This document shows, in pieces, positions 1 through 64,000 of a stretch of DNA of 64,000 bases. A model generated the notes under the pieces. That model was not told where the DNA came from and did no database searches. It saw only the letters and a list, made by a program, of their open reading frames with translations. The stretch is from IMG/VR virus record IMGVR_UViG_3300023297_000003. One strand, written 5' to 3'. A program made the position numbers and the translations under genes. Source of the DNA: a virus (Duplodnaviria > Heunggongvirae > Uroviricota > Caudoviricetes). Position 1 is the stretch's first letter. Every line of letters begins with the position of its first letter.

Positions 1-283
1 GGACCCCAAGCACGATAGCCAGGATTCCGGCTGTACTAAGGACCGCCAAAAGTAAGGCCAAACCCGAACCTGATGAGGAAGCAGCACCTGAGTCTAACAT
101 GTGACCTCTCCTTTGTGCCTGGCTTTGCACACCCATCCCGTCAAGTTCGAGCAAAGCCACAGGTGGGTTTCGTCCGGGAAGTGGATGGTGATTCTTCGGT
201 CCTTGGTAGGACTACGCACGATCCGCACACAACGAGTAAGCTGTTCCACCGAATAGTGGTGCCGAATGGGGTTGGGAAGCTCG

Positions 284-727
284 TCAGCCCTCATCAGTAA
301 CCTCCGGTTCCAGTAGACCAGCAGTTTCCACGATCTGGAGGATCAGGTCGCTGACCAAGTCGGCCCGCTGTTCGTCCTCCACAACACGCTGATCCTCGGT
401 CTGGCCTCCGGGCTCGAAGGGGTTGTCCGTGAGCACGTGCCCAAGCTCGTGTCCGAGCACCTGGAGCTTCCGCCTGGGGGAGCATCCTTCCTCGAACCAG
501 ATGTGGATCTCGTTGGTGGCTTCTTCTACCCAGCCCCAGGCCCCCATCCTTTCGATGAAGCCGAGCATGTCCTGAACGGGGACACTGACGTCGTCGCCCT
601 CGGCGCTGACCGCCTCCATGGAGCACTCCGTTAGGTCAACCCCGGCGTCCTCCGAGATGCTCTTGATGTAGGCGTCCCAGACGGCCTGAGCCGTGCTGTA
701 AGGCGTTATCGAGATGCTTAGGGGCAT
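284..727 (-). CDS. HExxH zinc-metallopeptidase-like protein
   Basis: 147-aa ORF with LGHELGHV (HExxH) motif; family not resolved. Confidence 0.4.
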   Translation of the reverse strand: MPLSISITPYSTAQAVWDAYIKSISEDAGVDLTECSMEAVSAEGDDVSVPVQDMLGFIERMGAWGWVEEATNEIHIWFEEGCSPRRKLQVLGHELGHVLTDNPFEPGGQTEDQRVVEDEQRADLVSDLILQIVETAGLLEPEVTDEG

Positions 728-1140
728 GGGCCGGGCTCTTTGCGGGAGGCGTGCTTGGCCAGGGCTGTTTCCAGTCTGTCCACGGCGATCGTGGGCACCT
801 TGACGGGATGAGTCTGGCCCCGGAGTAAAATGACGTCGGATCTTATCTTGGGATCATGATAGACCGCTTCGACGGATGGCATATGTATCCACCCAAAGTC
901 CACGATGAAGGTCAGGTGCCTGAACTCAAGGGCGTCCCTCAGTTCCCGCCTGAAGTTCGCATCCCCCATTGCAGGGATGGGGATGATATGGGTGTGTCCA
1001 TCAAGGAGCATCACCGTGCGGTACTTGCCCGTCCCGTTCTTCTTGTCCGTGAAGACCGCTAGGACACGTCGGGGAATGAGCCATCCGAGTTCCTTGTACT
1101 GTCGTAGCAGTTCCTTGGGGTGTCGTAGCATGTGGCTCAT
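718..1140 (-). CDS. hypothetical protein (start moved to internal ATG)
   Basis: ORF 718..1173; conserved promoter-like motif (CTACTC..GATGATCCC at 1177-1206) abuts first ATG, internal ATG at 1140 has AAGGAG RBS. Confidence 0.4.
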   Translation of the reverse strand: MSHMLRHPKELLRQYKELGWLIPRRVLAVFTDKKNGTGKYRTVMLLDGHTHIIPIPAMGDANFRRELRDALEFRHLTFIVDFGWIHMPSVEAVYHDPKIRSDVILLRGQTHPVKVPTIAVDRLETALAKHASRKEPGPCP

Positions 1141-1211
1141 TGGATGCTCCTTGTCCGGGTCTTTGTCCCTCACACACTCTACTCAGCCACTGGCCAGGAT
1201 GATCCCGGCAG

Positions 1212-1502
1212 CTACCTCTGGCGGCGGTTGTATTCCTGGACCAAGATGTTGAGCACCCGGACGGCTTTGTCGACCTTCACGTCCCCGGCAGTGGACCGCA
1301 TGTCCTCCAGGGCCTTGTGGACATCAGCGACGGCGTCCCGCATGATCAGGTCCGTGGCTTGGCGTGCGCCCTTTGCGTCCGCACGTAGGCCCAGGATCCA
1401 ACGGACGAAGAAGTATGCCCCGACTGCGACGAGGATGATAACGATGGCGACGAGAAGTGGCATTTCAGTCCTCCTTAAGTAGTTTCCACACGGGCCGATC
1501 AA
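1212..1502 (-). CDS. small membrane protein
   Basis: 96-aa ORF with N-terminal hydrophobic helix LLVAIVIILVAVGAYFF. Confidence 0.4.
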   Translation of the reverse strand: MIGPCGNYLRRTEMPLLVAIVIILVAVGAYFFVRWILGLRADAKGARQATDLIMRDAVADVHKALEDMRSTAGDVKVDKAVRVLNILVQEYNRRQR

Positions 1503-1675
1503 AGACGAACCCGTAGCTTGCGACCTTACCCGTGTCCTCGAAAAGTCCGCTGGCCAGGAGAGCCCTGATCAGCGGGTGTTTGATGTCGTGATGCAGGATG
1601 AAAGCATTCGGGTCCAGGGTTTGCACCAAGTCTCTTACACAGATGGAGAGGGTGGCGTAAACCGTTCCTCAAAAC

Positions 1676-3100
1676 CTACTTGAATCTACTAGGCATCAAG
1701 TTTGAAGCTGTGCCGCTGCCAGACGAATCTGATCCAACGGTAGTAAGCCTCCGGCCCAACGGTAAGGGCTCGAATGACGGTTGCTCTTTTCGCCCGAATC
1801 CCAAGGAACTGGTCCGTCGAAGACGGAATCGCTCTCTCAGCACTCGTTTTACGCCTCGTGGGTGATCACCAGTTCCAATGTGTTCGTTCCCAGAACGTCT
1901 GAGCACACCAGCACTTCCTACCCAATCAGCGTGAGCCTTCCTGCCACAACAGCGGCAACGGAACCTTATTGAACTTCGGTTTCCTCGATGAACATAACCA
2001 CAAGAAGGACACTCCTGCGACGTGTAAGCAGGGTTCACTTTCTTTGTTGGAGCCTTCCTTTCCAAGTTGATCTGTAACGCCCTGTAAGCGAACCGCTTTT
2101 GACCCCGGCAACCTCGAAGATCAAGATCTTCGACTACGAACACCGTCTCGGGATGACGGGCGATGAGGGTATTCACCACACGACCCGTTTCTGTCTTGAT
2201 CAACCCACTCAACTTGCTCTCAAGGTGATCTAACCTTGGACTGTTGTCTTTCAAATCCTGTCGTTGGCGATTTGCTCGGAGATTTCTGACACGAGCATAG
2301 AGCTTATCGAATTTGGGCTTGACGTGCTCACCATAGGTCACTCCATCTGAGGTAGCTGCAAGGACGTTCAGACCAACGTCAACGCCCAACTTAGGCCAAC
2401 CCTCCTGTGCTTCAGGAACGGCCCACTCGGCCTTGCTGACAGCTTCAAAGCGCCAGAAGCCTCGCTTGGTCTTGCGGACCGAAATGCCTTTACTGACCTG
2501 ATCAGCCTGTTGGATGTAAGGATTCCCAACGAGGGGTAACCAGACGGACTTACGAGCTTCTAACGAGGATACTCTCAGCCAGAAATCCCCGAGAGGGGCC
2601 TTCGATGTATCTTCCAATCGAGCCGTCATCTCCGACAACCTCATGGGTAGGTTGTTTCTTACGATAGGCTTATTACCTCCGTAGGTGTCCAACAGGGTGT
2701 GGTAGGCGTCGAGATGGTCTTGAGTAATAACTTTCCACGGTTTACTGATGGACTTCAATCCGATGACATAGAGTGCTTTGGCATCCTGATCGGTAAGGGT
2801 ACCGTCATGCTTAAGGTTGGTAATGGTTGGCTTCAACTTACGAGCATAAGTAGCTTTCGCCCAAGCGCTCACGATTTGTATTGCATGGTCTCGTGCGTTC
2901 TTTTCGATCTGAGACGTAAGGTTGGTGGCCCGTGGGAAGAACGTTTGTTTGGCGGCTTTCGGGAGATTATAGACCCGCTGGTCAAGCATCGTTTGTACGC
3001 AGATACGGACGTACTTGACGTAGGCATTGTGTAGGACTTCCAACTTGTCGATTTTGGACTGATTGGTATCTTTATGAAGTCGGAAGATGCGACATTTCAT
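1676..3100 (-). CDS. tnpB: TnpB (IS605 OrfB-family RuvC-like nuclease with CxxC..CxxC zinc finger)
   Basis: 474 aa; RuvC motifs, AYTSQECPSCG..CRCCGRKAHAD zinc finger; 3' end overlaps right end (omegaRNA region). Confidence 0.9.
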   Translation of the reverse strand: MKCRIFRLHKDTNQSKIDKLEVLHNAYVKYVRICVQTMLDQRVYNLPKAAKQTFFPRATNLTSQIEKNARDHAIQIVSAWAKATYARKLKPTITNLKHDGTLTDQDAKALYVIGLKSISKPWKVITQDHLDAYHTLLDTYGGNKPIVRNNLPMRLSEMTARLEDTSKAPLGDFWLRVSSLEARKSVWLPLVGNPYIQQADQVSKGISVRKTKRGFWRFEAVSKAEWAVPEAQEGWPKLGVDVGLNVLAATSDGVTYGEHVKPKFDKLYARVRNLRANRQRQDLKDNSPRLDHLESKLSGLIKTETGRVVNTLIARHPETVFVVEDLDLRGCRGQKRFAYRALQINLERKAPTKKVNPAYTSQECPSCGYVHRGNRSSIRFRCRCCGRKAHADWVGSAGVLRRSGNEHIGTGDHPRGVKRVLRERFRLRRTSSLGFGRKEQPSFEPLPLGRRLTTVGSDSSGSGTASNLMPSRFK

Positions 3101-3852
3101 TTGACTGTCTCTGCCGCTTCTGCTGCTTTCTTGGCCTTACGTCGTTCTGCCGAACGTTTGCCATAAATCTTAGCGGAGAACGACGACATGAGCGTCAAAA
3201 TGTCTTCGACCAACTCTTCCTGATAGCCTTTGCCAAGGACTTCTTGTGTCCACTCGATGGTGACACCATGACTGTTGAAGTAAGCATTGACCAGATTGAA
3301 CCCGAAGCGAGTCAGGCGGTCTTTGTGTTCAACAACCACCCTATCTATTTCATGGGCATTGACCAGTTTGAACAACTTTCGGAGTTTTGGGCGTGTGTCT
3401 GACATGCCCGACCCAACGTCTTGAAGCACTTCGACCAACTTGTACTGCTTCGTGATGCTGTGTATCGTGACCCGTCCAGCCTGACGTTCAAGATCGCCTG
3501 ACTTTTTCTGATCGTGGCTGGACACACGGCAGTAGATAACAACTCGTTCCGTTTGCTGTTTATCGATTGGGAGATTGCCCAGCAACCTGTCAATGTCTGA
3601 TTGCTTGAAACGGCGATGCCCACCCACGGTGCGAACGTGAGGGATCTTGTCTTCATCAGCCCAGTCCCGAAGCGTATTCCGGTGAACACCAAGAGCTTCG
3701 GCTGCTTTGGTGAGAGCTAGGAGACGATCAGTCAGCATCCTCATCTCCCGCATCAGGTATGGGAAACACCAGTCCTTGATCTTCAAAGACCTTGCGCCAC
3801 CTGTTGTACTGTTGTTGGAACTCTTCGACGGTAGGCACCTCATCGGGATCAA
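3097..3852 (-). CDS. tnpA: IS607-type TnpA serine recombinase (MerR-like HTH + resolvase domain); true start may be internal (~3738)
   Basis: LTKAAEALGVHRNTLRDW HTH; VIYCRVSSHDQKKSGDLERQ serine-recombinase motif; 4-bp overlap with tnpB. Confidence 0.8.
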   Translation of the reverse strand: MIPMRCLPSKSSNNSTTGGARSLKIKDWCFPYLMREMRMLTDRLLALTKAAEALGVHRNTLRDWADEDKIPHVRTVGGHRRFKQSDIDRLLGNLPIDKQQTERVVIYCRVSSHDQKKSGDLERQAGRVTIHSITKQYKLVEVLQDVGSGMSDTRPKLRKLFKLVNAHEIDRVVVEHKDRLTRFGFNLVNAYFNSHGVTIEWTQEVLGKGYQEELVEDILTLMSSFSAKIYGKRSAERRKAKKAAEAAETVK

Positions 3853-4012
3853 ACGGAATGGGGTGTGGGATCACCCGTCCATCAGACGTTTCAAATTCGG
3901 TTGTGGTCACTCGGACGATCATGGTTCGTTTCATGCCTCCACTATACCAACGTGGAGGTTATAAAAGGATCACCGAGAAAAAAGGAGAGTCAGGTAGGTT
4001 TTTGGTTGCTGC

Positions 4013-4162
4013 TCATGCACCCTTGGTGCCCCCGACGACGTGTTTGAGCGTACCCGTGCGCTTGCAATAGTAGATGTCGCCGTCTTCGGTCACGATAACC
4101 AGGAAGTTGTCGGCACGCAGGACCTTGACCGTCGCTCGCTTGGATTCATACTCGTGGGCCAT
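4013..4162 (-). CDS. small hypothetical protein (50 aa)
   Basis: internal ATG with AGGAGG RBS, preceded by GAGTAGAC promoter element; longer ORF upstream part is R/S-rich junk. Confidence 0.3.
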   Translation of the reverse strand: MAHEYESKRATVKVLRADNFLVIVTEDGDIYYCKRTGTLKHVVGGTKGA

Positions 4163-4181
4163 TGTGTTCCTCCTATCCCGT

Positions 4182-4520
4182 CTACTCGTCAGAGTCCTTG
4201 GGTGGGTATTGCTGCTCCAGGATACCCCGGAAGTGGGTGACCTGGGCGGTGGCTTTCCTGATGGTTTTGTCCCCCGCCTCGATCTGACGCTGGAGCCACT
4301 CCTCCGTGAGGTACGCATCGAGAACAGCCTCGACCGTGGTTCCCCGGTACTGATCTGACCAGTTGCACTCCTGGCCAATTCTGTCCCGGAGTAGTTCCAT
4401 CTCCTTCTTGAGGGTTGATCCCGGCGTGATTTCCAGGACGACGAGGACCCAGGCTGAGTGGCCCCAGGAGTGACCTGTACAGTACCGAACGGTGATGTAC
4501 CTTGTTTCTTGTGCAGCCAT
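4182..4520 (-). CDS. hypothetical protein
   Basis: 112-aa ORF, promoter-like motif variant upstream (4540-4570). Confidence 0.4.
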   Translation of the reverse strand: MAAQETRYITVRYCTGHSWGHSAWVLVVLEITPGSTLKKEMELLRDRIGQECNWSDQYRGTTVEAVLDAYLTEEWLQRQIEAGDKTIRKATAQVTHFRGILEQQYPPKDSDE

Positions 4521-4566
4521 GAAGCCTCCTACCCTGTCTACTCAGACAGAGGCACCGATAATCTCT

Positions 4567-4866
4567 CTAGTCCGGTGGGAGGTGCTCGTTGTGGACTTTC
4601 CTGAGCCTGTTCTGGGCAACCACGAACCTGGTAGCCAGCTTTGAGTCACTGAGGCACCTGTCCCAACCACTAAGTTCAGCCATTACGAAACGGCGAGCTT
4701 CCAGTTCTTCCTGCATCCCCTGGATTGCTGTCATCAGTGTTCGACCTGTCTCCGTCAGGGGGTTGACCGTGCAAGGTGTGGGCATCGTAACGAGAGCGGC
4801 TGCGCCCAGTACGTTGAAAGCCTCTTGAATTTCAGCATCGGTCGGTCGTTCCCTACTCATCGTCAT
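4567..4866 (-). CDS. hypothetical protein
   Basis: 99-aa ORF, co-oriented with neighbours. Confidence 0.4.
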   Translation of the reverse strand: MTMSRERPTDAEIQEAFNVLGAAALVTMPTPCTVNPLTETGRTLMTAIQGMQEELEARRFVMAELSGWDRCLSDSKLATRFVVAQNRLRKVHNEHLPPD

Positions 4867-5492
4867 CTCCTTACAGCCTGGGTGCAGGCTGTCTTGATCG
4901 CTTCCTGTACCATCCAGATCGTGTCGTATCCGACTCCCGTGAACCGGAGGCTATTACTACGGGTTACCATTTCCCACCGTTTGGTGTGGACATTCACTGA
5001 ACCGTCCCACGTCCCCCGCCGGATCACCCGCTCACCATCCCGGTTGGGGGCTTCAAGTGCAGCCAGTTGCAACAACTGACAGGCCCAAGCCCGTGCCGTT
5101 GACGGGGCGTATATAATGTCAGCTTTGCCCTGACGGAGACGCACCCGCCCCTTATCCGTGAGGGTGATGCGGACGGGGTGTTTGTTGTGCACGTCGATGG
5201 TCCTCATCAGGTCACCTTTGGGTTGTACGGGACGGACGGAAACGAAAAGCCTCCCATGATCTCCTTGCTCCATCGGGACACAGAACCTGCCGCCACCCTC
5301 ACGAACAACATGGCTCTCGGGATAGCGTTCGTTAGGCCACAGGATTGCTTCGTGCTGCCGCTCCCTCATCAACATAGCTCTAAACCCGTTCGAGGAGCTT
5401 GACTCGCTTGTACATCGCCGTCCCCTTGGGCGTGGTACGCAGGAAAGGGAAGGACCAGTTCCAACCCCATTTGAGGGGCTTTCGCATAACAT
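4863..5492 (-). CDS. hypothetical protein (start uncertain, probably internal)
   Basis: 209-aa ORF; overlaps next gene if first ATG used. Confidence 0.4.
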   Translation of the reverse strand: MLCESPSNGVGTGPSLSCVPRPRGRRCTSESSSSNGFRAMLMRERQHEAILWPNERYPESHVVREGGGRFCVPMEQGDHGRLFVSVRPVQPKGDLMRTIDVHNKHPVRITLTDKGRVRLRQGKADIIYAPSTARAWACQLLQLAALEAPNRDGERVIRRGTWDGSVNVHTKRWEMVTRSNSLRFTGVGYDTIWMVQEAIKTACTQAVRR

Positions 5493-5790
5493 CCCAGAAG
5501 GCTTTGAAATCCTTGGGTCTTCCCTTTACGACGTAACCCAGGATGTGGGTCTTTACCCGGATGGACTTCTCGGTCTGACACTGCCAGATCTCGGTGTCAT
5601 CCTTGAATTTCTCACTGCTACAGAAGACTTTGGCATCATAAAGAGTTCTGAACACAAAGAGACCAGTCTCGGCCTCAGCCCAACGGTTCGGGATGTACCG
5701 TTTCCGCCAGCCCCGACATCGGACGGCGGCGGAATAGAGTTTGCCTTCGCCTGCTACGGAAACGACCTTGTAGAAGCTCCTCTGTGCCAT
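5380..5790 (-). CDS. hypothetical protein
   Basis: start set to MAQRSF.. with AAGGAG RBS. Confidence 0.4.
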   Translation of the reverse strand: MAQRSFYKVVSVAGEGKLYSAAVRCRGWRKRYIPNRWAEAETGLFVFRTLYDAKVFCSSEKFKDDTEIWQCQTEKSIRVKTHILGYVVKGRPKDFKAFWDVMRKPLKWGWNWSFPFLRTTPKGTAMYKRVKLLERV

Positions 5791-6008
5791 TCTAGTTCTC
5801 CTTCTGTCAATACGACCCGAACCGGAAAGATTTGAAGCAGCACTCACTACCAATCTCAGCAGCATGGAAGCCCAGTTTGTTCAGTTTTGCTGTGTCATCC
5901 TCGGACACATCTTCGGGATCGATACCGACGTAGAGAATGTCGTGTCCGCAACACGTGGGAGACTGTGGGTTCCCGTACTCTTTGAGGATCTGGAGCGCTT
6001 CAATCAGG

Positions 6009-6437
6009 TCACCCATCGGTTTCCTCCTGATCAATCAGGGCCATCCCGTCGTTCTGGAACAACAGCTTGGCTCTCCGTTCCTTGACGTGTCGGCCTCGGA
6101 ACCACCAGTCAGCCCCGAACTCAGACCCGAGGGAAAGAAGGGAACACATCACCCAGGTCAGCACGGGCCACCACCAGTTTATGTTCAGTTTGGCAATGGC
6201 CCCCAGGACCGTCCCGATGAGGACCCCTACCGTAATGAAGATTATGCCACGGAAGGGAGAGGTCCAGGGGATGACCAGGAGTCTTAACGCTCCCTCCTTC
6301 ATCTCAGCGTCGTACACCGTGAACTTGGTCCCGTCGAGGGTGGCGTGCCCCCTGTTGAGGGACTGCAGCCCCAGGTTCAAAGGGGTTAGCCCCCGTTCCT
6401 CCACCATCCAGGGTGACACCCCAATCCAGGTAGCCAT
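6009..6437 (-). CDS. membrane protein (2 TM), paralog of 6695..7117
   Basis: shared architecture: soluble N-term, two TM helices, WW, G(R/I)IGRH(V/K)KE. Confidence 0.45.
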   Translation of the reverse strand: MATWIGVSPWMVEERGLTPLNLGLQSLNRGHATLDGTKFTVYDAEMKEGALRLLVIPWTSPFRGIIFITVGVLIGTVLGAIAKLNINWWWPVLTWVMCSLLSLGSEFGADWWFRGRHVKERRAKLLFQNDGMALIDQEETDG

Positions 6438-6694
6438 CAGTCCTCTTCCTCCTCCTGCTCTACGGGACGTAGCACGTCCCCGAGTCTTTTATGCAGGCAA
6501 TGCTGACACAGATCGGCCCTGAAGGTCTCCATGTCCCCGAAGACCGAGCTATAGCCCCCGGTAAAACAGATGGTGATGGCTTCCTGAGCATCCAACTCAT
6601 CTTCCGCTGTGGGTCCGATGTCTTTACCGCACAGGTCACATTTGATTTCGGTGATAACCGTGGTCTCCACCATTTGCTTGGTGAGTTTTCTCAT
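6437..6694 (-). CDS. zinc-ribbon protein
   Basis: CDLCGK..CQHC; acidic C-terminus. Confidence 0.45.
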   Translation of the reverse strand: MRKLTKQMVETTVITEIKCDLCGKDIGPTAEDELDAQEAITICFTGGYSSVFGDMETFRADLCQHCLHKRLGDVLRPVEQEEEED

Positions 6695-7117
6695 TTACTC
6701 CTCCGAAGGGGGTGGGAACCCATTATCCCGAAGGAACTTGTCCAACCATTCCTTCTTGTGCCGCCCAATGATCCCCCAGTAGATGCCTTTTTCCAGACCG
6801 CTGGTCGCCAGCACCAGCCCAATACAAAGGCCAAGGGTCCACCAGTCAGGTGCTTTGCCATTGAGCCATCCCATACTCAGGCCCGCACATAAACCTAAGG
6901 TGACGATGAGGGGTGTTTGGAAGGAACTCCTGTAGGGTGTCACCCAAAACTGAAGATTCCCATGTTTGTTGATCCGGGTGTTCCCTACCTGATAGTGGTG
7001 ACTGCCACCATCATAGGGGTGTGTCAACTGCCCTTTTTGGAGGATGATCACCCCACGAGAGAGCATCTCGTCCTTTGTTGCCGAACCATTGAGCATGTCC
7101 GTGATCCAGAAGGCCAT
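6695..7117 (-). CDS. membrane protein (2 TM), paralog of 6009..6437
   Basis: see 6009..6437. Confidence 0.45.
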   Translation of the reverse strand: MAFWITDMLNGSATKDEMLSRGVIILQKGQLTHPYDGGSHHYQVGNTRINKHGNLQFWVTPYRSSFQTPLIVTLGLCAGLSMGWLNGKAPDWWTLGLCIGLVLATSGLEKGIYWGIIGRHKKEWLDKFLRDNGFPPPSEE

Positions 7118-7338
7118 TAGTCGTCCCCTTTGGCCAGGACGAGACGATCAGGGATGTTCCCGCACCCTTTGCAGTAGCATGTCTCAGAGATGCCACCGCC
7201 CTCGTTCACCTGGGTGTGGATGTACATCCGTTCCAACAAGAAGTTCCCACCGCAGGCGAGACACTCCCTAGCACTCCAGACGAAGACCAGCTTGAACGGT
7301 TCGTGGGGGTTCTGTGACGCTTTACTTTTCCAACGCAT
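7117..7338 (-). CDS. zinc-ribbon protein
   Basis: CLACGG..CYCKGCGN. Confidence 0.4.
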   Translation of the reverse strand: MRWKSKASQNPHEPFKLVFVWSARECLACGGNFLLERMYIHTQVNEGGGISETCYCKGCGNIPDRLVLAKGDD

Positions 7339-7696
7339 CTACGGCCTCCTGGATCAAGTCATTGGGGATGAAGACGTCGTTCAGATCAGGGACTCCGTTG
7401 GAGTTCGTGGGGTAGATCCTGTGTTCCCAACCCGTAAGGGGGAAATGGGGGAGAAGCGCCACCACCCAGGCATCGTCCTCCCGCTTGGTGAAGGTCGCTG
7501 CCCTGACTGCGGTGTGCATTTCCTTGGCCAGCGCCTGCTCCAGGATCTGCCTCAGGGTGCCTTTATGGTACATCCCAACGGCATCACCCCGGTCCACGAA
7601 CATCACGGGCTTCTGGGGGTTGATCCCAGCAGCCTTGTTCTCCTCCAGGTACTCCACACACAGTGCCAGGAACTCGTCCATTTCAACCTCCGTCAA
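7322..7696 (-). CDS. hypothetical protein
   Basis: 124-aa ORF. Confidence 0.4.
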   Translation of the reverse strand: MTEVEMDEFLALCVEYLEENKAAGINPQKPVMFVDRGDAVGMYHKGTLRQILEQALAKEMHTAVRAATFTKREDDAWVVALLPHFPLTGWEHRIYPTNSNGVPDLNDVFIPNDLIQEAVDALEK

Positions 7697-7927
7697 GCCG
7701 ATGAACAGCCCGTCTCAGCCCCTCTATCGTAGGTGCTACTAGCAGTACTGGGTCGTCCCCGTCCCTGTGGAGGTGCCACACGTCCGGGTGATCATTGTCC
7801 TCACCCGGACGTTGTTGGACGTATCGTCCGTCATCGCAGTCCCATTGAGTCTGCTTGCGATTGTACGTCCATTTGCCGCCGTAATTGGCCGTAAGGATGA
7901 GCATGACGCTCATTGGGTTCGAAAGGC

Positions 7928-8239
7928 TCATGACTGCGTCGTTTCCGCCAACAGCCGGGCGAAGACGCTCTTTCGTTTTTGGAAGCCGGTCAGCTTTGTG
8001 GACGTTTCAGTGATGCACCCGTCCATCTTGGCGATGTGGGCCAGGAGCAGGGGCTTGGGGTCAGAGTACACTGAAATGGTCCCGATGCTGCCCTTCCCAT
8101 CGGGGGTCGCAACACGGGCAACCTTTTCCCCACCTGTGGAGGGCCGGAGAACGAACGACAAGAGGGTCTTCTCGTCCTCGCTTATTATGTAGCCTGTGGT
8201 TTCCCCCAACACGATCTCGACGCCGTCTGCGGTTTTCAT
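7928..8239 (-). CDS. hypothetical protein
   Basis: 103-aa ORF. Confidence 0.35.
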   Translation of the reverse strand: MKTADGVEIVLGETTGYIISEDEKTLLSFVLRPSTGGEKVARVATPDGKGSIGTISVYSDPKPLLLAHIAKMDGCITETSTKLTGFQKRKSVFARLLAETTQS

Positions 8240-8604
8240 GTGTTCCTCCAGAACACCTTGGGTGGCCGAGGAACGAACTCCTTGTGGAGTTCAGTCACAA
8301 CGACCTCTTTCAGGCAGTGCATACAGGTGGTGGGGTCACCCACCAACGGATAAGCCCCCGTAAACTGTGCTGAATGACCACAAGAATAGGTGGCCACCAT
8401 GACCTGACGGGTTTCATTTAAGGGCATCGGGTGGCTCCTTCTCGGCACAGTCCGGGCACAGCAACGACTCGCTGCCCCGTGGACCCCTGCGAGGTCTGAT
8501 GGGTTTACCACACCCGACACAAATGGTGAAGAAACGGAGGAATTTGAAGTCGAGCCGGTCGACGCTGATGAGCAACTCTTGGAGTTTCCTGCGGAGTACA
8601 CCAT
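8236..8604 (-). CDS. hypothetical Cys-containing protein
   Basis: 122-aa ORF, CGHSAQ..CMHC. Confidence 0.35.
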   Translation of the reverse strand: MVYSAGNSKSCSSASTGSTSNSSVSSPFVSGVVNPSDLAGVHGAASRCCARTVPRRSHPMPLNETRQVMVATYSCGHSAQFTGAYPLVGDPTTCMHCLKEVVVTELHKEFVPRPPKVFWRNT

Positions 8605-8629
8605 CTTCGAACTGAAGCAACCTGCCCAT
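8414..8629 (-). CDS. small zinc-ribbon protein
   Basis: CVGCGKP..CPDCAEK; promoter-like motif at 8648-8675 just upstream; overlaps alternative ORF 8505..8879. Confidence 0.35.
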   Translation of the reverse strand: MGRLLQFEDGVLRRKLQELLISVDRLDFKFLRFFTICVGCGKPIRPRRGPRGSESLLCPDCAEKEPPDALK

Positions 8630-9106
8630 CCTTCCTCCTCACAGGGTCTACTCCCGAATGTCCGAGGATGATCTTCCGAGGATCTCTCGGCGGAGTTGCC
8701 CCCAGAACAGTACGGTGATGGCAGGGGAGGCCTTCCGTCCCTTTACTACAGTCGGGGCAACCCAGGACCAAGTCATTGCCCTCCACATGGTGGGCGTGCC
8801 TGTTCCATTCAAGGTGGCGACCACACTTCAGGCACGGCGTGGCGCAGTCTACGTTCTGGAGTGTTTCGAGGAGGCTCAAACCGTCGTCTTGTTGTTCTGT
8901 CCGGGGATCCGGGGGGTGTTACAGTTGGGGAAGAGGCTCTGCAGAACCTCCATGGGGACGTCCTCCAAGGGAGCGAGGAGGTAGCCGTCCAGGGACACCA
9001 CGACGGCGTCCCCGGTGTTGTCGATGATCTTCCGGCAGAGGACCATGCAGTTGTTGAACTTACTCTCGAAAGGCTTGTTGTCGCTCATGGTGTTGCTCCC
9101 ATTGGT

Positions 9107-11377
9107 TCAAGTTTTGAGCAGTACCTGGAGGGTGCCCAACAGATCGTCCACCGCAGACTTGGGCACCTCCAGGTGCGTCCTCTCACCATACCGAGCAGCC
9201 ATTGCGAGAATGACATGATCGGCGGAAACTGGCGATGCGGTCTTCCTCAGGAAGAGTTTACGGATGCCCTCGCTCAAGGTCCTCTTGGCATCAACGAGGC
9301 TGACAACTGCCACCTCCTGTTCCGACAAAGTGGGGCAATAGTACTTGAGGTCCGTGAGGCGCAGGTCGAGCATGGCCTGTCGCCATCCAGCCATCTCCTT
9401 CCACTGCTCAACGATGAGGTTGACGATGTACTCGGTCTTGGCCTCGTCGGTGGTTCCCGCCTCCTTGGGTGCCGAAGCGATGTCCCCCACCAGCGGACTG
9501 CCAAGCAGGGTGACCAGCTTGAACAGGTTGTAGGGGAGGCCCGAGGGTTTCTCCTCGGGTGCCGTGCGGTCCTGCGAGACAGCCTTCACAAGGGCCACCA
9601 GGACATCATGTTCCACATCCTGGTGGGAACCTCCCACACCCTCAGGTCCAACGGCATCGTCCACGACCTCCATATAGGAGTCGCCCATCATCCCTGCCAG
9701 TTTGGACAGGACACACAACCGTTCCCGCTGCTCCAGGGATCGCACCAGAGCTACGGTCTCGTCCCGGATCTCCTCAGGGGTTTCAGCGTTAGTCCAGTCG
9801 TCCCCCCCGATCAAACCGGCAATGGAACGAAGCGCCTGTTCCCACATGACAGGTGCTCCTGTGGGTGTCCCCGTCCCGGCTTGCAACGTTTTGAGATCCC
9901 GTTCCTTGAGCAGGGCACCGATGATCTCCAACGCCCTCTGCGGGGTCGCATCCCCGTTGGGTTCCCCTCCCAACATCGGGATGATGTTCAGAAGAGCGGC
10001 CCGCCACTGGACTGCCTCGGACTGGATGGCTTTGACCTTGTCCTGGACTGCTCCAATGATCCCCTCGGGGGAAGCCGTACCGGGAGGGGCAGACTCTACC
10101 ACCATCCGGTACACAGTCCAGAGGGTCTGTTCCCACCGGCGACCCCCGGTGGACAGCCCCTGCAAGTCAGACACCTTGTGCTGGATGTGCTGCTCCAACA
10201 TTTCAGGGCTCAAACCGGGGGGGAGTTTGAGGCCCAGGGTCTTCTCGGCCACCCGCCGCAGGGCCGCTACAACGAGGCCGTTCTCCTGTTTTGTCCGTAT
10301 CCTGTGGATGCTTTCGATGATCCGTTCCGACGTCATCTCGGGCTTCCAAGCGATCCCCGTGTCCACGTCCGACGTGTCGAACACCCTGGCCAGCCCCATG
10401 AGGAGGCTGTTGGTGAAGGTGAGCAGACCCGATTCGTCCGAAGGCTTATCCCCGAGGATCTCCTCGATGAGATCCTTCTGAGGGAGCGCTTTCAGGATCG
10501 CCTGGGCCTTCCGTCCCGCCCCGTCCCCCAGATCCTCCGGGACAGCCCCGAGCAGGGTCTCGTAGACGAGGTTCAGTCCGTTCCTGTAGGACGCCTGCGC
10601 CTGCACCAACTCCAGGATGAAGTCCTTGAGTTCGTTGTCCTTAGCGTGGGAGTACCGAGCGATGTCGTTGACTTCCGTCTTGGTCTTCCCCAACAACCTG
10701 CCGATGATCTCTTTCAGGATGTTCCGGGCGGAGTCACGACCCGCACGACCCTCCTTCCCCCGGTCCTCTTCCAGTGCCTGCTGGAGATCCTCATCCGTGT
10801 ATCGGGGCTGCTTGGTCGGGTCCGCCGGGACCAACCTCAGGGGGAGGCCCTCCAGCACCATTTTGGCGAGGTTACTGTTACGAGCGATGCACATAGTGAC
10901 GTGGAGGTGACCCTGGTCATCCGTTTTGACGGCATCCACGTGGCCTTCTGCCAACTGGGAGAAGTCAGGAAGCTGACGCGACGGCTTCGGTGCCCCACAA
11001 ATCTTCTCGAACTCCTTCTGGGAGATGGGTTCTACCTTCATAGGTGACCCCTTGGTCGGCTTTGGTGCCCCACCACCCGACATTGCTGCCAGAACGTCCA
11101 GGACACCACAGGCCTGGGTCACCTCTTTCTCCCGCTGCGCCCAGTAGGCCATGAAACCGTTTTTGCCCGCCCACGCTGTCCGATAGACACGGGTGTTGAC
11201 CTTGAGCACTTTCTCGACATTTTCGGCGGTGAAATAATAACCAGAGGTGTGTTTCTCTACTGCCCGGACACATCGGGCGTAGTCCCTGGCGGGTTTTCCC
11301 CCAAGCCCCTGCCTGCGAAGCCACGCTTTAAAATCGGCACAGCACTGGGACACATCGGAACGGGTCGGATAGCTCAT
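9107..11377 (-). CDS. large hypothetical protein (756 aa)
   Basis: long ORF co-oriented with neighbours, promoter-like element upstream; opposite-strand 783-aa ORF judged artefact. Confidence 0.6.
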   Translation of the reverse strand: MSYPTRSDVSQCCADFKAWLRRQGLGGKPARDYARCVRAVEKHTSGYYFTAENVEKVLKVNTRVYRTAWAGKNGFMAYWAQREKEVTQACGVLDVLAAMSGGGAPKPTKGSPMKVEPISQKEFEKICGAPKPSRQLPDFSQLAEGHVDAVKTDDQGHLHVTMCIARNSNLAKMVLEGLPLRLVPADPTKQPRYTDEDLQQALEEDRGKEGRAGRDSARNILKEIIGRLLGKTKTEVNDIARYSHAKDNELKDFILELVQAQASYRNGLNLVYETLLGAVPEDLGDGAGRKAQAILKALPQKDLIEEILGDKPSDESGLLTFTNSLLMGLARVFDTSDVDTGIAWKPEMTSERIIESIHRIRTKQENGLVVAALRRVAEKTLGLKLPPGLSPEMLEQHIQHKVSDLQGLSTGGRRWEQTLWTVYRMVVESAPPGTASPEGIIGAVQDKVKAIQSEAVQWRAALLNIIPMLGGEPNGDATPQRALEIIGALLKERDLKTLQAGTGTPTGAPVMWEQALRSIAGLIGGDDWTNAETPEEIRDETVALVRSLEQRERLCVLSKLAGMMGDSYMEVVDDAVGPEGVGGSHQDVEHDVLVALVKAVSQDRTAPEEKPSGLPYNLFKLVTLLGSPLVGDIASAPKEAGTTDEAKTEYIVNLIVEQWKEMAGWRQAMLDLRLTDLKYYCPTLSEQEVAVVSLVDAKRTLSEGIRKLFLRKTASPVSADHVILAMAARYGERTHLEVPKSAVDDLLGTLQVLLKT

Positions 11378-11446
11378 CTCTTTTTCTCCTGCTAAAAGGC
11401 CACAACTGCTCTACTCAACGGGCTCCTGAAAGGAACAGCCCAGGAA

Positions 11447-12055
11447 TTAATAAAGCATAGGTCCTCGGAACTGCCCTTTGCGAACCAGTGCGTAAAACTC
11501 CTCAGACGTGGTTAGGCTAAGACACTGCTCATCGATGTCATCAAGGCGAGCCGTTGGGTCCTCCGCCAGGATCGGATTAATGATCCGATAATCTGAGTTC
11601 CAGGTGAAGTAGGTACCGGGATTGACTCGCACGGTCTCCATTAGGTCCACACACCACAAAGAAATTCTTGACATGTTTTGAAAAACAGGATGAGCCGTTT
11701 TTTTGGTCTGCATCAACATGAGGTGCTCGTCCAGGGTGTCCGCCGCTAAGGACAACCAACCAATGAGGGACTCATCCAGATAGTGCTGCAGTTCAAAGGT
11801 GTGAAGGGGCTTTTGTTGTAGGACCAATCGAACACGCAAACTGTCTTTGCGAAACTGGAACCCAAGGCTGATATGTGGTGTTTGACACAGGGTCACAATA
11901 AGAATCGTTTCCTTTCCCTCCGACTGGCCCCACCACCAGCAATGGTTTTGGAGGGCCACAGGAAACACCTGGAGGATGTATTCCGCTACGACAGTTGCAT
12001 AGGGATGCGCTCCAATAGGGACGGCTTTCCCGATGGTGGCGGGCATAACAGACAA
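11447..12055 (-). CDS. hypothetical protein
   Basis: 202-aa ORF; promoter-like motif at 12062-12095. Confidence 0.45.
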   Translation of the reverse strand: MSVMPATIGKAVPIGAHPYATVVAEYILQVFPVALQNHCWWWGQSEGKETILIVTLCQTPHISLGFQFRKDSLRVRLVLQQKPLHTFELQHYLDESLIGWLSLAADTLDEHLMLMQTKKTAHPVFQNMSRISLWCVDLMETVRVNPGTYFTWNSDYRIINPILAEDPTARLDDIDEQCLSLTTSEEFYALVRKGQFRGPMLY

Positions 12056-12101
12056 AGCGGAACCTCCTACAGGGATCTACTCGCACAGCTAGGTCGATGA
12101 T

Positions 12102-12413
12102 CTACTGGCGGCTCTTGGCGATGCGGATGGCGGCGTTCAGGGATATCTCCCCGGCGCAGACCTTATGGGCAATCGTGCTCTTGGTGGGCTTGGCAGTTTC
12201 GAACTCTACGTCCTCGGAGTCCAGGTCAGCGTCCTTGAAGGCCCTGGCGACCTTGACATCCCAGCAGCCAGCTTCCAACCAGAACTGTGTGTCCTCGGGG
12301 GAAAACCTTGCGGAGAGCCAGTCACGAGCGGTATCAGTCAGTTTGCTGTCGTCCCCGTAGGCGGACGTACCAGCAGCGACGAGAACGGCAACCATCTGCT
12401 GTTCCTCAAGCAT
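12102..12413 (-). CDS. hypothetical protein
   Basis: 103-aa ORF directly downstream of TnpB-like gene. Confidence 0.35.
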   Translation of the reverse strand: MLEEQQMVAVLVAAGTSAYGDDSKLTDTARDWLSARFSPEDTQFWLEAGCWDVKVARAFKDADLDSEDVEFETAKPTKSTIAHKVCAGEISLNAAIRIAKSRQ

Positions 12414-13836
12414 TGATCACTCCTGATCGTGAGGGTTTATCCGCACACGGTTGAGAGCCTCTCGACTGCAACTCGTGCCTTTTGACGGTCAGTTCCGCCG
12501 GAGAACGTGCCAACAAGATGCGTTTTACCTCTTGATAAGGGGTGAAACACCCGATGTCCTTGTCAGACAACCGGGCTAACACGTTCAGCGCAGCATTGTG
12601 ATCGGCCTGAATAACATCCCCGTTAATACGGTAAAATTTGTCTCCAACACGCTTGCCTTGCAGCAAACCCGTTACAGAGTCCATTTGCGATGTGTAAGCA
12701 CAGTTTACCAACTCATGGCTGGCTTCACGCTGCGTACAAACTGAATCGAGGGCCTCAGCAAGTGCTCCCTTTGCCCAGCCACTCATTCTTCTATTAAACC
12801 TTTTCCAAGGTCGCTTTTTTGCGATCGGAGAGGTTAAGTCTTCTGACACGACCACCGCTGCCTTATCCACGATGGCATGAGCAGCCTTAAAGGCTACACC
12901 CCGTAGTCGTGTTTGAGCCAATCGTTTACGAGCATCAATCTTTTTACACCCAAGGTTGTGTGCCCTGATGTTGTCAGCTTTTCTGGAGTTTCCGCTTTGA
13001 CGATGCTTTTTTTCTAGGGCGTACAACTTGTTTCTAGCGGAACCCGTCTTGCTGACCTTGTCGCTGTACTCAGTCATCACAGCACCGAACTGCTCACCCT
13101 GATGCTCACCATCCGAATCAACAAATGCTTCGGTGTAGCCTTTATCAACGCCCAGCGTCCGGCTACCATGCGGACGCCCACTGCTTTTATCCACGCTGTA
13201 GTGGATCTCAGTTGTACCACCCTTCACAATGATGCGTAGGTTACAGCTACTCAGATCCACACTCGTGCCGTTTGACGTTGTCGTTAGAACTATGTCGTCA
13301 CCGTATTTACGGGCAATTTGGATGACGATCGTCAGATACCCATTAACGTGCTCTATTTTGAATTTGTCGGACCTCACGATAAACTGATTTTTCGTGTGTG
13401 AGACGCCGTGCTTGAAGTGTTTACGCATTTGGCGGTGAAGGAAGGGATCCTCCATCCATGCGTCTGATCGCAGAAGCGTGTAGAGTCGTTTGCGTTCCAT
13501 TTCATTGTCGGTGCGCTGCCAAATGGCTTTGCGAACCTTTCCTTTCGCTGCTGCTTTGTAGAACAGGATGTCGTTCACGACATCTTTGGTTGTTTCGTTA
13601 CGTATGGTCCCGTCTATGGCGAGAGTGACGTAGATGCCACCTGCTACAATTTCTTTACGGATAGCCAAGGCACTTTTACCCACGTTCTTCAGGGCACCGT
13701 ACCGACGCCAGACATCTGCACGAAGAAATCTGGTAGCTCGACACACCTGCAACAAAGCAGGCGGAACATCTGCCTGAAGAATGCGAGTGACTTTCAAGAC
13801 GTCAATCCTTCGCTCTCTGTTTCCTGAGTTTCTCAA
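12406..13836 (-). CDS. divergent TnpB-like RuvC nuclease with degenerate zinc finger
   Basis: 476 aa; GVDKGYTEAFVDSDGE (RuvC-I), VVVSEDL (RuvC-II), AYTSQ..DVIQADHNAALNVLAR (RuvC-III) but only CxxxxxxxxxxC instead of CxxC..CxxC. Confidence 0.65.
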   Translation of the reverse strand: MRNSGNRERRIDVLKVTRILQADVPPALLQVCRATRFLRADVWRRYGALKNVGKSALAIRKEIVAGGIYVTLAIDGTIRNETTKDVVNDILFYKAAAKGKVRKAIWQRTDNEMERKRLYTLLRSDAWMEDPFLHRQMRKHFKHGVSHTKNQFIVRSDKFKIEHVNGYLTIVIQIARKYGDDIVLTTTSNGTSVDLSSCNLRIIVKGGTTEIHYSVDKSSGRPHGSRTLGVDKGYTEAFVDSDGEHQGEQFGAVMTEYSDKVSKTGSARNKLYALEKKHRQSGNSRKADNIRAHNLGCKKIDARKRLAQTRLRGVAFKAAHAIVDKAAVVVSEDLTSPIAKKRPWKRFNRRMSGWAKGALAEALDSVCTQREASHELVNCAYTSQMDSVTGLLQGKRVGDKFYRINGDVIQADHNAALNVLARLSDKDIGCFTPYQEVKRILLARSPAELTVKRHELQSRGSQPCADKPSRSGVINA

Positions 13837-13987
13837 TAAATAGCATCACGGCATCAGTTTCGAACCGCAGCGACTTATCGATCTTAAGAAAGGGTAGTCT
13901 GCCATCGCCCATGAGTTTACGGATCGAATTTGGGTGCATCCCGAACAAACGGGCAACCTCGTTGATAGTCAGAAGGATGGGCTCCAT
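13802..13987 (-). CDS. small helix-turn-helix DNA-binding protein (excisionase/MerR-like)
   Basis: 61 aa, LTINEVARLFGMHPNSIRKLM; overlaps start of TnpB-like gene. Confidence 0.55.
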   Translation of the reverse strand: MEPILLTINEVARLFGMHPNSIRKLMGDGRLPFLKIDKSLRFETDAVMLFIEKLRKQRAKD

Positions 13988-14136
13988 AGTTCTCCCTTGC
14001 TCTCCCTAATGGTACATAGACACCCATGGTGTGTCAAGCGGTTTTCAGTGGCGGCTTATGGAGCACGTTTGCCTAGCTTTTCGGGAACAGTTCAAACTTC
14101 TACCTCCGAGCAACATGATCCGGGTAAAGTAGCTGC

Positions 14137-14772
14137 ATGACACTTTTAGAACAGCACCGTGACCTGGCCCTCATGATCCTCGTAGGCAGGGCACTTCCCG
14201 AAGGACTGCCCTGGACCCCGGATGAGGACCAGGGCTTCGTGTCCCGTGAGCGCCTCCTGTGGGTCCAGTTGACCGAAGAGGAGCAGGCACAGGAACAGGA
14301 GGCTCTGGGGGCGCTGTGGGGCAAGCGTGGCGCTCCCCGTACCGTTCCCGTGAATCCCCAGTGGGGTGCTTGGACAGAGGGCCTCACCGAGGTCTCGATC
14401 CCTGACTCGGCGTTCGGTTTACCGGACAACGCCTTCCGCCCCTTGGTGAAGGGCATCCAGATCCTGGCCGAGGAGCACCCCGAGTTGATCGTCCTGTTAG
14501 AGTGGTTGTGGAAGCGGGGGTTCCATCCCGTTGCTTTCGATGGGGACACCCTCACGCTGCTCATCCCGCCCCACAGAATCGTCCAGGAGTCCGAGCGGCT
14601 GGTTGGGATCCTCATCCGGGACTGGCCCAAGATCCCCGTGGTGTCCCGCCCGGCGGAGGCGTCCCTGACCGTTAAGGGTTCCTATGACCCCGTGAGCGGT
14701 CAGGCGATCATCTATCTGTCAGGGGTCACGCCGTTTCAATCCACGCACCTTTTGCCAAAAGATGCGACTTAG
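14137..14772 (+). CDS. hypothetical protein
   Basis: 211-aa ORF with protein-like composition; opposite ORF 14100..14630 is R/S-rich artefact; 3' end contains SRU2. Confidence 0.5.
   Translation: MTLLEQHRDLALMILVGRALPEGLPWTPDEDQGFVSRERLLWVQLTEEEQAQEQEALGALWGKRGAPRTVPVNPQWGAWTEGLTEVSIPDSAFGLPDNAFRPLVKGIQILAEEHPELIVLLEWLWKRGFHPVAFDGDTLTLLIPPHRIVQESERLVGILIRDWPKIPVVSRPAEASLTVKGSYDPVSGQAIIYLSGVTPFQSTHLLPKDAT
14733..14768 (+). repeat. solitary CRISPR-repeat-like unit (SRU2), 30/36 identical to array repeat
   Basis: gtttcaatccacgcaccttttgccaaaagatgcgac; both handles conserved, central hairpin replaced. Confidence 0.6.
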
Positions 14773-14776
14773 GCAC

Positions 14777-15544
14777 TCAGACGTAAAACACTCTCCACTG
14801 CGTGGCGTGCTTGAAACCGTCCTCCTCGAACTGCGGTTGCGGGGGGCAGTGACAGAGGATGACGTGTTCCCGGCATCCTTCGGGGAACGCCTGGAGGATT
14901 TTTTGGTAGGAACAGTGGACGTCGTACTTGGAATCGTCCCCGTAGACCTGACAGTCCTGGAAGATGATGTCTGCGTCCTTGTCCGAGGGGTTAACGGTGT
15001 CGCCTGTGAAGTAAACCTTACGCAAGGAGGGCACCCGGATCTTGACCCCATAGACAGGGAAATCTTCGATGTTGTGATCCTCGGGGAAGAACTCCGCCGT
15101 GAAACCCTCCACCTCCAGGTCAGCACCATTCCCCAGGAAGCAGCCCTGCCAGTAGTCCAACCACACGTTAGCTGGGCCACCTGATGTCCGTGTCAACTCC
15201 ACCATCGTTTGTTCCAGCAGCACTTGGAGCTTGCTGGGGATCACGAGAGGGATCTTGCGCTTCAACATGTATTTGAAGGTGTAGGCCAGCCCGAGTAGGC
15301 CCCCAGTGTGATCGTAGTGTACGTGCGTGATGAAGATCCCCTTCAGGTTCTTCAGGGCACGCAACCCGACCAGGGTGGCGAGGGTCTCTGGTCCGCAGTC
15401 GACCAACCAGAAGGGATGGCTTTGGAGCAACTCTGGTCCGGGGATCCCTCTGGGGGCATTCGGGACGATGGCGAAGTTCGTGTTGCCCATCCCAGGGACG
15501 GGGATCCCACCACCATGACCGAGTACGATGATTGCGGTGCTCAT
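14777..15544 (-). CDS. metallo-beta-lactamase-fold hydrolase
   Basis: THVHYDHTGG (HxHxDH) motif and downstream conserved D and H residues. Confidence 0.7.
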   Translation of the reverse strand: MSTAIIVLGHGGGIPVPGMGNTNFAIVPNAPRGIPGPELLQSHPFWLVDCGPETLATLVGLRALKNLKGIFITHVHYDHTGGLLGLAYTFKYMLKRKIPLVIPSKLQVLLEQTMVELTRTSGGPANVWLDYWQGCFLGNGADLEVEGFTAEFFPEDHNIEDFPVYGVKIRVPSLRKVYFTGDTVNPSDKDADIIFQDCQVYGDDSKYDVHCSYQKILQAFPEGCREHVILCHCPPQPQFEEDGFKHATQWRVFYV

Positions 15545-16146
15545 TCGGTGTCCTCCGTGAGAAGGGCCGCAGTCTGGACGAGTTGTTCAACCACCGATTT
15601 CCGGGGCGTCCTTGTACCATCAAAACCGAGTTTTTCACAGGCAGCGAGACCGGCAGCGACGCAGTGTCCCACACGCTCCTGGAGGAGGGTGAAACCCGAA
15701 CGGCCTGAGTCGTATCCAAAAGGGTAAAGAGCACGTCCCGCCGTCAAGAGGTGGTAGCAGACGCCTTCTCGGATTGTCTCAGGAAAAGCGAGCCACCCAA
15801 GAAGTACCCTGACATGGGGCATCACCCCGGCACAGGAAATTGCAGGGTCCATTACCGTGGTGTTCATGGTGATAAAGTTTCGTTGGTAGCTCGGGAAAAG
15901 GGGGCCTGGATCCGGGAGGTTCAGGTAAATCATCGCTGCCTGATGCGCCTCCATATTGAGGAGGTGCCGTTCCTCGAACACGGGCAGCACCCCTGCGATT
16001 TCCTCCAAGATTTTCAGGTGCTCCAGTCGAGCTTTGAGAAGCTGGTGGCCCACGTACTCCTGATACTGCTGGTCGGTGTCCTCCCACGAGGGGGGAGTGG
16101 TACCCTTTTCGATGGCAATGCCTTTCTTGGTGAATTTGACGGACAT
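15541..16146 (-). CDS. hypothetical protein
   Basis: 201-aa ORF, 4-bp overlap with downstream gene. Confidence 0.45.
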   Translation of the reverse strand: MSVKFTKKGIAIEKGTTPPSWEDTDQQYQEYVGHQLLKARLEHLKILEEIAGVLPVFEERHLLNMEAHQAAMIYLNLPDPGPLFPSYQRNFITMNTTVMDPAISCAGVMPHVRVLLGWLAFPETIREGVCYHLLTAGRALYPFGYDSGRSGFTLLQERVGHCVAAGLAACEKLGFDGTRTPRKSVVEQLVQTAALLTEDTE

Positions 16147-16575
16147 GGAACACCTCCTGACTTGGTCTACTCCATTCAGCCGAAAAGCGACCCCGTGTGA
16201 GACCTTACGGACAACCCGATGAGACGTTTTAACCGCCCGTCCTTGCAGCGTCGTTCACAGGCATCTCGATCTAGGCACTCTATCACCGGGACGCCCCGGA
16301 CACGGGTTTGCCGGAGAGCGCTCATTTTTTGAGTGGCCCCGCAGCATGTGCAGAAGCCCGTCTTCTCTAGCATTTAGGGCCTACTCCTCGTCAATAATGG
16401 TCTGGGCCGTGTGGATCATTTCGGCCCCGAAGGCCACAAGGAAGGAACCAGCGAAATAAAGGAACAGGGGCATGTCAATGCCTCCTCTGTTATTCGTATG
16501 ATACCGGCGATGGTGGGGTTGTCTAGGCTTCGAACTTTTCCAGATGGGAGGTGCCCCTGGATTTACGCTTCAGGA

Positions 16576-16929
16576 CTACGTTTGGTTTTTGAAGGCTTCC
16601 TTGTCCAGTCTGAATCCAACGGCGGTAGCCTTCGTAATGTCCTCGCCTGTACGAGCCAGGCCCGTCAGAAAAATTATTTCACCCTTTGCAGCCACTGCAT
16701 AACGGTTCCATCCCCACCAGCCGTAGATGGCACTGCCACCCTTTACATGGAGGCAAGGTCTGAGCTTGTCAGTACCCTTCAAAGAGGTGTATCCGGCCTC
16801 CCAAACGTCCTTGAAGGCGTCAAAGGAACAGTGCCCCATCCGCTCCTGGGTGCCAAGACGTCGGTAATCCTCGCCTTCTACCTCAATGAGTTTTTCAAAG
16901 GCATCAGGTTGGTATATGTAAACGGACAT
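16576..16929 (-). CDS. hypothetical protein
   Basis: 117-aa ORF. Confidence 0.4.
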   Translation of the reverse strand: MSVYIYQPDAFEKLIEVEGEDYRRLGTQERMGHCSFDAFKDVWEAGYTSLKGTDKLRPCLHVKGGSAIYGWWGWNRYAVAAKGEIIFLTGLARTGEDITKATAVGFRLDKEAFKNQT

Positions 16930-16949
16930 GTTGCGCTCCTCGGATTTCC

Positions 16950-17276
16950 CTAATGTAGCTTAGTCCCAACAGCACCATACCACAAGGTGCCGACAGTGCC
17001 ATCCGGCCAAACGACCAGGACGGGGCGTTTCCGTTTTTGAGCATACCTGACGGTTGCCCATGTACCTGAGCGCTGTATCTCATGCATTGCTTTCGAGCAC
17101 GCCACTAGAATTTGAGAGGCGTCTACAATGTCATGGTCACGGACGGTATAGGGTTTGAGGGGATGGGTTTCATCAGCTACACAGTAGGCTCGGTTTTTCG
17201 GGTTTTCAGGCGGGTGTGTGACACGGTACAAACCAAGCTCCTCAGCAACAGAGTCAGCCTCAGAATCTGCCCCCAC
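16950..17276 (-). CDS. hypothetical protein
   Basis: 108-aa ORF. Confidence 0.4.
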   Translation of the reverse strand: MGADSEADSVAEELGLYRVTHPPENPKNRAYCVADETHPLKPYTVRDHDIVDASQILVACSKAMHEIQRSGTWATVRYAQKRKRPVLVVWPDGTVGTLWYGAVGTKLH

Positions 17277-17293
17277 ACAATCCCCATGGTGGA

Positions 17294-17646
17294 GGGTACT
17301 TGACAGTACCCCTCAAACTTACTAAAGTCTAACTATTCCTGCTTGAAACAGGGAGCTGTTGTGGCAGGAAGGCTTATGCTGATTGGGTAGGAGGTTCTGG
17401 TGTGCCCAGATGTTCTGGGAATGAACACACCAAAGCTGGCGATCATCCACGAGGCGTAAAACGAGTGCTGAGAGAGCGATTCCGTCTTCGACGGACCAGT
17501 TCCTTAGGATTCGGGCGATTAGAGCGGTCGTCAATCGAGCCCTTACCGTTGGGCCGGAGGTTTACTACCGAGGTACTTGGGTCACCAAGATTCGGCACAG
17601 CTTCAAACTTGATGCCTGTTACATTTTAGCAGGTTTTAAGGAACGG
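17294..17646 (+). mobile_element. 353-bp miniature TnpB-derived element (mini A): left-end hairpin + last ~80 codons of tnpB + right end
   Basis: gggtacttgacagtaccc hairpin; junction ..cctgcttgaaacaggga|gctgttgtggcagg identical in all three minis; ends ..ggaacgg. Confidence 0.7.
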
Positions 17647-17703
17647 TTGAGTACCTCCTCGGGGCAGTCAAGGATAGCAGCAGCATCGGTTCGTGTCATT
17701 GAT

Positions 17704-17967
17704 TCAGTCATCTGCTTCCTCTTCCGCTTTCAGGCGTTTCAGTTCCGCCTTCCGAACCTGACGCTTCAACGCTCGTCCGTTGGGACAGATGCAGAAGCCC
17801 TTGAGACGGGCATCCCACCCCGGTACCGGCTGATCAAGGCGTCCGCTGCACCCACAGAGGCCACAGATGGGGACCGTCATGTTGGCACTGTGGACCTTCG
17901 GGTCGAACCATTTTGGGAGTGTCCGTACAATGAACTCGTACCAGAGGGGATCTCGCTTTGAAGCCAT
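17704..17967 (-). CDS. small zinc-ribbon protein
   Basis: CGLCGCSG..CICPNG; start moved to internal ATG to avoid 146-bp overlap. Confidence 0.4.
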   Translation of the reverse strand: MASKRDPLWYEFIVRTLPKWFDPKVHSANMTVPICGLCGCSGRLDQPVPGWDARLKGFCICPNGRALKRQVRKAELKRLKAEEEADD

Positions 17968-17971
17968 CGGA

Positions 17972-18439
17972 CTAACCCCCCGCTGCGGTGCCACCACCCT
18001 GAGTGGACGGCTGTGGGGGTAGCATTCCCTGGAGGAGTGCCGGACAGGCTGAGGCTGGAACCACGACCCACCCCGTGTCCGTGTGCATCTCACACCGGGT
18101 GGCGCTCCCAACCCCAACGACCTGGAGTTTCCCGTCCACAGCGCCTCCGGTGTTGCTTACGGGGGGCGGCGGGCAGGGCACCTTGATCACCTTCTCCTCC
18201 ACCACGGTCTCGACCTTGGTGACGACCAGGGGGTCCATCGCTTCGAGGGTGTCCACTGCCTTGCCGAGGCCCCACACCACTACGAAGGCAGTGATGATTA
18301 GCAGAGCGGATGCGCTGAGGCTCAGCCAAAAGGCCAGCCCTTTTAGGTACTCACCCTTCTTGTAGAGGTCGAGCCGTTCCCGCCGGTTCCGTTGTAGTTT
18401 AGCGTAGAAAACCTGGTCCCTTTCGGTCTGGTCCGTCAT
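17972..18439 (-). CDS. membrane-anchored protein
   Basis: TM helix LAFWLSLSASALLIITAFVVVWGLG. Confidence 0.45.
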   Translation of the reverse strand: MTDQTERDQVFYAKLQRNRRERLDLYKKGEYLKGLAFWLSLSASALLIITAFVVVWGLGKAVDTLEAMDPLVVTKVETVVEEKVIKVPCPPPPVSNTGGAVDGKLQVVGVGSATRCEMHTDTGWVVVPASACPALLQGMLPPQPSTQGGGTAAGG

Positions 18440-18451
18440 CCTTTATTCTCC

Positions 18452-18718
18452 TCAGGTCCCTAGCAGGGGCCATAGTGTTTGGGTTGTCAACCAAAAGCCG
18501 TAGAGCGGTGTCACCAGCATCAGGAAGGTCAGGCACATGTTGATTATGTACATTGGCCATACCAGGAGGATTCGTTCAACGGAATACTTGTGATAAACCG
18601 GGTTGCGACACAGACTGTCGAGAAACTGTGTCACAGGGGGCAGGATCATCCTGTTGAAAGCGAAAACGATGAAACCAAAAAGCACCCACACTCCCGCTAT
18701 TGCCAGTTCCATCCACAT
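18452..18718 (-). CDS. small membrane protein
   Basis: 88 aa, three hydrophobic segments; promoter-like motif at 18768-18800. Confidence 0.4.
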   Translation of the reverse strand: MWMELAIAGVWVLFGFIVFAFNRMILPPVTQFLDSLCRNPVYHKYSVERILLVWPMYIINMCLTFLMLVTPLYGFWLTTQTLWPLLGT

Positions 18719-18772
18719 GGTCGTCTCCTTGTTTCAGCGGGGCCTCACATCCCCCAGTTACTTGATCTACTC

Positions 18773-19267
18773 CTACAGGCACACAGGATGATCCGAGGTT
18801 TCCTCTGCCGTCCCCTGAACGGAGCACTTGGCGCTCCGTAGTATGCGATACAGGCGTATTTCCTCGAAGGGGAATGTCATGGGCAGTACCCGCACACCCC
18901 ACATCAGCGACCCGTCGTCCTGCATAATGGGGCAACACTCCGCTTTGACTTCGCCCCGCTCACGGAACTCATACTCCCAGATGCTGATCTGGACCCACTT
19001 GGCATTGTCCTTGGGATCAGCATCGTTGTCCCTCAGTAGTGCATACAACTCAGGGAGGGGCAACTGCTGGAGGTAGTCCAGGCGAACCCTGTCCGCAATC
19101 GTCAGGGAGCGGCGGGGTGTCCCGTCCGGGAGCCTCTGCTCACTGTGTGCCATCGTGGTAGAACGCTGACCCACGTACCCCATGAGGACACCGAGGGCAT
19201 GTTGATTGAGGCCACGTTTCTCTCGGAAGGTTTTGACTGTTTCCGGCGTCCACTTTTCCTGGCTCAT
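18773..19267 (-). CDS. XRE-like HTH domain protein
   Basis: TFREKRGLNQHALGVLMGY..RSTTMAHSE N-terminal HTH. Confidence 0.45.
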   Translation of the reverse strand: MSQEKWTPETVKTFREKRGLNQHALGVLMGYVGQRSTTMAHSEQRLPDGTPRRSLTIADRVRLDYLQQLPLPELYALLRDNDADPKDNAKWVQISIWEYEFRERGEVKAECCPIMQDDGSLMWGVRVLPMTFPFEEIRLYRILRSAKCSVQGTAEETSDHPVCL

Positions 19268-19818
19268 GTCGTCTCTCCCGTTTGTTCCTGTGCTCCGTTG
19301 ATGAGGGCGGCGACCCGAGTCAGGGACTTCAGGAACCGTCGCTCCAGGCCCTTGATAGCGTGGGCTTCCGTTTTCCCATATGCCAGTTTGCTGACCGTTG
19401 AGGCAGAGAAGGTTGTGCCGTCCTCATGGGAAAACTGGAAAACACCACGGCCAGCCACCGACCAGGAGTTGCCACGCTCCTCAGGGTCCGTGTGCTCGAC
19501 CCAGTAGGTCACCCGCCCGTCCTGGGTCTTGTTCGTTTTACGCACGATCAGTCTCCCCGTTTCTTGTCCAGTGTCCTACTGATCTGCAGGATTCGGACCA
19601 CCGTCCCCCCAGGGGACACCTTGAGATGACCCTGGTCCAGAGGGAACCGGGCCGGTGCCTCCGTAGACCCATCAGCACCGATAGCACCAATCAGCCAAGG
19701 AACACTCAACAGGTCTCCCACCGTCACATCCTGAGCTGCCTTCCAGGTCATGTCGGCCATGAGAACCTTATGCTGTCCTGTGATCATCATTGGCTTGTCT
19801 CCTTGTCCTGTAACTGTG

Positions 19819-20442
19819 TCATTGCCGGGGCCATTCTTGGAGAGACCAATTGGCCCAACGGTGCGTCAAAAGTGGTGCCGATGAGCAGGCGTATTCATGC
19901 CATCGTTTGGTTTTCATCAGGTCCCAGTCCGCTGCCTCCAATTCGCCGTCAAATTGTCGAATGAAGGCAAGTACTCTGGGGTGTTTGCGCCATCCCTTTG
20001 TGTGGTATTTGTTCATGATGGGAGCAAATCTTCGTTCTCCCCGAGTAATAGCCTCGGGGACAATACACGTTACGGCATCCCCGGCATCCCCGCAGTTCCC
20101 ACAACCACAAGGACGAAAGACAAAGCGAACATCCAAGTACCACTGACTGATCGTGTATTCCAAGGCATCCTCATCATCGAGGTTGTCTGGGTTGATGGGG
20201 TTTTTGAGGATGTCATCACTGAAGTTTGCGATGATCATATCAAACAGGTCAAGCCCTTCCCGCTGCCAGGGACCTTCGGGCCAAGTGTGATGGCCTTTAC
20301 CTCCAGGCAACCGAGCGGCCATCTCCTTTATTTCCTCGTCCGTGACGAGTTCCGGGTGGTCAATGAACTTCCGATCCAGCGGATCCTTCATCTGGTTAAA
20401 GGCAAACTGAAGCGTGCCCGGCCCTGGTATGACATTGTCCAT
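19819..20442 (-). CDS. hypothetical CGCxNC-motif protein (paralog A)
   Basis: 207 aa; paralog of 21116..21742 (PGPGTLQFA, CGCGNC/CGCQNC, GERRFA/GERHYA). Confidence 0.5.
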   Translation of the reverse strand: MDNVIPGPGTLQFAFNQMKDPLDRKFIDHPELVTDEEIKEMAARLPGGKGHHTWPEGPWQREGLDLFDMIIANFSDDILKNPINPDNLDDEDALEYTISQWYLDVRFVFRPCGCGNCGDAGDAVTCIVPEAITRGERRFAPIMNKYHTKGWRKHPRVLAFIRQFDGELEAADWDLMKTKRWHEYACSSAPLLTHRWANWSLQEWPRQ

Positions 20443-20504
20443 CAGTCATCCTCTAAGTCTAGTGCCTCATCCACACTACTCTGCCGCCGCCACAGATGAT
20501 CCCG

Positions 20505-21116
20505 TCAACTGCAAAGGGCCTCCCGGAAGGGCTGAAACTCCCGACGAACACGCTGGAGAACACGACCGATCCGACCCTTAGTAGAACCGAACTCTGCGGC
20601 TATCTCAGTCTGGCTGTAACCTTCAACCCTTCGTTTGATGATAGCCACGTACCGTTCAGCGTTGTCCGGAAAGATCTGAGTGCAAACGGACTCCACAAGC
20701 TCCATTTGACAACCCGCTGTCCATTGGCTGTTCGACGGGTCCACTTCATACGATGTGGGCGGCTGTGGTGCTGTGGTTTTGCCTTGCCACTCCCATTTTG
20801 TCTGTGCCCCCAGGCTGCTACGGGGAACTACGTCTTGACCGGCTCGTTGGAGCCACTTGATGGCCTTACGGGCTATAAACAGACCTAGTCGGTCTAAGGT
20901 CAGAGAGCTTTTCAGTTCCTCCCCTTCCCGGTGAATGAAGAAGCGAAGAGCATCGACATGAATGAATTGTATGGCCGTGTCCTGGATCACGTCCTCCACA
21001 TCACTTGAAGGGATGGGCACCGCCCAGGTACGGAGACCGTAATGTCCCGCTTCCTGAAAGGTCTGCCAGTTCTGTCCCAACCACTGGCTGGTGACGTTTG
21101 TAGCCTCAGTGTTCAT
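20505..21116 (-). CDS. sigma-70-family sigma-factor-like protein (region-4 HTH)
   Basis: C-terminal AERYVAIIKRRVEGYSQTEIAAEFGSTKGRIGRVLQRVRREF; start set to ATG overlapping upstream stop. Confidence 0.5.
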   Translation of the reverse strand: MNTEATNVTSQWLGQNWQTFQEAGHYGLRTWAVPIPSSDVEDVIQDTAIQFIHVDALRFFIHREGEELKSSLTLDRLGLFIARKAIKWLQRAGQDVVPRSSLGAQTKWEWQGKTTAPQPPTSYEVDPSNSQWTAGCQMELVESVCTQIFPDNAERYVAIIKRRVEGYSQTEIAAEFGSTKGRIGRVLQRVRREFQPFREALCS

Positions 21117-21742
21117 CACCAACTGTACTCCCGAGGCCATTCCCGAAGGGTCCATTCCTTTCCGATTGGCCCGGTTGCCTCAGGTGCTGTATCCCCAGCG
21201 TAGTTGTCCCCCCGTGCCGTCCGCATGAGATCGTTGCCTGCTGCCTTCAGTTCCTGGTCAAACTTGGCAATGAGGGCCAGCACTTTAGGCTGTTTTCTCC
21301 ACCCCCGTGGCAGGCGTTTGTTCATTACGGCTGCGTAGTGCCTTTCACCACGGGCAATTGCAGCGGGCGCTGTCATCGTTTTTGCCTCTCCAATCTGCAT
21401 GCAGTTTTGGCACCCACACTCTTGGAATGCGAGTCTCACACCTCGGTACCACTCCCAGATTGTGTTCTCCAGGTATTCATCTGTCTCCTTATCACAGGAG
21501 CCAAAAACCGTAGTGTCCTTCAAATAATCAAGGGCGAGCATATCCGGGTCGTCCCGTTTCCAGGGGCCATGACCCCAAGGCACATGCTCAGGACCAGGAA
21601 GCCCCATCTTTTCCCTCAGATGATTTTGGTCTTCAGGGGTGAGGGGCTGCTGGTCCTTAACCTTTTGCAACACCGGATCATTTATGCTGTCCAGCGCAAA
21701 CTGAAGCGTCCCTGGTCCTGGTACGACCTCACCCATCGTCAC
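21116..21742 (-). CDS. hypothetical CGCxNC-motif protein (paralog B)
   Basis: 208 aa, see 19819..20442. Confidence 0.5.
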   Translation of the reverse strand: MTMGEVVPGPGTLQFALDSINDPVLQKVKDQQPLTPEDQNHLREKMGLPGPEHVPWGHGPWKRDDPDMLALDYLKDTTVFGSCDKETDEYLENTIWEWYRGVRLAFQECGCQNCMQIGEAKTMTAPAAIARGERHYAAVMNKRLPRGWRKQPKVLALIAKFDQELKAAGNDLMRTARGDNYAGDTAPEATGPIGKEWTLREWPREYSW

Positions 21743-23604
21743 ACCCCCGCCAGCTTGTACGCCTCGTCCAAGCCGATCACCTTCACGCCGTACTGCTTGG
21801 CCTTTTTCGCTTTGCCCGAGGTACTGTCCGGGTCCAGGGCGATCAGGTAGGATAGTTTCTTGGACACGCTGCCCTTCATTGTGCCACCCGCCTTTTCGAT
21901 AGCATCGAGCAGGGCGGGTTCACGGGTGCCAGTCAGGCAAAAGGTCATCCCGAGCAACGGCCCGGAGATGTCCTGGATGGTGATGTCGGCTCCGCCAAGG
22001 TCTTGCGTGGCCCGCAACTTGACGATCAGCCCGGCCTTGGCAGCAAATCCCGTCACGAAGGCCAGCGCTTTCGTGTCCCCCATTCCAGGGATGCTGGCAA
22101 CTGCCGGGAGGGTCTTGCCCCTGGTGACGATGGGAACATGCACCTTGGCCTTGAAGAGCAGGTTCAGGGTGGTGTATCCAGCGTCCACAACCACCTTGGC
22201 CATGCTGCGCCCGATCAGGGGGATACCCAGGCTCCCTATCAGGACGTGCAGGGGCAGCGTCTTCTTGGCGTTAAGGTTCCTGAGGGCTTTGTCCGCCGAG
22301 CCGCCGACACGCCGTCCGCTCAACTCCAGGGAGGCGACCTCGTCCAGGTCCAGGTTGTAGAGGTCAGCGATGTCCATTGGGGCGTTGCGTATCCGTTCCT
22401 GATCCGCTGCCGGGAGGGTCTTCACGTCATCCTTCTTTACGCCGAAGGTGACTTCAAACACTTCCTCGGTGAGGGTGAAAGGGAACGCATCCACCATTGC
22501 GTCGATCAGGGTCTCGCCAACGTGTAGGACACCGAGCTTCTTGACCCAGCGTCTGATGGCCCCGGTTGCCTGGGCGGGGCACTCCTCGCTGCGGCACACA
22601 AGGTACTCGCCGTCCCGCACCAAGGCTCCCTGGCAGGAGGGGCACTGGGTCGGGGTGCGGAGTCCCGTGCCTGTACCGAACTTGTTCAGGACTTCCTCTA
22701 CATAGGGGATAACATCATTTCTGCGAGAAACGAGAATTGCGTCGCCGGGTACCGGAACAGTGGCTTTGCCCCACAGCCCTTCGATGTTGCTGATGTTGTG
22801 AAGGCTCGCCTGTTTGACGTTCGCCCCTGCGAGGTTCACAACGTCAAATTCGGCCACCGGGGTGATGCGCCCGCTGTTGCCTACCTGCCAACGGATGCTC
22901 CGCAGCGTGGTCGGCTTGGACTCATGAGGAAACTTATAAGCGCAGGCACCCTTGGGGCGGTTGTTCAGTTCCCCAAGCATCGCACGGGCGTTGGCGTCAG
23001 CCACCTCGATCACCAGCCCGTCGATATCGTAACCCAGGCTCTTCCTGACGGTGGCGATGTAGTCCTGGTAGAGGGCCTCCACTGCTGCCAGTCCCTTGTA
23101 CTCACCCCAGCGGGGTACCTGGAAGCCCATCGTGGCCAGGGCCTTCAACTCGGCGCTCTTGGACGCCATCGGGCGACCACCGGGCAGGAGTTGATAGCAG
23201 ATAACCGTCAGGAAGGCACATTTGCTGTTGTCAGTTTGACGTTTCGCAGTGCCGCTCGCCGTGTTACGGGGGTTGGATTCGCCCTTGAAGTGGGTGACGA
23301 AGTCATCGTGGGTCACCACAACCTCGGCCCGCACCCACACATCGTCTGGGGTGGGGGTGCCATCCGGTAACGTCGGGGGCAGTACCTTGACTGCACCCTT
23401 CATCAGCAGGACGTTCCGGGTGATATCCTCGCCTATCGTCCCGTCGCCCCGTGTCAGCGCCTGCACTAGCTTCCTGTTTTCGTATCTCATCCCACAGTTG
23501 TGTGCTAAAATTCCAGGCCCCACAAAGTAACAGGACGTATTGCGGATTGTCAGATCAAAGGCTCTTCTGGGTCCCGGTACTTTCTCAACGGATGCAACTC
23601 GCAT
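21739..23604 (-). CDS. ligA: split-intein C-half (36 aa, ..GILAHN) fused to NAD-dependent DNA ligase C-terminal portion
   Basis: MRVASVEKVPGPRRAFDLTIRNTSCYFVGPGILAHN|CGMRYENRKLVQALTRGDGTIGEDIT (LigA motif after KxDG); own promoter motif 23635-23663. Confidence 0.8.
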   Translation of the reverse strand: MRVASVEKVPGPRRAFDLTIRNTSCYFVGPGILAHNCGMRYENRKLVQALTRGDGTIGEDITRNVLLMKGAVKVLPPTLPDGTPTPDDVWVRAEVVVTHDDFVTHFKGESNPRNTASGTAKRQTDNSKCAFLTVICYQLLPGGRPMASKSAELKALATMGFQVPRWGEYKGLAAVEALYQDYIATVRKSLGYDIDGLVIEVADANARAMLGELNNRPKGACAYKFPHESKPTTLRSIRWQVGNSGRITPVAEFDVVNLAGANVKQASLHNISNIEGLWGKATVPVPGDAILVSRRNDVIPYVEEVLNKFGTGTGLRTPTQCPSCQGALVRDGEYLVCRSEECPAQATGAIRRWVKKLGVLHVGETLIDAMVDAFPFTLTEEVFEVTFGVKKDDVKTLPAADQERIRNAPMDIADLYNLDLDEVASLELSGRRVGGSADKALRNLNAKKTLPLHVLIGSLGIPLIGRSMAKVVVDAGYTTLNLLFKAKVHVPIVTRGKTLPAVASIPGMGDTKALAFVTGFAAKAGLIVKLRATQDLGGADITIQDISGPLLGMTFCLTGTREPALLDAIEKAGGTMKGSVSKKLSYLIALDPDSTSGKAKKAKQYGVKVIGLDEAYKLAGV

Positions 23605-23634
23605 TGTAGACCTCGTTTGATGACCGTCACTAGG

Positions 23635-23663
23635 TCTACTCTGTGGGGTCCGCAGATGATCCC
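23635..23663 (-). promoter_or_regulatory. conserved phage promoter-like motif upstream of IntC-ligA-C ORF
   Basis: tctactct-N12-gatgatccc (reverse complement of GGGATCATC..AGAGTAGA). Confidence 0.5.
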
Positions 23664-24733
23664 GTTTTAAACTGATTCAGAAATGTCCGCACTCTGCTCA
23701 ACACATCTTCAGGGTTTTTACGCCAGTCACTTTCCCATACCACTAGAATACGGTACCCTACTTTTCTGAGTCCCGCTAAACGACGGCGATCATACTGCCA
23801 TTTTTGGGCCGATGTCATTCGGATTGTTGTGTTGTAGAACTCAGGGTCTGAGAATTTGGGGTTACTCGGGTTACAATGATAGTAGTCCCCAAAGAACTCA
23901 AGGATCACTTTCAAGGTCTCATTAGCCTCATCAACGGTGAAACCTGAAATGACTTGTTCACTTACAAAGCCTGCATACAATCTCGCATCTATCAGATGTT
24001 GTCGAAAATCATCCGATATCTTTGATCGAGGGAGCCCCTTGATCATCCGAGCAACCCGTTGGTTTCTTTGTTCTGGCGTTAATGAGGCCCAAACTTTTTT
24101 GGCACCCTCGCCTATTTTTTTTGCTCTCCGTTGTTTAGCCTCCTCCGTCATTGTTTGCCATTGCTTGACGACACCTCTGCGTCGTTCCTTCGGTGTCATG
24201 CGGGAATAGGTGGCAATACGGGTTTGACGTGCTCTTTCATATCGTTCTGCATTTTTGTCTGACGGTATTAAAGCCAGACCCAAAGCTACTTGACGACCAA
24301 AGTTCTCACTCCATCCGGGCGTTGCTCTCGTAATAGCTGCCTTTTTGCGTGCCTCCTTACGAGCACATTTGGGGCAAAGATGCAGACCCCACTTCTGTTC
24401 CTGTTCTACAGCTTGTTTAACCACGTGCCGAACCCGAGATAATGGACTCGATAAGGTGATCTCTTTATGTCCACAGCGGTCACAAATTTTTGTCAGGACA
24501 GGTTTTTCTTGCTTTACTCGCAAGGTCCATTGACGACCAGCTATCGTGTTACCCCGTTTTCTGGTTTTCCTGAAATGTTCAACAAACCAAGCGTCCCCTA
24601 ATAACATAAGGCCCCCCAGGACACCCGCTAGATGGGGTATCCTGGGGTCTAAACTATCAGGGTTGTTCGGTACAGTCAAGCACGTCTTCACCCGTGAGAT
24701 CTTTAGCTTCAACCCACCCTTTATCCTTGACAT
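23636..24733 (-). CDS. free-standing homing-endonuclease-like protein (zinc finger, NUMOD-like repeats, C-terminal Vsr/DUF559-like domain)
   Basis: 365 aa in third frame between the two ligase fragments; CDRCGH..CPKCARKE; GYRILVVWESDW C-terminal. Confidence 0.5.
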   Translation of the reverse strand: MSRIKGGLKLKISRVKTCLTVPNNPDSLDPRIPHLAGVLGGLMLLGDAWFVEHFRKTRKRGNTIAGRQWTLRVKQEKPVLTKICDRCGHKEITLSSPLSRVRHVVKQAVEQEQKWGLHLCPKCARKEARKKAAITRATPGWSENFGRQVALGLALIPSDKNAERYERARQTRIATYSRMTPKERRRGVVKQWQTMTEEAKQRRAKKIGEGAKKVWASLTPEQRNQRVARMIKGLPRSKISDDFRQHLIDARLYAGFVSEQVISGFTVDEANETLKVILEFFGDYYHCNPSNPKFSDPEFYNTTIRMTSAQKWQYDRRRLAGLRKVGYRILVVWESDWRKNPEDVLSRVRTFLNQFKTGSSADPTE

Positions 24734-25292
24734 AGAAGAGATGGTCTTCAGTCACCACAACAGAGGATCCCAGATGCAGGGGATCCGTTTCAAAGGTAAC
24801 CCGAACCCAGTTATCCTTGATGCCGTTGTCTTTGACGGCCACGACTTGTTCAGTGGTGACCCCCCTTTCAGGATCCCAGGTTAAAACTTGGGGCATCAGT
24901 CCCTTTTCTACGACCTCTTGAAGGGGGACAGTTTCCCCATTAGCCAGATGCAGTGGGGTAGCCCCATCAAAACACGAGATACCATCAAGTTTGTCCATCA
25001 CAGCGACATCGGCGTTGCTCACCGAGGCGAACCACGCAGCCAGATCCGTTTCGACCTGGGCCTTGTTCAGGCTGGACATTGGGATGCTGTGCCGGACCTT
25101 CGGCCATGCACCCTTGACCGGGGCGGGGGCTGCACCGACCTTGAGGAGTTCCGGGTGCTTGGGGTCGAGCGCTCGAAGCTGATCTTCCAGGGCGTCGTAA
25201 ACCACATCCGTCATGATGGGGGAGCCGTTGTAATAAGCGTCCCGAGCGGCGGCGATCCGTTTGACCAGGGTATCTATCTGAGGGTTGCTCAT
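24657..25292 (-). CDS. ligA: NAD-dependent DNA ligase N-terminal portion (KLDG adenylation motif) fused to split-intein N-half (105 aa)
   Basis: ..VAVMDKLDGIS|CFDGATPLHLANGETVPL..; start moved to MSNPQ (first ATG lies in the conserved UTR hairpin). Confidence 0.8.
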   Translation of the reverse strand: MSNPQIDTLVKRIAAARDAYYNGSPIMTDVVYDALEDQLRALDPKHPELLKVGAAPAPVKGAWPKVRHSIPMSSLNKAQVETDLAAWFASVSNADVAVMDKLDGISCFDGATPLHLANGETVPLQEVVEKGLMPQVLTWDPERGVTTEQVVAVKDNGIKDNWVRVTFETDPLHLGSSVVVTEDHLFYVKDKGWVEAKDLTGEDVLDCTEQP

Positions 25293-25378
25293 TGCGTTGG
25301 TCTCCTTGTCAGGGGTCATTTGCCCCCTCACTTTAACTACTCAGCAGGTCGGTGAGATGATCCCTTTTTGTCGTGCTC

Positions 25379-25768
25379 CTAGTAGGCAGCGGGGATGTGT
25401 ACCCACAGGTCCTTCCACAGCGTGTCGCTTCCATCGGGGCTTCCCCACGTCAGCGTCAGACTCCCGTCCGCTCCCTTCTCTAACTCAATGTCAAAGTTGT
25501 GATCCTGAGAGTCCCCTCGCCAGAGGGTGCCATCGGACAACTCCACCATGCACAGCAGTCGGGGGTTGTCCCCCATGAGGGAACACTCCCGGATGACCCC
25601 GACAGCCTTCCGCACTTCTGGGGCTTGCTGACCGCCTTCTTCCGCCGTGGTGACAGTCCACGGGACGGGGAGAGGCCCCCCCTGGCTCCATCCCTCCTGC
25701 TGCCACTCCATCTCTCCCACCCACTCGTACACGGTGCAGGGTTTCCCTACAAACTTTTGCATGTCCAT
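25379..25768 (-). CDS. hypothetical protein
   Basis: start moved to MDMQKF; promoter motif 25795-25840. Confidence 0.45.
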   Translation of the reverse strand: MDMQKFVGKPCTVYEWVGEMEWQQEGWSQGGPLPVPWTVTTAEEGGQQAPEVRKAVGVIRECSLMGDNPRLLCMVELSDGTLWRGDSQDHNFDIELEKGADGSLTLTWGSPDGSDTLWKDLWVHIPAAY

Positions 25769-25841
25769 CGGTGAGCCTCCCAGGGGACGTTTGCCCCTCA
25801 CTTGGACTACTCAACAGGGTGGTGAGATGATCCCTTCCTTC

Positions 25842-26153
25842 TTAAGCGTCAGGTACCCAACCTTCTAACTCAAACTCTTGGGCAACGTGACACACGTTGT
25901 GGTCATCGGCGTTCAGGACGAGTAAATCGCTGGGGTCCAGACCAAGTTGCTGCTCATGCCGCTCCGCCCATATGGCCTTGTTGGGAGTGGCCTCAGCAGT
26001 TACCTTGTGCAGAGTGGCACCGTCAGCCACCAATGCGTCGATGTCTTTCTGCATGATGGCTTTGGCCGCTTCGGGTGTTGCGGCAACACCGAGGAAGTTA
26101 GCCGCTTGAAGGTGTGCATAGGTGACATGCTGGAACACGGCCAAGACTTTCAT
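25842..26153 (-). CDS. hypothetical protein
   Basis: 103-aa ORF. Confidence 0.4.
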   Translation of the reverse strand: MKVLAVFQHVTYAHLQAANFLGVAATPEAAKAIMQKDIDALVADGATLHKVTAEATPNKAIWAERHEQQLGLDPSDLLVLNADDHNVCHVAQEFELEGWVPDA

Positions 26154-26806
26154 GTGGTAGTCTCCTCTTCAGACAAACCCTTTTCGTGGTCTGCCTGACG
26201 GGCCAAGGCACCCTTGGCCCAATTGAACAGGTGACGGAGTCCTTCCTGTGTTTCGGTGGAAGGCCAGAGCGCCTGAAGATGACGATTACTCGCCCGCAGG
26301 GCTGAACCGAAGTGTCTGTTCAGGATCTTCGCCGTGTCCGTACCGAGCACGCCCTTACGGTAGAGATCCTTCAGTTCCACGGACAGGGTTACCCGTGCCC
26401 TGGTCTCCTCCCGGAGAGCCTCGGTCAGATCCTCAACCTGAGCGGTCGCCTGGTCTCGTTCCTCTGTAAGGACCCCGATAGTCATCAGGGCTTCCTTAAC
26501 GGCATCTGCCGACCCTTTGTTGCCGAACTGGTCGGTGGCAAGAGAGTTGGCTAAGGTCCCCAACGTGTCGCTCTGTGTCGCCATGCCCTTGAGAGCATCC
26601 AGGACTGTCGTCTGGAGGGTCTTCCCCATTGCCCTTGCCTTGTCAGCCTCCTGGGAAAGGGATACAGCAGCCTCCCGGATTTTGGTCCGTTCCAACTCGA
26701 TCAGATGGTCCTGCGTCCCCTGGATCAACGCCGCCCGTTTCAGGGCAGCAAGTGCCTGAGCCGTTTCCTTGTACCGGAGCTTCCAGTTCACTTTGTCTTT
26801 GGACAT
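26150..26806 (-). CDS. coiled-coil protein
   Basis: start MSKDKVNW with AAGGAG RBS; heptad-rich. Confidence 0.45.
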   Translation of the reverse strand: MSKDKVNWKLRYKETAQALAALKRAALIQGTQDHLIELERTKIREAAVSLSQEADKARAMGKTLQTTVLDALKGMATQSDTLGTLANSLATDQFGNKGSADAVKEALMTIGVLTEERDQATAQVEDLTEALREETRARVTLSVELKDLYRKGVLGTDTAKILNRHFGSALRASNRHLQALWPSTETQEGLRHLFNWAKGALARQADHEKGLSEEETTT

Positions 26807-26823
26807 CTCTCTCTCCTTTTCGT

Positions 26824-27093
26824 TTATTTCTGTTCCGCCTCGGGCACCAGTTCTCGCACACAGTTGGCCATCCTTGCATATCCTGTATCGTCTGAATCCC
26901 TGACGTGTGACCAGTTCCAACCGCTGTGTTCCAGTTGTTCGGAAGTACAGTTTCCGAATCCGTTACCACGGCAAAACACATACCATTGTTCGTTGGCAGT
27001 CAGGTACCGGGAGTTGCTTCCATGGTTGTGGAGGAAGGAAATAACGACCACATGGTCGTCGTCCCAGTCAACGGGGTTCAGTGATGTCGTCAT
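26824..27093 (-). CDS. hypothetical protein
   Basis: 89-aa ORF; promoter motif 27110-27160. Confidence 0.4.
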   Translation of the reverse strand: MTTSLNPVDWDDDHVVVISFLHNHGSNSRYLTANEQWYVFCRGNGFGNCTSEQLEHSGWNWSHVRDSDDTGYARMANCVRELVPEAEQK

Positions 27094-27198
27094 CGTTGGG
27101 CTCCTTTGTCAGGGGTCCTTTGCCCCTCACCTGTACTACTCAACCGGACACCAGGATGATCTCTTCCTTCTCAGGTATCCGTTGATGATCGTCCTTCA

Positions 27199-27699
27199 TC
27201 AGACCGCTTCCCGGATAGGCTTCTTCCAGAACACTCGCTCACCCTGGATCATTGCTCGGCGGGCCAACTCATCAACCCGTGTGTTCAGGTATGCCTGCAC
27301 GTTGCGATTCCTCGGCTGGTGGCTTTCCACCCACTTCACAATCAGAGTCACGCCCGCAGCCTCAACGGCGGCGAGGGTCTCGGTTACTACCTGCGTCTCC
27401 CGATCCCCGCACCCCATCCCCTTTTTAAACCACCCAACGACCCCTTTGTTGTCCGTCTTCACAACGAGATGCGTCCCGGTCTCGCTGTCCAGATGTTTTA
27501 AGGCGCAGAGGACAGTCTGGTAGACAGCGAACAACTCCACCTGTGTGTTGCCCTTGAGCCAATCCACCGATGACGGGATCGGTGCTGCCACCAAGACCCG
27601 TGTCTTGCTGTCCCGTAGCCATGCGCCCCACCCGGCCTGCCCAGTCACATAGTAATAACTAGCGTCGCAATACGCTGAGAGATAGACCGGGGCGCTCAT
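27199..27699 (-). CDS. rnhA: RNase H (RNase HI-like)
   Basis: YCDASY..GWGAWL..E..D..VESHQPRNRNVQAYLNTRVDELARRA; start set to MSAPVYL overlapping upstream stop. Confidence 0.65.
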   Translation of the reverse strand: MSAPVYLSAYCDASYYYVTGQAGWGAWLRDSKTRVLVAAPIPSSVDWLKGNTQVELFAVYQTVLCALKHLDSETGTHLVVKTDNKGVVGWFKKGMGCGDRETQVVTETLAAVEAAGVTLIVKWVESHQPRNRNVQAYLNTRVDELARRAMIQGERVFWKKPIREAV

Positions 27700-28496
27700 T
27701 AGGACGTTCCCAGGTGCTTCTGGATTGCGTCGGGGATCTCGGTGTGCTGTACACCGTTGAGGTAGGGTGTCGGGTGCGCCTGGACTTTGCCCCCCACCTC
27801 CATCTGCTTGAGGAAGAAGGGGATGCCAAAGTGGTCGCATTCGCCATGAAGCTGGGTCACCCAAGCGGGGTCCATCGGCCTCCGGTCGTCCCCAGACTCG
27901 CAACCCACGATCACCCACTCGACAAGATCCCAGTTGTGGTGTGGGGACGGGGCGAGGGTCACCGACCCGATCAGCGGCTCCATCGAGACCCAGGTGTGCC
28001 ATCCACGTTCCGCCAGTTGTGCAAGGATAGGCAGGCGCTCAATAGCGCCCGCCATATTTTCCACGGACACACCGAGCCATACGTTCGGGACCGGGTCCAC
28101 CCCGAGGAGGGCCTCTCCCAGCCTGTCTGCTCGTTTCGTCAGCCACAGGTAGGTGTGCTGGTTTGCGATCCTGCAGGACTGGAGCACACACGCCAGGGCG
28201 TCCTCCGGGAGATCCGGGTGGCAGATGTCCCCCATGAAGCCCACACCGATTACTGACGGCGTCTTGCGGTGGGAGGGCTCGTCCAGCCTGTCCCGGTGCA
28301 GCGTAGGCTTGAAGGGGTCCTTCGGGTCGTACCACTTCGACCCCGTTGCAGCGTTCTCGGTGGCCCTCTTCTTGGCCCAGCAGTTCTGGCACCCGGCAGA
28401 CACCGGGGAACATCCCGTGAGGGGGTTCCACGAGTAGTCCAGGTAGCCGATTCCTGTCTTGTTCATCAGGACTCCTGGTTTTGAGAAGTTGACCAC
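27699..28496 (-). CDS. phage Gp37/Gp68-family (DUF5131) protein
   Basis: YSWNPLTGCSPVSAGCQNCWA signature. Confidence 0.65.
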   Translation of the reverse strand: MVNFSKPGVLMNKTGIGYLDYSWNPLTGCSPVSAGCQNCWAKKRATENAATGSKWYDPKDPFKPTLHRDRLDEPSHRKTPSVIGVGFMGDICHPDLPEDALACVLQSCRIANQHTYLWLTKRADRLGEALLGVDPVPNVWLGVSVENMAGAIERLPILAQLAERGWHTWVSMEPLIGSVTLAPSPHHNWDLVEWVIVGCESGDDRRPMDPAWVTQLHGECDHFGIPFFLKQMEVGGKVQAHPTPYLNGVQHTEIPDAIQKHLGTS

Positions 28497-28502
28497 ATGT
28501 CC

Positions 28503-28727
28503 CTAGTAGTCACCGCCGTCGTCGGCGCTCCCGTTGGGCAGATCCGCCATGCGGACCCACGGCCCGTCCGGGTCCAGGATGGAGGTGAGCTTCTCGGCCA
28601 ACTCCTTCATCTCGTTGTCGACGTAGTCCTCGAAGTCCCTGTCCGGGGTCCGCCCCCGCTGCTCCAGTTCCTTGAGTTTACGCTGACGAACCATCTCACG
28701 CAGCCGTCCACAAAAGACACAGGTCAT
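28503..28727 (-). CDS. hypothetical protein
   Basis: 74-aa ORF. Confidence 0.35.
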   Translation of the reverse strand: MTCVFCGRLREMVRQRKLKELEQRGRTPDRDFEDYVDNEMKELAEKLTSILDPDGPWVRMADLPNGSADDGGDY

Positions 28728-28835
28728 ATCAGCCTCCCTTCTCCAGGTAGTTGCCGATGATCAGGGTGGCGAAGCCCGCAACCGCCATCCCAGCGCACAA
28801 CAGGGTCATGCCACTGTGGAACGTCATTGGGTCTC

Positions 28836-29090
28836 CTAGCGCCACATTGTGATGGCGTTATAGTTGCACTTCGTGTTGCAGGCGAAGCGGTCAGCCATCA
28901 GGATCGTGATGGCGTCGCACATCGGCTTCACCTTCCGTTCCTGAACAAGCCGCCTCAGGAAGGCCAGGGCCGTGGGCAGCACATCCCCGTACTCATCGAA
29001 CAGCAGATCCGTGGTTGGGTTGCTGTTCCGGTAGGGGTCGCCCATGGTCGGGCAGTTCCCATGCTTGTCAAACAGTTGCTCCAGGGTCAT
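28836..29090 (-). CDS. hypothetical protein
   Basis: 84-aa ORF; promoter motif 29100-29155. Confidence 0.4.
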   Translation of the reverse strand: MTLEQLFDKHGNCPTMGDPYRNSNPTTDLLFDEYGDVLPTALAFLRRLVQERKVKPMCDAITILMADRFACNTKCNYNAITMWR

Positions 29091-29126
29091 CGCATCCTCC
29101 CAGGGGTCATTTGCCCCTCACCTTAA

Positions 29127-29702
29127 CTACTCTGTGGGTCGGGGAGATGATCCCGCCGATCCGCCTTCAAGAGTCATTTCACTCTCTGCGGTTTGGTTAA
29201 GTCGCACCTCCAGGGTGTCATACAGTTCTTGCAGTGTTTTGTTCGGTTTCTCAAAGGGGAGAGGCCGATGATCGAAAACACCCTTATGCTTGTAACGACA
29301 AGAGGGGCACTCAAACCAACCAGTTATGATGGACGGTTCTACCTGTTCATGTAGGCAAGGAACGCCATCCCGTTTTGGGAGGTTGTTAAGTGCTTTGGCC
29401 ACCTGAAGGGGGACCATTGTTCCGCAGGTCTCACAGGTACGCCATCCTGAGGGAGCCTTGCCCTTACGTTTGTAATTGGGTGCGTAACAACATCGGGCGT
29501 TCTCAACGTCTGGTTTGGGTTTCAGATAGGGGCACCCATGAAGATGTCTCTGCATACAGACGGGGAGCGGTTTCTTGTGATAACGAGTGTAGCCCCGGCC
29601 CTGGGCAAGGATCCCCTTGTCCTCACCCGGCCACATACAGGAACGGTACACACATTGGCTGTCACAACCTTCTGCAGTATATCGTGTGGGGTAGCCACTC
29701 AT
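29127..29702 (-). CDS. cysteine-rich hypothetical protein
   Basis: 191 aa, many CxxC pairs; promoter motif 29710-29770. Confidence 0.45.
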   Translation of the reverse strand: MSGYPTRYTAEGCDSQCVYRSCMWPGEDKGILAQGRGYTRYHKKPLPVCMQRHLHGCPYLKPKPDVENARCCYAPNYKRKGKAPSGWRTCETCGTMVPLQVAKALNNLPKRDGVPCLHEQVEPSIITGWFECPSCRYKHKGVFDHRPLPFEKPNKTLQELYDTLEVRLNQTAESEMTLEGGSAGSSPRPTE

Positions 29703-29721
29703 TTAAGATCCTCCTCGGGGG

Positions 29722-30171
29722 TCATTCCCCCTCACCCTGTCTACTCTGTGGGTGCCGGGGATGATCCCAACACCCTAGCAGTTCCTGAGCTTCTCGGTAC
29801 AGGCGTTGTTCCAGGTCCTTGAAGTCTGCTCCGTGATTGGGATGTCGGAGGTGGGCAACCTCATGGGCAACCGTCAATACGATCTGATCCCAGGGGTCTG
29901 GCTTCGACCACCACCCCCCGCCGTCTTCTACACGATCCTTACACCGGAGCCGGATTGCAATACGCCTCTCGTGGCAATAGCATACTCCCGCTGCTCCATC
30001 GGACAGGGGTCTACGTTTGGGTTCTACAAAATGGAGGGGTAGACCGTGACTGTTCGCAAGAACCCAAGCCAGCCGTTCCATTGTTTCCCATAAAGGATGA
30101 TCGTCCGGGTGCAGGCACAGGGACGGACGTGGGGCTTCGATGATAACCCCCGGTGGTTGTCGGAGTCCCAA
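29722..30171 (-). CDS. SprT-like zinc metalloprotease domain protein
   Basis: TVAHEVAHLRHPNH (HExxH..H). Confidence 0.5.
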   Translation of the reverse strand: MGLRQPPGVIIEAPRPSLCLHPDDHPLWETMERLAWVLANSHGLPLHFVEPKRRPLSDGAAGVCYCHERRIAIRLRCKDRVEDGGGWWSKPDPWDQIVLTVAHEVAHLRHPNHGADFKDLEQRLYREAQELLGCWDHPRHPQSRQGEGE

Positions 30172-30372
30172 CTACCGCACGGTGACGGACAGTGCGAGGA
30201 AGGCTCTGTTGTCCTCGGCATCGGCAATGGTACTGATCCGAATGATCGTTCCGTCGCTGCACCGGATCTGGACCTCGCCGCTGTCACACCAAGAGGTCAT
30301 CTCCCCGACTTTTATGTCTTTGATGACTTTTCCCTGTACGCCTTGAAGTGCCTGACTCTGTTCTGTGGTCAT
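30172..30372 (-). CDS. small hypothetical protein (66 aa)
   Basis: start at ATG directly after promoter motif 30375-30425. Confidence 0.4.
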   Translation of the reverse strand: MTTEQSQALQGVQGKVIKDIKVGEMTSWCDSGEVQIRCSDGTIIRISTIADAEDNRAFLALSVTVR

Positions 30373-30394
30373 TTGCCACCTCCATACACCCTGT

Positions 30395-30958
30395 CTACTC
30401 TGTGGGTGCCGGAGATGATCCCACGGGGCTAAGGGCAGCGGCAGCGTGGGCGTCGTAGAGGCCCCGCACGAACTCGTAACAGGCGAGCACAAGCTGTCCG
30501 TACTGCATCTGATAGGCGGCATCGTCCTGCGCTGATTCGGGGAAGAGTATCGTGTCGTAGTGCTCTACCTGACCCTGGAATTTGCCGACTCGGAGATTGC
30601 CAACGAACATGCCGTACAGGGTGAGGTGGTAGTTGACGACCTCATCCTCACCCTTTTCGAAATCCGGTTTGCTGTCCCCCTCAGACTGGAAGGTGATGGT
30701 TTTCCTTTGCAGCGGGGTAGGGACGGCACCAAGGATGGCGTTGAAGCTGACAACTGCGTCCGCTTCCTCCGTAGTGGATGAGCACACCGACCACCAGTGG
30801 CGCCGTGGGTCAAACAGGCCGATTTTGTGCTCCCCAGCCTTGTTCAGCAGGAACCGGATCTCCAGTTCCTCCCCTTCGTGCAACCCGAGCGGCACCGAAC
30901 GGAAGGTATCCCAACTGACCTTCTTGTGATCTTGGAGGTCTTCTAGTGTGAGGCTCAT
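30395..30958 (-). CDS. hypothetical protein
   Basis: 187-aa ORF. Confidence 0.45.
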   Translation of the reverse strand: MSLTLEDLQDHKKVSWDTFRSVPLGLHEGEELEIRFLLNKAGEHKIGLFDPRRHWWSVCSSTTEEADAVVSFNAILGAVPTPLQRKTITFQSEGDSKPDFEKGEDEVVNYHLTLYGMFVGNLRVGKFQGQVEHYDTILFPESAQDDAAYQMQYGQLVLACYEFVRGLYDAHAAAALSPVGSSPAPTE

Positions 30959-31016
30959 GAGGGGTCTCCTTGACCAGGGACCGCCCCCTCCCCGTAGGGA
31001 AGGGGGCAGCAGGGGA

Positions 31017-32930
31017 CTAATTGGCGGGTCCGGCCTTCTCTTGGAGCATCATGGCCATCAGTGCCTCGAAGGCGTTGTTGCCCCCGTTGGCACCTCCGCC
31101 GCTGACTGCGACGTTCGGGGTGATCTTGATCTTGCCCTCGGAGATGATCAGGAAGGCTTCCAGCATTGCCACCCCCTGGGGACCAAGGGCGGCAACCTTC
31201 AGGGTGTAGCCGTCCGCTTCCGCCTTCTTGATCTTGAAGATCCGCTCGGCTTCAGCCGTGGCTGCAATCGTCACCTTCTCGGCAGCGGCCTCAGCGTCGG
31301 TGATGGTCTTCTTCTTGTTTTGTACGGCGACCTGGGCCTGATACGCAGCGGCGGCGAGCTTCTTCTCCTCCTCCGCCTCCTGCATCGTCTTGTTCAGCCG
31401 CTTCTGCTGTTCCGCTGCCTTCTGCTGTACGGCGAAGGTGACCTGCTGCTGCACGGCGATCTCACGGTCCCGCTGGGTTTTCATCAGTTCACCCAGGGAA
31501 GCCTCGTCGCCCACACGCCCGATGAGTACCTCATCGACCGTCACACCGTACACGGCGCACTTCTTGGCGATGAGATCCTTAGCGTCCTTCTGCCGGACCT
31601 CCAGGTCTGCGAAGAAGTCCAGCACGTTGGACCGACCTGCCAGCACACGGGAGATTGAGAGGACCGTAGGGGTCATCACGACATCCCCGATCTTCTCGTC
31701 GTCACCTACCATTGCACGGACCCAAGGGGCGTTCATTGGTTCCACATGGTACACAATGCGTATGTCCATCGGGAACTCGTACCCATCCTTGCTACGGACG
31801 ATGACCCGCCCGTCGTCTTCCCCTTCCTCACCAGGCGGAGTGTAGGAGATTCGCAGGCGCATCGTATTGATATCCGTCATCTCGTGGGCGAACGGATGCA
31901 TTGGATACTTGTTGGGGACCAGCGCATCACGCCAGATGCCCGCCTCACCCACATCGACCAGCGGGTCGGGGATCTTCCGTTTGACCTCCACCAGCACGAT
32001 CTTGGTCTTTCGCACCTTCAAGCTCTTGCGGTCGATCCTGATGTCCTTCTCCGCCACCCCCGCAGCCAGCAGCCGTCGCTGCTCGGCGTCTTCCGCCTCC
32101 AGATATGCCGCTTCCAGTTCATCCTTGGACAGGGCAATCTCCTTCTCCACGAGATCCGTGATCTCGATGGTTGCCCGCTCCTCGGGCACATCGCCGTAGT
32201 TGGCCTTCACGACCATCACATGGCCCATCTCCACGTTGGTCATAGGTGCCTCTGTCATCGAGTACACCCCTGAGTGGAACTTCCACGTTCCCGGCAGGGC
32301 CACTGTCACCTGTTGGCCCTTGTACCCGTCCTCATGATCCAGGAAGACCTGGGCGTCGAGGAAACCGTCGAAGTCCGTGAACTTGGGGCCGTAGATCATT
32401 CCCTCCGGCATGGACTTGCCCGCCTTGGTGGTGATCACGCCGATCATCCCGTCCGGGATAACCACAGGCTCCCGTTCATTCGTGGAGTACATGAAGGGCA
32501 TGACCCACTTGAGACCGGGGGACAGCAGCGCTGCCTGGGGGCCGTTCTCGCCTTGTGTAGCGATGATCTGGCCTGCGGGCATCGAAGCCCCACCGAAGTT
32601 CCGCTCCAGTTCCATGAACCCGGATTGCGGCACGTCCACCATCATGGAACTGAAGAAAATGGCCAACAGGGCGTACAGGAAGAGCGGGATGCTCAACAAG
32701 CCCAAGCCCTTCGGTACGTTCGCCTCCGCAGCGTCCATCTCGACCTGCACCTGAGCGTCGAAGTCTGTCTGTGTCACCCGTTGGTCCATCATCTGGACCT
32801 TGTCCGTGACCTTGCGGGTGACCTTTCGCCACGTCTTCAGCATCCAGATTTTGCGTCTTGCGATGAGCCAGACGCCGAGACCGACCGCTCCGATGCCCGT
32901 AAGCATCAGGATCCAGATAAGAAACCCCAT
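31017..32930 (-). CDS. flotillin/SPFH (band-7) family membrane protein
   Basis: N-terminal TM, SPFH-like core, C-terminal EA-rich repeats (AEAAAEKVTIAATAEAERIFKIKKAEADG). Confidence 0.55.
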   Translation of the reverse strand: MGFLIWILMLTGIGAVGLGVWLIARRKIWMLKTWRKVTRKVTDKVQMMDQRVTQTDFDAQVQVEMDAAEANVPKGLGLLSIPLFLYALLAIFFSSMMVDVPQSGFMELERNFGGASMPAGQIIATQGENGPQAALLSPGLKWVMPFMYSTNEREPVVIPDGMIGVITTKAGKSMPEGMIYGPKFTDFDGFLDAQVFLDHEDGYKGQQVTVALPGTWKFHSGVYSMTEAPMTNVEMGHVMVVKANYGDVPEERATIEITDLVEKEIALSKDELEAAYLEAEDAEQRRLLAAGVAEKDIRIDRKSLKVRKTKIVLVEVKRKIPDPLVDVGEAGIWRDALVPNKYPMHPFAHEMTDINTMRLRISYTPPGEEGEDDGRVIVRSKDGYEFPMDIRIVYHVEPMNAPWVRAMVGDDEKIGDVVMTPTVLSISRVLAGRSNVLDFFADLEVRQKDAKDLIAKKCAVYGVTVDEVLIGRVGDEASLGELMKTQRDREIAVQQQVTFAVQQKAAEQQKRLNKTMQEAEEEKKLAAAAYQAQVAVQNKKKTITDAEAAAEKVTIAATAEAERIFKIKKAEADGYTLKVAALGPQGVAMLEAFLIISEGKIKITPNVAVSGGGANGGNNAFEALMAMMLQEKAGPAN

Positions 32931-33086
32931 CCCATTCTCCTTCTCGGGGGTCCACCCCGATGTTAGTGAGCCTTCCTCAGGCTACCCACACTACTCCAAC
33001 GGAATCTGAGATGATCAACAAAAGTTCTGGGGGTCTTTGCTCAAGGGCCGTTTCGGACACACCTTCCTTAGATCCTTACGTGCAAT

Positions 33087-33138
33087 GGGATCATCTGCTG
33101 ACCCCGCTGAGTAGAGTAAGTGAGGGGCAAATGACCCC
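33087..33138 (+). promoter_or_regulatory. conserved promoter-like motif + UTR stem-loop
   Basis: gggatcatct-N13-agtagagtaa gtgaggggcaaatgacccc. Confidence 0.5.
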
Positions 33139-33154
33139 TGAGGAGAATGAAACG

Positions 33155-33742
33155 ATGGGAAGCAATGTCAAAAACAGGCCGGAAGTGGACTCGACCCTGC
33201 GTAGCTACCAGGACTGGCCCTTGCCAACTGGTCAGTTAGACTTTCCCCTAGACTTCCTGCTGGAGGAGGTTCGGGCGATTGGGCGGAAAAACAAGGTCCC
33301 TTGGGACCTGAACCCAGACTATCAGAGGGGGCTGGTCTGGACGGACTCGCAGGCGTCCCGCTTCATAGGGCACCTGATCACAGGTGGTCCGGTTCCGCCG
33401 ATATACATCCAGAGGTACGAGACGGACGAGAATCTTCCAGAGGGGGTGTCCTGGCTGGACGCAGCGGCTGAGGTGATCGACGGACAACAGAGGATCCGGG
33501 CGACGCTCCGTTGGCTAGAAGGGGTGATCCCAGCGGAGATGGACGACGGGAAGGCGTTCTGGTTCCGTGACCTGTCACTGCGGGATGTGCGTCGGTTACC
33601 CAATGTCCATGTTTCGTTTGTGGACCTTTCCCGTAAAGAGCGGCTGCGGTTCTACCTGCGGCTGAACAGCGGTGGCACCATACACACCACCGAGGAAATC
33701 CAGCGGGTCCAGGAGTTGCTCCTGGCGGAAGAAAACAAATGA
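33155..33742 (+). CDS. DUF262 / ParB-like nuclease domain protein
   Basis: PDYQRGLVW and IDGQQR motifs. Confidence 0.55.
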   Translation: MGSNVKNRPEVDSTLRSYQDWPLPTGQLDFPLDFLLEEVRAIGRKNKVPWDLNPDYQRGLVWTDSQASRFIGHLITGGPVPPIYIQRYETDENLPEGVSWLDAAAEVIDGQQRIRATLRWLEGVIPAEMDDGKAFWFRDLSLRDVRRLPNVHVSFVDLSRKERLRFYLRLNSGGTIHTTEEIQRVQELLLAEENK

Positions 33743-33748
33743 TGAGGG

Positions 33749-34027
33749 GTGGACCCACTGGACACCTCTTCCCGAAGACCCCACGGAGGCCACATGAAAT
33801 ATATTTGTAGTCATGCTACAGATCCTCGGTGTCCTTACCCCAACACTTGTCCCCACTTCGGACATCATGAGTGGAATAGCGACGAGTTTGATGATGAGGA
33901 GTGTGGCGAAGCTGAATGTGAGATTCGGGAAGGGGACTCCATCGGGGTAATCCTCTGTGTCAATTGCGTGCCTGTGCAGGAAAACGGCAGCGCAGAGACG
34001 CTTCCCGTTCCGTCCAGGGCACTGTAG
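33749..34027 (+). CDS. Cys/His-rich small protein
   Basis: 92 aa, CxxxxxxC, CPHFGHHEW, CGEAEC, CVNC. Confidence 0.4.
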   Translation: MDPLDTSSRRPHGGHMKYICSHATDPRCPYPNTCPHFGHHEWNSDEFDDEECGEAECEIREGDSIGVILCVNCVPVQENGSAETLPVPSRAL

Positions 34028-34271
34028 TTGAGGAGAAGAATATGGCCGATTGTATTTCTAGTGGACTTAGAGCTAGGATGAGTAAAGACCCCTCACTGGG
34101 GGGGCTATAGTTCACGCCGCTTCCTTGCGGAATACGAAAAGGCGCATATTGGCCCTCAAGAAACTTGGACTTAAACTTGTGGCCAATATGCGAGTGCCAC
34201 GCTAGGAAGTCCTCAGCGTCGAGTTTGAAGAAGAGTACTGAACGAACTGAAAACCGAACAGGAGCGATATC

Positions 34272-34538
34272 ATGACGAAGTCTACACCCGTAATCACCAA
34301 GGGTCATTCCTACACCAAGGGTCCGTACCGCTGGTCGGAGGATTATCAGGAGGTGACCATCTCGGTCCCCGGTTACGGTGGCACCAAGCGTGTCCTCAAC
34401 GTGACCCGGAAGGAAGCCACCCCCGAGAAGCTGGAAGTGCTCCGCATCGCTGAGGGTACCCGGATCGTGGAGATCATCGAGGCCCATTCCCTGACGTTCG
34501 GTAAGGAAGAGGTCGCTAAAAAGAAAGTGGCTGCGTAG
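34272..34538 (+). CDS. hypothetical protein
   Basis: 88-aa ORF. Confidence 0.45.
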   Translation: MTKSTPVITKGHSYTKGPYRWSEDYQEVTISVPGYGGTKRVLNVTRKEATPEKLEVLRIAEGTRIVEIIEAHSLTFGKEEVAKKKVAA

Positions 34539-34656
34539 CCGTTCTCCTAACCGTCAAAAACGCACAACCACAAGGCCCCGACTTTTAGGAGCGTTGATCC
34601 AGCCCCCTGAGCGGCCACTCCTGAGTCAGGTCATCAAGGTGGAACATCAACATCGT

Positions 34657-35042
34657 GTTTCAATCCACATACCGTTCCTTAAAACCTGCTAAAATGTAAC
34701 AGGCATCAAGTTTGAAGCTGTGCCGAATCTTGGTGTCCCAAGTACCTCGGTAGTAAACTTCCGGCCCAACGGTAAGGGCTCGAATGACGGTTGCTCCTTC
34801 CGTCCGAATCCCAAGGAACTGGTCCGTTTAACACGGAATCGCTCTCTTAGCACTCGTTTTATGCCTCTCGGATGATCGTTAGTTTTGATGCGTTCGTCCC
34901 CAGAACATCTGGGCACACCAGAACCTCCTACCCAATCAGCATGAGCTTTCCTGCCGCAACAGCTCCCTGTTTCAAGCAGGAACAGTTAGACTTTAGCAGG
35001 TATGAAGGGCACTGTCAAGTACCCTTTGTCAAAGGATACGAC
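34657..35042 (+). repeat. solitary CRISPR-repeat-like unit (SRU3) split by insertion of mini element B
   Basis: left flank gtttcaatccacata (34657-34671), right flank tttgtcaaaggatacgac (35025-35042) together resemble one 36-bp repeat. Confidence 0.5.
34672..35024 (-). mobile_element. 353-bp miniature TnpB-derived element (mini B)
   Basis: same composition and deletion junction as mini A; right end ccgttcc.. at 34672, left-end hairpin gggcactgtcaagtaccc 35007-35024. Confidence 0.7.
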
Positions 35043-35071
35043 TCGACTCTTTATATTGCGTCTGCCCTGCT

Positions 35072-35971
35072 TCAAACTACCTTTTGTCCTTTCAGGGGCA
35101 CAATGAGGTAGCCCAAGAGCGGCCATTTCTCGGCAATCTCATCAATACGGTACCGCAACATCGTCAGACGGACGTGGAAGTCCCGCATCTCAACCAGGGG
35201 AGCAGTGTGGTCTGCATGGTTCCTGGCGCTCTTGCAACCGTTCCACAGGCCCATCCACTTCCATTCGTCAGGGAGACCCCGGCAGTTGGCCTTACCAACG
35301 CCCCTGTGGGCCGCTGCAAGCTGTTCCTCCCGGAGGGTGTGTACGGCGTGGATCATTGCGTCACGGGCACAGAAACGCTCCAGGGCGCACTCAGAGGACA
35401 CATCCCGACCCGTGTCCCGTTCAAAGTCTCGCAACCAGGACCACCCGCAGAACCGCTTGGAGTCCTCAGGGCCACCGACCCGCTCGACCACGTCCCGAAG
35501 CTGATACAGACCGACGTCGAGGTGGTTCCTCCAAACATGCCGCTTTTTCCGGCAGTTCGTGTAGCAGGAGCCGAGCTTGACGCACTTCTTCTCCCAGCGT
35601 TCTTTGCTCTCGTTGTAGAAGGGCTCACCCCACACCTTACAGTAGTTGATGACGTCACGGTCCCCACCGCTTTCCGTGGAAACAATGTGGGCGATGAGCA
35701 TCGGCTCCTCTGCCGTGTGCAAGGCCACATGTAGGATGTCCTCTATTACGGTGTCATCGAACCCGAAGTGCTCCTTGATCATCCAGTAGTTGATCTCCTC
35801 CTCCACGTCAACGGTGAGGATCAACTCAGCCTCTTCCGCTGTGATGGTCTCCGCCACTGCAGTGAGGGTCTGGTCGTAAGAGTACGGGGTATATGCAGGG
35901 TGGGTGGTCTGCTCCGGGGTCGTTGTCCCCAGGACGGCTAAGACCGCCAGTTTCATCCAAAGCGTCATCAT
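35072..35971 (-). CDS. secreted protein, possible lytic transglycosylase-like
   Basis: signal peptide MMTLWMKLAVLAVLG; HIVSTESGGDRDVI resembles SLT ES-motif (weak). Confidence 0.35.
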   Translation of the reverse strand: MMTLWMKLAVLAVLGTTTPEQTTHPAYTPYSYDQTLTAVAETITAEEAELILTVDVEEEINYWMIKEHFGFDDTVIEDILHVALHTAEEPMLIAHIVSTESGGDRDVINYCKVWGEPFYNESKERWEKKCVKLGSCYTNCRKKRHVWRNHLDVGLYQLRDVVERVGGPEDSKRFCGWSWLRDFERDTGRDVSSECALERFCARDAMIHAVHTLREEQLAAAHRGVGKANCRGLPDEWKWMGLWNGCKSARNHADHTAPLVEMRDFHVRLTMLRYRIDEIAEKWPLLGYLIVPLKGQKVV

Positions 35972-36054
35972 TTGAACCTCCTTTCAGGCCCCTTGTCTAC
36001 TCCGTTCTAGGGGAAGGGGCGTGCCTGGATCGGGAGTATAACTGGATCACCGAT

Positions 36055-37245
36055 GTTTCAATCCACGCCCCCTCATGGGAACGACGAGGTTGTCTACACT
36101 TACTACCCTAATGTTTCAATCCACACACCCGTGAGGGAGTGACCCCTTCTGCCTCGCTGCGGTTTCGTTTCAATCCACGCATCCCCTTGTTAGATGGTAC
36201 GACGGCAGGGTTGCGCCTTCTCAGGGATCAGTCCGAATCAGCGTTTCAATCCACGCACCCCTTGTTAGAGGATGCGACGTGAGCCGACCAGCCAGTTCCC
36301 CGTAAATCGGATTTAGTTTCAATCCACGCATCCTTTTTTCAGAGGATGCGACAGTAAGGCAGGCATGGCTCGTGGGGCGCTGGCTCACTGCGTTTCAATC
36401 CACGCACCCTTTGTTAGAGGATGCGACCGGTCACCCACGGACCAGGGGTGGAGTTCGCTTACGTTTCAATCCACGCACCCTTTGTTAGAGGATGCGACTT
36501 CGCCAGCGCCTTCAGGGCGGGAGTCGCAAGGGGGATCTCGTTTCAATCCACGCACCCTTTGTTAGAGGATGCGACGCTCCAAGGGCGGACAGGAAAGGGA
36601 AGTGTCATCGGATTGTTTCAATCCACGCATCCTTTGTTAGAGGATGCGACTTGTGACCGTCATTCCTGGATTTCGCCCAACTTCGAGTTTCAATCCACGC
36701 ATCCTTTGTTAGAGGATGCGACGAGGAAGACCGTCTTGTCCCGTCGAGCAGTCCTCTGAGCGTTTCAATCCACGCATCCTTTGTTAGAGGATGCGACACG
36801 GCGTCCCCAGGCCGTGGGAGCCGTTCTGTGGGCCTGTTTCAATCCACGCATCCTTTGTTAGAGGATGCGACTTCAGCTTCCCCTCTGGATCCTTGACGGC
36901 GAGGCACTTGTTTCAATCCACGCATCCTTTGTTAGAGGATGCGACACCCACCAAGTCGCACTCGACTGGGTCGCTGTTTGAAAGTTTCAATCCACGCATC
37001 CTTTGTTAGAGGATGCGACACCACCATAGGTCGGCTTCTTCCCCGCCAGGTCCACAGTGTTTCAATCCACGCATCCTTTGTTAGAGGATGCGACTGGTGA
37101 TCTCATCCGGGGTGTCATGCGGGCAGTAACGTTTCAATCCACGCATCCTTTGTTAGAGGATGCGACTTTCCGTTGGCTTGAGCCCGCTGGACGCCTGCAC
37201 GTACTCTCTGTTTCAATCCACGCATCCTTTGTTAGAGGATGCGAC
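36055..37245 (-). CRISPR. type I-C CRISPR array, 17 repeats of 36 bp (GTCGCATCCTCTAACAAAGGATGCGTGGATTGAAAC in transcript sense), 16 spacers of 35-43 nt
   Basis: direct repeat count by eye; leader-distal repeats at 36055-36280 degenerate; perfect repeats next to cas7. Confidence 0.95.
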
Positions 37246-37441
37246 AGTGCCCCTCGCAAACCGTTGTGGGACGCAGCTTTCCCGCCCCCTTTGCGAGCGG
37301 TCCTTCCCAACCGTCACTTTTCAAGCCGTTTGGTTCGGTTATCAAAGAACGGCTGCGGTATAACGACCCCAGATCACGGGGTTTTCTGGGTTGCGAGCGA
37401 CTCCGGGGTTTTCGTCGCCACGGAACCGCTCGCAAAGGGCC
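37246..37441 (-). promoter_or_regulatory. CRISPR leader
   Basis: 196 bp between last perfect repeat and cas7 stop; contains three gctcgcaaag-like elements. Confidence 0.45.
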
Positions 37442-38467
37442 TTACTGGATGGCCCGGAACTCGACACCTTCCGGGAGCTTGGACTCGTCCACGGTGACAG
37501 TGTAGTCGTCGAAGGACATCGGGGCCTCTACCCCGTCCTTTTTGACCACAGTCACGATGCGTCCGTTGTCCAGCAGCTTATGGGCCGGGGCGCACCCGAG
37601 CTTGGCCTGCTGTGCCCGCTCTTCGGGGTCGTCCGCCGTCCCGACGTGCTTGAAGATGTAGATGCCCCGACAGGTCATCAAACCCTTGCTGGAGGTCCGA
37701 TCATGGTCGTACATGTTTTCCAGACCCTCGATCATCAGGGCCAGATCCTCCGCCGAGAAGCCCGTCTGTTCCGCCACGAAAGCGCTCACCGTGATGTTGG
37801 CAGCGAAGAGACCGTAGGGGATGATCGCCTTGGTTCCCATCGTGCGGAGAGCCGCCGCCTCGGCCCCGTCCTCATACTCCTGCCACTGGGCGGAGGAGAA
37901 ACCCTGATCCTTGGGGGTCTTGACCTTCTTGGGATCAGGGGAGCCCTTGGTGTCGGTCATGCGGGTGATGGTGATCTCCTGGATGGATACCGGATCGAGG
38001 GACCGGGCACTCACCACCTGGACGGGTCCACGAATCTGGCCCGCCTTGGCACCTGTGTTGAGAACACCGCCGAAGGTGCGGACATCCCAATAGTCCTGGC
38101 ACATCCGGTCACCCGCCGCCCGCTCCTCCTGCTTGGTAGCCTTCGCCGGGACGGTCCCGTGGGAGTCCTCGTGGGCCTTGGCGATGAGCCTGTTGGTACA
38201 GGTGTTCATCATCAGCAAAATCTGGTACGGGGTCTTGCCTGCCTTGCGGAGACTCACGTAGTTGCGGAGACGCCGCTTGATGGCGACGTCGGTGACGAAC
38301 CCGTGTCCCGTGTCCGGGATGGTCCGGGGCAGGTTGCCGAAGTCGGGGTCACCGTTGGGATTCCCCATCAGACAATCGAACAGGAACAAGATCTCGAACC
38401 TGTATCCGATTGCCGCCGTCCCACTCTTCAGCCACATCAAAAGATCCTTCATGATACTTCTCCTCAC
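37442..38467 (-). CDS. cas7: Cas7 (Csd2, type I-C)
   Basis: FLFDCLMGNPNGDPDFGNLPR Csd2 signature; start may be M6 (38452). Confidence 0.8.
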   Translation of the reverse strand: MRRSIMKDLLMWLKSGTAAIGYRFEILFLFDCLMGNPNGDPDFGNLPRTIPDTGHGFVTDVAIKRRLRNYVSLRKAGKTPYQILLMMNTCTNRLIAKAHEDSHGTVPAKATKQEERAAGDRMCQDYWDVRTFGGVLNTGAKAGQIRGPVQVVSARSLDPVSIQEITITRMTDTKGSPDPKKVKTPKDQGFSSAQWQEYEDGAEAAALRTMGTKAIIPYGLFAANITVSAFVAEQTGFSAEDLALMIEGLENMYDHDRTSSKGLMTCRGIYIFKHVGTADDPEERAQQAKLGCAPAHKLLDNGRIVTVVKKDGVEAPMSFDDYTVTVDESKLPEGVEFRAIQ

Positions 38468-38512
38468 TTTATGCCTAATCCAACTCTAAGGCCCACCTTA
38501 GGCCATTAGAGA

Positions 38513-40345
38513 CTATGCCTTAATCGGGGGTGTCCCTGCGGGCTTGTCCTGCTTCTTCCAGGACGAGCGCTGGTGGAGCAACCCCATGGCAAACAAAGCT
38601 TGATCCTCGATGCCGAGGCGGGTCGGAAGGTCTGTGGGCAGGCGGTCGACGATCTCCTGCCGTTTGTGATCCGCCCATCCCTTTCCCTGTCGGACGAGCT
38701 TGTTGACGTGCTTCTCGGAACGGAGCAGTAACCGGGCCAGCGCACGGGCCGGGTTCTGCATCGTTGCGGACGAGAACTGAGCAGCCAGGGCCATCGGGGG
38801 GTTCCTCCCACCGATGGCGAGGCTCTGGAGTTCGGACAGGACGGACAACAACCGCCCACACTGGTACGCCACACTCGGGTGGTCCTTGTTCAATCCTGCT
38901 TCACACATGGTGTTCCCTCTCCTGTTGATGAAGGTTTTGAGGATTCCCGGCAATGCCGGAGCGATCCCCATGTTGGTTGACGGTTTGATGGACAGGTGCA
39001 ACTGTGACCGGAACTGCACCAGGGCCTTTTTGACAATGCTCATTGGGACCGACTGGCCCCGCAGGGCTACCTGAACGAGCATCTCACGCTCCAGTTCGGA
39101 AGCTTTGCCCCTTGGGCCGTTGACAGCGGAAAGGATCTGCCAGAGTGCAGAAAGGCGGGCGATCCCCGTGTCATTGCGGTTGTTGCTGATGGTCATATCC
39201 TGATACCATCGATAGATGTTCTTGAACAGGACGGACAGGGGTCCAGTCTCCCAGTGCCGGACAGCCAACCGGGGACCGTTGCTAGAAACGATGCCCAAGG
39301 TGCAGTCCATGTCTAGGACACCTCCCGGTCCGGTGCCCGTGTCCAGGTATTCCTTCACCTTCCGGGTGGCACCCCGGAGTTCCCCATCCGTCAATCCCGA
39401 GTTCAAGAGGTCGGACATAACGTCGGACAGGATCTGGGTCCACTCGCCCCCTTCAAGAACCGGCCCTTGGCCCGCCAGCAGTCCAGCCTTCCCCGTAAGG
39501 GTTTCTCCCCTGGAACAAGCCCACACAAGGATTCGAAGATCCCCAAAGGCCGTCCCGGCGTTTTGGGCGGCATGAACCAGAGCCTGGGTCATTGTGCTCG
39601 CCGTCTGGTCTGACATCGGAGCAACGAGGCCAGACTCCTGGCCATAGTGGTGACTGGAGGTCTGCTTGGCGGCAACCAGCTTCGTCTTCGTTGTGCCGAA
39701 GGCAATGCCGTCAGGATGGATGCGGCAGGGGTTCGTGATCTCGTCCCCGGTGACGACGCAGCGGAACGTCTTATCGCTGGTCTTCTTCTTTTTGTCCGCT
39801 CCTGAAAGGTAGGTCGCCCACCACTCCCGCCATTCCTTCTTGTCCTGGAACGGGATGCCGAGTTTCTTCCCCTCGGTCTGGAAGATCACAGCCCGCTTGA
39901 GGTCTGCCTCCATCTTCGTCAGAGCCTGAACCACAAGGGCGACCTGCTCGTCGTCCTCCAGGAAGGTCTGGATGGGGGTCAGGTACTTCCGAGTGCAGGG
40001 AACCTCCTTGATGACCGTTCTGATCTGCTCCAGGAAGAGGCCCCTCTTCACCTCGTTCTTGGTGTTGTCGTGCGGTTCGGCCACGAGGAGAGGGAACACC
40101 TGGGGGACATACCCGATGAAGAAGTGAGTCTTGGGGGGCGTGGCCCTGAGCAAATTGGAGGGCACCCGAGGTGTCAGGATCGGGGAGGCCGTCTTGGTGT
40201 CCCTGAGGTGACAGTCCTGGTACTTCCCGTCCGGGGTCAGGCACACTACGGTTTCCACGACGGTCAGGTACTCGTACCCCACCGGAGCCTGCTGGGGCAT
40301 ATAGTGTGCGGCATAGTTGAGGAGGCTCTGTCCGATACCACTCAT
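38513..40345 (-). CDS. cas8c: Cas8c (Csd1) large subunit
   Basis: 610 aa between cas5c and cas7, size and position typical of Csd1; no independent motif. Confidence 0.65.
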   Translation of the reverse strand: MSGIGQSLLNYAAHYMPQQAPVGYEYLTVVETVVCLTPDGKYQDCHLRDTKTASPILTPRVPSNLLRATPPKTHFFIGYVPQVFPLLVAEPHDNTKNEVKRGLFLEQIRTVIKEVPCTRKYLTPIQTFLEDDEQVALVVQALTKMEADLKRAVIFQTEGKKLGIPFQDKKEWREWWATYLSGADKKKKTSDKTFRCVVTGDEITNPCRIHPDGIAFGTTKTKLVAAKQTSSHHYGQESGLVAPMSDQTASTMTQALVHAAQNAGTAFGDLRILVWACSRGETLTGKAGLLAGQGPVLEGGEWTQILSDVMSDLLNSGLTDGELRGATRKVKEYLDTGTGPGGVLDMDCTLGIVSSNGPRLAVRHWETGPLSVLFKNIYRWYQDMTISNNRNDTGIARLSALWQILSAVNGPRGKASELEREMLVQVALRGQSVPMSIVKKALVQFRSQLHLSIKPSTNMGIAPALPGILKTFINRRGNTMCEAGLNKDHPSVAYQCGRLLSVLSELQSLAIGGRNPPMALAAQFSSATMQNPARALARLLLRSEKHVNKLVRQGKGWADHKRQEIVDRLPTDLPTRLGIEDQALFAMGLLHQRSSWKKQDKPAGTPPIKA

Positions 40346-41013
40346 GCTGCACCCCCTGGCCGGAACACGGCGGCACTATCAGTGAACTCCGGGTAGGCCA
40401 CGGCCCCATCCTTGATCTGTGCGTGGAACACGCTGACCGAAGGATCTCCATCGGGCACCAGCAGATTGAAGGTGTCGTAGACCATCACCCCCACGTCCAC
40501 CTGAAGGTCTGCGAGTCCCTGTGATGGATCATGCTCATCCACCGGGACAAGCTGGAAGTTGGCCATAAACTCCTTGCAACCTAAGAAGGGCTGGTGGAAA
40601 CATTGGCCCCTCTCCGCCCGACGACGGAATTGGGCGTCGATGGCGTTGGTGTTCCCATCAGGATTCCGGCAGACCGCCCGTGCGAAGATGCGGTACCGGG
40701 GGTCCAGGAGAGTCCTGGTGTGCTTTTGGGTCCGGTGCTTCTGGGTTGTAAGATCAACCTGAAGAGTGCGGCGGGTGACCTTGTCTTTCATCTCGTTCCG
40801 CATGATCCCCATGTACCGGATCGGGTTCACAACCTCTACCCCGACGATCTGCCAGTAGAAGTTGGCGGACCTTTTCCAGTAGATAGCGTCGAAGATCCCC
40901 CGACAGGCTGAGTGGGTTGGGATGGGGTAGGTGGTCCGCTCCGTCACCTCTGGGCGGGAGAAGCAGGCATTGTCCCCCCACACTTCCAACCCGTGCAGCA
41001 TACCTTTTTTCAT
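40342..41013 (-). CDS. cas5: Cas5c (Cas5d) pre-crRNA endonuclease subunit
   Basis: 223 aa, N-terminal GLEVWGDNACFSRPE resembles Cas5 glycine-rich region; position upstream of cas8c. Confidence 0.7.
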   Translation of the reverse strand: MKKGMLHGLEVWGDNACFSRPEVTERTTYPIPTHSACRGIFDAIYWKRSANFYWQIVGVEVVNPIRYMGIMRNEMKDKVTRRTLQVDLTTQKHRTQKHTRTLLDPRYRIFARAVCRNPDGNTNAIDAQFRRRAERGQCFHQPFLGCKEFMANFQLVPVDEHDPSQGLADLQVDVGVMVYDTFNLLVPDGDPSVSVFHAQIKDGAVAYPEFTDSAAVFRPGGAA

Positions 41014-41107
41014 CTGTCCCTCCGTCTGTTTATCCAGCCGAGTTTCTTCGGCGGCACTTCTTACTACTCAATGAAGTCGCAAAAGGAACCCCTGTCCGCA
41101 GACTTTT

Positions 41108-43486
41108 TCATTGCACCAGCCCAAGTTCCGGGTGGTAGGCTCTTGGGTCAGTGCAGATGTACCAGCCCGTTTCGGTGATGGAGCCGTCCTTCCTTTTCAG
41201 CGTGACGGGGTCAAGGCTGAGCCAGAGGGGGTGATCCTTCTTCAGTGACAGAACAGAGACCGATAGCAGGGCCGCTCGGTTCATCCACATCCGGAAGCTT
41301 TTCCGGGTGGGCCGCTCCTTGTTGAGTTTCCTGTACTGCTCCCCACACCCTCCTTCCAGGTAGGGAACGACGACCTGGACCCCTTTGTCGGGAATGACCC
41401 GGTAGCGTCGACTGACCTTCTCGAAGGAACCCTCCTGGTACGCCTCGATGATCTTTTTGGTGGCCGGGTGATCTAGCCCTGCTTCCCGATAGAGGGCCTC
41501 ATAGTACTGGGTCAAGATTTCCGGGTTCGTCGGGTCGAGACGTTGTCCGTAGCGCCGGAGGAACCGCTCCGTGATCCGGGCAGCAGCCTGGAACCACTCG
41601 TCATGCGGGAACATGTCCTTGTATTCAACGTCCGGGCGGAAAACGAAGATGTCCCCTAGTACCCGCAAGCCCTCCCGGTTTACCCGCCCAGCGGTTTGTG
41701 CCGTCCCATCCAACGGTCCCATGGCCGGGAAGCCCCTGTTGAAGTCGAAGTCCGTCCCTGAGTTCACACAAGGAGTAGCTGCCAGAACGAAGTAGTCCCC
41801 AACGGTCTTCAACCGACGAACCACCTCTTTGAGTAGCCCCTTCCGGTGGGCTGGACACAGGTTGGAAGTCAAATAGATAGCTCGATCCGCCCCCCACCGT
41901 GTCTGTATTTCCCTCCAGGCCGCTTCCGCATGGTCCTTCCTGTTGAGAAGCACGAGGTTTGACATCCTTTCCGAACACACCCGGTCAGCCAACTGCGCCC
42001 AGGTCCACCTCTCGTCGTCGTTGTGCGGCCAGTGAAACTTGTTGCGGACCATCGCCTTGGCCGAGGCTACGGGGGCGGAGGCAATCTCCTCGTAGGGCTG
42101 GAGCGGTTCCCCCACGAGTGTTTCTACCTGAGGCAGGATGCTCTGGAAGGCAGGCTGGGTGGCCGTGGCAGACACCACCGTGACCTGATACTGACGGCTG
42201 AGTCGGTCGAGCATTGCTATTGTGGGGAGCATAAGGTGGCTGGGCAAAGACTGGCCCTCATCAAAAATGATCACGCAGTCCTGGATGTTGTGGAGTTTCC
42301 GGCATCTCCCTGGCCGATTGGAAAACAAGGACTCCAATAGTTGAACGTTCGTGGTGAGGATGATTGGTGCATCCCAGTTTTCAGTGAGCCCTCGTCGGTC
42401 AATCTCATTTGATCTACCATCCTGTTGGAGATCCTCCTCTTCGACCCACTGCGTGGCGTCCGTGTGATGCTCCAACACAAAGTGGGGACCGAAGGCCCGG
42501 TCCTTGAAAAGCTCCTTCAGGGTTTTCGCCGTCTGTTGAATGATGCTTTTGTAGGGTACAGCGATGATCACCCGTTTAAGTTGGTGGGCCTGACAGTGCG
42601 CCAGGGCGAACGAGACCAGCGCTAGAGTTTTGCCTACACCGGTGGGGGCTGTACAGGTCAAAATGCGTCCTGGAGGCCCCTGGGCGGCTCTGAGGCAGTC
42701 CTGTCGTAGACGGTCCCGTTCCTGTTGCACCACAGGGGAAGCACCATCGCTGCGTTTGCTCTTGGCACTGAGGCCGTCGATGTATTTGTTCAAAACGTCA
42801 AGGGCGAGACCGGCGTCCAACGGGGGGTTGGGACAGGTGCGCCCTGGTTTGAAGTGCTCGGCGGTGTCCAGGAAGTCGGCGTCAACGAGCGCAGAAAAGG
42901 CCATTCGGACATCCAAGCCCTTGGCAATGGACAACTGCCAGCCTTTCACCAGTTCAGAAAAAGAAAAGAAGGTCTCATCATCATTTATATTGATTTCAGG
43001 AAGCTCGATGCCATCCTCACGTAGGGGAACCAACAAGTCTTTCGCTGGCCCCGGATAGACATGGAAGACACCGGGGTTAGGATGAGTCCCGCTACCCATC
43101 GGCTGTGCAGAGGGGCGTAGGACACACCCCAAATAGACGCGTGAGAAATCCGGCAGACCCCTATGGTGTCCGGCGATCAACAGGGAAGCGAGGAGGGATC
43201 CTCGGTCGTAAGCAACCCAGGCTCCAGGTGAGGAATGATCCAGCACCCCTCGGGCTACCCCGTTCAGTACATCAGGGAACAGGGGACTGTATTTGCCGAT
43301 GTCATGCCCCCGGCTGGCGAAAGAAACCTCTCTGACGTGCTGGGGTGGGAAGTGGGTGCCCAGGAAACGGAGAGTCAGCGCTTCAACCCCCAACAGATGT
43401 TCCACCATCGTTTGGACCTTGCCGGTTACTTTGCTGGCGCTGTGGGCTATTCGGTTCCAGTTGGGCATCTGTCCCCCCCTATACAC
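41108..43486 (-). CDS. cas3: Cas3 HD nuclease-helicase
   Basis: N-terminal HD (HDIGKYSP, HHRGLPDF), Walker A TCTAPTGVGKT, DExx IFDEGQ. Confidence 0.85.
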   Translation of the reverse strand: MYRGGQMPNWNRIAHSASKVTGKVQTMVEHLLGVEALTLRFLGTHFPPQHVREVSFASRGHDIGKYSPLFPDVLNGVARGVLDHSSPGAWVAYDRGSLLASLLIAGHHRGLPDFSRVYLGCVLRPSAQPMGSGTHPNPGVFHVYPGPAKDLLVPLREDGIELPEININDDETFFSFSELVKGWQLSIAKGLDVRMAFSALVDADFLDTAEHFKPGRTCPNPPLDAGLALDVLNKYIDGLSAKSKRSDGASPVVQQERDRLRQDCLRAAQGPPGRILTCTAPTGVGKTLALVSFALAHCQAHQLKRVIIAVPYKSIIQQTAKTLKELFKDRAFGPHFVLEHHTDATQWVEEEDLQQDGRSNEIDRRGLTENWDAPIILTTNVQLLESLFSNRPGRCRKLHNIQDCVIIFDEGQSLPSHLMLPTIAMLDRLSRQYQVTVVSATATQPAFQSILPQVETLVGEPLQPYEEIASAPVASAKAMVRNKFHWPHNDDERWTWAQLADRVCSERMSNLVLLNRKDHAEAAWREIQTRWGADRAIYLTSNLCPAHRKGLLKEVVRRLKTVGDYFVLAATPCVNSGTDFDFNRGFPAMGPLDGTAQTAGRVNREGLRVLGDIFVFRPDVEYKDMFPHDEWFQAAARITERFLRRYGQRLDPTNPEILTQYYEALYREAGLDHPATKKIIEAYQEGSFEKVSRRYRVIPDKGVQVVVPYLEGGCGEQYRKLNKERPTRKSFRMWMNRAALLSVSVLSLKKDHPLWLSLDPVTLKRKDGSITETGWYICTDPRAYHPELGLVQ

Positions 43487-43551
43487 ACAGCTACTCGGGG
43501 AAGACCGGCGATGATCAATTGGGGGACTGGGATCTCGTCAGATGTGTCGAG

Positions 43552-43905
43552 TTAGTCCGTGGTGGGTACTGGCGGCAGGACCGGAAGGTGGACAACATAG
43601 ACGTCCAGATGGGTCACGACGATGTAGGAGGGATCCTTCCTCGCCCTGTCCAAATCCTTCATCAGGGCCTCCAACTCGTCAGCGTCGGCTCCCTCCGCAG
43701 TAACCAGGGGGACCATCCCCTCCTGCTGTTCTACAGTCTGTAGGGTGACGTCGAAGTTGGTGACCACGATGTAGTCAGGATCCTGCGAGGCTTTGGCGAC
43801 CTCGTCCCGGAACGCCTGAACCTGTTCCGGCGTGTGGTCTGTTGCTGTGAGAATGTGAATATCCGGCATGGTCTTCCTCCTGTGTTTCTCTACCGTACCG
43901 AGCAA
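43552..43905 (-). CDS. hypothetical protein with internal tandem duplication
   Basis: DPDYIVVTNFDVTL / DPSYIVVTHLDVYV repeats; immediately upstream of cas3 on same strand. Confidence 0.45.
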   Translation of the reverse strand: MLGTVEKHRRKTMPDIHILTATDHTPEQVQAFRDEVAKASQDPDYIVVTNFDVTLQTVEQQEGMVPLVTAEGADADELEALMKDLDRARKDPSYIVVTHLDVYVVHLPVLPPVPTTD

Positions 43906-43907
43906 AA

Positions 43908-43936
43908 GGGATCATCTCGGAACCTCTCTGAGTAGA
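43908..43936 (+). promoter_or_regulatory. conserved promoter-like motif
   Basis: gggatcatct-N13-agtagac. Confidence 0.5.
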
Positions 43937-43938
43937 CA

Positions 43939-44101
43939 GTGTGTACCGACCGGCTAGAACAGCGGTCTGATAAACCGAAGATGTAGGTAGCCAGTCCTAC
44001 TACAAGGTCGTAGCTCGTGTTCGAGCGTGGCTCTGATAAAGCCAAGGTGTGGTTCAATTCCACCGACTGAGTGGTAGTTTAATAAGCTGGTCGGTACACA
44101 C
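43939..44101 (+). other. structured leader / candidate ncRNA: 13-bp perfect long-range inverted repeat enclosing five hairpins (tRNA-like anticodon and T arms)
   Basis: gtgtgtaccgacc at 43939-43951 and its exact complement at 44089-44101; two CUGAUAA loops; GGTTCAATTCC. Confidence 0.35.
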
Positions 44102-44191
44102 GACGGAGGTTCTCAATGACCGACAAATCGACCGTAACCGGACGTCTACTGGTTTTCAGGGAAAAGCACGGGGACCTGTACTATGATGCCA

Positions 44192-45700
44192 CTACGGACG
44201 AGATGGCTCAGGCTGCAATGATCCAGGTGGTGAACAGGCGGTTCGCTGATGGACACTGGTACCGTTCCTTAAAACCTGCTGGAATGTAACAGGCATCAAG
44301 TTTGAAGCTGTGCCGCTGCCAAATGACTCTGATCCAACGGTAGTAAGCCTCTGGCCCAACGGTAAGGGCTCGAATGACGGTTGCTCCTTCCGCCCGAATC
44401 CCAAGGAACTGGTCCGTTTAACACGGAATCGCTCTCTTAGCACTCGTTTTACACCTCTTGGATGATCGCCAGCTTTGATGTGTTCGTCTTCAGAACGTCT
44501 GAGCACACCAGAACTTCCCACCCAATCAGCGTGAGCCTTCCTACCGCACGAGCGGCAATGGAACCTTATTGAACTTCGGTTGCCTCGATGAATGTAACCG
44601 CAGGAGGGGCACTCCTGCGACGTATAAGCCGGGTTCACCTTCTCTGTTGGGGCTTTTCTCTCCAAGTTGGTCTGTAACGCCCTGTAAGCAAACCGCTTTT
44701 GGCCTCGGCAACCTCGAAGGTCGAGATCCTCGACCACGAACACTGTCTCAGGATGGCGGACGATAAGGGTGTTTACTACACGACCCGTTTCTGTCTTGAT
44801 CAACCCACTCAGCTTGCTTTCAAGGTGATCCAACTTTGGGCTGTTGTCCTTCAGGTCCTGTCGTTGGCGGTTTGCTCGGAGATTTCTGACACGAGCGTAG
44901 AGCTTGTCGAACTTAGGTTTGACGTGTTCACCATAGGTCACGCCATCTGAAGTAGCTGCAAGCACGTTCAAGCCCACATCCACACCCAACTTAGGCCAAT
45001 CTTCCTGTGCTTCAGGAATGGTCCACTCAGCCTTGCTAACTGCCTCAAAGCGCCAGAACCCCTTCTTGGTTTTACGGGCTGATATCCCCTTGTTAACCTG
45101 ATCAGCCTGCTGGATGTAAGGATTCCCAACAAGAGGCAACCAGACGGATTTCCGAGCTTCCAACGAGGACACCCTCAGCCAAAAACCCCCCAAAGGAGCT
45201 TTAGTTGTGTCTTCCAATCGAGCCGTCATTTCTGACAACCTCATGGGTAGGTTGTCCCTTACGATAGGCTTGTTGCCTCCGTAGGTGTCCAACAGGGTGT
45301 GATAAGCATCGAGATGGTCTTGGGTGATGAACTCCCATGGCTTGCTGATGGACTTCAACCCGATGACACAGAGTGCTTTGGCGTCCTGATCGGTGAGGGT
45401 ACCGTCATGCTTGAGATTGGTGATAGTCGGCTTTAATTTACGAGCGTAAGTAGCTTTGGCCCAAGCACTTACGATTTGAATTGCATGGTCTCGTGCGATC
45501 TTTTCGATTTGAGACGTAAGATCAGTAGCCCGTGGGAAGAACGTTTGTTTGGCGGCTTTCGGGAGGTTGAGGGTTTGCTGGTTGAGCATCGTCTGTACGC
45601 AGATACGGACGTACTTGACATATGCTTTGTGCAGGGCTTCCAACTTATCGATCTTAGATCGGTTGGTGTCCTTGTGAAGTCGGAAGATGCGACACTTCAT
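44192..45700 (-). CDS. tnpB: TnpB (second copy; 3' tail reads through right end)
   Basis: 502 aa, ~90% identical to 1676..3100 copy, intact RuvC and zinc finger. Confidence 0.85.
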   Translation of the reverse strand: MKCRIFRLHKDTNRSKIDKLEALHKAYVKYVRICVQTMLNQQTLNLPKAAKQTFFPRATDLTSQIEKIARDHAIQIVSAWAKATYARKLKPTITNLKHDGTLTDQDAKALCVIGLKSISKPWEFITQDHLDAYHTLLDTYGGNKPIVRDNLPMRLSEMTARLEDTTKAPLGGFWLRVSSLEARKSVWLPLVGNPYIQQADQVNKGISARKTKKGFWRFEAVSKAEWTIPEAQEDWPKLGVDVGLNVLAATSDGVTYGEHVKPKFDKLYARVRNLRANRQRQDLKDNSPKLDHLESKLSGLIKTETGRVVNTLIVRHPETVFVVEDLDLRGCRGQKRFAYRALQTNLERKAPTEKVNPAYTSQECPSCGYIHRGNRSSIRFHCRSCGRKAHADWVGSSGVLRRSEDEHIKAGDHPRGVKRVLRERFRVKRTSSLGFGRKEQPSFEPLPLGQRLTTVGSESFGSGTASNLMPVTFQQVLRNGTSVHQRTACSPPGSLQPEPSRP

Positions 45701-45775
45701 TTACTGACCTCTGCTTCTTGTTTCAAGCAGGAATAGTTAGATTTTAGCAACTAAATTGGGTACTGTCAAGGACCC
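44262..45775 (-). mobile_element. IS1341-type (tnpB-only) IS200/IS605-family element
   Basis: right end ccgttcc.. at 44262; left-end hairpin gggtactgtcaaggaccc 45758-45775; no tnpA. Confidence 0.75.
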
Positions 45776-46465
45776 CGACCCAGGGCCAGAGCCTTCGAGC
45801 CTTTCCGAGGAGACCCGTTCCGACCTCCAAACACGTTCTCTGGAATTCGCTGTGGACGCCCAGCACAACCCCTACCTAAGAGCACTGCAAAATGACAGGC
45901 AGTCCCTCAAGATTTGGGAGACCAGAAGGAAACATTTTGAACTGGCGCAGAAGGCGTCAGAAGGGGACGCTGAGGCTGCTCTGGAGTTGCTCACTACTCG
46001 TGGAAGTTACGAGTACGAGGGTTGGGACTATGAGCATGTCCAGTGCGCTGTTCCCTTTCCCTCTGAACCACTCGATGTGGCGCTAACAATAGTGGTGGAA
46101 GCTATAAGGTCAGCGGAAAAGCGGGCAATTCGGGCAAAGGCCACAGCAGACAGGGTACAGGAAAAGGATCGACAGGAAAAGGCCCTGAACAGGGCCTTAC
46201 AAGCAGACAACAAAGCCAAAGTGCTCCGAGGGATCCTGCGGGACATTTGTAGGGCCACGGCTCACGCTCTTCCGGAAAACGAAAAGGACTAGGTGATGGG
46301 AAAAACAGGGGACCGGAAAAAGGGGCCAAACCTTCAAAACATCCCTATCAGGACACCTGAGGGAAGGCGTATTCGTGATGCGTTCCGCCGTCCCCTTCCT
46401 CATGTGGACTATGCCACTCTTGAACGGCACCTCCTTGAAAGAGGGGTTGTGCCTTCTGACTTTCA

Positions 46466-46518
46466 GGGATCATCTCCCCGACCCACAGAGTAGACAAGGG
46501 TGAGGGGCAAATGACCCC
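46466..46518 (+). promoter_or_regulatory. conserved promoter-like motif + UTR stem-loop
   Basis: gggatcatct ccccgacccac agagtagacaagg gtgaggggcaaatgacccc. Confidence 0.5.
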
Positions 46519-46534
46519 GAAAAAGGAGCACCCA

Positions 46535-46789
46535 ATGGATTTCGACAAGTACATCAACCACAAGCCTTTTCTGACACTCCGACGCAGCCCCAGCATCTTC
46601 CGTGCTTACCAGGATGAGTCTTTTCGGCTCAAGACCTTGTTCAAGCAGGACGCCCTGAGGGATGTCGGACTGACGGGACACCCCAAGGCAGACAGAGCGT
46701 TTGACGTCGCCTGGGGTGAGGGGCACGCCTTTGGGTTCGACACAGTTCACGGTTGGCTCCGCACCCTGGCGGATCTGCTCCTGGATTAA
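46535..46789 (+). CDS. hypothetical protein
   Basis: start MDFDKYINHK after AAGGAG. Confidence 0.45.
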   Translation: MDFDKYINHKPFLTLRRSPSIFRAYQDESFRLKTLFKQDALRDVGLTGHPKADRAFDVAWGEGHAFGFDTVHGWLRTLADLLLD

Positions 46790-46793
46790 TCCA

Positions 46794-46845
46794 GGGATCA
46801 TCTGGGCAACCTGCAGAGTAGTTAAGGTGAGGGGCACTGACGCCC
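46794..46845 (+). promoter_or_regulatory. conserved promoter-like motif + UTR stem-loop
   Basis: gggatcatct gggcaacctgc agagtagttaag gtgaggggcactgacgccc. Confidence 0.5.
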
Positions 46846-46861
46846 ACCAGGAGGATTGACG

Positions 46862-48403
46862 ATGGCCGGGACAATTGTTGAGAGTGTGACCCTGAATTTC
46901 ACAGATTTGACGGGGGCTAAGACCGGCTGTGTGACCCTCGGCAGTAACAAATTCTGGAAGGGGTGGGTGGAGGATCTCGGAGGGGGGATGGCGAACTTCG
47001 AGTGTCGATGGGGTCCGACTGGCAAAGCCGGATCTGACAAGGGCAGCAAACGGGGCATCAGCTTGGGGCAGGCACAGTCGCTGCTTTCCAAAAAGGTGCA
47101 GGGGAAGGAACGTAAAGGGTACACCCGGCTGGAAACTCGTTCTGATCAAGAGGAGATGAATAAAGCCGCTGCCAATGGGACGGCTGTGCCCGTCGCTTTA
47201 ACACCCGCCCCCGTAACTTCTTCCCTTAACCCCGAAGTCGGGCAACTTCTGAGCGTCATCTACAACGAGACGAGTCGGGTAGTTCGGGCTGGTCTTTCCG
47301 CTCAGGCCGGGGCAACGGCGGACAACCCCATCGGTAATTTATCAGATAGGCAATTAGACATCGGAGGCTCCATCCTCGATGAGATCGAGACCACCTTAGA
47401 ACAGGAGTTCGGGCGGGAGAGTTCCCGAAACCGGGAACAGACGCTGCCCCTCGTAAAGGGTGTGCCCCGAGATGGGGTCATTGACCTGACCAACCGTTTC
47501 ATGTCCAATGTTCCGAGAGAGATCAGACGTGATCAGCGGGGGCAGGACAACCTGCATCTAGTGGTGCTCTCCAGCTATGCTCGGTTGCAGGAACAGCGCA
47601 AATTCCTCCAGCTTCTTCGGGATGCCCACCTGACCAAGGAGGTGTTTCAAGCTGCAGCACACACGTCCAGCACAGCGGGCAAAGAACAGATATGGTACGA
47701 TGGCCTCGGCTGCTCCATTGAAATTTGTGAACCAAGCACCCAGGACTTCCGCAAAGTCGTGGAGATCTTCAACACGGCACAGTCACAGCGGAATCAAAAC
47801 TGGTGGCGAGGAGGCCGTTCGGTGTTGCGGGTTGCCAGGGTGTTCAAGTTCACACGCAACGGTACAGACAGCCGCTTTAGTACCTATGCCACTCAAACCG
47901 CCAAAAAGCCGGGGGCAACAGGACGGATCATGGCGTGGCATGGCACACGCACCGAAAACTTGTTGGGTATCAGCAAGCAGGGACTCCTGATGCCTGAGAA
48001 TCTTCCTCGGGGTGTCCACAAGGCGGGAGCAGCCTTCGGACGAGGCATTTACCACGCCCCCGCTTGGAACGCCACAGGACACAAGCTCGTCGGGGGTTCG
48101 CCTACGGATGGTACGAATGGGGCACTTAAGTCGATGAACTACACCAGCGCTAGAGGAGCCTACTACGGGTCAGGCAACGCCTCTCGCAATGCTTTCATGT
48201 ACCTTCAGGAAGTTGCCCTCGGGTTAGCGGACATACGGGGCTCGGCTTGCTGGGACAGGCATCGCCCGGCAGGGTGGCCGACTAAGGACTTCATCTTTGC
48301 CTGCGGGAAACAAAGTCAGGGGGGCTTTGTGCATGACGAGTTGGTTACCTTCAACCAGGATGCTCAGGTGTTCCGCTATTTGGTGGAAATTGCGGTGGTT
48401 TGA
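46862..48403 (+). CDS. PARP-like ADP-ribosyltransferase with N-terminal WGR domain
   Basis: WGR-like FECRWGPTGKAG..KGY; catalytic H-G-T (MAWHGTRTENL), GRGIYHA, FVHDELVTF (HGS/Y/E triad equivalents). Confidence 0.65.
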   Translation: MAGTIVESVTLNFTDLTGAKTGCVTLGSNKFWKGWVEDLGGGMANFECRWGPTGKAGSDKGSKRGISLGQAQSLLSKKVQGKERKGYTRLETRSDQEEMNKAAANGTAVPVALTPAPVTSSLNPEVGQLLSVIYNETSRVVRAGLSAQAGATADNPIGNLSDRQLDIGGSILDEIETTLEQEFGRESSRNREQTLPLVKGVPRDGVIDLTNRFMSNVPREIRRDQRGQDNLHLVVLSSYARLQEQRKFLQLLRDAHLTKEVFQAAAHTSSTAGKEQIWYDGLGCSIEICEPSTQDFRKVVEIFNTAQSQRNQNWWRGGRSVLRVARVFKFTRNGTDSRFSTYATQTAKKPGATGRIMAWHGTRTENLLGISKQGLLMPENLPRGVHKAGAAFGRGIYHAPAWNATGHKLVGGSPTDGTNGALKSMNYTSARGAYYGSGNASRNAFMYLQEVALGLADIRGSACWDRHRPAGWPTKDFIFACGKQSQGGFVHDELVTFNQDAQVFRYLVEIAVV

Positions 48404-49608
48404 AAGGTCTGGATCCGTTTTGCCCAAGCCAGGAAGTCAGCTAATTCATCGGTGTTCTTTGCCCGATTGCACCTGATGCAGGCAGGCACACAGTTATCTG
48501 CGGCATAGCCCAAAACATTGTCGACTCGGTCTATCCCTGTGTAAACATGTTTTCTGTACCGAGATGCAGGGGGTGTTCCACAGTACCCACAGTTGGACTG
48601 AATCAGGGCTGCAAAAGGAGTGAGATCAAGACTAAAGGAGATGCCTCGTCGAGTAGCGTCTCCTTGATATTTCCGGTAAATTTGTTTGTCTTTGGGGGTG
48701 ACCACTACACGGGCCAGACCTGAGGCAGAGATGGGTGGTATTGGGTCATGTAGTAACATCACCCAGTTCAGAAAGTCTTCTCTAGTTGCCTCTCTCTTGG
48801 CTCTATTGCACTTCCAGCAGCAGGGCACCACGTTTGAGGGTGTGTAACCCTCGGTGTTGTCCACCCGATCCAATCCATTGTAGATGCAGTTTCCTCTGGG
48901 GTGTTTGTAAATCATTGTCGGGGGCGCACCACAGTAGTAGCAGTTTTGTTTGAAAAGAGGCAGTGTGTCGTTTCGGATCAAGGTAAAGGACAACCCTCTT
49001 AGCTGTGCGTTTTTTCGATTCCTCAGAAAAACAGCATTCTGCGCCGCCTGTCCCCAAGGCAGGGGCGAACCTCGTAGGCACCCACAGCTTTGCACGGAAC
49101 CTGCTCTCAAACGGACATAGGGGACGATTTTTGTTCCTCCGCAAGAGCAGTTGCAAAGATGCTCCCCCTTCCCAGCCTGTGCAACTACTGTCAACCGTCC
49201 GAAATGATCTCCCTTGCATATGGGTCGGGCAGTACCATAATGAGACCCCCGTAGGCAGCCACAGCTTTTTACTCGCCCTTTGGTGAGGTCGGTTCTGTCT
49301 ACGATGTGCTCGTTTCCGCAGTCGCATCGACAGATGTAGTGGGGCAACTTCCGACCCTGTTTCATTTTTCGGGTTAGGGCCAGGACTGTTAACCGATGGA
49401 ATTTTTGTCCTATGAGATCGGGGGAACGAAGACAGCCGCAACTACGTGTTACGCCTTGCTGAAGGCTGCCTCTGGCAACGGTAACTTCTTTCCCGCAGTC
49501 ACATAGACAGCGATATTTGGTTTGCCCTTCGGGAATCCTCTCCAGGGCCAAGAGTTTACCAAAACGTTGCCCCACTAACGAGTGTCTTTGTGGTTTGTTT
49601 TTGGCCAT
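48376..49608 (-). CDS. HNH homing-endonuclease-like protein with two HNH-type modules and Cys-rich repeats
   Basis: GLDRVDNTEGYTPSNVVPCCWKCNRAK and GIDRVDNVLGYAADNCVPACIRCNRAK; repeated G..KSCGCL; start set to MAKNKP (GGAGG RBS). Confidence 0.6.
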   Translation of the reverse strand: MAKNKPQRHSLVGQRFGKLLALERIPEGQTKYRCLCDCGKEVTVARGSLQQGVTRSCGCLRSPDLIGQKFHRLTVLALTRKMKQGRKLPHYICRCDCGNEHIVDRTDLTKGRVKSCGCLRGSHYGTARPICKGDHFGRLTVVAQAGKGEHLCNCSCGGTKIVPYVRLRAGSVQSCGCLRGSPLPWGQAAQNAVFLRNRKNAQLRGLSFTLIRNDTLPLFKQNCYYCGAPPTMIYKHPRGNCIYNGLDRVDNTEGYTPSNVVPCCWKCNRAKREATREDFLNWVMLLHDPIPPISASGLARVVVTPKDKQIYRKYQGDATRRGISFSLDLTPFAALIQSNCGYCGTPPASRYRKHVYTGIDRVDNVLGYAADNCVPACIRCNRAKNTDELADFLAWAKRIQTFQTTAISTK

Positions 49609-49732
49609 TGTTAAGCCTCCCCGGACTGGTTTACAGCTTCCGTCCTTTATAGGCCTTTCACCGGGATCATCTGGGGACGCTTCAGAGTAGACAGAGTGGA
49701 GAGTTACCGTTTTGCAGGGTGGGAGCACGAGC

Positions 49733-50209
49733 ATGCCTGAAAAACCAAACTTCTGGACTGGTTTTTACCAAACAGCAGAGGCACACCCTCGGGTACTTGG
49801 CTACGTCTGGGCAGCAGACAGCGAGGAAGCGTTCGATGTTCTCGCTACCTTGTACAGGGACACTCTAGAACAGCCTCAGGTGATCAGCTTTTATGTCTGT
49901 CAGTTGTATAAGAAAGCCAGCAAACGGACAGGTTGGGGGAAGTGGGTACGTCGCCATTGGGGCGGTTGTTCGATCCGAGAGCTTGCTGACGTCATTGACA
50001 GAGGTGCCCCGCAGCGGTGTTGCCAATGCTCCCAATTGCTGGCTCCCAGTTGTGTTCTTGAGTCCTGTGATCTTTGCGGACGAACCCCCCTGTGTCATTT
50101 TTGTTTAGAGGATCATGTGGCGGGTCTCTGCGTGGATCCACAGTGGGAGATCCGGGATGGCTATATGGTCAAAGTCGAAACGGGATCATCTGACTCGGCC
50201 ACGGAGTAG
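49733..50209 (+). CDS. cysteine-rich hypothetical protein
   Basis: start MPEKPNFW; promoter motif 49661-49700. Confidence 0.45.
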   Translation: MPEKPNFWTGFYQTAEAHPRVLGYVWAADSEEAFDVLATLYRDTLEQPQVISFYVCQLYKKASKRTGWGKWVRRHWGGCSIRELADVIDRGAPQRCCQCSQLLAPSCVLESCDLCGRTPLCHFCLEDHVAGLCVDPQWEIRDGYMVKVETGSSDSATE

Positions 50210-50251
50210 ACCTTGTAACGGGACAAATGACCCGAAGGGAAGGAGTACCCG

Positions 50252-50575
50252 ATGAATACCCAGACCCGTATCCATTTCAAGTTCGATGCCAAGCTCCCCT
50301 TCATCAAGGCGCTCAGGGGGGCCACACAGATGGGTCTCAAGGAGACCAAGGAAGCCTCCGAGCGGGGTTGGGTCGACGTGGACCCGGACAAGGCCACCGA
50401 GGTGGCTCGGGCGTTGCAGGCTTGGAGCACGTTTGTGTCCTACGACCCGCCTCTGGAAATGAGGCACGCCCTAATGCGCCTGGAGACTGTCAGCGCACGC
50501 CTCGGTACCCGGCTGGTCAACACCCTCGCCCTCGGGTTGGAGTGTATTGACGCCGCCCTGGGAAGCGTCAAGTGA
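50252..50575 (+). CDS. ribosomal protein bL12 (L7/L12) C-terminal-domain-like protein
   Basis: FDAKLPFIKALRGATQMGLKETKEASERGWVDVDPDKATEVARALQ resembles bL12 CTD ([20 protein letters not shown]..). Confidence 0.5.
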   Translation: MNTQTRIHFKFDAKLPFIKALRGATQMGLKETKEASERGWVDVDPDKATEVARALQAWSTFVSYDPPLEMRHALMRLETVSARLGTRLVNTLALGLECIDAALGSVK

Positions 50576-51270
50576 GGGCTCCCCAGACCATCGGAGAGTG
50601 TCAGTCCCTGATCAAGACCTGTGAAGAGCAGATTGCGCTGCTGCAAAGGGAACAGGCCGAAGCTGACGCTAAGGCCAAGGCTGACGCTAAGGCTGACGCC
50701 GACAAAGCCCCTGTTTGGGCCACCCAGCGGCAGGAAAACATCGAAAGGTGGAACAATCTCTTCCAGCAGCTCAAGGGTAAGCCCTGTTGTGTGAGTAGGA
50801 ATCACAACATGGAGATCGACCCCGCAGACATCACCCCTCCGTGGTACGGGGGGGAGGTCGATCAAGACGCTTACGCTGAGGGGGAGATAGGCTGGCCTGA
50901 GTCTGAGTGTGCCGATGGGACTCTCATAGAGTGTCAGATCACCCCTGTGGACTATGAAACGCTGTGCCAGGAATATCCCTGTGCCAGCTTGGATGTGCTG
51001 AGGCACGTCAACGTCGGGGTTGTCTGCAAGGTGCGCCTGTCCGATGGTTCCATTTGGCAAATGACAGAGACCACAGGCCCCCACTTCTTCAGTCCTTGGC
51101 CTGAGGGTTACCCAGAACGGACAGGGTACGGTTTGCTGTTGGGATGGCAAATCCCGACTGACCACGGTCCTGGCACCCCTGAAAGTGTGGATTTTGACAC
51201 TGTCTGGTGTGTGGACGACCCGGAAATGCCCCCGGAGTGGGACACACTGGAAATGAAGGGGACGGGATGA
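50572..51270 (+). CDS. hypothetical protein
   Basis: 232-aa ORF, 4-bp overlap with upstream gene. Confidence 0.5.
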   Translation: MRAPQTIGECQSLIKTCEEQIALLQREQAEADAKAKADAKADADKAPVWATQRQENIERWNNLFQQLKGKPCCVSRNHNMEIDPADITPPWYGGEVDQDAYAEGEIGWPESECADGTLIECQITPVDYETLCQEYPCASLDVLRHVNVGVVCKVRLSDGSIWQMTETTGPHFFSPWPEGYPERTGYGLLLGWQIPTDHGPGTPESVDFDTVWCVDDPEMPPEWDTLEMKGTG

Positions 51271-51578
51271 ACGACACCGTACACCGCATCGTGATGATAG
51301 CTTTCGAGGTGGGTTTCTTCGTGTTCCTGTTCCTTTACATTAGGAGCTACCGGAACGAGGCCATCCTGCATCGGATGGTGAAGCACCTGGAGTATAGGCT
51401 AGAGGCCATCAGCCACCCGGAAACGAACACGTACTGCCTCTACTGCGGAGTCAATCGGTTCAAGCAGCCTTGCAATAGCGAGGTCGATCACACGAAGCCG
51501 CCCTCGGAAGAGGGCTGTTACTGTCACATTTGTGGAGCAGCACCAGGAAAGCCCTGCGATGCTGGTCTCCACTCATAG
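51267..51578 (+). CDS. small membrane protein with C-terminal zinc-ribbon
   Basis: IVMIAFEVGFFVFLFLYI TM; CLYCG..CYCHICG. Confidence 0.45.
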   Translation: MNDTVHRIVMIAFEVGFFVFLFLYIRSYRNEAILHRMVKHLEYRLEAISHPETNTYCLYCGVNRFKQPCNSEVDHTKPPSEEGCYCHICGAAPGKPCDAGLHS

Positions 51579-51589
51579 AGGAGGACGAG

Positions 51590-51874
51590 ATGAGGAAGAT
51601 CTTGGTGATCCTGTGTCTGCTGGCGTTCGGGCTGGCTGTGGGTGGCTGCGGCTACATGGTGGGCGAGGATGACGCCGTCAAGGCGGCGACCTCCTCGGGG
51701 ATGTCTGACGTGACTGTACTCAGCACACACCAGCTCTCCCCGCACTGGTTCGGAGGCTGCTCCGGGTCGGACGACGCCGCCTTTAAGATGGCGGGTATGA
51801 ACGTTGCGGGCGAGAAGGTCAATTTCACCGTTTGCTGCGGAGCGGTGGCCAAGGGCTGCACCGTCCGCTTCTAG
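51590..51874 (+). CDS. lipoprotein
   Basis: MRKILVILCLLAFGLAVGGCG signal peptide with lipobox. Confidence 0.5.
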   Translation: MRKILVILCLLAFGLAVGGCGYMVGEDDAVKAATSSGMSDVTVLSTHQLSPHWFGGCSGSDDAAFKMAGMNVAGEKVNFTVCCGAVAKGCTVRF

Positions 51875-51884
51875 GAGGAACGTC

Positions 51885-52109
51885 ATGGGAACTGCGCTGA
51901 TCATTGCTGGCCTCAGCATCGTGTTTATCGGTTTCGTTTTCGCTGTCCTGAACTTCAAGAAGAACTTCCGCATCGACCGGGACATGAGCAGCGCCGACGT
52001 GCTGAAGGGCTTCGGCAAGCACCTCACCGCAATGCTGATCGTGGTAAGCGGGTTCATCCTCGCCGCCATCGGCGTTGTGCTCTCGGTCGCCCACCACTTT
52101 GGAGGATAA
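51885..52109 (+). CDS. small membrane protein
   Basis: two TM helices; AGGAGG RBS. Confidence 0.45.
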   Translation: MGTALIIAGLSIVFIGFVFAVLNFKKNFRIDRDMSSADVLKGFGKHLTAMLIVVSGFILAAIGVVLSVAHHFGG

Positions 52110-52112
52110 CCC

Positions 52113-53129
52113 ATGCTGGAATCAAGCCTCCCCCTGTGTCCCTGCGGGCACTTCAACTACCGATCCGGGGGTGCCCACATCGGCCCAGATCGATCCTCCC
52201 AGTGGTTTTTCTGCGAGGAGTGCGGGCGTCCGGTGCTGACCATCGCAGATGCGGGGGTTGTCCATTTGCTCACAGCGTCCCTTACCCCGAAGCTCCCCCT
52301 GTCCGAGTTCCCTCAGGAGGGGCTTGACTGGGCGAACACGATCCTCAACGTCCACATCGCTGACCGGAACGACCGTTACAGCACGGCTGCGAAGCACTGG
52401 GCGAAGACCTTCGCCTGGGACGCCGTCTGCGACGAGCAGGGCTTCCCGCACGGGACTACTGTGGGGTGGGAGGCCCTCCCCGAGGAGGAGCGGACGGCGG
52501 GCCATAACGGGGTCAACTTCCTGCAGGATGTGTCCGAGACGAAGATCCCCGAGACCACGGACCAAGAGCTGGTGGACAAGTTCCGGGACCGCTGGCGTGA
52601 CCTGGAGAGGGCGTGCCCCTTCTCCCCAGGCACCCGCCTGCCGCCTCATGTGCCCGAGTGTCTCAGCGTGCGGGTCGGGTTCTATGTCAGCGGCCTCGGT
52701 GAGAACGTCGCCTGGAGTCCTCTCGTCAGCCACACTGAGACCAAGGACATCCCCATCCCCGAAGACCCTCGGCGGCGCAAGAACCTGGAGTTCTGGAAGG
52801 GCGTCTTCGATGAGTTGCGGGGTAAAGGCTACGCCTTCAGCGAGCCGGAAGAAACGCAGAACTGCTACTGGAAGGATTCGAACAAAACGGAGCCTTGGTT
52901 CACCTTCACCCACGGCAAAACCGGATATCTCCTCGGCCCCCGTAAGCGGGTCTATTCCATTCACATGAGGAAGGGTACCCGCTTCCCCCTGAAACGGCAG
53001 ACGGCGGTCTTCGGGAAGCTCGGGAAACGTGACAAGGTCACCTACGAGGTCGGGAATGACGATGCCCTGATCCACGCCTGGGGGCGGGACAAGCTCATCG
53101 AATACCTGACGGCTGCGATGGAGGCGTAA
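52113..53129 (+). CDS. hypothetical protein (N-terminal zinc-ribbon)
   Basis: 338 aa; CPCGH..CEECGRP; antisense 317-aa ORF rejected. Confidence 0.55.
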   Translation: MLESSLPLCPCGHFNYRSGGAHIGPDRSSQWFFCEECGRPVLTIADAGVVHLLTASLTPKLPLSEFPQEGLDWANTILNVHIADRNDRYSTAAKHWAKTFAWDAVCDEQGFPHGTTVGWEALPEEERTAGHNGVNFLQDVSETKIPETTDQELVDKFRDRWRDLERACPFSPGTRLPPHVPECLSVRVGFYVSGLGENVAWSPLVSHTETKDIPIPEDPRRRKNLEFWKGVFDELRGKGYAFSEPEETQNCYWKDSNKTEPWFTFTHGKTGYLLGPRKRVYSIHMRKGTRFPLKRQTAVFGKLGKRDKVTYEVGNDDALIHAWGRDKLIEYLTAAMEA

Positions 53130-53217
53130 TGAGTCAGACCATTTCTATCGACCGGATCCAGGTGTTGCACTTCGCTGACGGGGTAGATCGGGTGGAAATC
53201 CTCACGGACAAACCCTA

Positions 53218-53570
53218 CCGTTCCTTAAAACCTGCTAGAATGTAACAGGCATCAAGTTTGAAGCTGTGCCGAATCTTGGTGACCCAAGTACCTCGGTAGT
53301 AAACTTCCGGCCCAACGGTAAGGGCTCGGATGACGGTTGCTCCTTCCGTCCGAATCCCAAGGAACTGGTCCGTCGAAGACGGAATCGCTCTCTCAGCACT
53401 CGTTTTACGCCTCGTGGGTGATCGTTAGTACCAATGTGTTCACCCCCAGAACATCTGGGCACACCAGAACCTCCTACCCAATCAGCATAAGCCTTCCTGC
53501 CATAACAGCCTCCTGTTTCAAGCAGGAACAATTAGACTTTAGTAAGTTTGAGGGGTACTGTCAAGTACCC
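53218..53570 (-). mobile_element. 353-bp miniature TnpB-derived element (mini C)
   Basis: right end ccgttcc.. at 53218, left-end hairpin ggggtactgtcaagtacccc at 53552-53571; same junction as minis A and B. Confidence 0.7.
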
Positions 53571-53795
53571 CTTCTTTGAGGACGACGGAGACTTGTCGTT
53601 AACCCTCAGTTTCACAATCCCAAGGAAAGACACGGCGAGGTACCTCAAGGAACACCTGGGGGTCACCCGCTACCAGGAGTTCAGACGACGGGGAAGTCGC
53701 ACCAAGGCGACTAGTGGGATCATCTGGGGGACCGTCCGAGTAGTTAATGGTGTACATGAGGACGCTAATGGATACCCGAAGGGCCAGGAGACAAA

Positions 53796-54221
53796 ATGAT
53801 ACCCTGTAGTGCTCGCTGCCCAAACAAAATAGTGGATGGCCGCTGCATTAACGAAATCACAGTAGCCCCTGCTTCCTACACAGACGAGGAATGGGCTGAA
53901 TGCATGGAGGACATGGGGTATGAACCGGATAAGATCCCATCTCGCAAAGACATGGTGGTAGCGGGGTATTTCGACATCTTTATGGAAACCCGTTTCTTCC
54001 GAGTCCCACGAGGCACACACATCTACATCTGGGATGTGGAAGGTCTCGTAGCACAAGGGGACAGCGAAAGCTCGACCATCGTGCGAACCAGAGGGGCCGT
54101 TAATGGACGTCTCCCTTGGCTTGAGAAGGAGCATTCCTCCTGGGTGCTCCTGTGGAAAGGTGCCGATGGTCGCCTTCGGGGGGCATCCCGTGCAACGTGC
54201 ATCCCCCTAGAAGACAGGTGA
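53796..54221 (+). CDS. hypothetical protein
   Basis: 141-aa ORF; promoter motif 53716-53750. Confidence 0.5.
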   Translation: MIPCSARCPNKIVDGRCINEITVAPASYTDEEWAECMEDMGYEPDKIPSRKDMVVAGYFDIFMETRFFRVPRGTHIYIWDVEGLVAQGDSESSTIVRTRGAVNGRLPWLEKEHSSWVLLWKGADGRLRGASRATCIPLEDR

Positions 54222-54279
54222 CGGCAGTATAACTGTCACAACCTGACAGCCCCGTCCGTCCTGTCAGGCAGGAGGAAAC

Positions 54280-54855
54280 ATGAAGACACCAAGCATCGCA
54301 ATGAGCCCTTTCGTGGACCGGCAACGGGATCCCAACAGCGGACTCACCCACTGGGAGATCACGGACGAGGAACTGCTCAAACGGGTCCAGGAGAACTTCG
54401 ACCTCCAGCGCCCTGGCTACCGGGACGGCGTCGTCTTGGTGCCCGTCTCACCCGATGGTTTCAAAGCAGGGATCCGTGTGCTCCAGGAGGGGGACAAGCT
54501 CCGGGGGTCCTACAAGGCCCGGAGGGACGGCGAGACGCCCCGCATGTCCGTTGGGTACGAGTGCCCCACGCCCATCTCGGAGGCCAAGGTGACGCCCCGG
54601 TCGGTGGACGTCGTGCTCTACCATCGGGATGTCCTGGCCGAGGACGAAACCTACGTCGAGACCGAGTGGAACGTCATCTGTGTGCTGGGGAAGTTCTGTT
54701 CTGCGGAGGATGAGGAGCCGATGATCCCTCAAACCCTGATGGCCAACCACTTCGGGGATGACGGTGGCTCGGCCACGGGGATGTCGCCGGAGGCTTTCGA
54801 GGCCGCTCTGAAGGCCTCCTACTACTACTGGCGGGACAAGGTGATGCTGGGCTAG
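54280..54855 (+). CDS. hypothetical protein
   Basis: 191-aa ORF; stop codon immediately followed by SRU1. Confidence 0.5.
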   Translation: MKTPSIAMSPFVDRQRDPNSGLTHWEITDEELLKRVQENFDLQRPGYRDGVVLVPVSPDGFKAGIRVLQEGDKLRGSYKARRDGETPRMSVGYECPTPISEAKVTPRSVDVVLYHRDVLAEDETYVETEWNVICVLGKFCSAEDEEPMIPQTLMANHFGDDGGSATGMSPEAFEAALKASYYYWRDKVMLG

Positions 54856-54891
54856 ATTTCAATCCACGCATCCATTTCTAAAGGACACGAC
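54856..54891 (+). repeat. solitary CRISPR-repeat-like unit (SRU1), 29/36 identical to array repeat
   Basis: atttcaatccacgcatccatttctaaaggacacgac; 3' handle (transcript sense GGATGCGTGGATTGAAAT) conserved, 5' stem arm lost. Confidence 0.55.
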
Positions 54892-54896
54892 CTACT

Positions 54897-55079
54897 TTAA
54901 GGGGTCTCGGTGACCACCTCGGAGCCGATTTTTGTAGCGTCCCGTTCCCGGAGGGCCTTGAGTTCTTTGAGCCACTCAGCCAATTGCTGGTGCTCCACCG
55001 CACAGGTGCAGTCGGGGCCATCCTTGTGCTTCTGGCGGGCTGTGTCCTCAGCGTGCTCTATTGCCTCATCCAGTGTCAT
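54897..55079 (-). CDS. small hypothetical protein
   Basis: 60-aa ORF, overlaps thyX stop. Confidence 0.4.
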   Translation of the reverse strand: MTLDEAIEHAEDTARQKHKDGPDCTCAVEHQQLAEWLKELKALRERDATKIGSEVVTETP

Positions 55080-55801
55080 TCAGGTGCTCCTTCGATGTCC
55101 TCAAACAGGACAGGGGTCCGTGTTCGTAGCTCCTTCAACAGGGGGATCGTCACCTCCCGCATCTGCGGGTGGGCAGCGTGGGCTGTCCGTTGTTTCCTTA
55201 TGAGACGCCATTCCCTGATGTTTGCCGTGACAAAGATCTCGGTCTTGGTGGAGTTGGGTAGAACGCTCCGGGCCTGCTGTGGTGTCCACTGTGCTCCCCG
55301 AAGGGCCTGGTAGTGACCTTCAGCCTGGAGCATAGCGTTCAGCCACATTCTGACAGGGTCCTCGGGCATCAACCAGACGTCCTGATAGAAAGCTTCGCCT
55401 TCCTTCGTCTGCCAGACCCGGCGGTAGTTGTCCTGTTCCCAATGTAACCAGTAGCCACCCTCGTACTCGGAACCGAACCAAGATGGGATGATGAACTGGC
55501 AGTGGCCGTCCGACTTCATTCCTGTGTAATCCACGTAACGGCTGCTTTCCTGGGAGAAGGACGCAAGCCTGTGTCGAACCAACTCGTGCGAGATCCCCCG
55601 ATCAACCACGAACCGCACGGTGAACCCAGCGTGCTCCAGGATGGATTCGTGACCTTGCCTGAGGCGCTTCCGCACGAAGGCCTTCGGGTTGCCCCTCGGC
55701 TCGCTCTTGTAGCAGATACGCCCGGCACGCTCGATGAGACGCAGTGCATCATCACCGAACAGTCCCTCTTCGATGTGGAAGCTGGGTTTCAACAGGATCA
55801 T
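55076..55801 (-). CDS. thyX: flavin-dependent thymidylate synthase ThyX
   Basis: ISHELVRHRLASFSQESSRY (RHR..S..SxRY ThyX motif); start set to MILLKP overlapping upstream stop. Confidence 0.85.
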   Translation of the reverse strand: MILLKPSFHIEEGLFGDDALRLIERAGRICYKSEPRGNPKAFVRKRLRQGHESILEHAGFTVRFVVDRGISHELVRHRLASFSQESSRYVDYTGMKSDGHCQFIIPSWFGSEYEGGYWLHWEQDNYRRVWQTKEGEAFYQDVWLMPEDPVRMWLNAMLQAEGHYQALRGAQWTPQQARSVLPNSTKTEIFVTANIREWRLIRKQRTAHAAHPQMREVTIPLLKELRTRTPVLFEDIEGAPE

Positions 55802-56391
55802 GAGGTCTTCCTTTTGAAGGTGTAGACCCAGACCCAGGGGTTGTCCTTCCAACGGAAATCAGGTTTGGCGAGGCTGTCCCAAAGGGCTGCGAAGGCAGTT
55901 TGGGCTGAGTAGAAATCAGCGTCAACACCCGGAGCGTGAAATAACCATTTGCCGGGGCGCACGTCCTGCATCTCGATCCCTTCCGCAATGCAGTCGTCCT
56001 CGCTAATGTCCTGCAACCGTTCGACACTCACGTTGGTGATGCGGAGCCAGGTGCGGGCATATGCCGCCGACAAGCCCTTTCCAGATACAGGAACCCAACC
56101 ATTGCCCTTTGGCTGGTAGAACCGAATAGAGCTTCCTGTCACATTACTCCAAAAGGGCTCCTGAAGGTAGACACTGTCACCAGTAAGATAACGGGGTTGG
56201 ATGTTGTGGTGCCACTCCCCGCCGCAACCAGACTCGGTCACAACAAACACAGGTTGATCATCTTCGTTTTGCCCCTGACGAATGACACCCCCTTGGTCGG
56301 GTTGCGGTTTCACCACCCTACGGGTTTGGGTCTTGCTGTCATCTCTCAGCTTAGGCAAAAGAACGTCTACGAATCGAATTCCTGTGCTCAT
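55798..56391 (-). CDS. hypothetical protein, possibly ASCH/PUA-like
   Basis: MSTGIRFVDVLLPKLRDDSKTQTRRV.. and ..ISEDDCIAEGIE; weak. Confidence 0.35.
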   Translation of the reverse strand: MSTGIRFVDVLLPKLRDDSKTQTRRVVKPQPDQGGVIRQGQNEDDQPVFVVTESGCGGEWHHNIQPRYLTGDSVYLQEPFWSNVTGSSIRFYQPKGNGWVPVSGKGLSAAYARTWLRITNVSVERLQDISEDDCIAEGIEMQDVRPGKWLFHAPGVDADFYSAQTAFAALWDSLAKPDFRWKDNPWVWVYTFKRKTS

Positions 56392-56684
56392 TACCTGATC
56401 TCCGTTGTGTCCGTAGACCTTTCGGGCATCTGAATAGACAGCACACGCCCATCCTCCAACAGGATGTCTCCGAGCCTCTCCCCGCCGTGCCCACAGCAAC
56501 TTGCCACGGTGATGATGTTGGCTGCGTTCAGGGCGGCTACAATATCAGCAATACAGATGTCAATCTCCTGCCGACGTCCCCGAAGGGCCATGGGCACCTG
56601 ATGCTCGTAACTGCCAACAGGGCAACAGCCTCCTGCTCGGATTTTACGGGCCAAACGGTTGGTGGAGCCTGTTCCGTCACTCAT
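56391..56684 (-). CDS. hypothetical protein
   Basis: 97-aa ORF. Confidence 0.35.
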   Translation of the reverse strand: MSDGTGSTNRLARKIRAGGCCPVGSYEHQVPMALRGRRQEIDICIADIVAALNAANIITVASCCGHGGERLGDILLEDGRVLSIQMPERSTDTTEIR

Positions 56685-57199
56685 CGGCCAACACTCTTCT
56701 TCAGCAGCTTGTCACGGAGGAATTTGAACACTTGCCAGACCTGGGGTTGATGCGGTTGCCGTGCGAGTGCCTCGATGTCATCCACATCGGGATAGGTTGT
56801 TCGGAGGCGGCGGAGCACCTCCTTGTAGTAGATGTAGACGATGTTCCGGTCACTCACGGACCAGGCAACTGCAGCCTTAGCCTCTATGGGCCATTCCTTT
56901 TCGTCAGCGAACCGAGCCATCACCAGCCGGGCAAGCTCCTCCGCTGAAGGTACCTTGCCTTCGTAGATGCCCTCTACCAACGGGGACCAGACTCCATTGT
57001 CGTAGTCGGATACGAGATAGTTGACACCCTGAGCCAGCCAGAAAAGCAATTGCTCATCTGGAAACTCCTCCAGGGTCACATCGGCAAGCCCCTTGGGCTT
57101 TGTTTGTCTGGCCTTGGCTGTCCTTTCCTTACGCTTGGTTGCACGGCGCTGTGCTGCCTTCCTACGCCGTTTCTCTTTCTCCTGCTCTTTGTTTCCCAT
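56681..57199 (-). CDS. hypothetical protein with basic N-terminus
   Basis: KEKRRRKAAQRRATKRKERTAKARQTK. Confidence 0.45.
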   Translation of the reverse strand: MGNKEQEKEKRRRKAAQRRATKRKERTAKARQTKPKGLADVTLEEFPDEQLLFWLAQGVNYLVSDYDNGVWSPLVEGIYEGKVPSAEELARLVMARFADEKEWPIEAKAAVAWSVSDRNIVYIYYKEVLRRLRTTYPDVDDIEALARQPHQPQVWQVFKFLRDKLLKKSVGR

Positions 57200-57332
57200 A
57201 GATGCCCCCCAGCCTTATATCATCTACTCTACCGTCGTGTCCCTGGCACAAGGTGGGATCAAGGTGGGATCATCGTTGTCAGGACCAGAGTAGTACTTGT
57301 GAGGGCAAATGATCCCTGCAAGGAGCACCTTG

Positions 57333-57605
57333 ATGACGATCACAAGCAAAAACCTGAAACCCACCAAACGTCAGTACCAGGCCCTCAGGCGTGTCCTTAG
57401 CACCTCCCTGGCCAAGCAAAAGACCTACATCGCAACGTGGCGGTCCTTGATCCATCATGGGTGGCTCCAGGACAGTTTCGGCCACACCGAGCTTTCCCCC
57501 AGCGGGGAGGAGGCATTCGTTTGTGGGTGCCGGAAGTACGAGAGCGAGGCCGTCCAGGATTCGTGGAAGGAACGACTTCCCCGAGGACCTTGGGAAACAA
57601 AGTAG
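57333..57605 (+). CDS. hypothetical protein
   Basis: start MTITSKNL after AAGGAG; promoter motif 57268-57310. Confidence 0.4.
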   Translation: MTITSKNLKPTKRQYQALRRVLSTSLAKQKTYIATWRSLIHHGWLQDSFGHTELSPSGEEAFVCGCRKYESEAVQDSWKERLPRGPWETK

Positions 57606-57606
57606 T

Positions 57607-57658
57607 GGGATCATCTCCTCCGACCTCAGAGTAGTAAGGGTGAGGGGCAAATGACCCC
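57607..57658 (+). promoter_or_regulatory. conserved promoter-like motif + UTR stem-loop
   Basis: gggatcatct cctccgacctc agagtagtaagg gtgaggggcaaatgacccc. Confidence 0.5.
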
Positions 57659-57672
57659 GCAGGGGAGACACC

Positions 57673-58152
57673 GTGAAGAAACACACCAAGGAACTCTATG
57701 AAGTGTGGAAGGAACGGGACCACGAGTGGAAGTTCCGCTCTCCCCACGGTGTTGTGACCATGAGGACCAAAAGGAAAGCCGAGGCTGCTGCCCGTTCCTG
57801 GAGACGGGCCAACCGCAAGGTTCCCAAGTCCCTCAAGGATGAGTGCGGTGTGACCAACATCTCCTTGGATAACGCTCGCTACATGCAGGCCCGTTACGGG
57901 ATACCTGAGACCGTGGTATTCCACACTGATGGTTCGGATTACCGCACGGAAGCGGCGTATCGTGACACAGACATACAGGAGATTGTCCTGATGGTCTACA
58001 CGGGATTCGGATGGGGCTACAGCGGGGAAGGTCCGCACGGCACTCTCGAATTCCTCAACGACATGTGCAACGTCGACATCAGCATCAGCACCATCGCAGG
58101 GTGGGACAACAAGGGGTCCTATCGGACCATAGACATCCTGACCGAGGCATAG
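57673..58152 (+). CDS. hypothetical protein (GTG start)
   Basis: 159-aa ORF. Confidence 0.45.
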   Translation: MKKHTKELYEVWKERDHEWKFRSPHGVVTMRTKRKAEAAARSWRRANRKVPKSLKDECGVTNISLDNARYMQARYGIPETVVFHTDGSDYRTEAAYRDTDIQEIVLMVYTGFGWGYSGEGPHGTLEFLNDMCNVDISISTIAGWDNKGSYRTIDILTEA

Positions 58153-58163
58153 GAGAACACACG

Positions 58164-58523
58164 ATGAGCACACACACCGACAGAGAGCAATGGGCTGACG
58201 ACCACGGATACCGCCGGATGCGTTGCCCGCATTGCGGATGGTATGACTACACCGATGGCGACGCCCCCGAGTGTGGTTGTTTCGACGGGGAAGGTGACGG
58301 CGCACGTTGTGCCTTTTGTGACGAAACCCAAGACAACTGCCGGTGCGACCTCGGCTTCATGGTCGAGACCTTCTCCCGCCAGAGCAAAGTGCGGACGGCC
58401 CGGAAGGACCATAAGGGTGGGCGCATCAAGGCAGGCGACCGCTACTATGAGGTCGTGACAGGCGGGTACCACAAGGACGGCCCCAGGTGGATGAGCACCC
58501 ACAAGGTGAAGGTGTCCCAATGA
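58164..58523 (+). CDS. cysteine-rich hypothetical protein
   Basis: CPHCGW..ECGCF..CAFCDETQDNCRC. Confidence 0.45.
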   Translation: MSTHTDREQWADDHGYRRMRCPHCGWYDYTDGDAPECGCFDGEGDGARCAFCDETQDNCRCDLGFMVETFSRQSKVRTARKDHKGGRIKAGDRYYEVVTGGYHKDGPRWMSTHKVKVSQ

Positions 58524-58774
58524 AGGTGCAACTGGGGAGTGGGGAAACCGAGTTCGGCCCCGGTGTGAACATCGAATTTACGGGCGAGGAGGTGGCCACG
58601 GCAATAGAGGCGTGGCTGGTTGCTCACGAGGTATGTGTCAGGGGACCGAGGACCATCTCCGTGAACGGGGACCTCTGTCAGACCGGGCGCATCTATGTCG
58701 ATCCGTCTGGGACCGTGATACACGAGGGCAAGCGCTTTTCCGGACGGGGCAACGACGACATCGAGGAGGGCTGA
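58520..58774 (+). CDS. hypothetical protein
   Basis: ATGA overlap with upstream gene. Confidence 0.4.
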   Translation: MKVQLGSGETEFGPGVNIEFTGEEVATAIEAWLVAHEVCVRGPRTISVNGDLCQTGRIYVDPSGTVIHEGKRFSGRGNDDIEEG

Positions 58775-58775
58775 C

Positions 58776-59000
58776 ATGACCCGTTTCCAACGATGGATGC
58801 TCCGCAAGATCTTCAAGGAGGAGGTTCGCCAAGGACCGCACGTGGTCAACATCACCGAGTGCCTCAGACTCCTGCGGGACGCTGTTGCCGTAGAGTTCAC
58901 CGAGGATAACGATGCCACCCTGGACGCCCTCCTCCGTGAGTGCCTGGATAACACCCGGTATTCGCCTGTCCTGCCCAAGGTCGAGGGATCATCTCCCTGA
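58776..59000 (+). CDS. hypothetical protein
   Basis: 74-aa ORF. Confidence 0.4.
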   Translation: MTRFQRWMLRKIFKEEVRQGPHVVNITECLRLLRDAVAVEFTEDNDATLDALLRECLDNTRYSPVLPKVEGSSP

Positions 59001-59035
59001 CCCGCAGAGTAGTAGGTGTAAGGGACGAATGATCC
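58985..59035 (+). promoter_or_regulatory. conserved promoter-like motif
   Basis: gggatcatct ccctgacccgc agagtagtaggtgtaagggacgaatgatcc. Confidence 0.5.
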
Positions 59036-59046
59036 TGGAGGTCAAG

Positions 59047-59589
59047 ATGGGACAGGCTAAAAAGAACAAGAGAGTATGGGAGGTTCTCCTAGAAGACTAC
59101 AAGGAGGGCACGTTGGTGTCCCTCGACGGTTTCAGGAGGAAGGCCCAGGAATGCTTGGCCACGCCACACGCCAGGGTGCTCCGAACGTTGACATCCAGGA
59201 GTGCAAAGGAGCAGGACAAGGACGCCTGGGGTCGTTCGTTAAAGGGTGGCCCTATCTTTTGTGAGAAGGAACGACCCATCTACCGGGGGAGAACTCCCGA
59301 AGGCCACTTCGATTTCCGCACCGGAAGTCGGGTACTGAACCGAGTCATCTACCAGAGAGGGCTGGATTTCCCTCACGTCAAGGCCTTTGGACCGTCTACC
59401 CGCTGGGTGGACGTTTCCGGCCAAGAACGCTGGAACCTCCGTTACTTCTGGCTGGACAGTAAGAGAAGGGTGAAGATGTTGATTGTCCCCTCCAAACTCC
59501 CCCACTGGTCTGTTGACGTATTCACACGACTGGATGGCAAGGTGGATCCTCCCTGTACTGTGATCTCGTATGGTTCGAAGGAGCGCTAG
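59047..59589 (+). CDS. hypothetical protein
   Basis: 180-aa ORF. Confidence 0.5.
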   Translation: MGQAKKNKRVWEVLLEDYKEGTLVSLDGFRRKAQECLATPHARVLRTLTSRSAKEQDKDAWGRSLKGGPIFCEKERPIYRGRTPEGHFDFRTGSRVLNRVIYQRGLDFPHVKAFGPSTRWVDVSGQERWNLRYFWLDSKRRVKMLIVPSKLPHWSVDVFTRLDGKVDPPCTVISYGSKER

Positions 59590-59677
59590 AAGATGGATGC
59601 ATTAGAATATGAGGGATTGCACTGGGGCACCGTGGTGCTCATTGTGGCTGATTTATAAAACAAAGGGGGGGGTAGAG

Positions 59678-60607
59678 ATGAGGTATCTGGTTGTGCTGTT
59701 GGCTCTGTTGGCTTTCACGTCTTGTGACGAGGAGGTGGGCCGCACAAGTGGCGAAGGAGAGAGCTGCACGAGGACGGATGACTGTGACAGCGGTCTGATC
59801 TGTGTGGACCTTGTCTGCGAGGAGCCTGAACCCGAGGTCAATCAGAAGGAGAGTTGCACGAAGACGTCGGACTGCGACAGCGACTACGTGTGCGTGGGTT
59901 TCTTCTGCGTTGAGGAGCCCCGTTTCCCACAGTGTATTCCGGGGGTGTCTCAATCCTGTGTGTGTAGTGACGGCTATATGTCCGATCAAACGTGCAATCT
60001 TGACGGGTTCTTTTACACGACATGCGCTTGTCCTTGTTCGCAGGGAGAGACAATAGCCTGCCCCTGTCCCGGTGCCCTAGCGGGACTACAACAATGTGGG
60101 TCTGATGGGTTTTACGAGGTCTGTATTTGTTACGAGCCCGACCATCGGGGGATTCAGGATGACGGTACTTGGATGGACTCCGCAACGGGGCTGACCTGGG
60201 AGACAAAGCTCTCTGCCTCTGTGGCTCTGTCCTGGGCTGGGGCGTCGGAGCACTGTGCGGGTGAGGGTGCAGGTTGGCGGCTACCAACGATCTCGGAGTT
60301 TAGGAGTTTGATCCGGGGCTGTGCGGACACAGAACTTGGAAGTGATAGCTGCGAAGTTGAGGAGGATGGTTGCCTTGACGTCTTTTGCGATGACGGAGAC
60401 CAGTGCGCTGGCTGCTCCTGGAAGGACGGCCCCGGAGAAGGGGGCTGCTATTGGCCGGAAGAGATGGAGGGGGGCTGCACCTCCTACTGGTCTTCGGCTA
60501 TGATGGCGGGCAGTGATCTGTATGCCTGGTCCGTGAATTTCCTAGAGGCCAGCGTCAACGGTGTTTACATAGACAACGACGGTATCGGCACACGCTGCGT
60601 CCGTTAG
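59678..60607 (+). CDS. lipoprotein with Cys-rich repeats and C-terminal DUF1566 (Lcl-like) domain
   Basis: MRYLVVLLALLAFTSC lipobox; ESCTRTDDCDSGLICV repeats; GLTWETKLS..WRLPTISEFRSLIRGC. Confidence 0.55.
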   Translation: MRYLVVLLALLAFTSCDEEVGRTSGEGESCTRTDDCDSGLICVDLVCEEPEPEVNQKESCTKTSDCDSDYVCVGFFCVEEPRFPQCIPGVSQSCVCSDGYMSDQTCNLDGFFYTTCACPCSQGETIACPCPGALAGLQQCGSDGFYEVCICYEPDHRGIQDDGTWMDSATGLTWETKLSASVALSWAGASEHCAGEGAGWRLPTISEFRSLIRGCADTELGSDSCEVEEDGCLDVFCDDGDQCAGCSWKDGPGEGGCYWPEEMEGGCTSYWSSAMMAGSDLYAWSVNFLEASVNGVYIDNDGIGTRCVR

Positions 60608-60719
60608 CGGACCCCATAGTCCCATTCCCCACTGCAGCGTTCTACAACAGGGAACGGGTCCTAAAGGCATCTCAATAAAATGGCTATCCACAAGGAAATG
60701 GTGACAGGAGGTTGTCACC

Positions 60720-61532
60720 ATGACTTACAACATTGATCTCAGGGATCCCCAATGGGCCTACTTTTTCGGTTTTACACAGGCAGACGGCCACCTGTGGCAA
60801 GGTCCAGGTAACAAGGGCAAATTAACAATCGAACTTCAGATTTCGGATAAGCCTCTTTTGTGTGCCTTTCAGAAGCTCATCCCTTTTTACTCTAGTGTGT
60901 CTACACGTTGCCGGGACACAAACTTCAAACAGGGTTATGAGTCCTGTAGCCTCAGGGTGTCCAATTGGCATTTCAGAAAGGAGTTGCAGAGATTAGGACT
61001 TCCTGCGGGTAAAAAGTCTACCTCTGTAAAAACCCCCGAGACCCCCTTTTCTGCTTCTGACTATTTTCGGGGGTGGCTTGATGCAGATGGATCCGTAGGC
61101 ATCACAGGAAAAGGTTTTCCTTTTGTCAGTTTCGGCACGAAAAGCCCCCACATCGCTGCCGCCTTCATGAGTTTTTGTCAAGCCATCACGGGTAAGCCCC
61201 GAAAATTACAGCCTAACAAAAGAGACAACATGTTCAATATAATGTACTTGAAGGAGGATGCTCAGTCCTTGGTGCAAGCCTTTTATTATCCAGGAGCATT
61301 GGCCTTAGAGCGCAAACAGAAGGCATCAGCCACTGTCCTACTTTGGCAGAGACCTCCTGAAATGCGACAAAGGCCACCCTACAAAAGGTGGACCCCGGAA
61401 GAAGATGCCGTTGTTTGGGCCGAACTCCCTTATGTAGCGGCACAACGGCTTGGGAGAACAGAAAAAAGTGTCACTGCCCGTGCTTGGCGTTTAAAACACC
61501 AAGTGGGATCATCCGTGGTCCCACTTGAGTAG
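60720..61532 (+). CDS. LAGLIDADG homing endonuclease (two-motif, free-standing)
   Basis: YFFGFTQADGHL and YFRGWLDADGSV; lower GC than surroundings. Confidence 0.8.
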   Translation: MTYNIDLRDPQWAYFFGFTQADGHLWQGPGNKGKLTIELQISDKPLLCAFQKLIPFYSSVSTRCRDTNFKQGYESCSLRVSNWHFRKELQRLGLPAGKKSTSVKTPETPFSASDYFRGWLDADGSVGITGKGFPFVSFGTKSPHIAAAFMSFCQAITGKPRKLQPNKRDNMFNIMYLKEDAQSLVQAFYYPGALALERKQKASATVLLWQRPPEMRQRPPYKRWTPEEDAVVWAELPYVAAQRLGRTEKSVTARAWRLKHQVGSSVVPLE

Positions 61533-61534
61533 AC
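61505..61534 (+). promoter_or_regulatory. conserved promoter-like motif upstream of rtcB, overlapping the LAGLIDADG stop codon
   Basis: gggatcatcc gtggtcccacttg agtagac. Confidence 0.5.
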
Positions 61535-61553
61535 CCTTGTGACGGAGGGTTTA

Positions 61554-62726
61554 ATGAGTATAGGACACACCATTCAGGGAGGCCGGACAACGGCTGTTGT
61601 TTACGGGGACTACCCAGATCAATTGGAGGCTCAGCAGATCTACGCACTCTTGGATCTCCCCGCTTTTGCGGGGGCCAAAGTGAGGATCATGCCCGATCAT
61701 CACGCAGGCTTTGGTTGTGTGATCGGATTCACCTGCCCCCTGGATGAGGAGGACTTGGCTGTTGTGCCCTCTCTTGTTGGGGTCGATATTGGGTGCGGCG
61801 TAAACGCTGTTCGGTTAACGGGCACAACCAAAGATCAGACTGATTTCGAAGCTTTCGATAAGCATTTGCGAACCCATGTCCCTTCGGGGTTTCGGAACCG
61901 AACAGAGGTGTCCAAAGACCTCCCATACTTGTTCAAACACTACTTGGGGAGAGGCCCTTCCTGGTCTGATTTTCAGGACACCGTGAATGATGTGGACTGG
62001 AGTGCCCGAGGAGATGGGAGTAAGGTGTGGCATTCTCTTGGTTCTTTGGGGTCAGGGAACCACTTCTTAGAACTGGATCAGGAAAAGGACGGTGCAGATG
62101 TTTGGCTGATTATCCATTCCGGTTCCCGGAATTTCGGTCTACGGGTAGCTGAGAAGCATCAAAATGTTGCCAAGACCAAGTTGGGTTCCTGGGGTGGTCT
62201 CGCTTGGCTGACTGGAGATGACGCTCGGTCCTATCTTCGTGAAATGCGTCTGGCCCAACAGTTGGCAGCCCTGAACCGTTTGGTGATGGCTACAGAACTG
62301 GTACGCTTTTTCGGGTTGAAACTGGCAGACCTGGAAATGGTCACATCGGTACACAACTTCATCGGGAACGACGACATCATCCGCAAGGGTGCCATCTCGG
62401 CCAAGGCAGGGGAAGAACTCATCATACCCTGGAATATGCGGGATGGGTGTATTTTGGGCGAAGGCAAAGGTAACGAGGACTGGAACAACTCGGCACCCCA
62501 CGGGGCCGGACGGAAGATGGCTCGGGGAAGGGCCAAGCGGGAGTTGTCCCTGGAGGAATTCAGGGACACGATGAAGGACGTTTGGACCTCCTGTGTGACC
62601 CGGAAAACCTTGGATGAAGCTCCGATGGCATATAAGGACTCGCAGACCGTTGAGGACTGCATCGGGGACACGGTCGAAATCAAGGCCCGGTTGAAGCCGG
62701 TCTACAACTTCAAGGCAGGGGCGTAA
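61554..62726 (+). CDS. rtcB: RtcB-family RNA ligase
   Basis: MPDHHAGFGCVIG, SLGSGNHFLE, APHGAGR motifs. Confidence 0.85.
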   Translation: MSIGHTIQGGRTTAVVYGDYPDQLEAQQIYALLDLPAFAGAKVRIMPDHHAGFGCVIGFTCPLDEEDLAVVPSLVGVDIGCGVNAVRLTGTTKDQTDFEAFDKHLRTHVPSGFRNRTEVSKDLPYLFKHYLGRGPSWSDFQDTVNDVDWSARGDGSKVWHSLGSLGSGNHFLELDQEKDGADVWLIIHSGSRNFGLRVAEKHQNVAKTKLGSWGGLAWLTGDDARSYLREMRLAQQLAALNRLVMATELVRFFGLKLADLEMVTSVHNFIGNDDIIRKGAISAKAGEELIIPWNMRDGCILGEGKGNEDWNNSAPHGAGRKMARGRAKRELSLEEFRDTMKDVWTSCVTRKTLDEAPMAYKDSQTVEDCIGDTVEIKARLKPVYNFKAGA

Positions 62727-62747
62727 CAGCCCCGAAGGAGCGTCGCT

Positions 62748-63152
62748 ATGTTGTCGATGGAAGACCAGAAAGACCTCGTGAGGACGGGGGTTAGCAGGGC
62801 CGTGTGGGACATCTTCGGGGGGTACCCCGAGGAACGGATGAAGACGCTGACGAAACACTTCGCCACCATCCTCGGGGACATACTGAGACCGGCCCTGATC
62901 CAGGTCCTCAAAGACAGCCTGCCCTCGAAGTCCATATACAGCACCTGCGTGTCCTACAGGCGGGGCGACACCGTCGAGGTGGTCCCCCGGACCAAGGGGC
63001 CTGGGGCGACGGGTGCCCGTGGTACGCTGATCTCCTTCTCGGAGCACCACATCGAGGTGTTGGTCCCGGCTCGTGGTCCGCACAAGGCCCTGAAGGAAAC
63101 CTTCCCCATGGGCAACGTGGCGAAGGTCATCATCGTTCAGGTCGAGGAGTGA
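62748..63152 (+). CDS. hypothetical protein
   Basis: 134-aa ORF. Confidence 0.45.
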   Translation: MLSMEDQKDLVRTGVSRAVWDIFGGYPEERMKTLTKHFATILGDILRPALIQVLKDSLPSKSIYSTCVSYRRGDTVEVVPRTKGPGATGARGTLISFSEHHIEVLVPARGPHKALKETFPMGNVAKVIIVQVEE

Positions 63153-63556
63153 TGTCGTCCCGAAAGGACCTACTCCGTTGTAAGGACTGCAAGCACGTTC
63201 TCCATTGTGCAGCGGAATGGAACAGAGGGACTCCGGCAGATCCAGATCAATACGCTTGCAAACCACTGTCCGAGGGTGGCTTCTTCGAGCCCCTCTGCGA
63301 TGCAGCGGTCTTCAACAAAGAGGAGATTACCCCCATGCGAAATAGGACTGATCAGAGATCCTTCTGGTTTTCGGCCCTGGCGGAAAGCTCTAAACTGAGC
63401 ACTTTCGTGGGCAGAAAGACCAACTCCTATTGCCGACTGAACGATGGCACCGTGATGATCTACAGTTTCAGTACCGACGTGGGAAAATCCCATGGCACGA
63501 TCTGGGACGACATCACATACCTGGGCGACGGTGTGTGGGACCATACGGGCTCGTAA
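63152..63556 (+). CDS. hypothetical Cys-containing protein
   Basis: MSSRKDLLRCKDCKHVLHC; TGATG overlap with upstream stop. Confidence 0.45.
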   Translation: MSSRKDLLRCKDCKHVLHCAAEWNRGTPADPDQYACKPLSEGGFFEPLCDAAVFNKEEITPMRNRTDQRSFWFSALAESSKLSTFVGRKTNSYCRLNDGTVMIYSFSTDVGKSHGTIWDDITYLGDGVWDHTGS

Positions 63557-63698
63557 AGCACCACGGGATTTGAGCACGGCATCTGGGGTCCGGGTCGGAA
63601 GGTACCTCCCGCCTCCTAACACAGCCACCCAAAGCGCTGGTTTTCCGTTCCTTTCACACCCGTTGGGGTAGAAGTGTCTGAAAAGGAGGTGCTCAAAA

Positions 63699-64000
63699 TG
63701 CTTTACGATGATGGCAATTGGCTCGGTTTCGGTCATGTTGGGGACGTTCTGTCCCCTCTGTTAACGCCCGAGAATGTAGCGGGGTGCATCTACCTGGATC
63801 CACCGTACACCCTTAACCCTGTTTATGGGTTAGAGGGAGCGGACGAAGCTCAGAACAAGGCTTTTAGCGCCTTGTCCAAAATGGCCTCGGAGGAAACAGT
63901 GAGAGCAGAAAAGGCCCTTCAAAAGTGTACGGGCCTACTGGACTTCCTTGAGATGGAGAAGGTACTAAGGCCCAATTCAGAATGGGCCTTTCTGATCAAT
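63699..64000 (+). CDS. DNA methyltransferase (N6-adenine/N4-cytosine class), 5' partial at window end
   Basis: CIYLDPPY motif IV; ORF runs off the window. Confidence 0.5.

What the first reader, a model, noticed from the sequence alone, without database searches (positions are those of the whole stretch)
36055..43905. Compact type I-C CRISPR-Cas with no adaptation module on a phage-like genome
The minus strand carries cas3, cas5c, cas8c and cas7 followed by a 196-bp leader and a 17-repeat array. Repeats are 36 bp with the type I-C hallmark end GCGTGGATTGAAAC. The last perfect repeat lies 196 bp from the cas7 stop, so there is no room for cas4, cas1 or cas2, and no ORF elsewhere in the window shows Cas1, Cas2 or Cas4 features. 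The surrounding genes (thyX, rtcB, ligA, RNase H, Gp37/Gp68, homing endonucleases, a repeated phage-type promoter) indicate a phage or huge-phage context. Interference-only systems of this kind are thought to be used by phages against competitors or the host. Leader-distal repeats (36055-36280) are degenerate. Spacers are unusually long and variable for type I-C (35-43 nt). cas3 has its own promoter-like motif (43490-43530) and a promoter-like element also lies between cas3 and cas5c.
Basis: partly seen in the sequence, partly recalled or inferred. Interest (0 to 1): 0.65.

Follow-up and report, generated by a model that had tools for sequence, protein, structure and literature searches.

The report
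Huge-phage type I-C CRISPR without adaptation genes

Summary
On the minus strand lie cas3 (HD nuclease plus helicase), cas5c, cas8c and cas7, then a 196-bp leader and 17 repeats. All four proteins match type I-C families. No Cas1, Cas2 or Cas4 appears in a six-frame HMM scan of the window plus flanks (about 73 kb); positive controls worked.

The window is part of JGI contig Ga0208769_1000001, a 528,260-bp circular huge phage from Ace Lake. Panwar et al. 2020 (PMC7416419) already reported its type I-C system, its arrays and the absence of cas1/cas2/cas4. CheckV (PMC8116208) confirmed a terminase and a major capsid protein. Al-Shayeb et al. 2020 described the general pattern.

- Only 14 spacers are 35-43 nt; the last two are 23 and 27 nt.
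- The last two repeats are 31 nt.
- The array looks frozen from 2008 to 2014.

No spacer target and no identical repeat was found in any collection searched.

Not described in the papers read here: three solitary copies of the phage's own 36-nt repeat sit 5-29 nt after stop codons elsewhere in the window. One is split by a TnpB-derived mini-element.

Verdict: real, correctly interpreted, already known.

The parts
41108..43468 (-). cas3 (786 aa): HD nuclease fused to an SF2 helicase
   Evidence: NCBIfam cas3_HD and cas3_core, Pfam DEAD and Cas3-like_C_2. E=1e-71 to the solved type I-C Cas3 8g9u_P. Invariant in an alignment with three bacterial I-C Cas3: H24, H55-D56, D77-H78, H101-H102, D196/D198, the Walker A motif PTGxGKT, DExQ, and QxxGRxNR.
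40342..41013 (-). cas5c (223 aa), the pre-crRNA endonuclease and Cascade subunit
   Evidence: TIGR01876, 102.7 bits against a cutoff of 85. E=8e-31 to the solved I-C Cas5 8g9t_N. Y45 and K47 are invariant against bacterial homologues. A stretch of about 19 aa present in those homologues is missing.
38513..40345 (-). cas8c/csd1 (610 aa), the large subunit; very divergent
   Evidence: PF09709, 225.6 bits. The best non-self hit among 1.84 billion representatives is E=2e-34 at 29-34% identity.
38513..38908 (-). Candidate internally translated Cas11c (131 aa, from M480 of cas8c)
   Evidence: In-frame ATG preceded by AGGAGA 9 nt upstream. The link to Cas11c is an inference from the known I-C arrangement (McBride et al. 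2020, from memory).
37442..38452 (-). cas7/csd2 (336 aa)
   Evidence: TIGR02589, 248.7 bits against a cutoff of 182. 50-53% identical to many bacterial I-C Cas7, with no closer relative.
37246..37441 (-). Leader, 196 nt, between the cas7 stop and R1
   Evidence: No sigma-70-like site was found in it.
36167..37245 (-). CRISPR array R1-R15 (36-37 nt repeats) with spacers S1-S14 (35-43 nt)
   Evidence: The repeat folds as an 8-bp stem with a 7-nt loop followed by an 11-nt single-stranded tail, -11.7 kcal/mol, z=-3.5.
36055..36166 (-). Degenerate array tail: S15 (23 nt), R16 (31 nt), S16 (27 nt), R17 (31 nt)
   Evidence: R16 and R17 resemble the canonical 32-33-nt I-C repeats seen in bacterial loci.
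43485..43513 (-). Weak copy of the phage promoter-like motif upstream of cas3
   Evidence: One search compared; 13 of 18 specified positions match (counted by eye).
43552..43869 (-). orf105, an orphan ORF upstream of cas3 on the same strand; it contains an internal ~45-aa duplication
   Evidence: No family hit. No homologue other than itself among 5.8 billion proteins. The AF2 model is unusable, pLDDT 46.
35072..35971 (-). orf299, an orphan ORF directly downstream of the array, followed by a split solitary repeat
   Evidence: No family hit. The AF2 model is unusable, pLDDT 34.
35019..35042 (-). 5' half (hairpin) of a solitary repeat unit split by an insertion: GTCGTATCCTTTGACAAAGGGTAC
   Evidence: (family D3).
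34670..35018 (-). TnpB-derived mini-element: a TTGACA-17-TAAAGT promoter plus an omegaRNA-like scaffold with no tnpB ORF, inserted in the solitary repeat
   Evidence: 81-89% identical to the 3' ends of the two full tnpB genes. The promoter module is shared with the tnpB at 45713-45775.
34657..34669 (-). 3' half of the split solitary repeat: (T)GTGGATTGAAAC. It occupies the guide position of the omegaRNA-like scaffold.
14733..14768 (-). Solitary repeat unit GTCGCATCTTTTGGCAAAAGGTGCGTGGATTGAAAC, 8 nt after the stop of an Apyc1-like gene
   Evidence: CM hit at 53.7 bits, E=1e-12. Folds as a 10-bp stem. The Apyc1 domain comes from the JGI Pfam call.
54856..54891 (-). Solitary repeat unit GTCGTGTCCTTTAGAAATGGATGCGTGGATTGAAAT, 5 nt after the stop of a 60-aa ORF. 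It fills most of the 41-nt gap between convergent genes.
   Evidence: CM hit at 50 bits, E=1.5e-11. Gene calls.
44002..44073 (+). tRNA-Ile (GAT), preceded by a promoter-motif copy at 43908-43936 (+)
44192..45700 (-). tnpB (502 aa), next to the cas operon. Not part of the CRISPR system.
   Evidence: NF040570 and PF07282. The RuvC D-E-D residues are conserved. The strongest sigma-70-like site in the region is at 45769-45741.

Best explanation
This is the interference-only type I-C CRISPR-Cas locus of the 528-kb Ace Lake huge phage.

Shown here. The genes for Cas3 (HD plus helicase), Cas5c, Cas8c and Cas7 are intact, with catalytic and ATPase motifs conserved. The array is read in the same direction as the cas genes. 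Its nine leader-proximal repeats are identical and its distal end is decayed. There is no Cas1, Cas2 or Cas4 in about 73 kb around the locus.

Inferred mechanism. The array is transcribed from the leader or by read-through from cas7. Cas5c cuts each repeat at the 3' base of the hairpin, leaving the 11-nt handle UGGAUUGAAAC. Cas5c, Cas8c, an internally translated Cas11c and a Cas7 filament assemble on crRNAs with 35-43-nt guides. That length would need roughly one more Cas7 subunit than the canonical 34-nt guide. Cas3 then degrades matching DNA during infection. The targets are most likely competing phages or other mobile elements, and possibly the host.

Spacer origin. The phage cannot acquire spacers by itself. 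The repeat polarity shows past acquisitions at the leader end, either by a host type I-C module acting in trans or before cas4-cas1-cas2 were lost. The array has been static in the consensus genome from 2008 to 2014.
For: - Family assignments.
- Matches to solved I-C Cas5 and Cas3.
- Conserved HD and helicase motifs.
- Array anatomy. Repeat hairpin.
- Absence of Cas1/2/4, with positive controls. JGI Pfam calls: 16, 30, 32, 33.
- The nearest bacterial Cas7 loci all have cas3-cas5-cas8c-cas7-cas4-cas1-cas2, so the phage locus is the same operon cut after cas7.
- G+C of the cas region (0.57-0.60) equals that of the surrounding genome, and copies of the phage promoter-like motif precede cas3 and cas5c, so the locus is a long-term resident.
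- The exact Cas8c protein is on record in 37 collection blocks, 16 of them with contigs of 0.2-1 Mb.
- Literature for this very contig: type I-C, no cas1/2/4, circular, virion size fraction, TerL and MCP.
- Contig lengths of 528,256-528,282 bp and 14-16 detected spacers in every sample from 2008 to 2014 indicate a static array.
- A second-sample contig, L002, is 99.994% identical across the locus.
Against: - No protospacer was found for any spacer in the window and flanks, INPHARED phages, PLSDB plasmids, or IMG/VR (first four spacers only). Panwar et al. also found none in IMG/VR. Both the target class and the PAM are therefore unknown.
- The array did not change in six years, so ongoing use of host adaptation machinery is not supported.
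- The exact repeat occurs nowhere in 185,579 species genomes or in the metagenome and viral collections searched. No host with a compatible array was identified here.
- Cas8c scores below the NCBIfam equivalog cutoff.
- The Cas5c catalytic residues other than Y45 could not be checked.
- No expression data are available.
Confidence: 0.85

Rival explanations
1. Frozen relic. The phage captured the interference half of a bacterial I-C operon together with part of its array, and the locus no longer does anything useful.
For: - The array was static from 2008 to 2014.
- The distal repeats and spacers are decayed.
- No targets were found.
- There is no adaptation module.
Against: - All four ORFs are full length with conserved catalytic motifs.
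- Nine repeats are perfectly identical.
- G+C is ameliorated and phage-type promoter motifs are present.
- Cas8c and Cas7 have diverged far from any bacterial relative.
- The protein sequence is identical across dozens of samples.
- Extra copies of the same 36-nt repeat elsewhere in the genome keep the hairpin through compensatory changes.
Confidence: 0.1
2. The system's main job is RNA processing or regulation of the phage's own genes. Cas5c or Cascade would act on solitary repeats placed at the 3' ends of phage genes. DNA interference would be secondary.
For: - Three solitary copies of the phage's own 36-nt repeat lie 5-29 nt downstream of stop codons, in sense orientation, at convergent gene junctions.
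- The hairpin is kept by compensatory changes: 90.5% of cells paired against at most 72.6% when the structure is slid, and 5 of 9 pairs change on both sides.
Against: - Cas3 has intact nuclease and helicase motifs, and there are 14 diverse spacers. Neither is needed for RNA processing.
- Only three units are known.
- Conservation of the 3' handle is partly an artefact of how I found them, because I searched with the handle.
- There are no expression data.
Confidence: 0.15
3. The adaptation genes exist elsewhere on the same replicon, so the system is complete but split.
For: I could read only about 73 kb of 528 kb.
Against: Panwar et al. checked the IMG annotation manually and report cas1, cas2 and cas4 absent from the phage. 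Almost all huge-phage systems lack them.
Confidence: 0.04
4. The locus is bacterial, either chromosomal or from a mis-binned contig, and not viral.
For: Cas7 resembles Gammaproteobacteria (Methylococcaceae) proteins at about 51% identity. The window itself holds no structural phage genes.
Against: - The contig is circular, 528 kb, with direct terminal repeats supported by paired reads. TerL and MCP were confirmed by HHpred, and it is enriched in the 0.1-um fraction.
- The window is dense with small orphan ORFs, thyX, rtcB, DUF5131 (Gp37/Gp68), an Apyc1-like anti-defence gene and a promoter-like motif with 21 matches.
Confidence: 0.01

Closest known systems
The same locus as published: the Ace Lake cluster-24 huge phage, contig Ga0208769_1000001 (Panwar et al. 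2020, PMC7416419; CheckV, PMC8116208)
   Same: It is the identical sequence. L001 from that contig equals the reverse complement of window 28513-50345. The published statements are the same: type I-C, arrays present, cas1/cas2/cas4 absent, no spacer match in IMG/VR.
   Different: The paper gives no anatomy. It does not describe the 36-nt repeat, the long spacers, the 31-nt terminal repeats, the solitary repeats, the neighbouring tnpB, or the divergence of Cas8c. It proposes that host Cas proteins add spacers, based on identical repeats and spacers on 'bacterial' contigs. I could not test this. I note that short fragments of the phage itself, such as L002, would look exactly like that.
CRISPR-Cas systems of huge phages (Al-Shayeb et al. 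2020, PMC7162821)
   Same: They are phage-borne, and almost all lack Cas1, Cas2 and Cas4. The proposed use is against competing phages or the host. Borrowing of host proteins is proposed for some that also lack effectors and share host repeats.
   Different: The I-C variant described there has an unrelated helicase instead of Cas3. The present system has a bona fide HD-helicase Cas3. With 17 repeats, this array is larger than the median of six in that study.
Canonical bacterial type I-C (D. vulgaris, N. lactamica, B. halodurans; here the loci L006-L009)
   Same: Gene order cas3-cas5c-cas8c-cas7, no Cas6, and the repeat 3' end GCGTGGATTGAAAC.
   Different: There is no cas4-cas1-cas2, and the leader directly follows cas7. 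The repeat is 36 nt with a 7-nt loop, against 32-33 nt with a 3-4-nt loop, although the M. alcaliphilum array has a 37-nt repeat. Spacers are 35-43 nt against mostly 33-36 nt (a few longer). Cas8c is only 29-34% identical to its best relative.
Vibrio phage ICP1 type I-F system
   Same: A phage-encoded class 1 system with a Cas3-type nuclease, used in conflicts between mobile elements.
   Different: ICP1 carries a complete set of CRISPR-Cas genes and can act autonomously during infection, it is a different subtype, and its target (PLE) is known.
Solitary repeat units / RNA anti-CRISPRs (RacrIC1; Camara-Wilpert et al. 2023, PMC10651486)
   Same: A solitary type I-C repeat mimic sits a few nucleotides downstream of a phage gene. 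RacrIC1 lies 11 nt after acrIC5 and is co-transcribed with it. Here the units lie 5, 8 and 29 nt after stop codons, and one follows an Apyc1-like anti-defence gene.
   Different: Here the mimics copy the phage's own unusual 36-nt repeat, and the phage encodes the cognate Cas5c and Cascade. This contig was not found in the stored part of that study's supplementary files (one was cut when stored). No activity has been tested.

Membership tests
Type I-C CRISPR-Cas (interference module) | Cas8c/Csd1 signature large subunit | tested here: met
   PF09709, 225.6 bits against a cutoff of 27, covering 16-556 of 559 model positions. The NCBIfam equivalog TIGR01863 scores 178.3, below its cutoff of 218.65, so this is a divergent member. 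893 relatives at E<=1e-10 in the library of representatives, which carries no family annotation.
Type I-C CRISPR-Cas (interference module) | Cas5c (Cas5d) in place of Cas6 | tested here: met
   TIGR01876, 102.7 bits against a cutoff of 85. Matches the solved I-C Cas5. No Cas6 family appears among Pfam hits on any gene in the window. I did not run a dedicated Cas6 HMM scan.
Type I-C CRISPR-Cas (interference module) | Cas7/Csd2 backbone subunit | tested here: met
   TIGR02589, 248.7 bits against a cutoff of 182.25.
Type I-C CRISPR-Cas (interference module) | Cas3 with a fused HD nuclease and SF2 helicase, catalytic residues present | tested here: met
Type I-C CRISPR-Cas (interference module) | Gene order cas3-cas5-cas8c-cas7, and a repeat ending in the I-C handle ATTGAAAC after a hairpin | tested here: met
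   The order is the same in L006-L009.
Type I-C CRISPR-Cas (interference module) | Cas11c made by internal translation within cas8c | tested here: inconclusive
   There is an in-frame ATG at codon 480 with an AGGAGA 9 nt upstream, giving a 131-aa product. Translation was not shown.
Complete (autonomous) type I-C system | Adaptation module cas4-cas1-cas2 | tested here: not met
   No hit better than E=1.3 in the six-frame scan of window plus flanks, while controls scored 1e-42 to 1e-166. Absence from the whole genome rests on the literature only.
Phage-encoded CRISPR-Cas (huge phage) | The replicon is a virus: terminase, capsid, circular or terminally repeated genome, virion size fraction | not testable with these tools
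   Only contig positions 312,416-385,595 could be read. TerL, MCP, DTR status and size fraction come from PMC8116208 and PMC7416419. The gene content of the window is consistent with a phage.
RNA anti-CRISPR (Racr) / solitary repeat unit | A solitary copy of a CRISPR repeat, similar in sequence and fold, outside any array | tested here: met
   Units at 14733-14768 and 54856-54891, plus the split unit at 35019-35042 and 34657-34669.
RNA anti-CRISPR (Racr) / solitary repeat unit | Expressed as RNA, binds Cas proteins, and inhibits the cognate CRISPR-Cas system | not testable with these tools
   No transcript or functional data are available.

The most novel reading that the evidence does not exclude
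The phage has scattered solitary copies of its own atypical 36-nt type I-C repeat immediately after the stop codons of unrelated genes. In this window these genes are an Apyc1-like anti-defence gene, a 60-aa ORF, and the orphan ORF next to the array.

Because the copies match the phage's own repeat rather than the canonical 32-nt bacterial form, and because they keep the hairpin by compensatory changes, they may be substrates of the phage's own Cas5c or Cascade. Possible roles are:
- 3'-end processing or stabilisation of mRNAs;
- production of array-independent guides;
- timed self-inhibition, or inhibition of the host system, in the manner of a Racr.

That would be a phage combining a CRISPR effector with cognate repeat mimics, a combination I did not find described in the papers read here.

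One copy was hit by a TnpB-derived promoter-plus-omegaRNA mini-element. As a result, that omegaRNA's guide begins with the universal I-C handle GTGGATTGAAAC.
Probability: 0.3. Interest if true: 0.6.

Novelty: already known. Interest (0 to 1): 0.3.

Why it matters
As a finding it adds nothing to the record. The same contig's adaptation-less type I-C system was published in 2020, inside a well-known pattern for huge phages.

Its remaining value is as a well-resolved example:
- It is a complete Cas3-containing class 1 effector in a phage.
- It has a divergent Cas8c.
- It has a lengthened repeat and lengthened spacers.
- Its array stayed unchanged for six years in a natural population. That argues against routine spacer borrowing from the host.

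The solitary repeats are the only part that could lead somewhere new. They offer a testable link between phage-encoded Cascade and repeat-mimic RNAs.

Tried and rejected
- Megablast of window 30000-50000 against INPHARED phages: no match.
- Cas8c-based locus search in IMG/VR: nothing. The exact repeat in the viral, genome and metagenome collections: 0 hits each. The contig and its near-copies appear to be missing from these collections, so neither host arrays nor related phages could be recovered.
- A relaxed 20-mer of the repeat found only canonical 32-33-nt I-C arrays or single repeats in unrelated bacteria. No host candidate emerged.
- Spacer targets were sought in the window and flanks, INPHARED (best E=0.3, chance level), PLSDB, and IMG/VR with S1-S4 as seed patterns with every sixth base free. 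Nothing was found. S5-S16 were not scanned in IMG/VR.
- A regulatory, crRNA-like role for the short S16, or for the sequences that follow the solitary repeats, was considered. There were no partial matches above chance elsewhere in the window. The 21-nt, 2-mismatch match between the split repeat plus its flank and R8 plus the start of S8 is mostly repeat sequence. I estimated by hand (not computed) that such a match would arise by chance in roughly 2% of trials over 16 spacers, and I dropped it.
- orf105 and orf299 gave no Pfam, NCBIfam or PHROG function. orf105 has no homologue other than itself. Single-sequence AlphaFold models had pLDDT 46 and 34, so I ran no fold search.
- Leader comparison with bacterial I-C leaders showed no convincing shared motif.
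- A Fisher test showed changes concentrated in the hairpin rather than the handle of the solitary repeats (p=0.0005). I reject it as evidence of selection, because the units were found by searching with the handle.
- One look-up failed because the start codon differed from the JGI call.


Full report
OBSERVATION

The ORFs are at 41108-43486, 40342-41013, 38513-40345 and 37442-38467. They match Cas3, Cas5c, Cas8c/Csd1 and Cas7/Csd2:
- Cas3: HD domain TIGR01596 above its cutoff, plus DEAD and Cas3_C.
- Cas5c: TIGR01876, 102.7 bits against a cutoff of 85.
- Cas8c/Csd1: PF09709, 225.6 bits. The NCBIfam equivalog scores 178, below its cutoff of 218.65.
- Cas7/Csd2: TIGR02589, 248.7 bits against a cutoff of 182.

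Downstream of the cas7 stop (37442) there are 196 nt of leader and then 17 repeats from 37245 to 36055. R1-R9 are identical: GTCGCATCCTCTAACAAAGGATGCGTGGATTGAAAC, 36 nt. R10-R15 carry a few changes. R16 and R17 are only 31 nt, close to the canonical short (32-33 nt) I-C repeat form. Spacers S1-S14 are 35-43 nt (mean 38.4).

A 37-nt I-C repeat does exist in Methylotuvimicrobium alcaliphilum. The phage repeat folds into an 8-bp stem with a 7-nt loop and an 11-nt single-stranded 3' tail (-11.7 kcal/mol, z=-3.5).

WHERE THE WINDOW COMES FROM

The Cas8c protein is on record, residue for residue, on JGI contig 3300025697|Ga0208769_1000001, which is 528,260 bp long. Locus L001 from that contig is the exact reverse complement of window 28513-50345. 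Window position w corresponds to contig position 377,271 - w. Three papers name this contig.

Panwar et al. 2020 (PMC7416419) describe it as a complete, circular 'huge' phage of about 528 kb (cluster 24) from the anoxic lower zone of Ace Lake, Antarctica. It was recovered mostly from the 0.1-um fraction between 2008 and 2014. [quoted passage not shown]' They add that the spacers matched nothing in IMG/VR. [quoted passage not shown]

The CheckV paper (PMC8116208) singles out the same genome as the longest DTR contig in IMG/VR. It is estimated 100% complete, and TerL and the major capsid protein were confirmed by HHpred. Al-Shayeb et al. 2020 (PMC7162821) had already shown that almost all huge-phage CRISPR systems lack Cas1, Cas2 and Cas4. 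The finding is therefore correct and already published, for this very sequence.

INDEPENDENT CHECKS OF THE INTERPRETATION

I built HMMs for Cas4, Cas1 and Cas2 from four bacterial I-C loci (L006-L009) and searched every stop-to-stop frame of at least 25 aa in the window and both flanks (contig 312,416-385,595). The best hits were E=1.3-3. Leave-one-out controls on a bacterial locus gave 7.5e-83, 1.8e-166 and 4.7e-42. Precomputed Pfam hits on the JGI gene calls over the same stretch list no Cas1, Cas2, Cas4 or Cas6. I could not read the other 455 kb, so absence from the whole genome rests on Panwar et al.

The gene content of the window fits a phage. It includes:
- ThyX
- RtcB
- an NAD-dependent ligase
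- RNase H
- DUF5131 (Gp37/Gp68)
- a faint LAGLIDADG hit
- a PARP-like protein
- a GmrSD_N protein
- an anti-Pycsar Apyc1-like hydrolase
- many small orphan ORFs

A motif, GGGATCATCT-N12-GAGTAGT, has 21 matches within three mismatches (0.09 expected). The matches lie mostly on the strand of the neighbouring genes and, where I checked, just upstream of start codons. Weaker copies precede cas3 (43513-43485) and cas5c. G+C of the cas region (0.57-0.60) matches the rest of the window.

IS THE SYSTEM LIKELY TO WORK?

Cas3 aligns over residues 76-704 with the solved type I-C Cas3 (8g9u_P, E=1e-71). In an alignment with three bacterial I-C Cas3 proteins, these are invariant: the HD residues (H24, H55-D56, D77-H78, H101-H102, D196/D198), Walker A (PTGxGKT), DExQ, and QxxGRxNR.

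Cas5c matches the solved I-C Cas5 (8g9t_N, E=8e-31). It keeps Y45 and K47 and lacks a stretch of about 19 residues present in its bacterial relatives. I could not map the remaining catalytic residues.

cas8c has an in-frame ATG at codon 480 preceded by AGGAGA, which would give a 131-aa product. This fits the known internal translation of Cas11c in type I-C (the precedent is from memory, McBride et al. 2020).

Cas7 is 50-53% identical to a broad set of bacterial I-C Cas7 proteins, with no closer relative. Cas8c has no relative better than 29-34% identity (E=2e-34) among 1.84 billion representatives. The nearest bacterial Cas7 loci examined all read cas3-cas5-cas8c-cas7-cas4-cas1-cas2. The phage locus therefore looks like that operon cut after cas7, with a leader and array attached.

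HOW IT MOST LIKELY WORKS

Shown here: intact interference genes, an array transcribed in the same sense as the cas genes, decay polarity pointing to a leader at the cas7 end, and no adaptation genes nearby.

Inferred: Cas5c processes the pre-crRNA at the base of each hairpin. Cascade assembles on guides of 35-43 nt, which implies roughly one more Cas7 subunit than on a 34-nt guide. Cas3 then degrades matching DNA during infection.

The targets are unknown. No spacer matched the window or flanks, INPHARED phages (best E=0.3), PLSDB plasmids, or IMG/VR for S1-S4 with every sixth base left free.

The origin of the spacers is also open. Nine identical leader-proximal repeats followed by progressive decay show past growth at the leader end. 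However, the consensus genome did not gain a spacer between 2008 and 2014. Contig lengths are 528,256-528,282 bp, with 14-16 spacers detected in every sample (Table S10). A contig from another sample is 99.994% identical across the locus.

The exact repeat was absent from 185,579 species genomes and from the viral and metagenome collections available here. A relaxed 20-mer found only ordinary 32-33-nt I-C repeats.

I also note that identical spacers on 'bacterial' contigs are what short fragments of the phage itself would look like. L002 is a 26-kb example carrying the same cas genes and array and no cas1/2/4. This is a caution, not a test.

The wide spread of spacer lengths would fit acquisition without Cas4 trimming. 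That inference rests on published Cas4 work recalled from memory. It was not tested.

THINGS NOT IN THE PUBLISHED DESCRIPTION

The 12-mer GTGGATTGAAAC (at most 1 mismatch) occurs 20 times against 0.29 expected, and three of the sites lie outside the array, all on the minus strand.

Two are complete 36-nt solitary repeats:
- 14768-14733, GTCGCATCTTTTGGCAAAAGGTGCGTGGATTGAAAC, lies 8 nt after the stop of the Apyc1-like gene and overlaps the end of a convergent ORF.
- 54891-54856, GTCGTGTCCTTTAGAAATGGATGCGTGGATTGAAAT, lies 5 nt after the stop of a 60-aa ORF in the thyX gene cluster and fills most of the 41-nt gap to the convergent DUF3228 gene.

The third is split. Its hairpin half (35042-35019, GTCGTATCCTTTGACAAAGGGTAC) lies 29 nt after the stop of orf299, the gene just beyond the array. 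Its handle half, (T)GTGGATTGAAAC, is at 34669-34657. Between the two halves sits a 349-bp element made of a strong sigma-70-like promoter (TTGACA-17-TAAAGT) joined to the last ~300 nt of a tnpB gene, that is, its omegaRNA region, with no tnpB ORF.

A covariance model built from the repeats scores the two intact units at 50-54 bits (E about 1e-11 to 1e-12) and finds no others in 106 kb of sequence held (window plus overlapping flank loci, about 73 kb of contig). Across array repeats and solitary units the stem is kept by compensatory changes. 90.5% of cells are paired, against at most 72.6% when the structure is slid, and 5 of 9 pairs change on both sides. All units fold.

The apparent perfect conservation of the handle is partly ascertainment, because I searched with it. 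I therefore do not use the Fisher test.

The layout of a repeat mimic a few nucleotides after a phage gene is that of RacrIC1. RacrIC1 lies 11 nt after acrIC5, is co-transcribed with it, and inhibits type I-C (PMC10651486). Type I-C solitary repeats are common in viral contigs in that study's tables, though this contig was not found in the stored part.

What is unusual here is that the mimics copy the phage's own 36-nt repeat, and the phage encodes the matching Cas5c and Cascade. Possible roles are Cas5c-dependent processing or stabilisation of mRNA 3' ends, array-independent guides, or Racr-like inhibition of a host system or of the phage's own. None can be decided with the data at hand.

OTHER CONTEXT

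- A tRNA-Ile (44002-44073, +) with its own promoter-motif copy lies between orf105 and a 502-aa tnpB (44192-45700, -).
- The window holds three tnpB genes with intact RuvC D-E-D residues. Two are 91% identical, and one of those has an IS607-type serine recombinase.
- At least three omegaRNA-like solo copies are present: 34671-35018, 53217-53516 and 17402-17629.
- orf105 upstream of cas3 and orf299 downstream of the array are orphans. Single-sequence structure predictions for both were unusable.

COMPARISON AND VERDICT

The locus is a member of type I-C by every effector-module criterion tested. It fails only the 'complete system' criterion of cas4-cas1-cas2. It belongs to the known class of adaptation-less CRISPR-Cas systems of huge phages. 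It differs from the I-C variant of Al-Shayeb et al. in having a genuine Cas3.

Because the same contig's system was described with the same interpretation in 2020, the novelty class is 'already known' and the interest is low (0.3). The residual interest lies in the solitary repeats, which I rate at about a 30% chance of reflecting a real interplay with the phage's own Cas proteins.

Noticed in passing
window 14733-14768 (-), 54856-54891 (-), and 35019-35042 with 34657-34669 (-): Three solitary copies of the phage's own 36-nt type I-C repeat lie outside the array. Each sits 5-29 nt after the stop codon of a minus-strand gene, at a convergent gene junction. The hairpins are kept by compensatory changes. 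The layout resembles RacrIC1 downstream of acrIC5, but here the phage encodes the cognate Cas proteins.
   Followed up: partly
window 34670-35018 (-): A 349-bp TnpB-derived mini-element (sigma-70-like promoter plus omegaRNA-like scaffold, no tnpB ORF) is inserted inside one solitary repeat, between the hairpin and the handle. The omegaRNA guide position therefore reads TGTGGATTGAAACACGATG..., which begins with the conserved type I-C repeat handle.
   Followed up: partly
window 1676-3100 (-), 12406-13836 (-), 44192-45700 (-); solo copies at 17402-17629 (+) and 53217-53516 (-); promoter modules at 45713-45775 and 53508-53570: There are three tnpB genes with intact RuvC D-E-D residues. Two are 91% identical, and the one at 1676-3100 has an IS607-type serine recombinase at 3097-3852. 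Several promoter-plus-omegaRNA or omegaRNA-only remnants are also present. G+C is lower around the full tnpB genes (0.50-0.52) than in the rest of the window, suggesting recent arrival. Stand-alone omegaRNAs could in principle supply extra guides to TnpB in trans.
   Followed up: partly
21 sites across the window, e.g. 29126-29154 (-), 46794-46822 (+), 57607-57635 (+): The motif GGGATCATCT-N12-GAGTAGT has 21 matches within 3 mismatches (0.09 expected). The matches lie mostly on the strand of the neighbouring genes. In several aligned copies the motif is followed by a hairpin like GGGGCAAATGACCCC, and in the copy I read closely also by a ribosome-binding site just before a start codon. It is likely a phage-specific promoter and 5'-UTR module.
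   Followed up: partly
window 44002-44073 (+): A tRNA-Ile (anticodon GAT) lies between the cas operon and tnpB, on the opposite strand, preceded by a copy of the promoter-like motif at 43908-43936 (+).
   Followed up: yes
window 14777-15544 (-): A 255-aa metallo-beta-lactamase-fold protein carries a Pfam Anti-Pycsar_Apyc1 hit. It is a candidate anti-defence (cyclic-nucleotide-degrading) gene, and a solitary CRISPR repeat follows it directly.
   Followed up: no
window 36055-36143 (-): The last two repeats of the array are 31 nt with a short loop, like the canonical 32-33-nt bacterial I-C repeats. They flank a 27-nt spacer. They may be the remnant of the ancestral array, from before the repeat gained about 4-5 nt in its hairpin.
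   Followed up: partly
window 46856-48403 (+) and 32960-33742 (+): A WGR-PARP-like protein (513 aa) and a GmrSD_N/DUF262 protein lie close to the CRISPR locus. Both are domains often tied to conflicts over DNA or defence.
   Followed up: no

What the first reader, a model, noticed from the sequence alone, without database searches (positions are those of the whole stretch)
54856..54891. Solitary CRISPR-repeat-like unit SRU1 in the 3' UTR of the thyX-operon transcript
The sequence atttcaatccacgcatccatttctaaaggacacgac matches the repeat at 29 of 36 positions. In crRNA sense it reads GTCGTGTCCTTTAGAAATGGATGCGTGGATTGAAAT. The 18-nt 3' portion, including the 3' stem arm and handle, is retained, but the 5' stem arm is lost. 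It starts one base after the stop of gene 54280..54855 and 5 nt after the stop of the minus-strand gene 54897..55079. It would therefore be transcribed in repeat sense at the end of the thyX-containing minus-strand operon. Its arrangement matches SRU2 and SRU3.
Basis: seen in the sequence. Interest (0 to 1): 0.7.

Follow-up and report, generated by a model that had tools for sequence, protein, structure and literature searches.

The report
Lone CRISPR repeat ending thyX operon
A single, well-preserved copy of a giant phage's own type I-C CRISPR repeat sits at the tail of a thymidylate-synthase operon, where it most likely acts as a decoy or cleavage site for the CRISPR RNA-cutting protein Cas5c; such decoys are already known, but here the phage also encodes the matching Cas proteins.

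Summary
Window 54856-54891 matches the 36-nt repeat of the window's own type I-C array (36055-37245, crRNA sense on the minus strand) at 29 of 36 positions. The best match in 300 dinucleotide shuffles was 25 of 36. The unit is solitary and fills a 41-nt gap between convergent genes. It starts 5 nt after the stop of a 60-aa ORF that is translationally coupled to thyX.

Its two changes (C5U, A6G) give G-U pairs, so the repeat hairpin still forms in the crRNA sense (-8.1 kcal/mol) but not in the antisense (-2.7). The 11-nt handle differs only at its last base (C to U).

Across the three solitary units in the window, 18 substitutions spare GTCG and nearly all of the handle. Stem changes are wobble or compensatory. 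This argues that Cas5c recognition has been kept.

The source is a 528-kb phage-like contig encoding cas3-cas5c-cas8c-cas7 without cas1, cas2 or cas4.

My best reading is a Racr-like Cas5c substrate or decoy, laid out like the published RacrIC1. Rivals are an mRNA 3'-end processing signal or a relic. It is a new member of a known kind; function is untested.

The parts
54856..54891 (-). SRU1: solitary type I-C repeat unit. In crRNA sense it reads GTCGTGTCCTTTAGAAATGGATGCGTGGATTGAAAT.
   Evidence: 29/36 to the array repeat. Shuffle maximum 25/36. Covariance model score 51.6 bits.
54867..54889 (-). Repeat hairpin of SRU1 (RNA positions 3-25). The stem has 7 pairs including two G-U pairs, and the loop is 9 nt.
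   Evidence: -8.1 kcal/mol in the minus sense against -2.7 in the plus sense. The hairpin is kept in a 110-nt context in both the minimum-energy and centroid structures.
54856..54866 (-). 11-nt handle UGGAUUGAAAU, the part that becomes the crRNA 5' tag after Cas5c cleavage of a real repeat.
   Evidence: Identical to the array handle except the last base. Both C and U endings occur in natural type I-C repeats. The cleavage position is taken from published work on Cas5c/Cas5d (my own knowledge) and was not tested.
54897..55079 (-). 60-aa ORF directly upstream of SRU1 (5-nt gap). It belongs to a widespread small phage protein family (MTLDEAIEHAEE..C.C..EH.QLAEWLKELK) with invariant His/Cys/Cys/His.
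   Evidence: phrog_33451, E 2.8e-10. 34 homologues aligned. No Pfam, NCBIfam or meaningful PDB match.
55076..55852 (-). thyX (flavin-dependent thymidylate synthase). Its stop overlaps the start of the 60-aa ORF. The public gene call gives 241 aa, 55076-55801.
   Evidence: Pfam Thy1, E 6e-43. Gene calls on the source contig.
55798..57199 (-). Three upstream genes of the same minus-strand unit (55798-56391, 56391-56684, 56681-57199), with overlapping or abutting stops and starts.
   Evidence: Gene calls on the source contig. ORF list.
57224..57229 (-). GAGTAG box about 25 nt upstream of the first gene. It is the downstream half of the motif repeated throughout this genome ahead of start codons, and is a candidate promoter element for the thyX unit.
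   Evidence: Sequence. Motif census. Function is inferred.
54280..54855 (+). Convergent DUF3228 gene. Its TAG stop abuts SRU1.
   Evidence: Pfam DUF3228, E 9.3e-10. Homologues.
36055..37245 (-). The cognate CRISPR array. It has 14 canonical 36-nt repeats in two variants, followed by degenerate trailer repeats.
37442..43486 (-). Type I-C interference module: cas3 (41108-43486, HD plus helicase), cas5c (40342-41013), cas8c (38513-40345), cas7 (37442-38467). No cas1, cas2 or cas4 was seen.
   Evidence: Pfam and NCBIfam. Cas5c matches solved 'pre-crRNA processing endonuclease' chains, E 8e-31.
14733..14768 (-). Second solitary unit (30/36). It lies 8 nt after the stop of a minus-strand metallo-beta-lactamase-fold gene, between convergent genes.
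35020..35042 (-). 5' part of a third solitary unit, 29 nt after the stop of gene 35072-35971. It is separated from its handle by an inserted transposon derivative.
34657..34669 (-). 3' part (TGTGGATTGAAAC) of that third unit. Joining the two parts gives a 36-nt unit matching at 31/36 and folding at -9.0 kcal/mol.

Best explanation
SRU1 is a solitary copy of this huge phage's own 36-nt type I-C CRISPR repeat. It is carried at the 3' end of the thyX operon transcript in crRNA sense.

Shown: the match is far beyond chance. The RNA keeps the repeat hairpin in the crRNA sense only. It keeps the GTCG start, and the 11-nt handle is unchanged except for its last base. The phage encodes Cas5c, Cas7, Cas8c and Cas3.

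Inferred: the operon mRNA runs through the unit. Cas5c, from the phage and from any type I-C host, binds the hairpin and handle and cuts 11 nt from the 3' end of the unit. This gives two products: an mRNA ending in the hairpin, and a handle-tagged RNA with no proper spacer or 3' repeat.

The most likely consequence is the one shown for RNA anti-CRISPRs (Racrs). Cas5c and Cas7 are drawn into non-productive complexes, which damps type I-C interference. The layout copies RacrIC1, which lies 11 nt after a small ORF and is co-transcribed with it.
For: - Match and chance: 29/36 against a shuffle maximum of 25/36.
- Strand-specific hairpin: -8.1 against -2.7 kcal/mol, kept in a longer context.
- Substitution pattern: in the three solitary units, 18 differences from the array consensus include only 1 in the 12 nt of G plus handle and none in GTCG. 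I counted these from the alignment; about 6 would be expected in the 12 nt if differences were spread evenly.
- Stem changes: they are G-U wobbles or compensatory (C9-G19 to U-A; C5-G23 to U-A). 95.8% of stem cells are paired.
- Orientation: all three units lie in crRNA sense, 5, 8 and 29 nt after a stop codon of a gene on the same strand.
- Length: the units are 36 nt like the phage's own repeat, not the 32-33 nt usual in bacterial type I-C arrays.
- Cas proteins: a complete interference module with a Cas5c endoribonuclease homologue is present.
- Precedent: RacrIC1 lies 11 nt downstream of an acr gene on one bicistronic RNA and inhibits type I-C (PMC10651486).
- Relative: a close relative keeps the same wobble-paired hairpin 5 nt after the orthologous ORF.
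Against: - There are no transcription, cleavage or inhibition data.
- The cognate Cas proteins are the phage's own, so a decoy would also damp the phage's own system. Published SRUs are described as not associated with cas genes.
- Identity to the repeat is 81%, below the 90% cut-off used by SRUFinder.
- The covariation counts are not significant against shuffles, with only nine sequences.
- The conservation pattern could have been inherited from a different source array rather than kept in place.
- The unit is young and dispensable. More distant relatives lack it. In the closest relative the handle is replaced at a cassette junction. A sister unit is split by a transposon derivative.
- The neighbouring ORF is not a known Acr.
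Confidence: 0.45

Rival explanations
1. SRU1 is a Cas5c-dependent mRNA 3'-end signal. The phage uses its own crRNA endoribonuclease to cut operon transcripts at solitary repeats. This leaves a protective hairpin, possibly still bound by Cas5c, at the mRNA 3' end. It also stops read-through from running antisense into the convergent gene.
For: All three units sit at the 3' ends of transcription units in sense orientation, and two lie in very short gaps between convergent genes. No intrinsic terminator is present at these junctions, and terminator-like sites in 53500-58000 are no more frequent than in shuffles. The units resemble the phage's own 36-nt repeat, and the phage encodes Cas5c. In the close relative the hairpin is kept while the handle is lost.
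Against: No natural case of a CRISPR endoribonuclease maturing mRNAs at solitary repeats is known to me. Only three sites were found in about 74 kb, while many other convergent junctions have none. Relatives manage without the unit.
Confidence: 0.17
2. SRU1 is a non-functional relic. A repeat was copied from this or another type I-C array by recombination into tolerated intergenic DNA and is now drifting. Its 'conserved' features were inherited from the source repeat.
For: The unit is specific to this lineage and recent. Sister units have been hit by insertions within the unit. The SRU1 stem is weaker than the array's and has lost the closing U-A pair. Handle conservation is generic to all type I-C repeats. 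The covariation statistics are not significant.
Against: The 18 differences avoid the handle and GTCG. Single stem changes are all of the kind that keeps RNA pairing in the crRNA sense only. Orientation and position after stop codons are consistent in all three units (3 of 3).
Confidence: 0.28
3. SRU1 is a crRNA-like guide of the CreA, CreR or mini-array kind. The handle plus the downstream sequence would load into Cascade and direct it to a partly matching target, either to regulate a gene or to attack a related phage.
For: The intact handle would place the downstream RNA in the guide position. Regulatory crRNA-like RNAs are documented (abstracts listed).
Against: No second repeat lies within 100 nt. 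The 36 nt downstream are antisense to the 3' end of the DUF3228 gene. Within the window they match only their own locus, which lacks a TTC PAM (AAT instead). No hit combining a seed match with a TTC PAM was found for the sequence flanking any unit. In the relative, the same sequence is preceded by ATA.
Confidence: 0.05
4. SRU1 is an intrinsic, bidirectional transcription terminator that only happens to look like a repeat, or the resemblance is pure chance.
For: It is a hairpin in a 41-nt gap between convergent genes.
Against: No U-tract follows the stem, and the scan finds no terminator here. The plus-strand hairpin is only -2.7 kcal/mol. The 12-nt non-hairpin tail matching the CRISPR handle cannot be explained by a terminator role. 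Chance is excluded by the shuffles.
Confidence: 0.03

Closest known systems
RacrIC1 and other RNA anti-CRISPRs (Racrs) / viral solitary repeat units (Camara-Wilpert et al. 2023, PMC10651486; SRUs first listed by Faure et al. 2019)
   Same: It is a single CRISPR-repeat mimic on a viral genome, in an intergenic position. The repeat hairpin and handle are kept. It is of type I-C, where Cas5 is the processing enzyme. It lies a few nt downstream of a small ORF, so it should be co-transcribed (RacrIC1: 11 nt after an acrIC5 homologue; here 5 nt).
   Different: The matching cas3-cas5c-cas8c-cas7 operon and array lie on the same phage genome, 11-18 kb away. Published SRUs are described as not associated with cas genes and as matching host systems. 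Identity to the repeat is 81% rather than 90% or more. The upstream ORF is not a known Acr. No inhibition has been shown.
Huge-phage type I-C variant CRISPR-Cas systems lacking adaptation genes (Al-Shayeb et al. 2020, PMC7162821)
   Same: The source is a 528-kb phage-like contig with a compact array and a Cas5c-type processing enzyme, and without cas1, cas2 or cas4.
   Different: That work describes arrays and cas loci, not dispersed solitary repeats. The system here has a Cas3 with an HD domain, not a replacement helicase.
CreA/CreR and other crRNA-like regulatory RNAs; viral mini-arrays
   Same: They are degenerate repeat-derived RNAs outside the main array that use the resident Cas effector.
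   Different: Those RNAs have a guide with a matching target, and usually two flanking repeat-like elements. Here there is one repeat and no target was found.
Engineered Csy4/Cas6 cleavage sites used as RNA insulators in synthetic operons (my own knowledge)
   Same: A single CRISPR repeat hairpin is placed at a gene boundary so that the endoribonuclease cuts the transcript there.
   Different: That is an engineered use. No natural equivalent is established, and none is shown here.

Membership tests
Viral solitary repeat unit (SRU) | Sequence similarity to a known CRISPR repeat over (nearly) its full length | tested here: met
   29/36 over all 36 nt of the window's type I-C repeat, against a shuffle maximum of 25/36. 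The 81% identity is below SRUFinder's operational cut-off of 90%.
Viral solitary repeat unit (SRU) | Solitary: no other full or partial repeat within about 100 bp | tested here: met
   A covariance-model search without filters finds no other hit within about 18 kb of 54856-54891.
Viral solitary repeat unit (SRU) | Intergenic position on a virus or other mobile element | tested here: met
   It lies in a 41-nt gap between two called genes. The source is a 528-kb contig of mostly small unknown genes with PHROG matches, a repeated promoter-like motif and no match in bacterial naming models for most genes. Phage structural genes were not examined, so 'phage' is likely but not proven here.
Viral solitary repeat unit (SRU) | Not associated with cas genes on the element, with the repeat matching the host's system | tested here: not met
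   A cognate type I-C cas operon and array lie at 36055-43486 in the same window. The host is unknown: the 3' part of the repeat is generic across phyla, and the nearest Cas7 homologues are only about 50-53% identical.
RNA anti-CRISPR (Racr) | Repeat-like secondary structure in the crRNA sense | tested here: met
   The hairpin has the same register as the array repeat, at -8.1 kcal/mol in the sense strand against -2.7 in the antisense.
RNA anti-CRISPR (Racr) | Transcribed, alone or with a neighbouring gene | not testable with these tools
   Only context is available: a 5-nt gap after an ORF coupled to thyX, no terminator, and a GAGTAG box upstream of the unit.
RNA anti-CRISPR (Racr) | Bound and processed by the Cas endoribonuclease, forming aberrant Cas subcomplexes | not testable with these tools
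   A Cas5c homologue is present. Its catalytic residues were not checked.
RNA anti-CRISPR (Racr) | Inhibits interference by the cognate CRISPR-Cas type | not testable with these tools
   This needs a phage or plasmid targeting assay.
RNA anti-CRISPR (Racr) | Frequent neighbourhood of acr or other anti-defence genes | tested here: inconclusive
   The 60-aa neighbour has no known function. The gene before the sister unit at 14733 is a metallo-beta-lactamase-fold hydrolase. Its match to the anti-Pycsar Apyc1 family is sub-threshold, at 30.2 bits against a cut-off of 50.
crRNA-like regulator (CreA/CreR) or mini-array | A guide flanked by repeat-like elements, with a PAM-flanked (partly) matching target | tested here: not met
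   There is no second repeat. No target with a TTC PAM and a seed match occurs in the window. The rest of the genome and the host were not searchable.
Intrinsic terminator | G+C-rich hairpin followed by a U-tract | tested here: not met
   No site is called at 54856-54896. The stem is followed by GUGGAUUGAAAU.

The most novel reading that the evidence does not exclude
The solitary repeats are not aimed at a host. They would be cis-acting signals for the phage's own Cas5c. In this reading, a huge phage has turned its crRNA endoribonuclease into an operon-maturation enzyme. The enzyme would cut and cap mRNAs at repeat units placed after the last gene, or would couple expression of these operons to the amount of free Cas5c or Cascade.
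Probability: 0.15. Interest if true: 0.8.

Novelty: new member of a known kind. Interest (0 to 1): 0.45.

Why it matters
Racrs are a recently described way for phages to blunt CRISPR immunity with RNA alone. Only a few have been tested, including one of type I-C. This locus offers three natural type I-C variants that keep the handle and stem pairing but differ in loop and stem sequence. A close relative has the hairpin without the handle. Together they form a ready-made mutational series for asking what Cas5c needs to recognise.

The unusual point is that the matching Cas proteins are encoded by the same phage. That raises a testable question: do such units inhibit a host system, tune the phage's own system, or serve as RNA-processing sites? 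If they are merely relics, the finding is a minor annotation.

Tried and rejected
- **Chance match.** Rejected by the shuffles.
- **Terminator.** Rejected: there is no U-tract and no call from the scanner.
- **Mini-array or crRNA-like guide.** There is no second repeat and no PAM-flanked target for the flanking sequences in the window.
- **Conservation in relatives.**
  - Samples holding the same phage are 100% identical over the locus, so they are uninformative.
  - DUF3228 homologues at 59-67% identity have no unit.
  - One close relative (L133/L134) was informative.
  - A metagenome scan with the hairpin pattern returned only that relative.
- **Host identification.**
  - The 18-nt repeat tail hits type I-C arrays in many phyla.
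  - Cas7 has no homologue above about 53% identity.
  - Searches of the phage and viral collections with DNA, Cas7 and DUF3228 found nothing close.
- **Acr identity of the 60-aa ORF.** There were no hits beyond an unknown-function PHROG and designed helical repeat proteins.
- **More solitary units.** None were found in the 10 kb upstream of the window. The look-up for the downstream side failed.
- **Covariation statistics.** Pairing is high (95.8%), but the test is not significant against shuffles with nine sequences.
- **Array spacers against the window and relatives.** The only hit was an 18/19 PAM-distal match of spacer 11 to gene 56681-57199, with no PAM. I judged it chance.

Full report
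**Observation**

The window holds a CRISPR array at 36055-37245. Its plus-strand repeat is GTTTCAATCCACGCATCCTTTGTTAGAGGATGCGAC, so the crRNA sense is the minus strand: GTCGCATCCTCTAACAAAGGATGCGTGGATTGAAAC. SRU1 matches this repeat at 29/36.

I removed the array and made 300 dinucleotide-preserving shuffles of the window. The best match on either strand was 25/36, and usually 21-22. The 14-nt tail GCGTGGATTGAAAY occurs 19 times against 0.07 expected.

I built a covariance model from nine repeat and unit variants and ran it without filters. It found all the array repeats. Outside the array it found only three loci: 14733-14768 (54.8 bits), 54856-54891 (51.6 bits), and a split unit at 35012-35042 plus 34657-34672. 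SRU1 is therefore real, significant and solitary.

**Setting**

Exact protein look-ups place the window on a 528-kb JGI metagenome contig, Ga0208769_1000001. The locus is identical in several other samples. The window encodes these genes on the minus strand, directly upstream of the array:

- cas3, with both the HD and helicase parts (41108-43486)
- cas5c (40342-41013)
- cas8c (38513-40345)
- cas7 (37442-38467)

No cas1, cas2 or cas4 is present. Adaptation-less type I-C variants like this have been described in huge phages (PMC7162821). The Cas5c matches solved 'pre-crRNA processing endonuclease' chains at E 8e-31.

SRU1 fills 36 of the 41 nt between two convergent genes. One is a DUF3228 gene (54280-54855, plus strand), whose TAG stop abuts the unit. 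The other is a 60-aa ORF (54897-55079, minus strand), which ends 5 nt from it. The start of the 60-aa ORF overlaps the thyX stop as ATGA. Three more minus-strand genes abut or overlap upstream, as far as 57199.

No terminator-like site lies in or after this unit. A GAGTAG box sits about 25 nt before the first start codon. It is the downstream half of a GGATCATC-N13-GAGTAG motif that precedes about 28 start codons in the window, including that of cas3. Transcription of SRU1 in crRNA sense, as the tail of the thyX unit, is thus the natural expectation. It is inference only.

The seven differences from the repeat are at RNA positions 5, 6, 11, 14, 15, 18 and 36.

- Positions 5 (C to U) and 6 (A to G) lie in the 5' stem arm. 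They turn C-G and A-U pairs into U-G and G-U pairs.
- Positions 11, 14 and 15 are in the loop.
- Position 18 opens the closing U-A pair.
- Position 36 (C to U) is a variant seen in many natural type I-C repeats.

The hairpin therefore still forms in the array's register. It folds at -8.1 kcal/mol, against -11.7 for the array repeat. The plus-strand RNA folds at only -2.7. The hairpin survives in a 110-nt context, in both the minimum-energy and centroid structures. So the 5' arm is not lost. It is kept in a form that works only as minus-strand RNA.

**The three units together**

The unit at 14733-14768 matches at 30/36. It lies 8 nt after the stop of a minus-strand metallo-beta-lactamase-fold gene and is again between convergent genes. 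It carries a compensatory C9-G19 to U-A change and a U-G wobble, and folds at -10.4 kcal/mol.

The 'SRU2' at 34657-34692 is the end of a repeated element of about 350 bp fused to TGTGGATTGAAAC. That element is present five times in the window. Two copies carry tnpB, and a serine recombinase gene lies next to one of them, so it is of IS607 type. The missing 5' part, GTCGTATCCTTTGACAAAGGGTA, lies at 35042-35020, 29 nt after the stop of gene 35072-35971. Joining the two parts across a shared GG gives a 36-nt unit. It matches at 31/36, folds at -9.0 kcal/mol, and has a compensatory C5-G23 to U-A change.

I counted 18 differences from the consensus across the three units, using the alignment. Only one falls in the 12 nt of G plus handle, and none falls in GTCG. 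About six would be expected in the 12 nt if differences were spread evenly. Every single-sided stem change keeps RNA pairing in the crRNA sense only.

The formal pair count gives 95.8% of cells paired and two compensatory pairs. With nine sequences, it is not significant against column shuffles. I take the pattern as suggestive evidence that the Cas5c recognition features are maintained. One caveat applies: the same pattern would arise if the units were copied from other functional type I-C arrays.

All three units are 36 nt long, like the phage's own repeat. Bacterial type I-C arrays usually have repeats of 32-33 nt.

**Relatives**

DUF3228 homologues at 59-67% identity sit in related phage-like contigs that have no unit. 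In one of these contigs, the small-ORF homologue is 136 aa long and overlaps the DUF3228 stop. The unit is therefore young.

One close relative (L133/L134) is about 97% identical at the nucleotide level in thyX. Five nt after the orthologous ORF it has GTCGTGTCCTCTGAAAAAGGATGC. This is the same wobble-paired stem, with the closing U-A pair intact, and it folds at -10.7 kcal/mol. Homology then breaks inside the handle, which reads GAGGATGGGTGA. A cassette carrying a 160-aa gene follows before DUF3228.

The window state cannot be derived from the relative by a simple deletion. The relative most likely lost the handle through a cassette insertion.

Both this insertion and the transposon derivative in SRU2 show that individual units are dispensable.

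**Mechanism**

Published work on Cas5c/Cas5d shows that it cuts type I-C repeats at the 3' base of the hairpin, leaving an 11-nt 5' tag (my own knowledge). The Racr paper also states that Cas5 is the type I-C processing enzyme. By analogy, SRU1 RNA should be bound and cut between window positions 54867 and 54866.

The closest documented case is RacrIC1. It is a solitary type I-C repeat 11 nt downstream of an acrIC5 homologue. It is expressed on the same bicistronic RNA and is able on its own to relieve type I-C targeting (PMC10651486). I therefore rank a Racr-like decoy or Cas5c substrate first, at 0.45.

The main difficulty is that the cognate Cas proteins are the phage's own. Published SRUs are described as not associated with cas genes and as matching host systems.

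That difficulty keeps two rivals alive:

- The units may be cis signals by which the phage's own Cas5c forms or caps mRNA 3' ends at terminator-less convergent junctions (0.17).
- They may be drifting relics (0.28).

A guide-like role has no support. There is no second repeat, and no PAM-flanked target was found for any flank in the window. A terminator role and a chance match are both excluded.

**Host**

The host could not be identified. The repeat tail is generic to type I-C arrays across many phyla. The nearest Cas7 homologues are only about 50-53% identical. The phage and viral collections hold nothing close.

**Verdict**

SRU1 is a new member of a known kind, a type I-C solitary repeat unit and Racr candidate. 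The unusual feature is a co-resident cognate cas operon. Function is untested.

Interest is moderate at 0.45. It would rise substantially if the units prove to work with the phage's own Cas5c.

Noticed in passing
window 1661-3852, 17294-17647, 34670-35019, 44261-45775, 53217-53570: There are five copies of one transposable element. Two are full-length and carry a tnpB-like gene (474 and 502 aa); the copy at 1676-3100 has a serine recombinase gene beside it, so the element is of IS607 type. Three are derivatives of about 350 bp without a gene. These keep both ends and the roughly 300-nt 3' region that overlaps the end of tnpB, which looks like an omega-RNA. A third, more divergent tnpB-like gene lies at 12406-13836.
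   Followed up: partly
window 34657-35042: One gene-less copy is inserted inside a solitary CRISPR repeat unit. The sequence immediately after the element's 3' end, where a TnpB guide would be read, is therefore the CRISPR handle TGTGGATTGAAAC. I did not examine whether a TnpB RNA from this copy could act on CRISPR repeats.
   Followed up: partly
window, about 28 sites, e.g. 57608-57634(+), 29127-29153(-), 43491-43517(-): The motif GGATCATC-N13-GAGTAG lies 30-50 nt before start codons and always on the strand of the downstream gene. It is often followed by the hairpin GGTGAGGGGCAAATGACCCC and a Shine-Dalgarno sequence. It looks like this phage's own promoter plus 5' leader module, and it also precedes cas3.
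   Followed up: partly
window 36055-36352: The trailer end of the array holds degenerate repeats. Two are 37 nt long. Two are 31 nt and of a more canonical type I-C form (GTCACTCCCTCACGGGTGTGTGGATTGAAAC and GTCGTTCCCATGAGGGGGCGTGGATTGAAAC), with short spacers of 23 and 27 nt. The array proper has two repeat variants (GGATGC and GGGTGC).
   Followed up: no
L133 1211-1805 compared with window 54856-54866: In the closest relative, a cassette with a 160-aa gene and part of a leader-like sequence (GGGTGAGGGCACCCC) is joined exactly within the handle of the solitary unit. Its other end is at the DUF3228 stop.
   Followed up: partly
window 56847-56865 and spacer 11 (36428-36462): The 3' 19 nt of spacer 11 match the first gene of the thyX unit at 18/19 in the same sense. 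There is no match in the PAM-proximal half and no TTC PAM. This is probably chance.
   Followed up: yes
window 14777-15544 (-): The gene just upstream of the solitary unit at 14733 is a metallo-beta-lactamase-fold hydrolase. Its match to the anti-Pycsar Apyc1 family is sub-threshold (30.2 bits, cut-off 50). It is a possible anti-defence gene.
   Followed up: no
window 14137-14772 (+): A 211-aa plus-strand ORF with high third-position G+C reads through the whole antisense of the solitary unit at 14733-14768. Its last 13 codons are encoded by the repeat unit.
   Followed up: no
window 54897-55079 (-) and homologues P0055-P0088: The 60-aa ORF belongs to a widespread small phage protein family with an invariant MTLDEAI start. 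It has invariant His9, Cys24, Cys26 and His30, which suggests a small zinc-binding helical protein. Some members have long C-terminal extensions.
   Followed up: partly
window 44002-44073, 46856-48403, 61539-62726, 21739-23604, 32960-33742: Other cargo seen in the window: tRNA-Ile(GAT), a PARP-like protein, RtcB RNA ligase, an NAD-dependent DNA ligase, and a protein with a GmrSD N-terminal domain.
   Followed up: no
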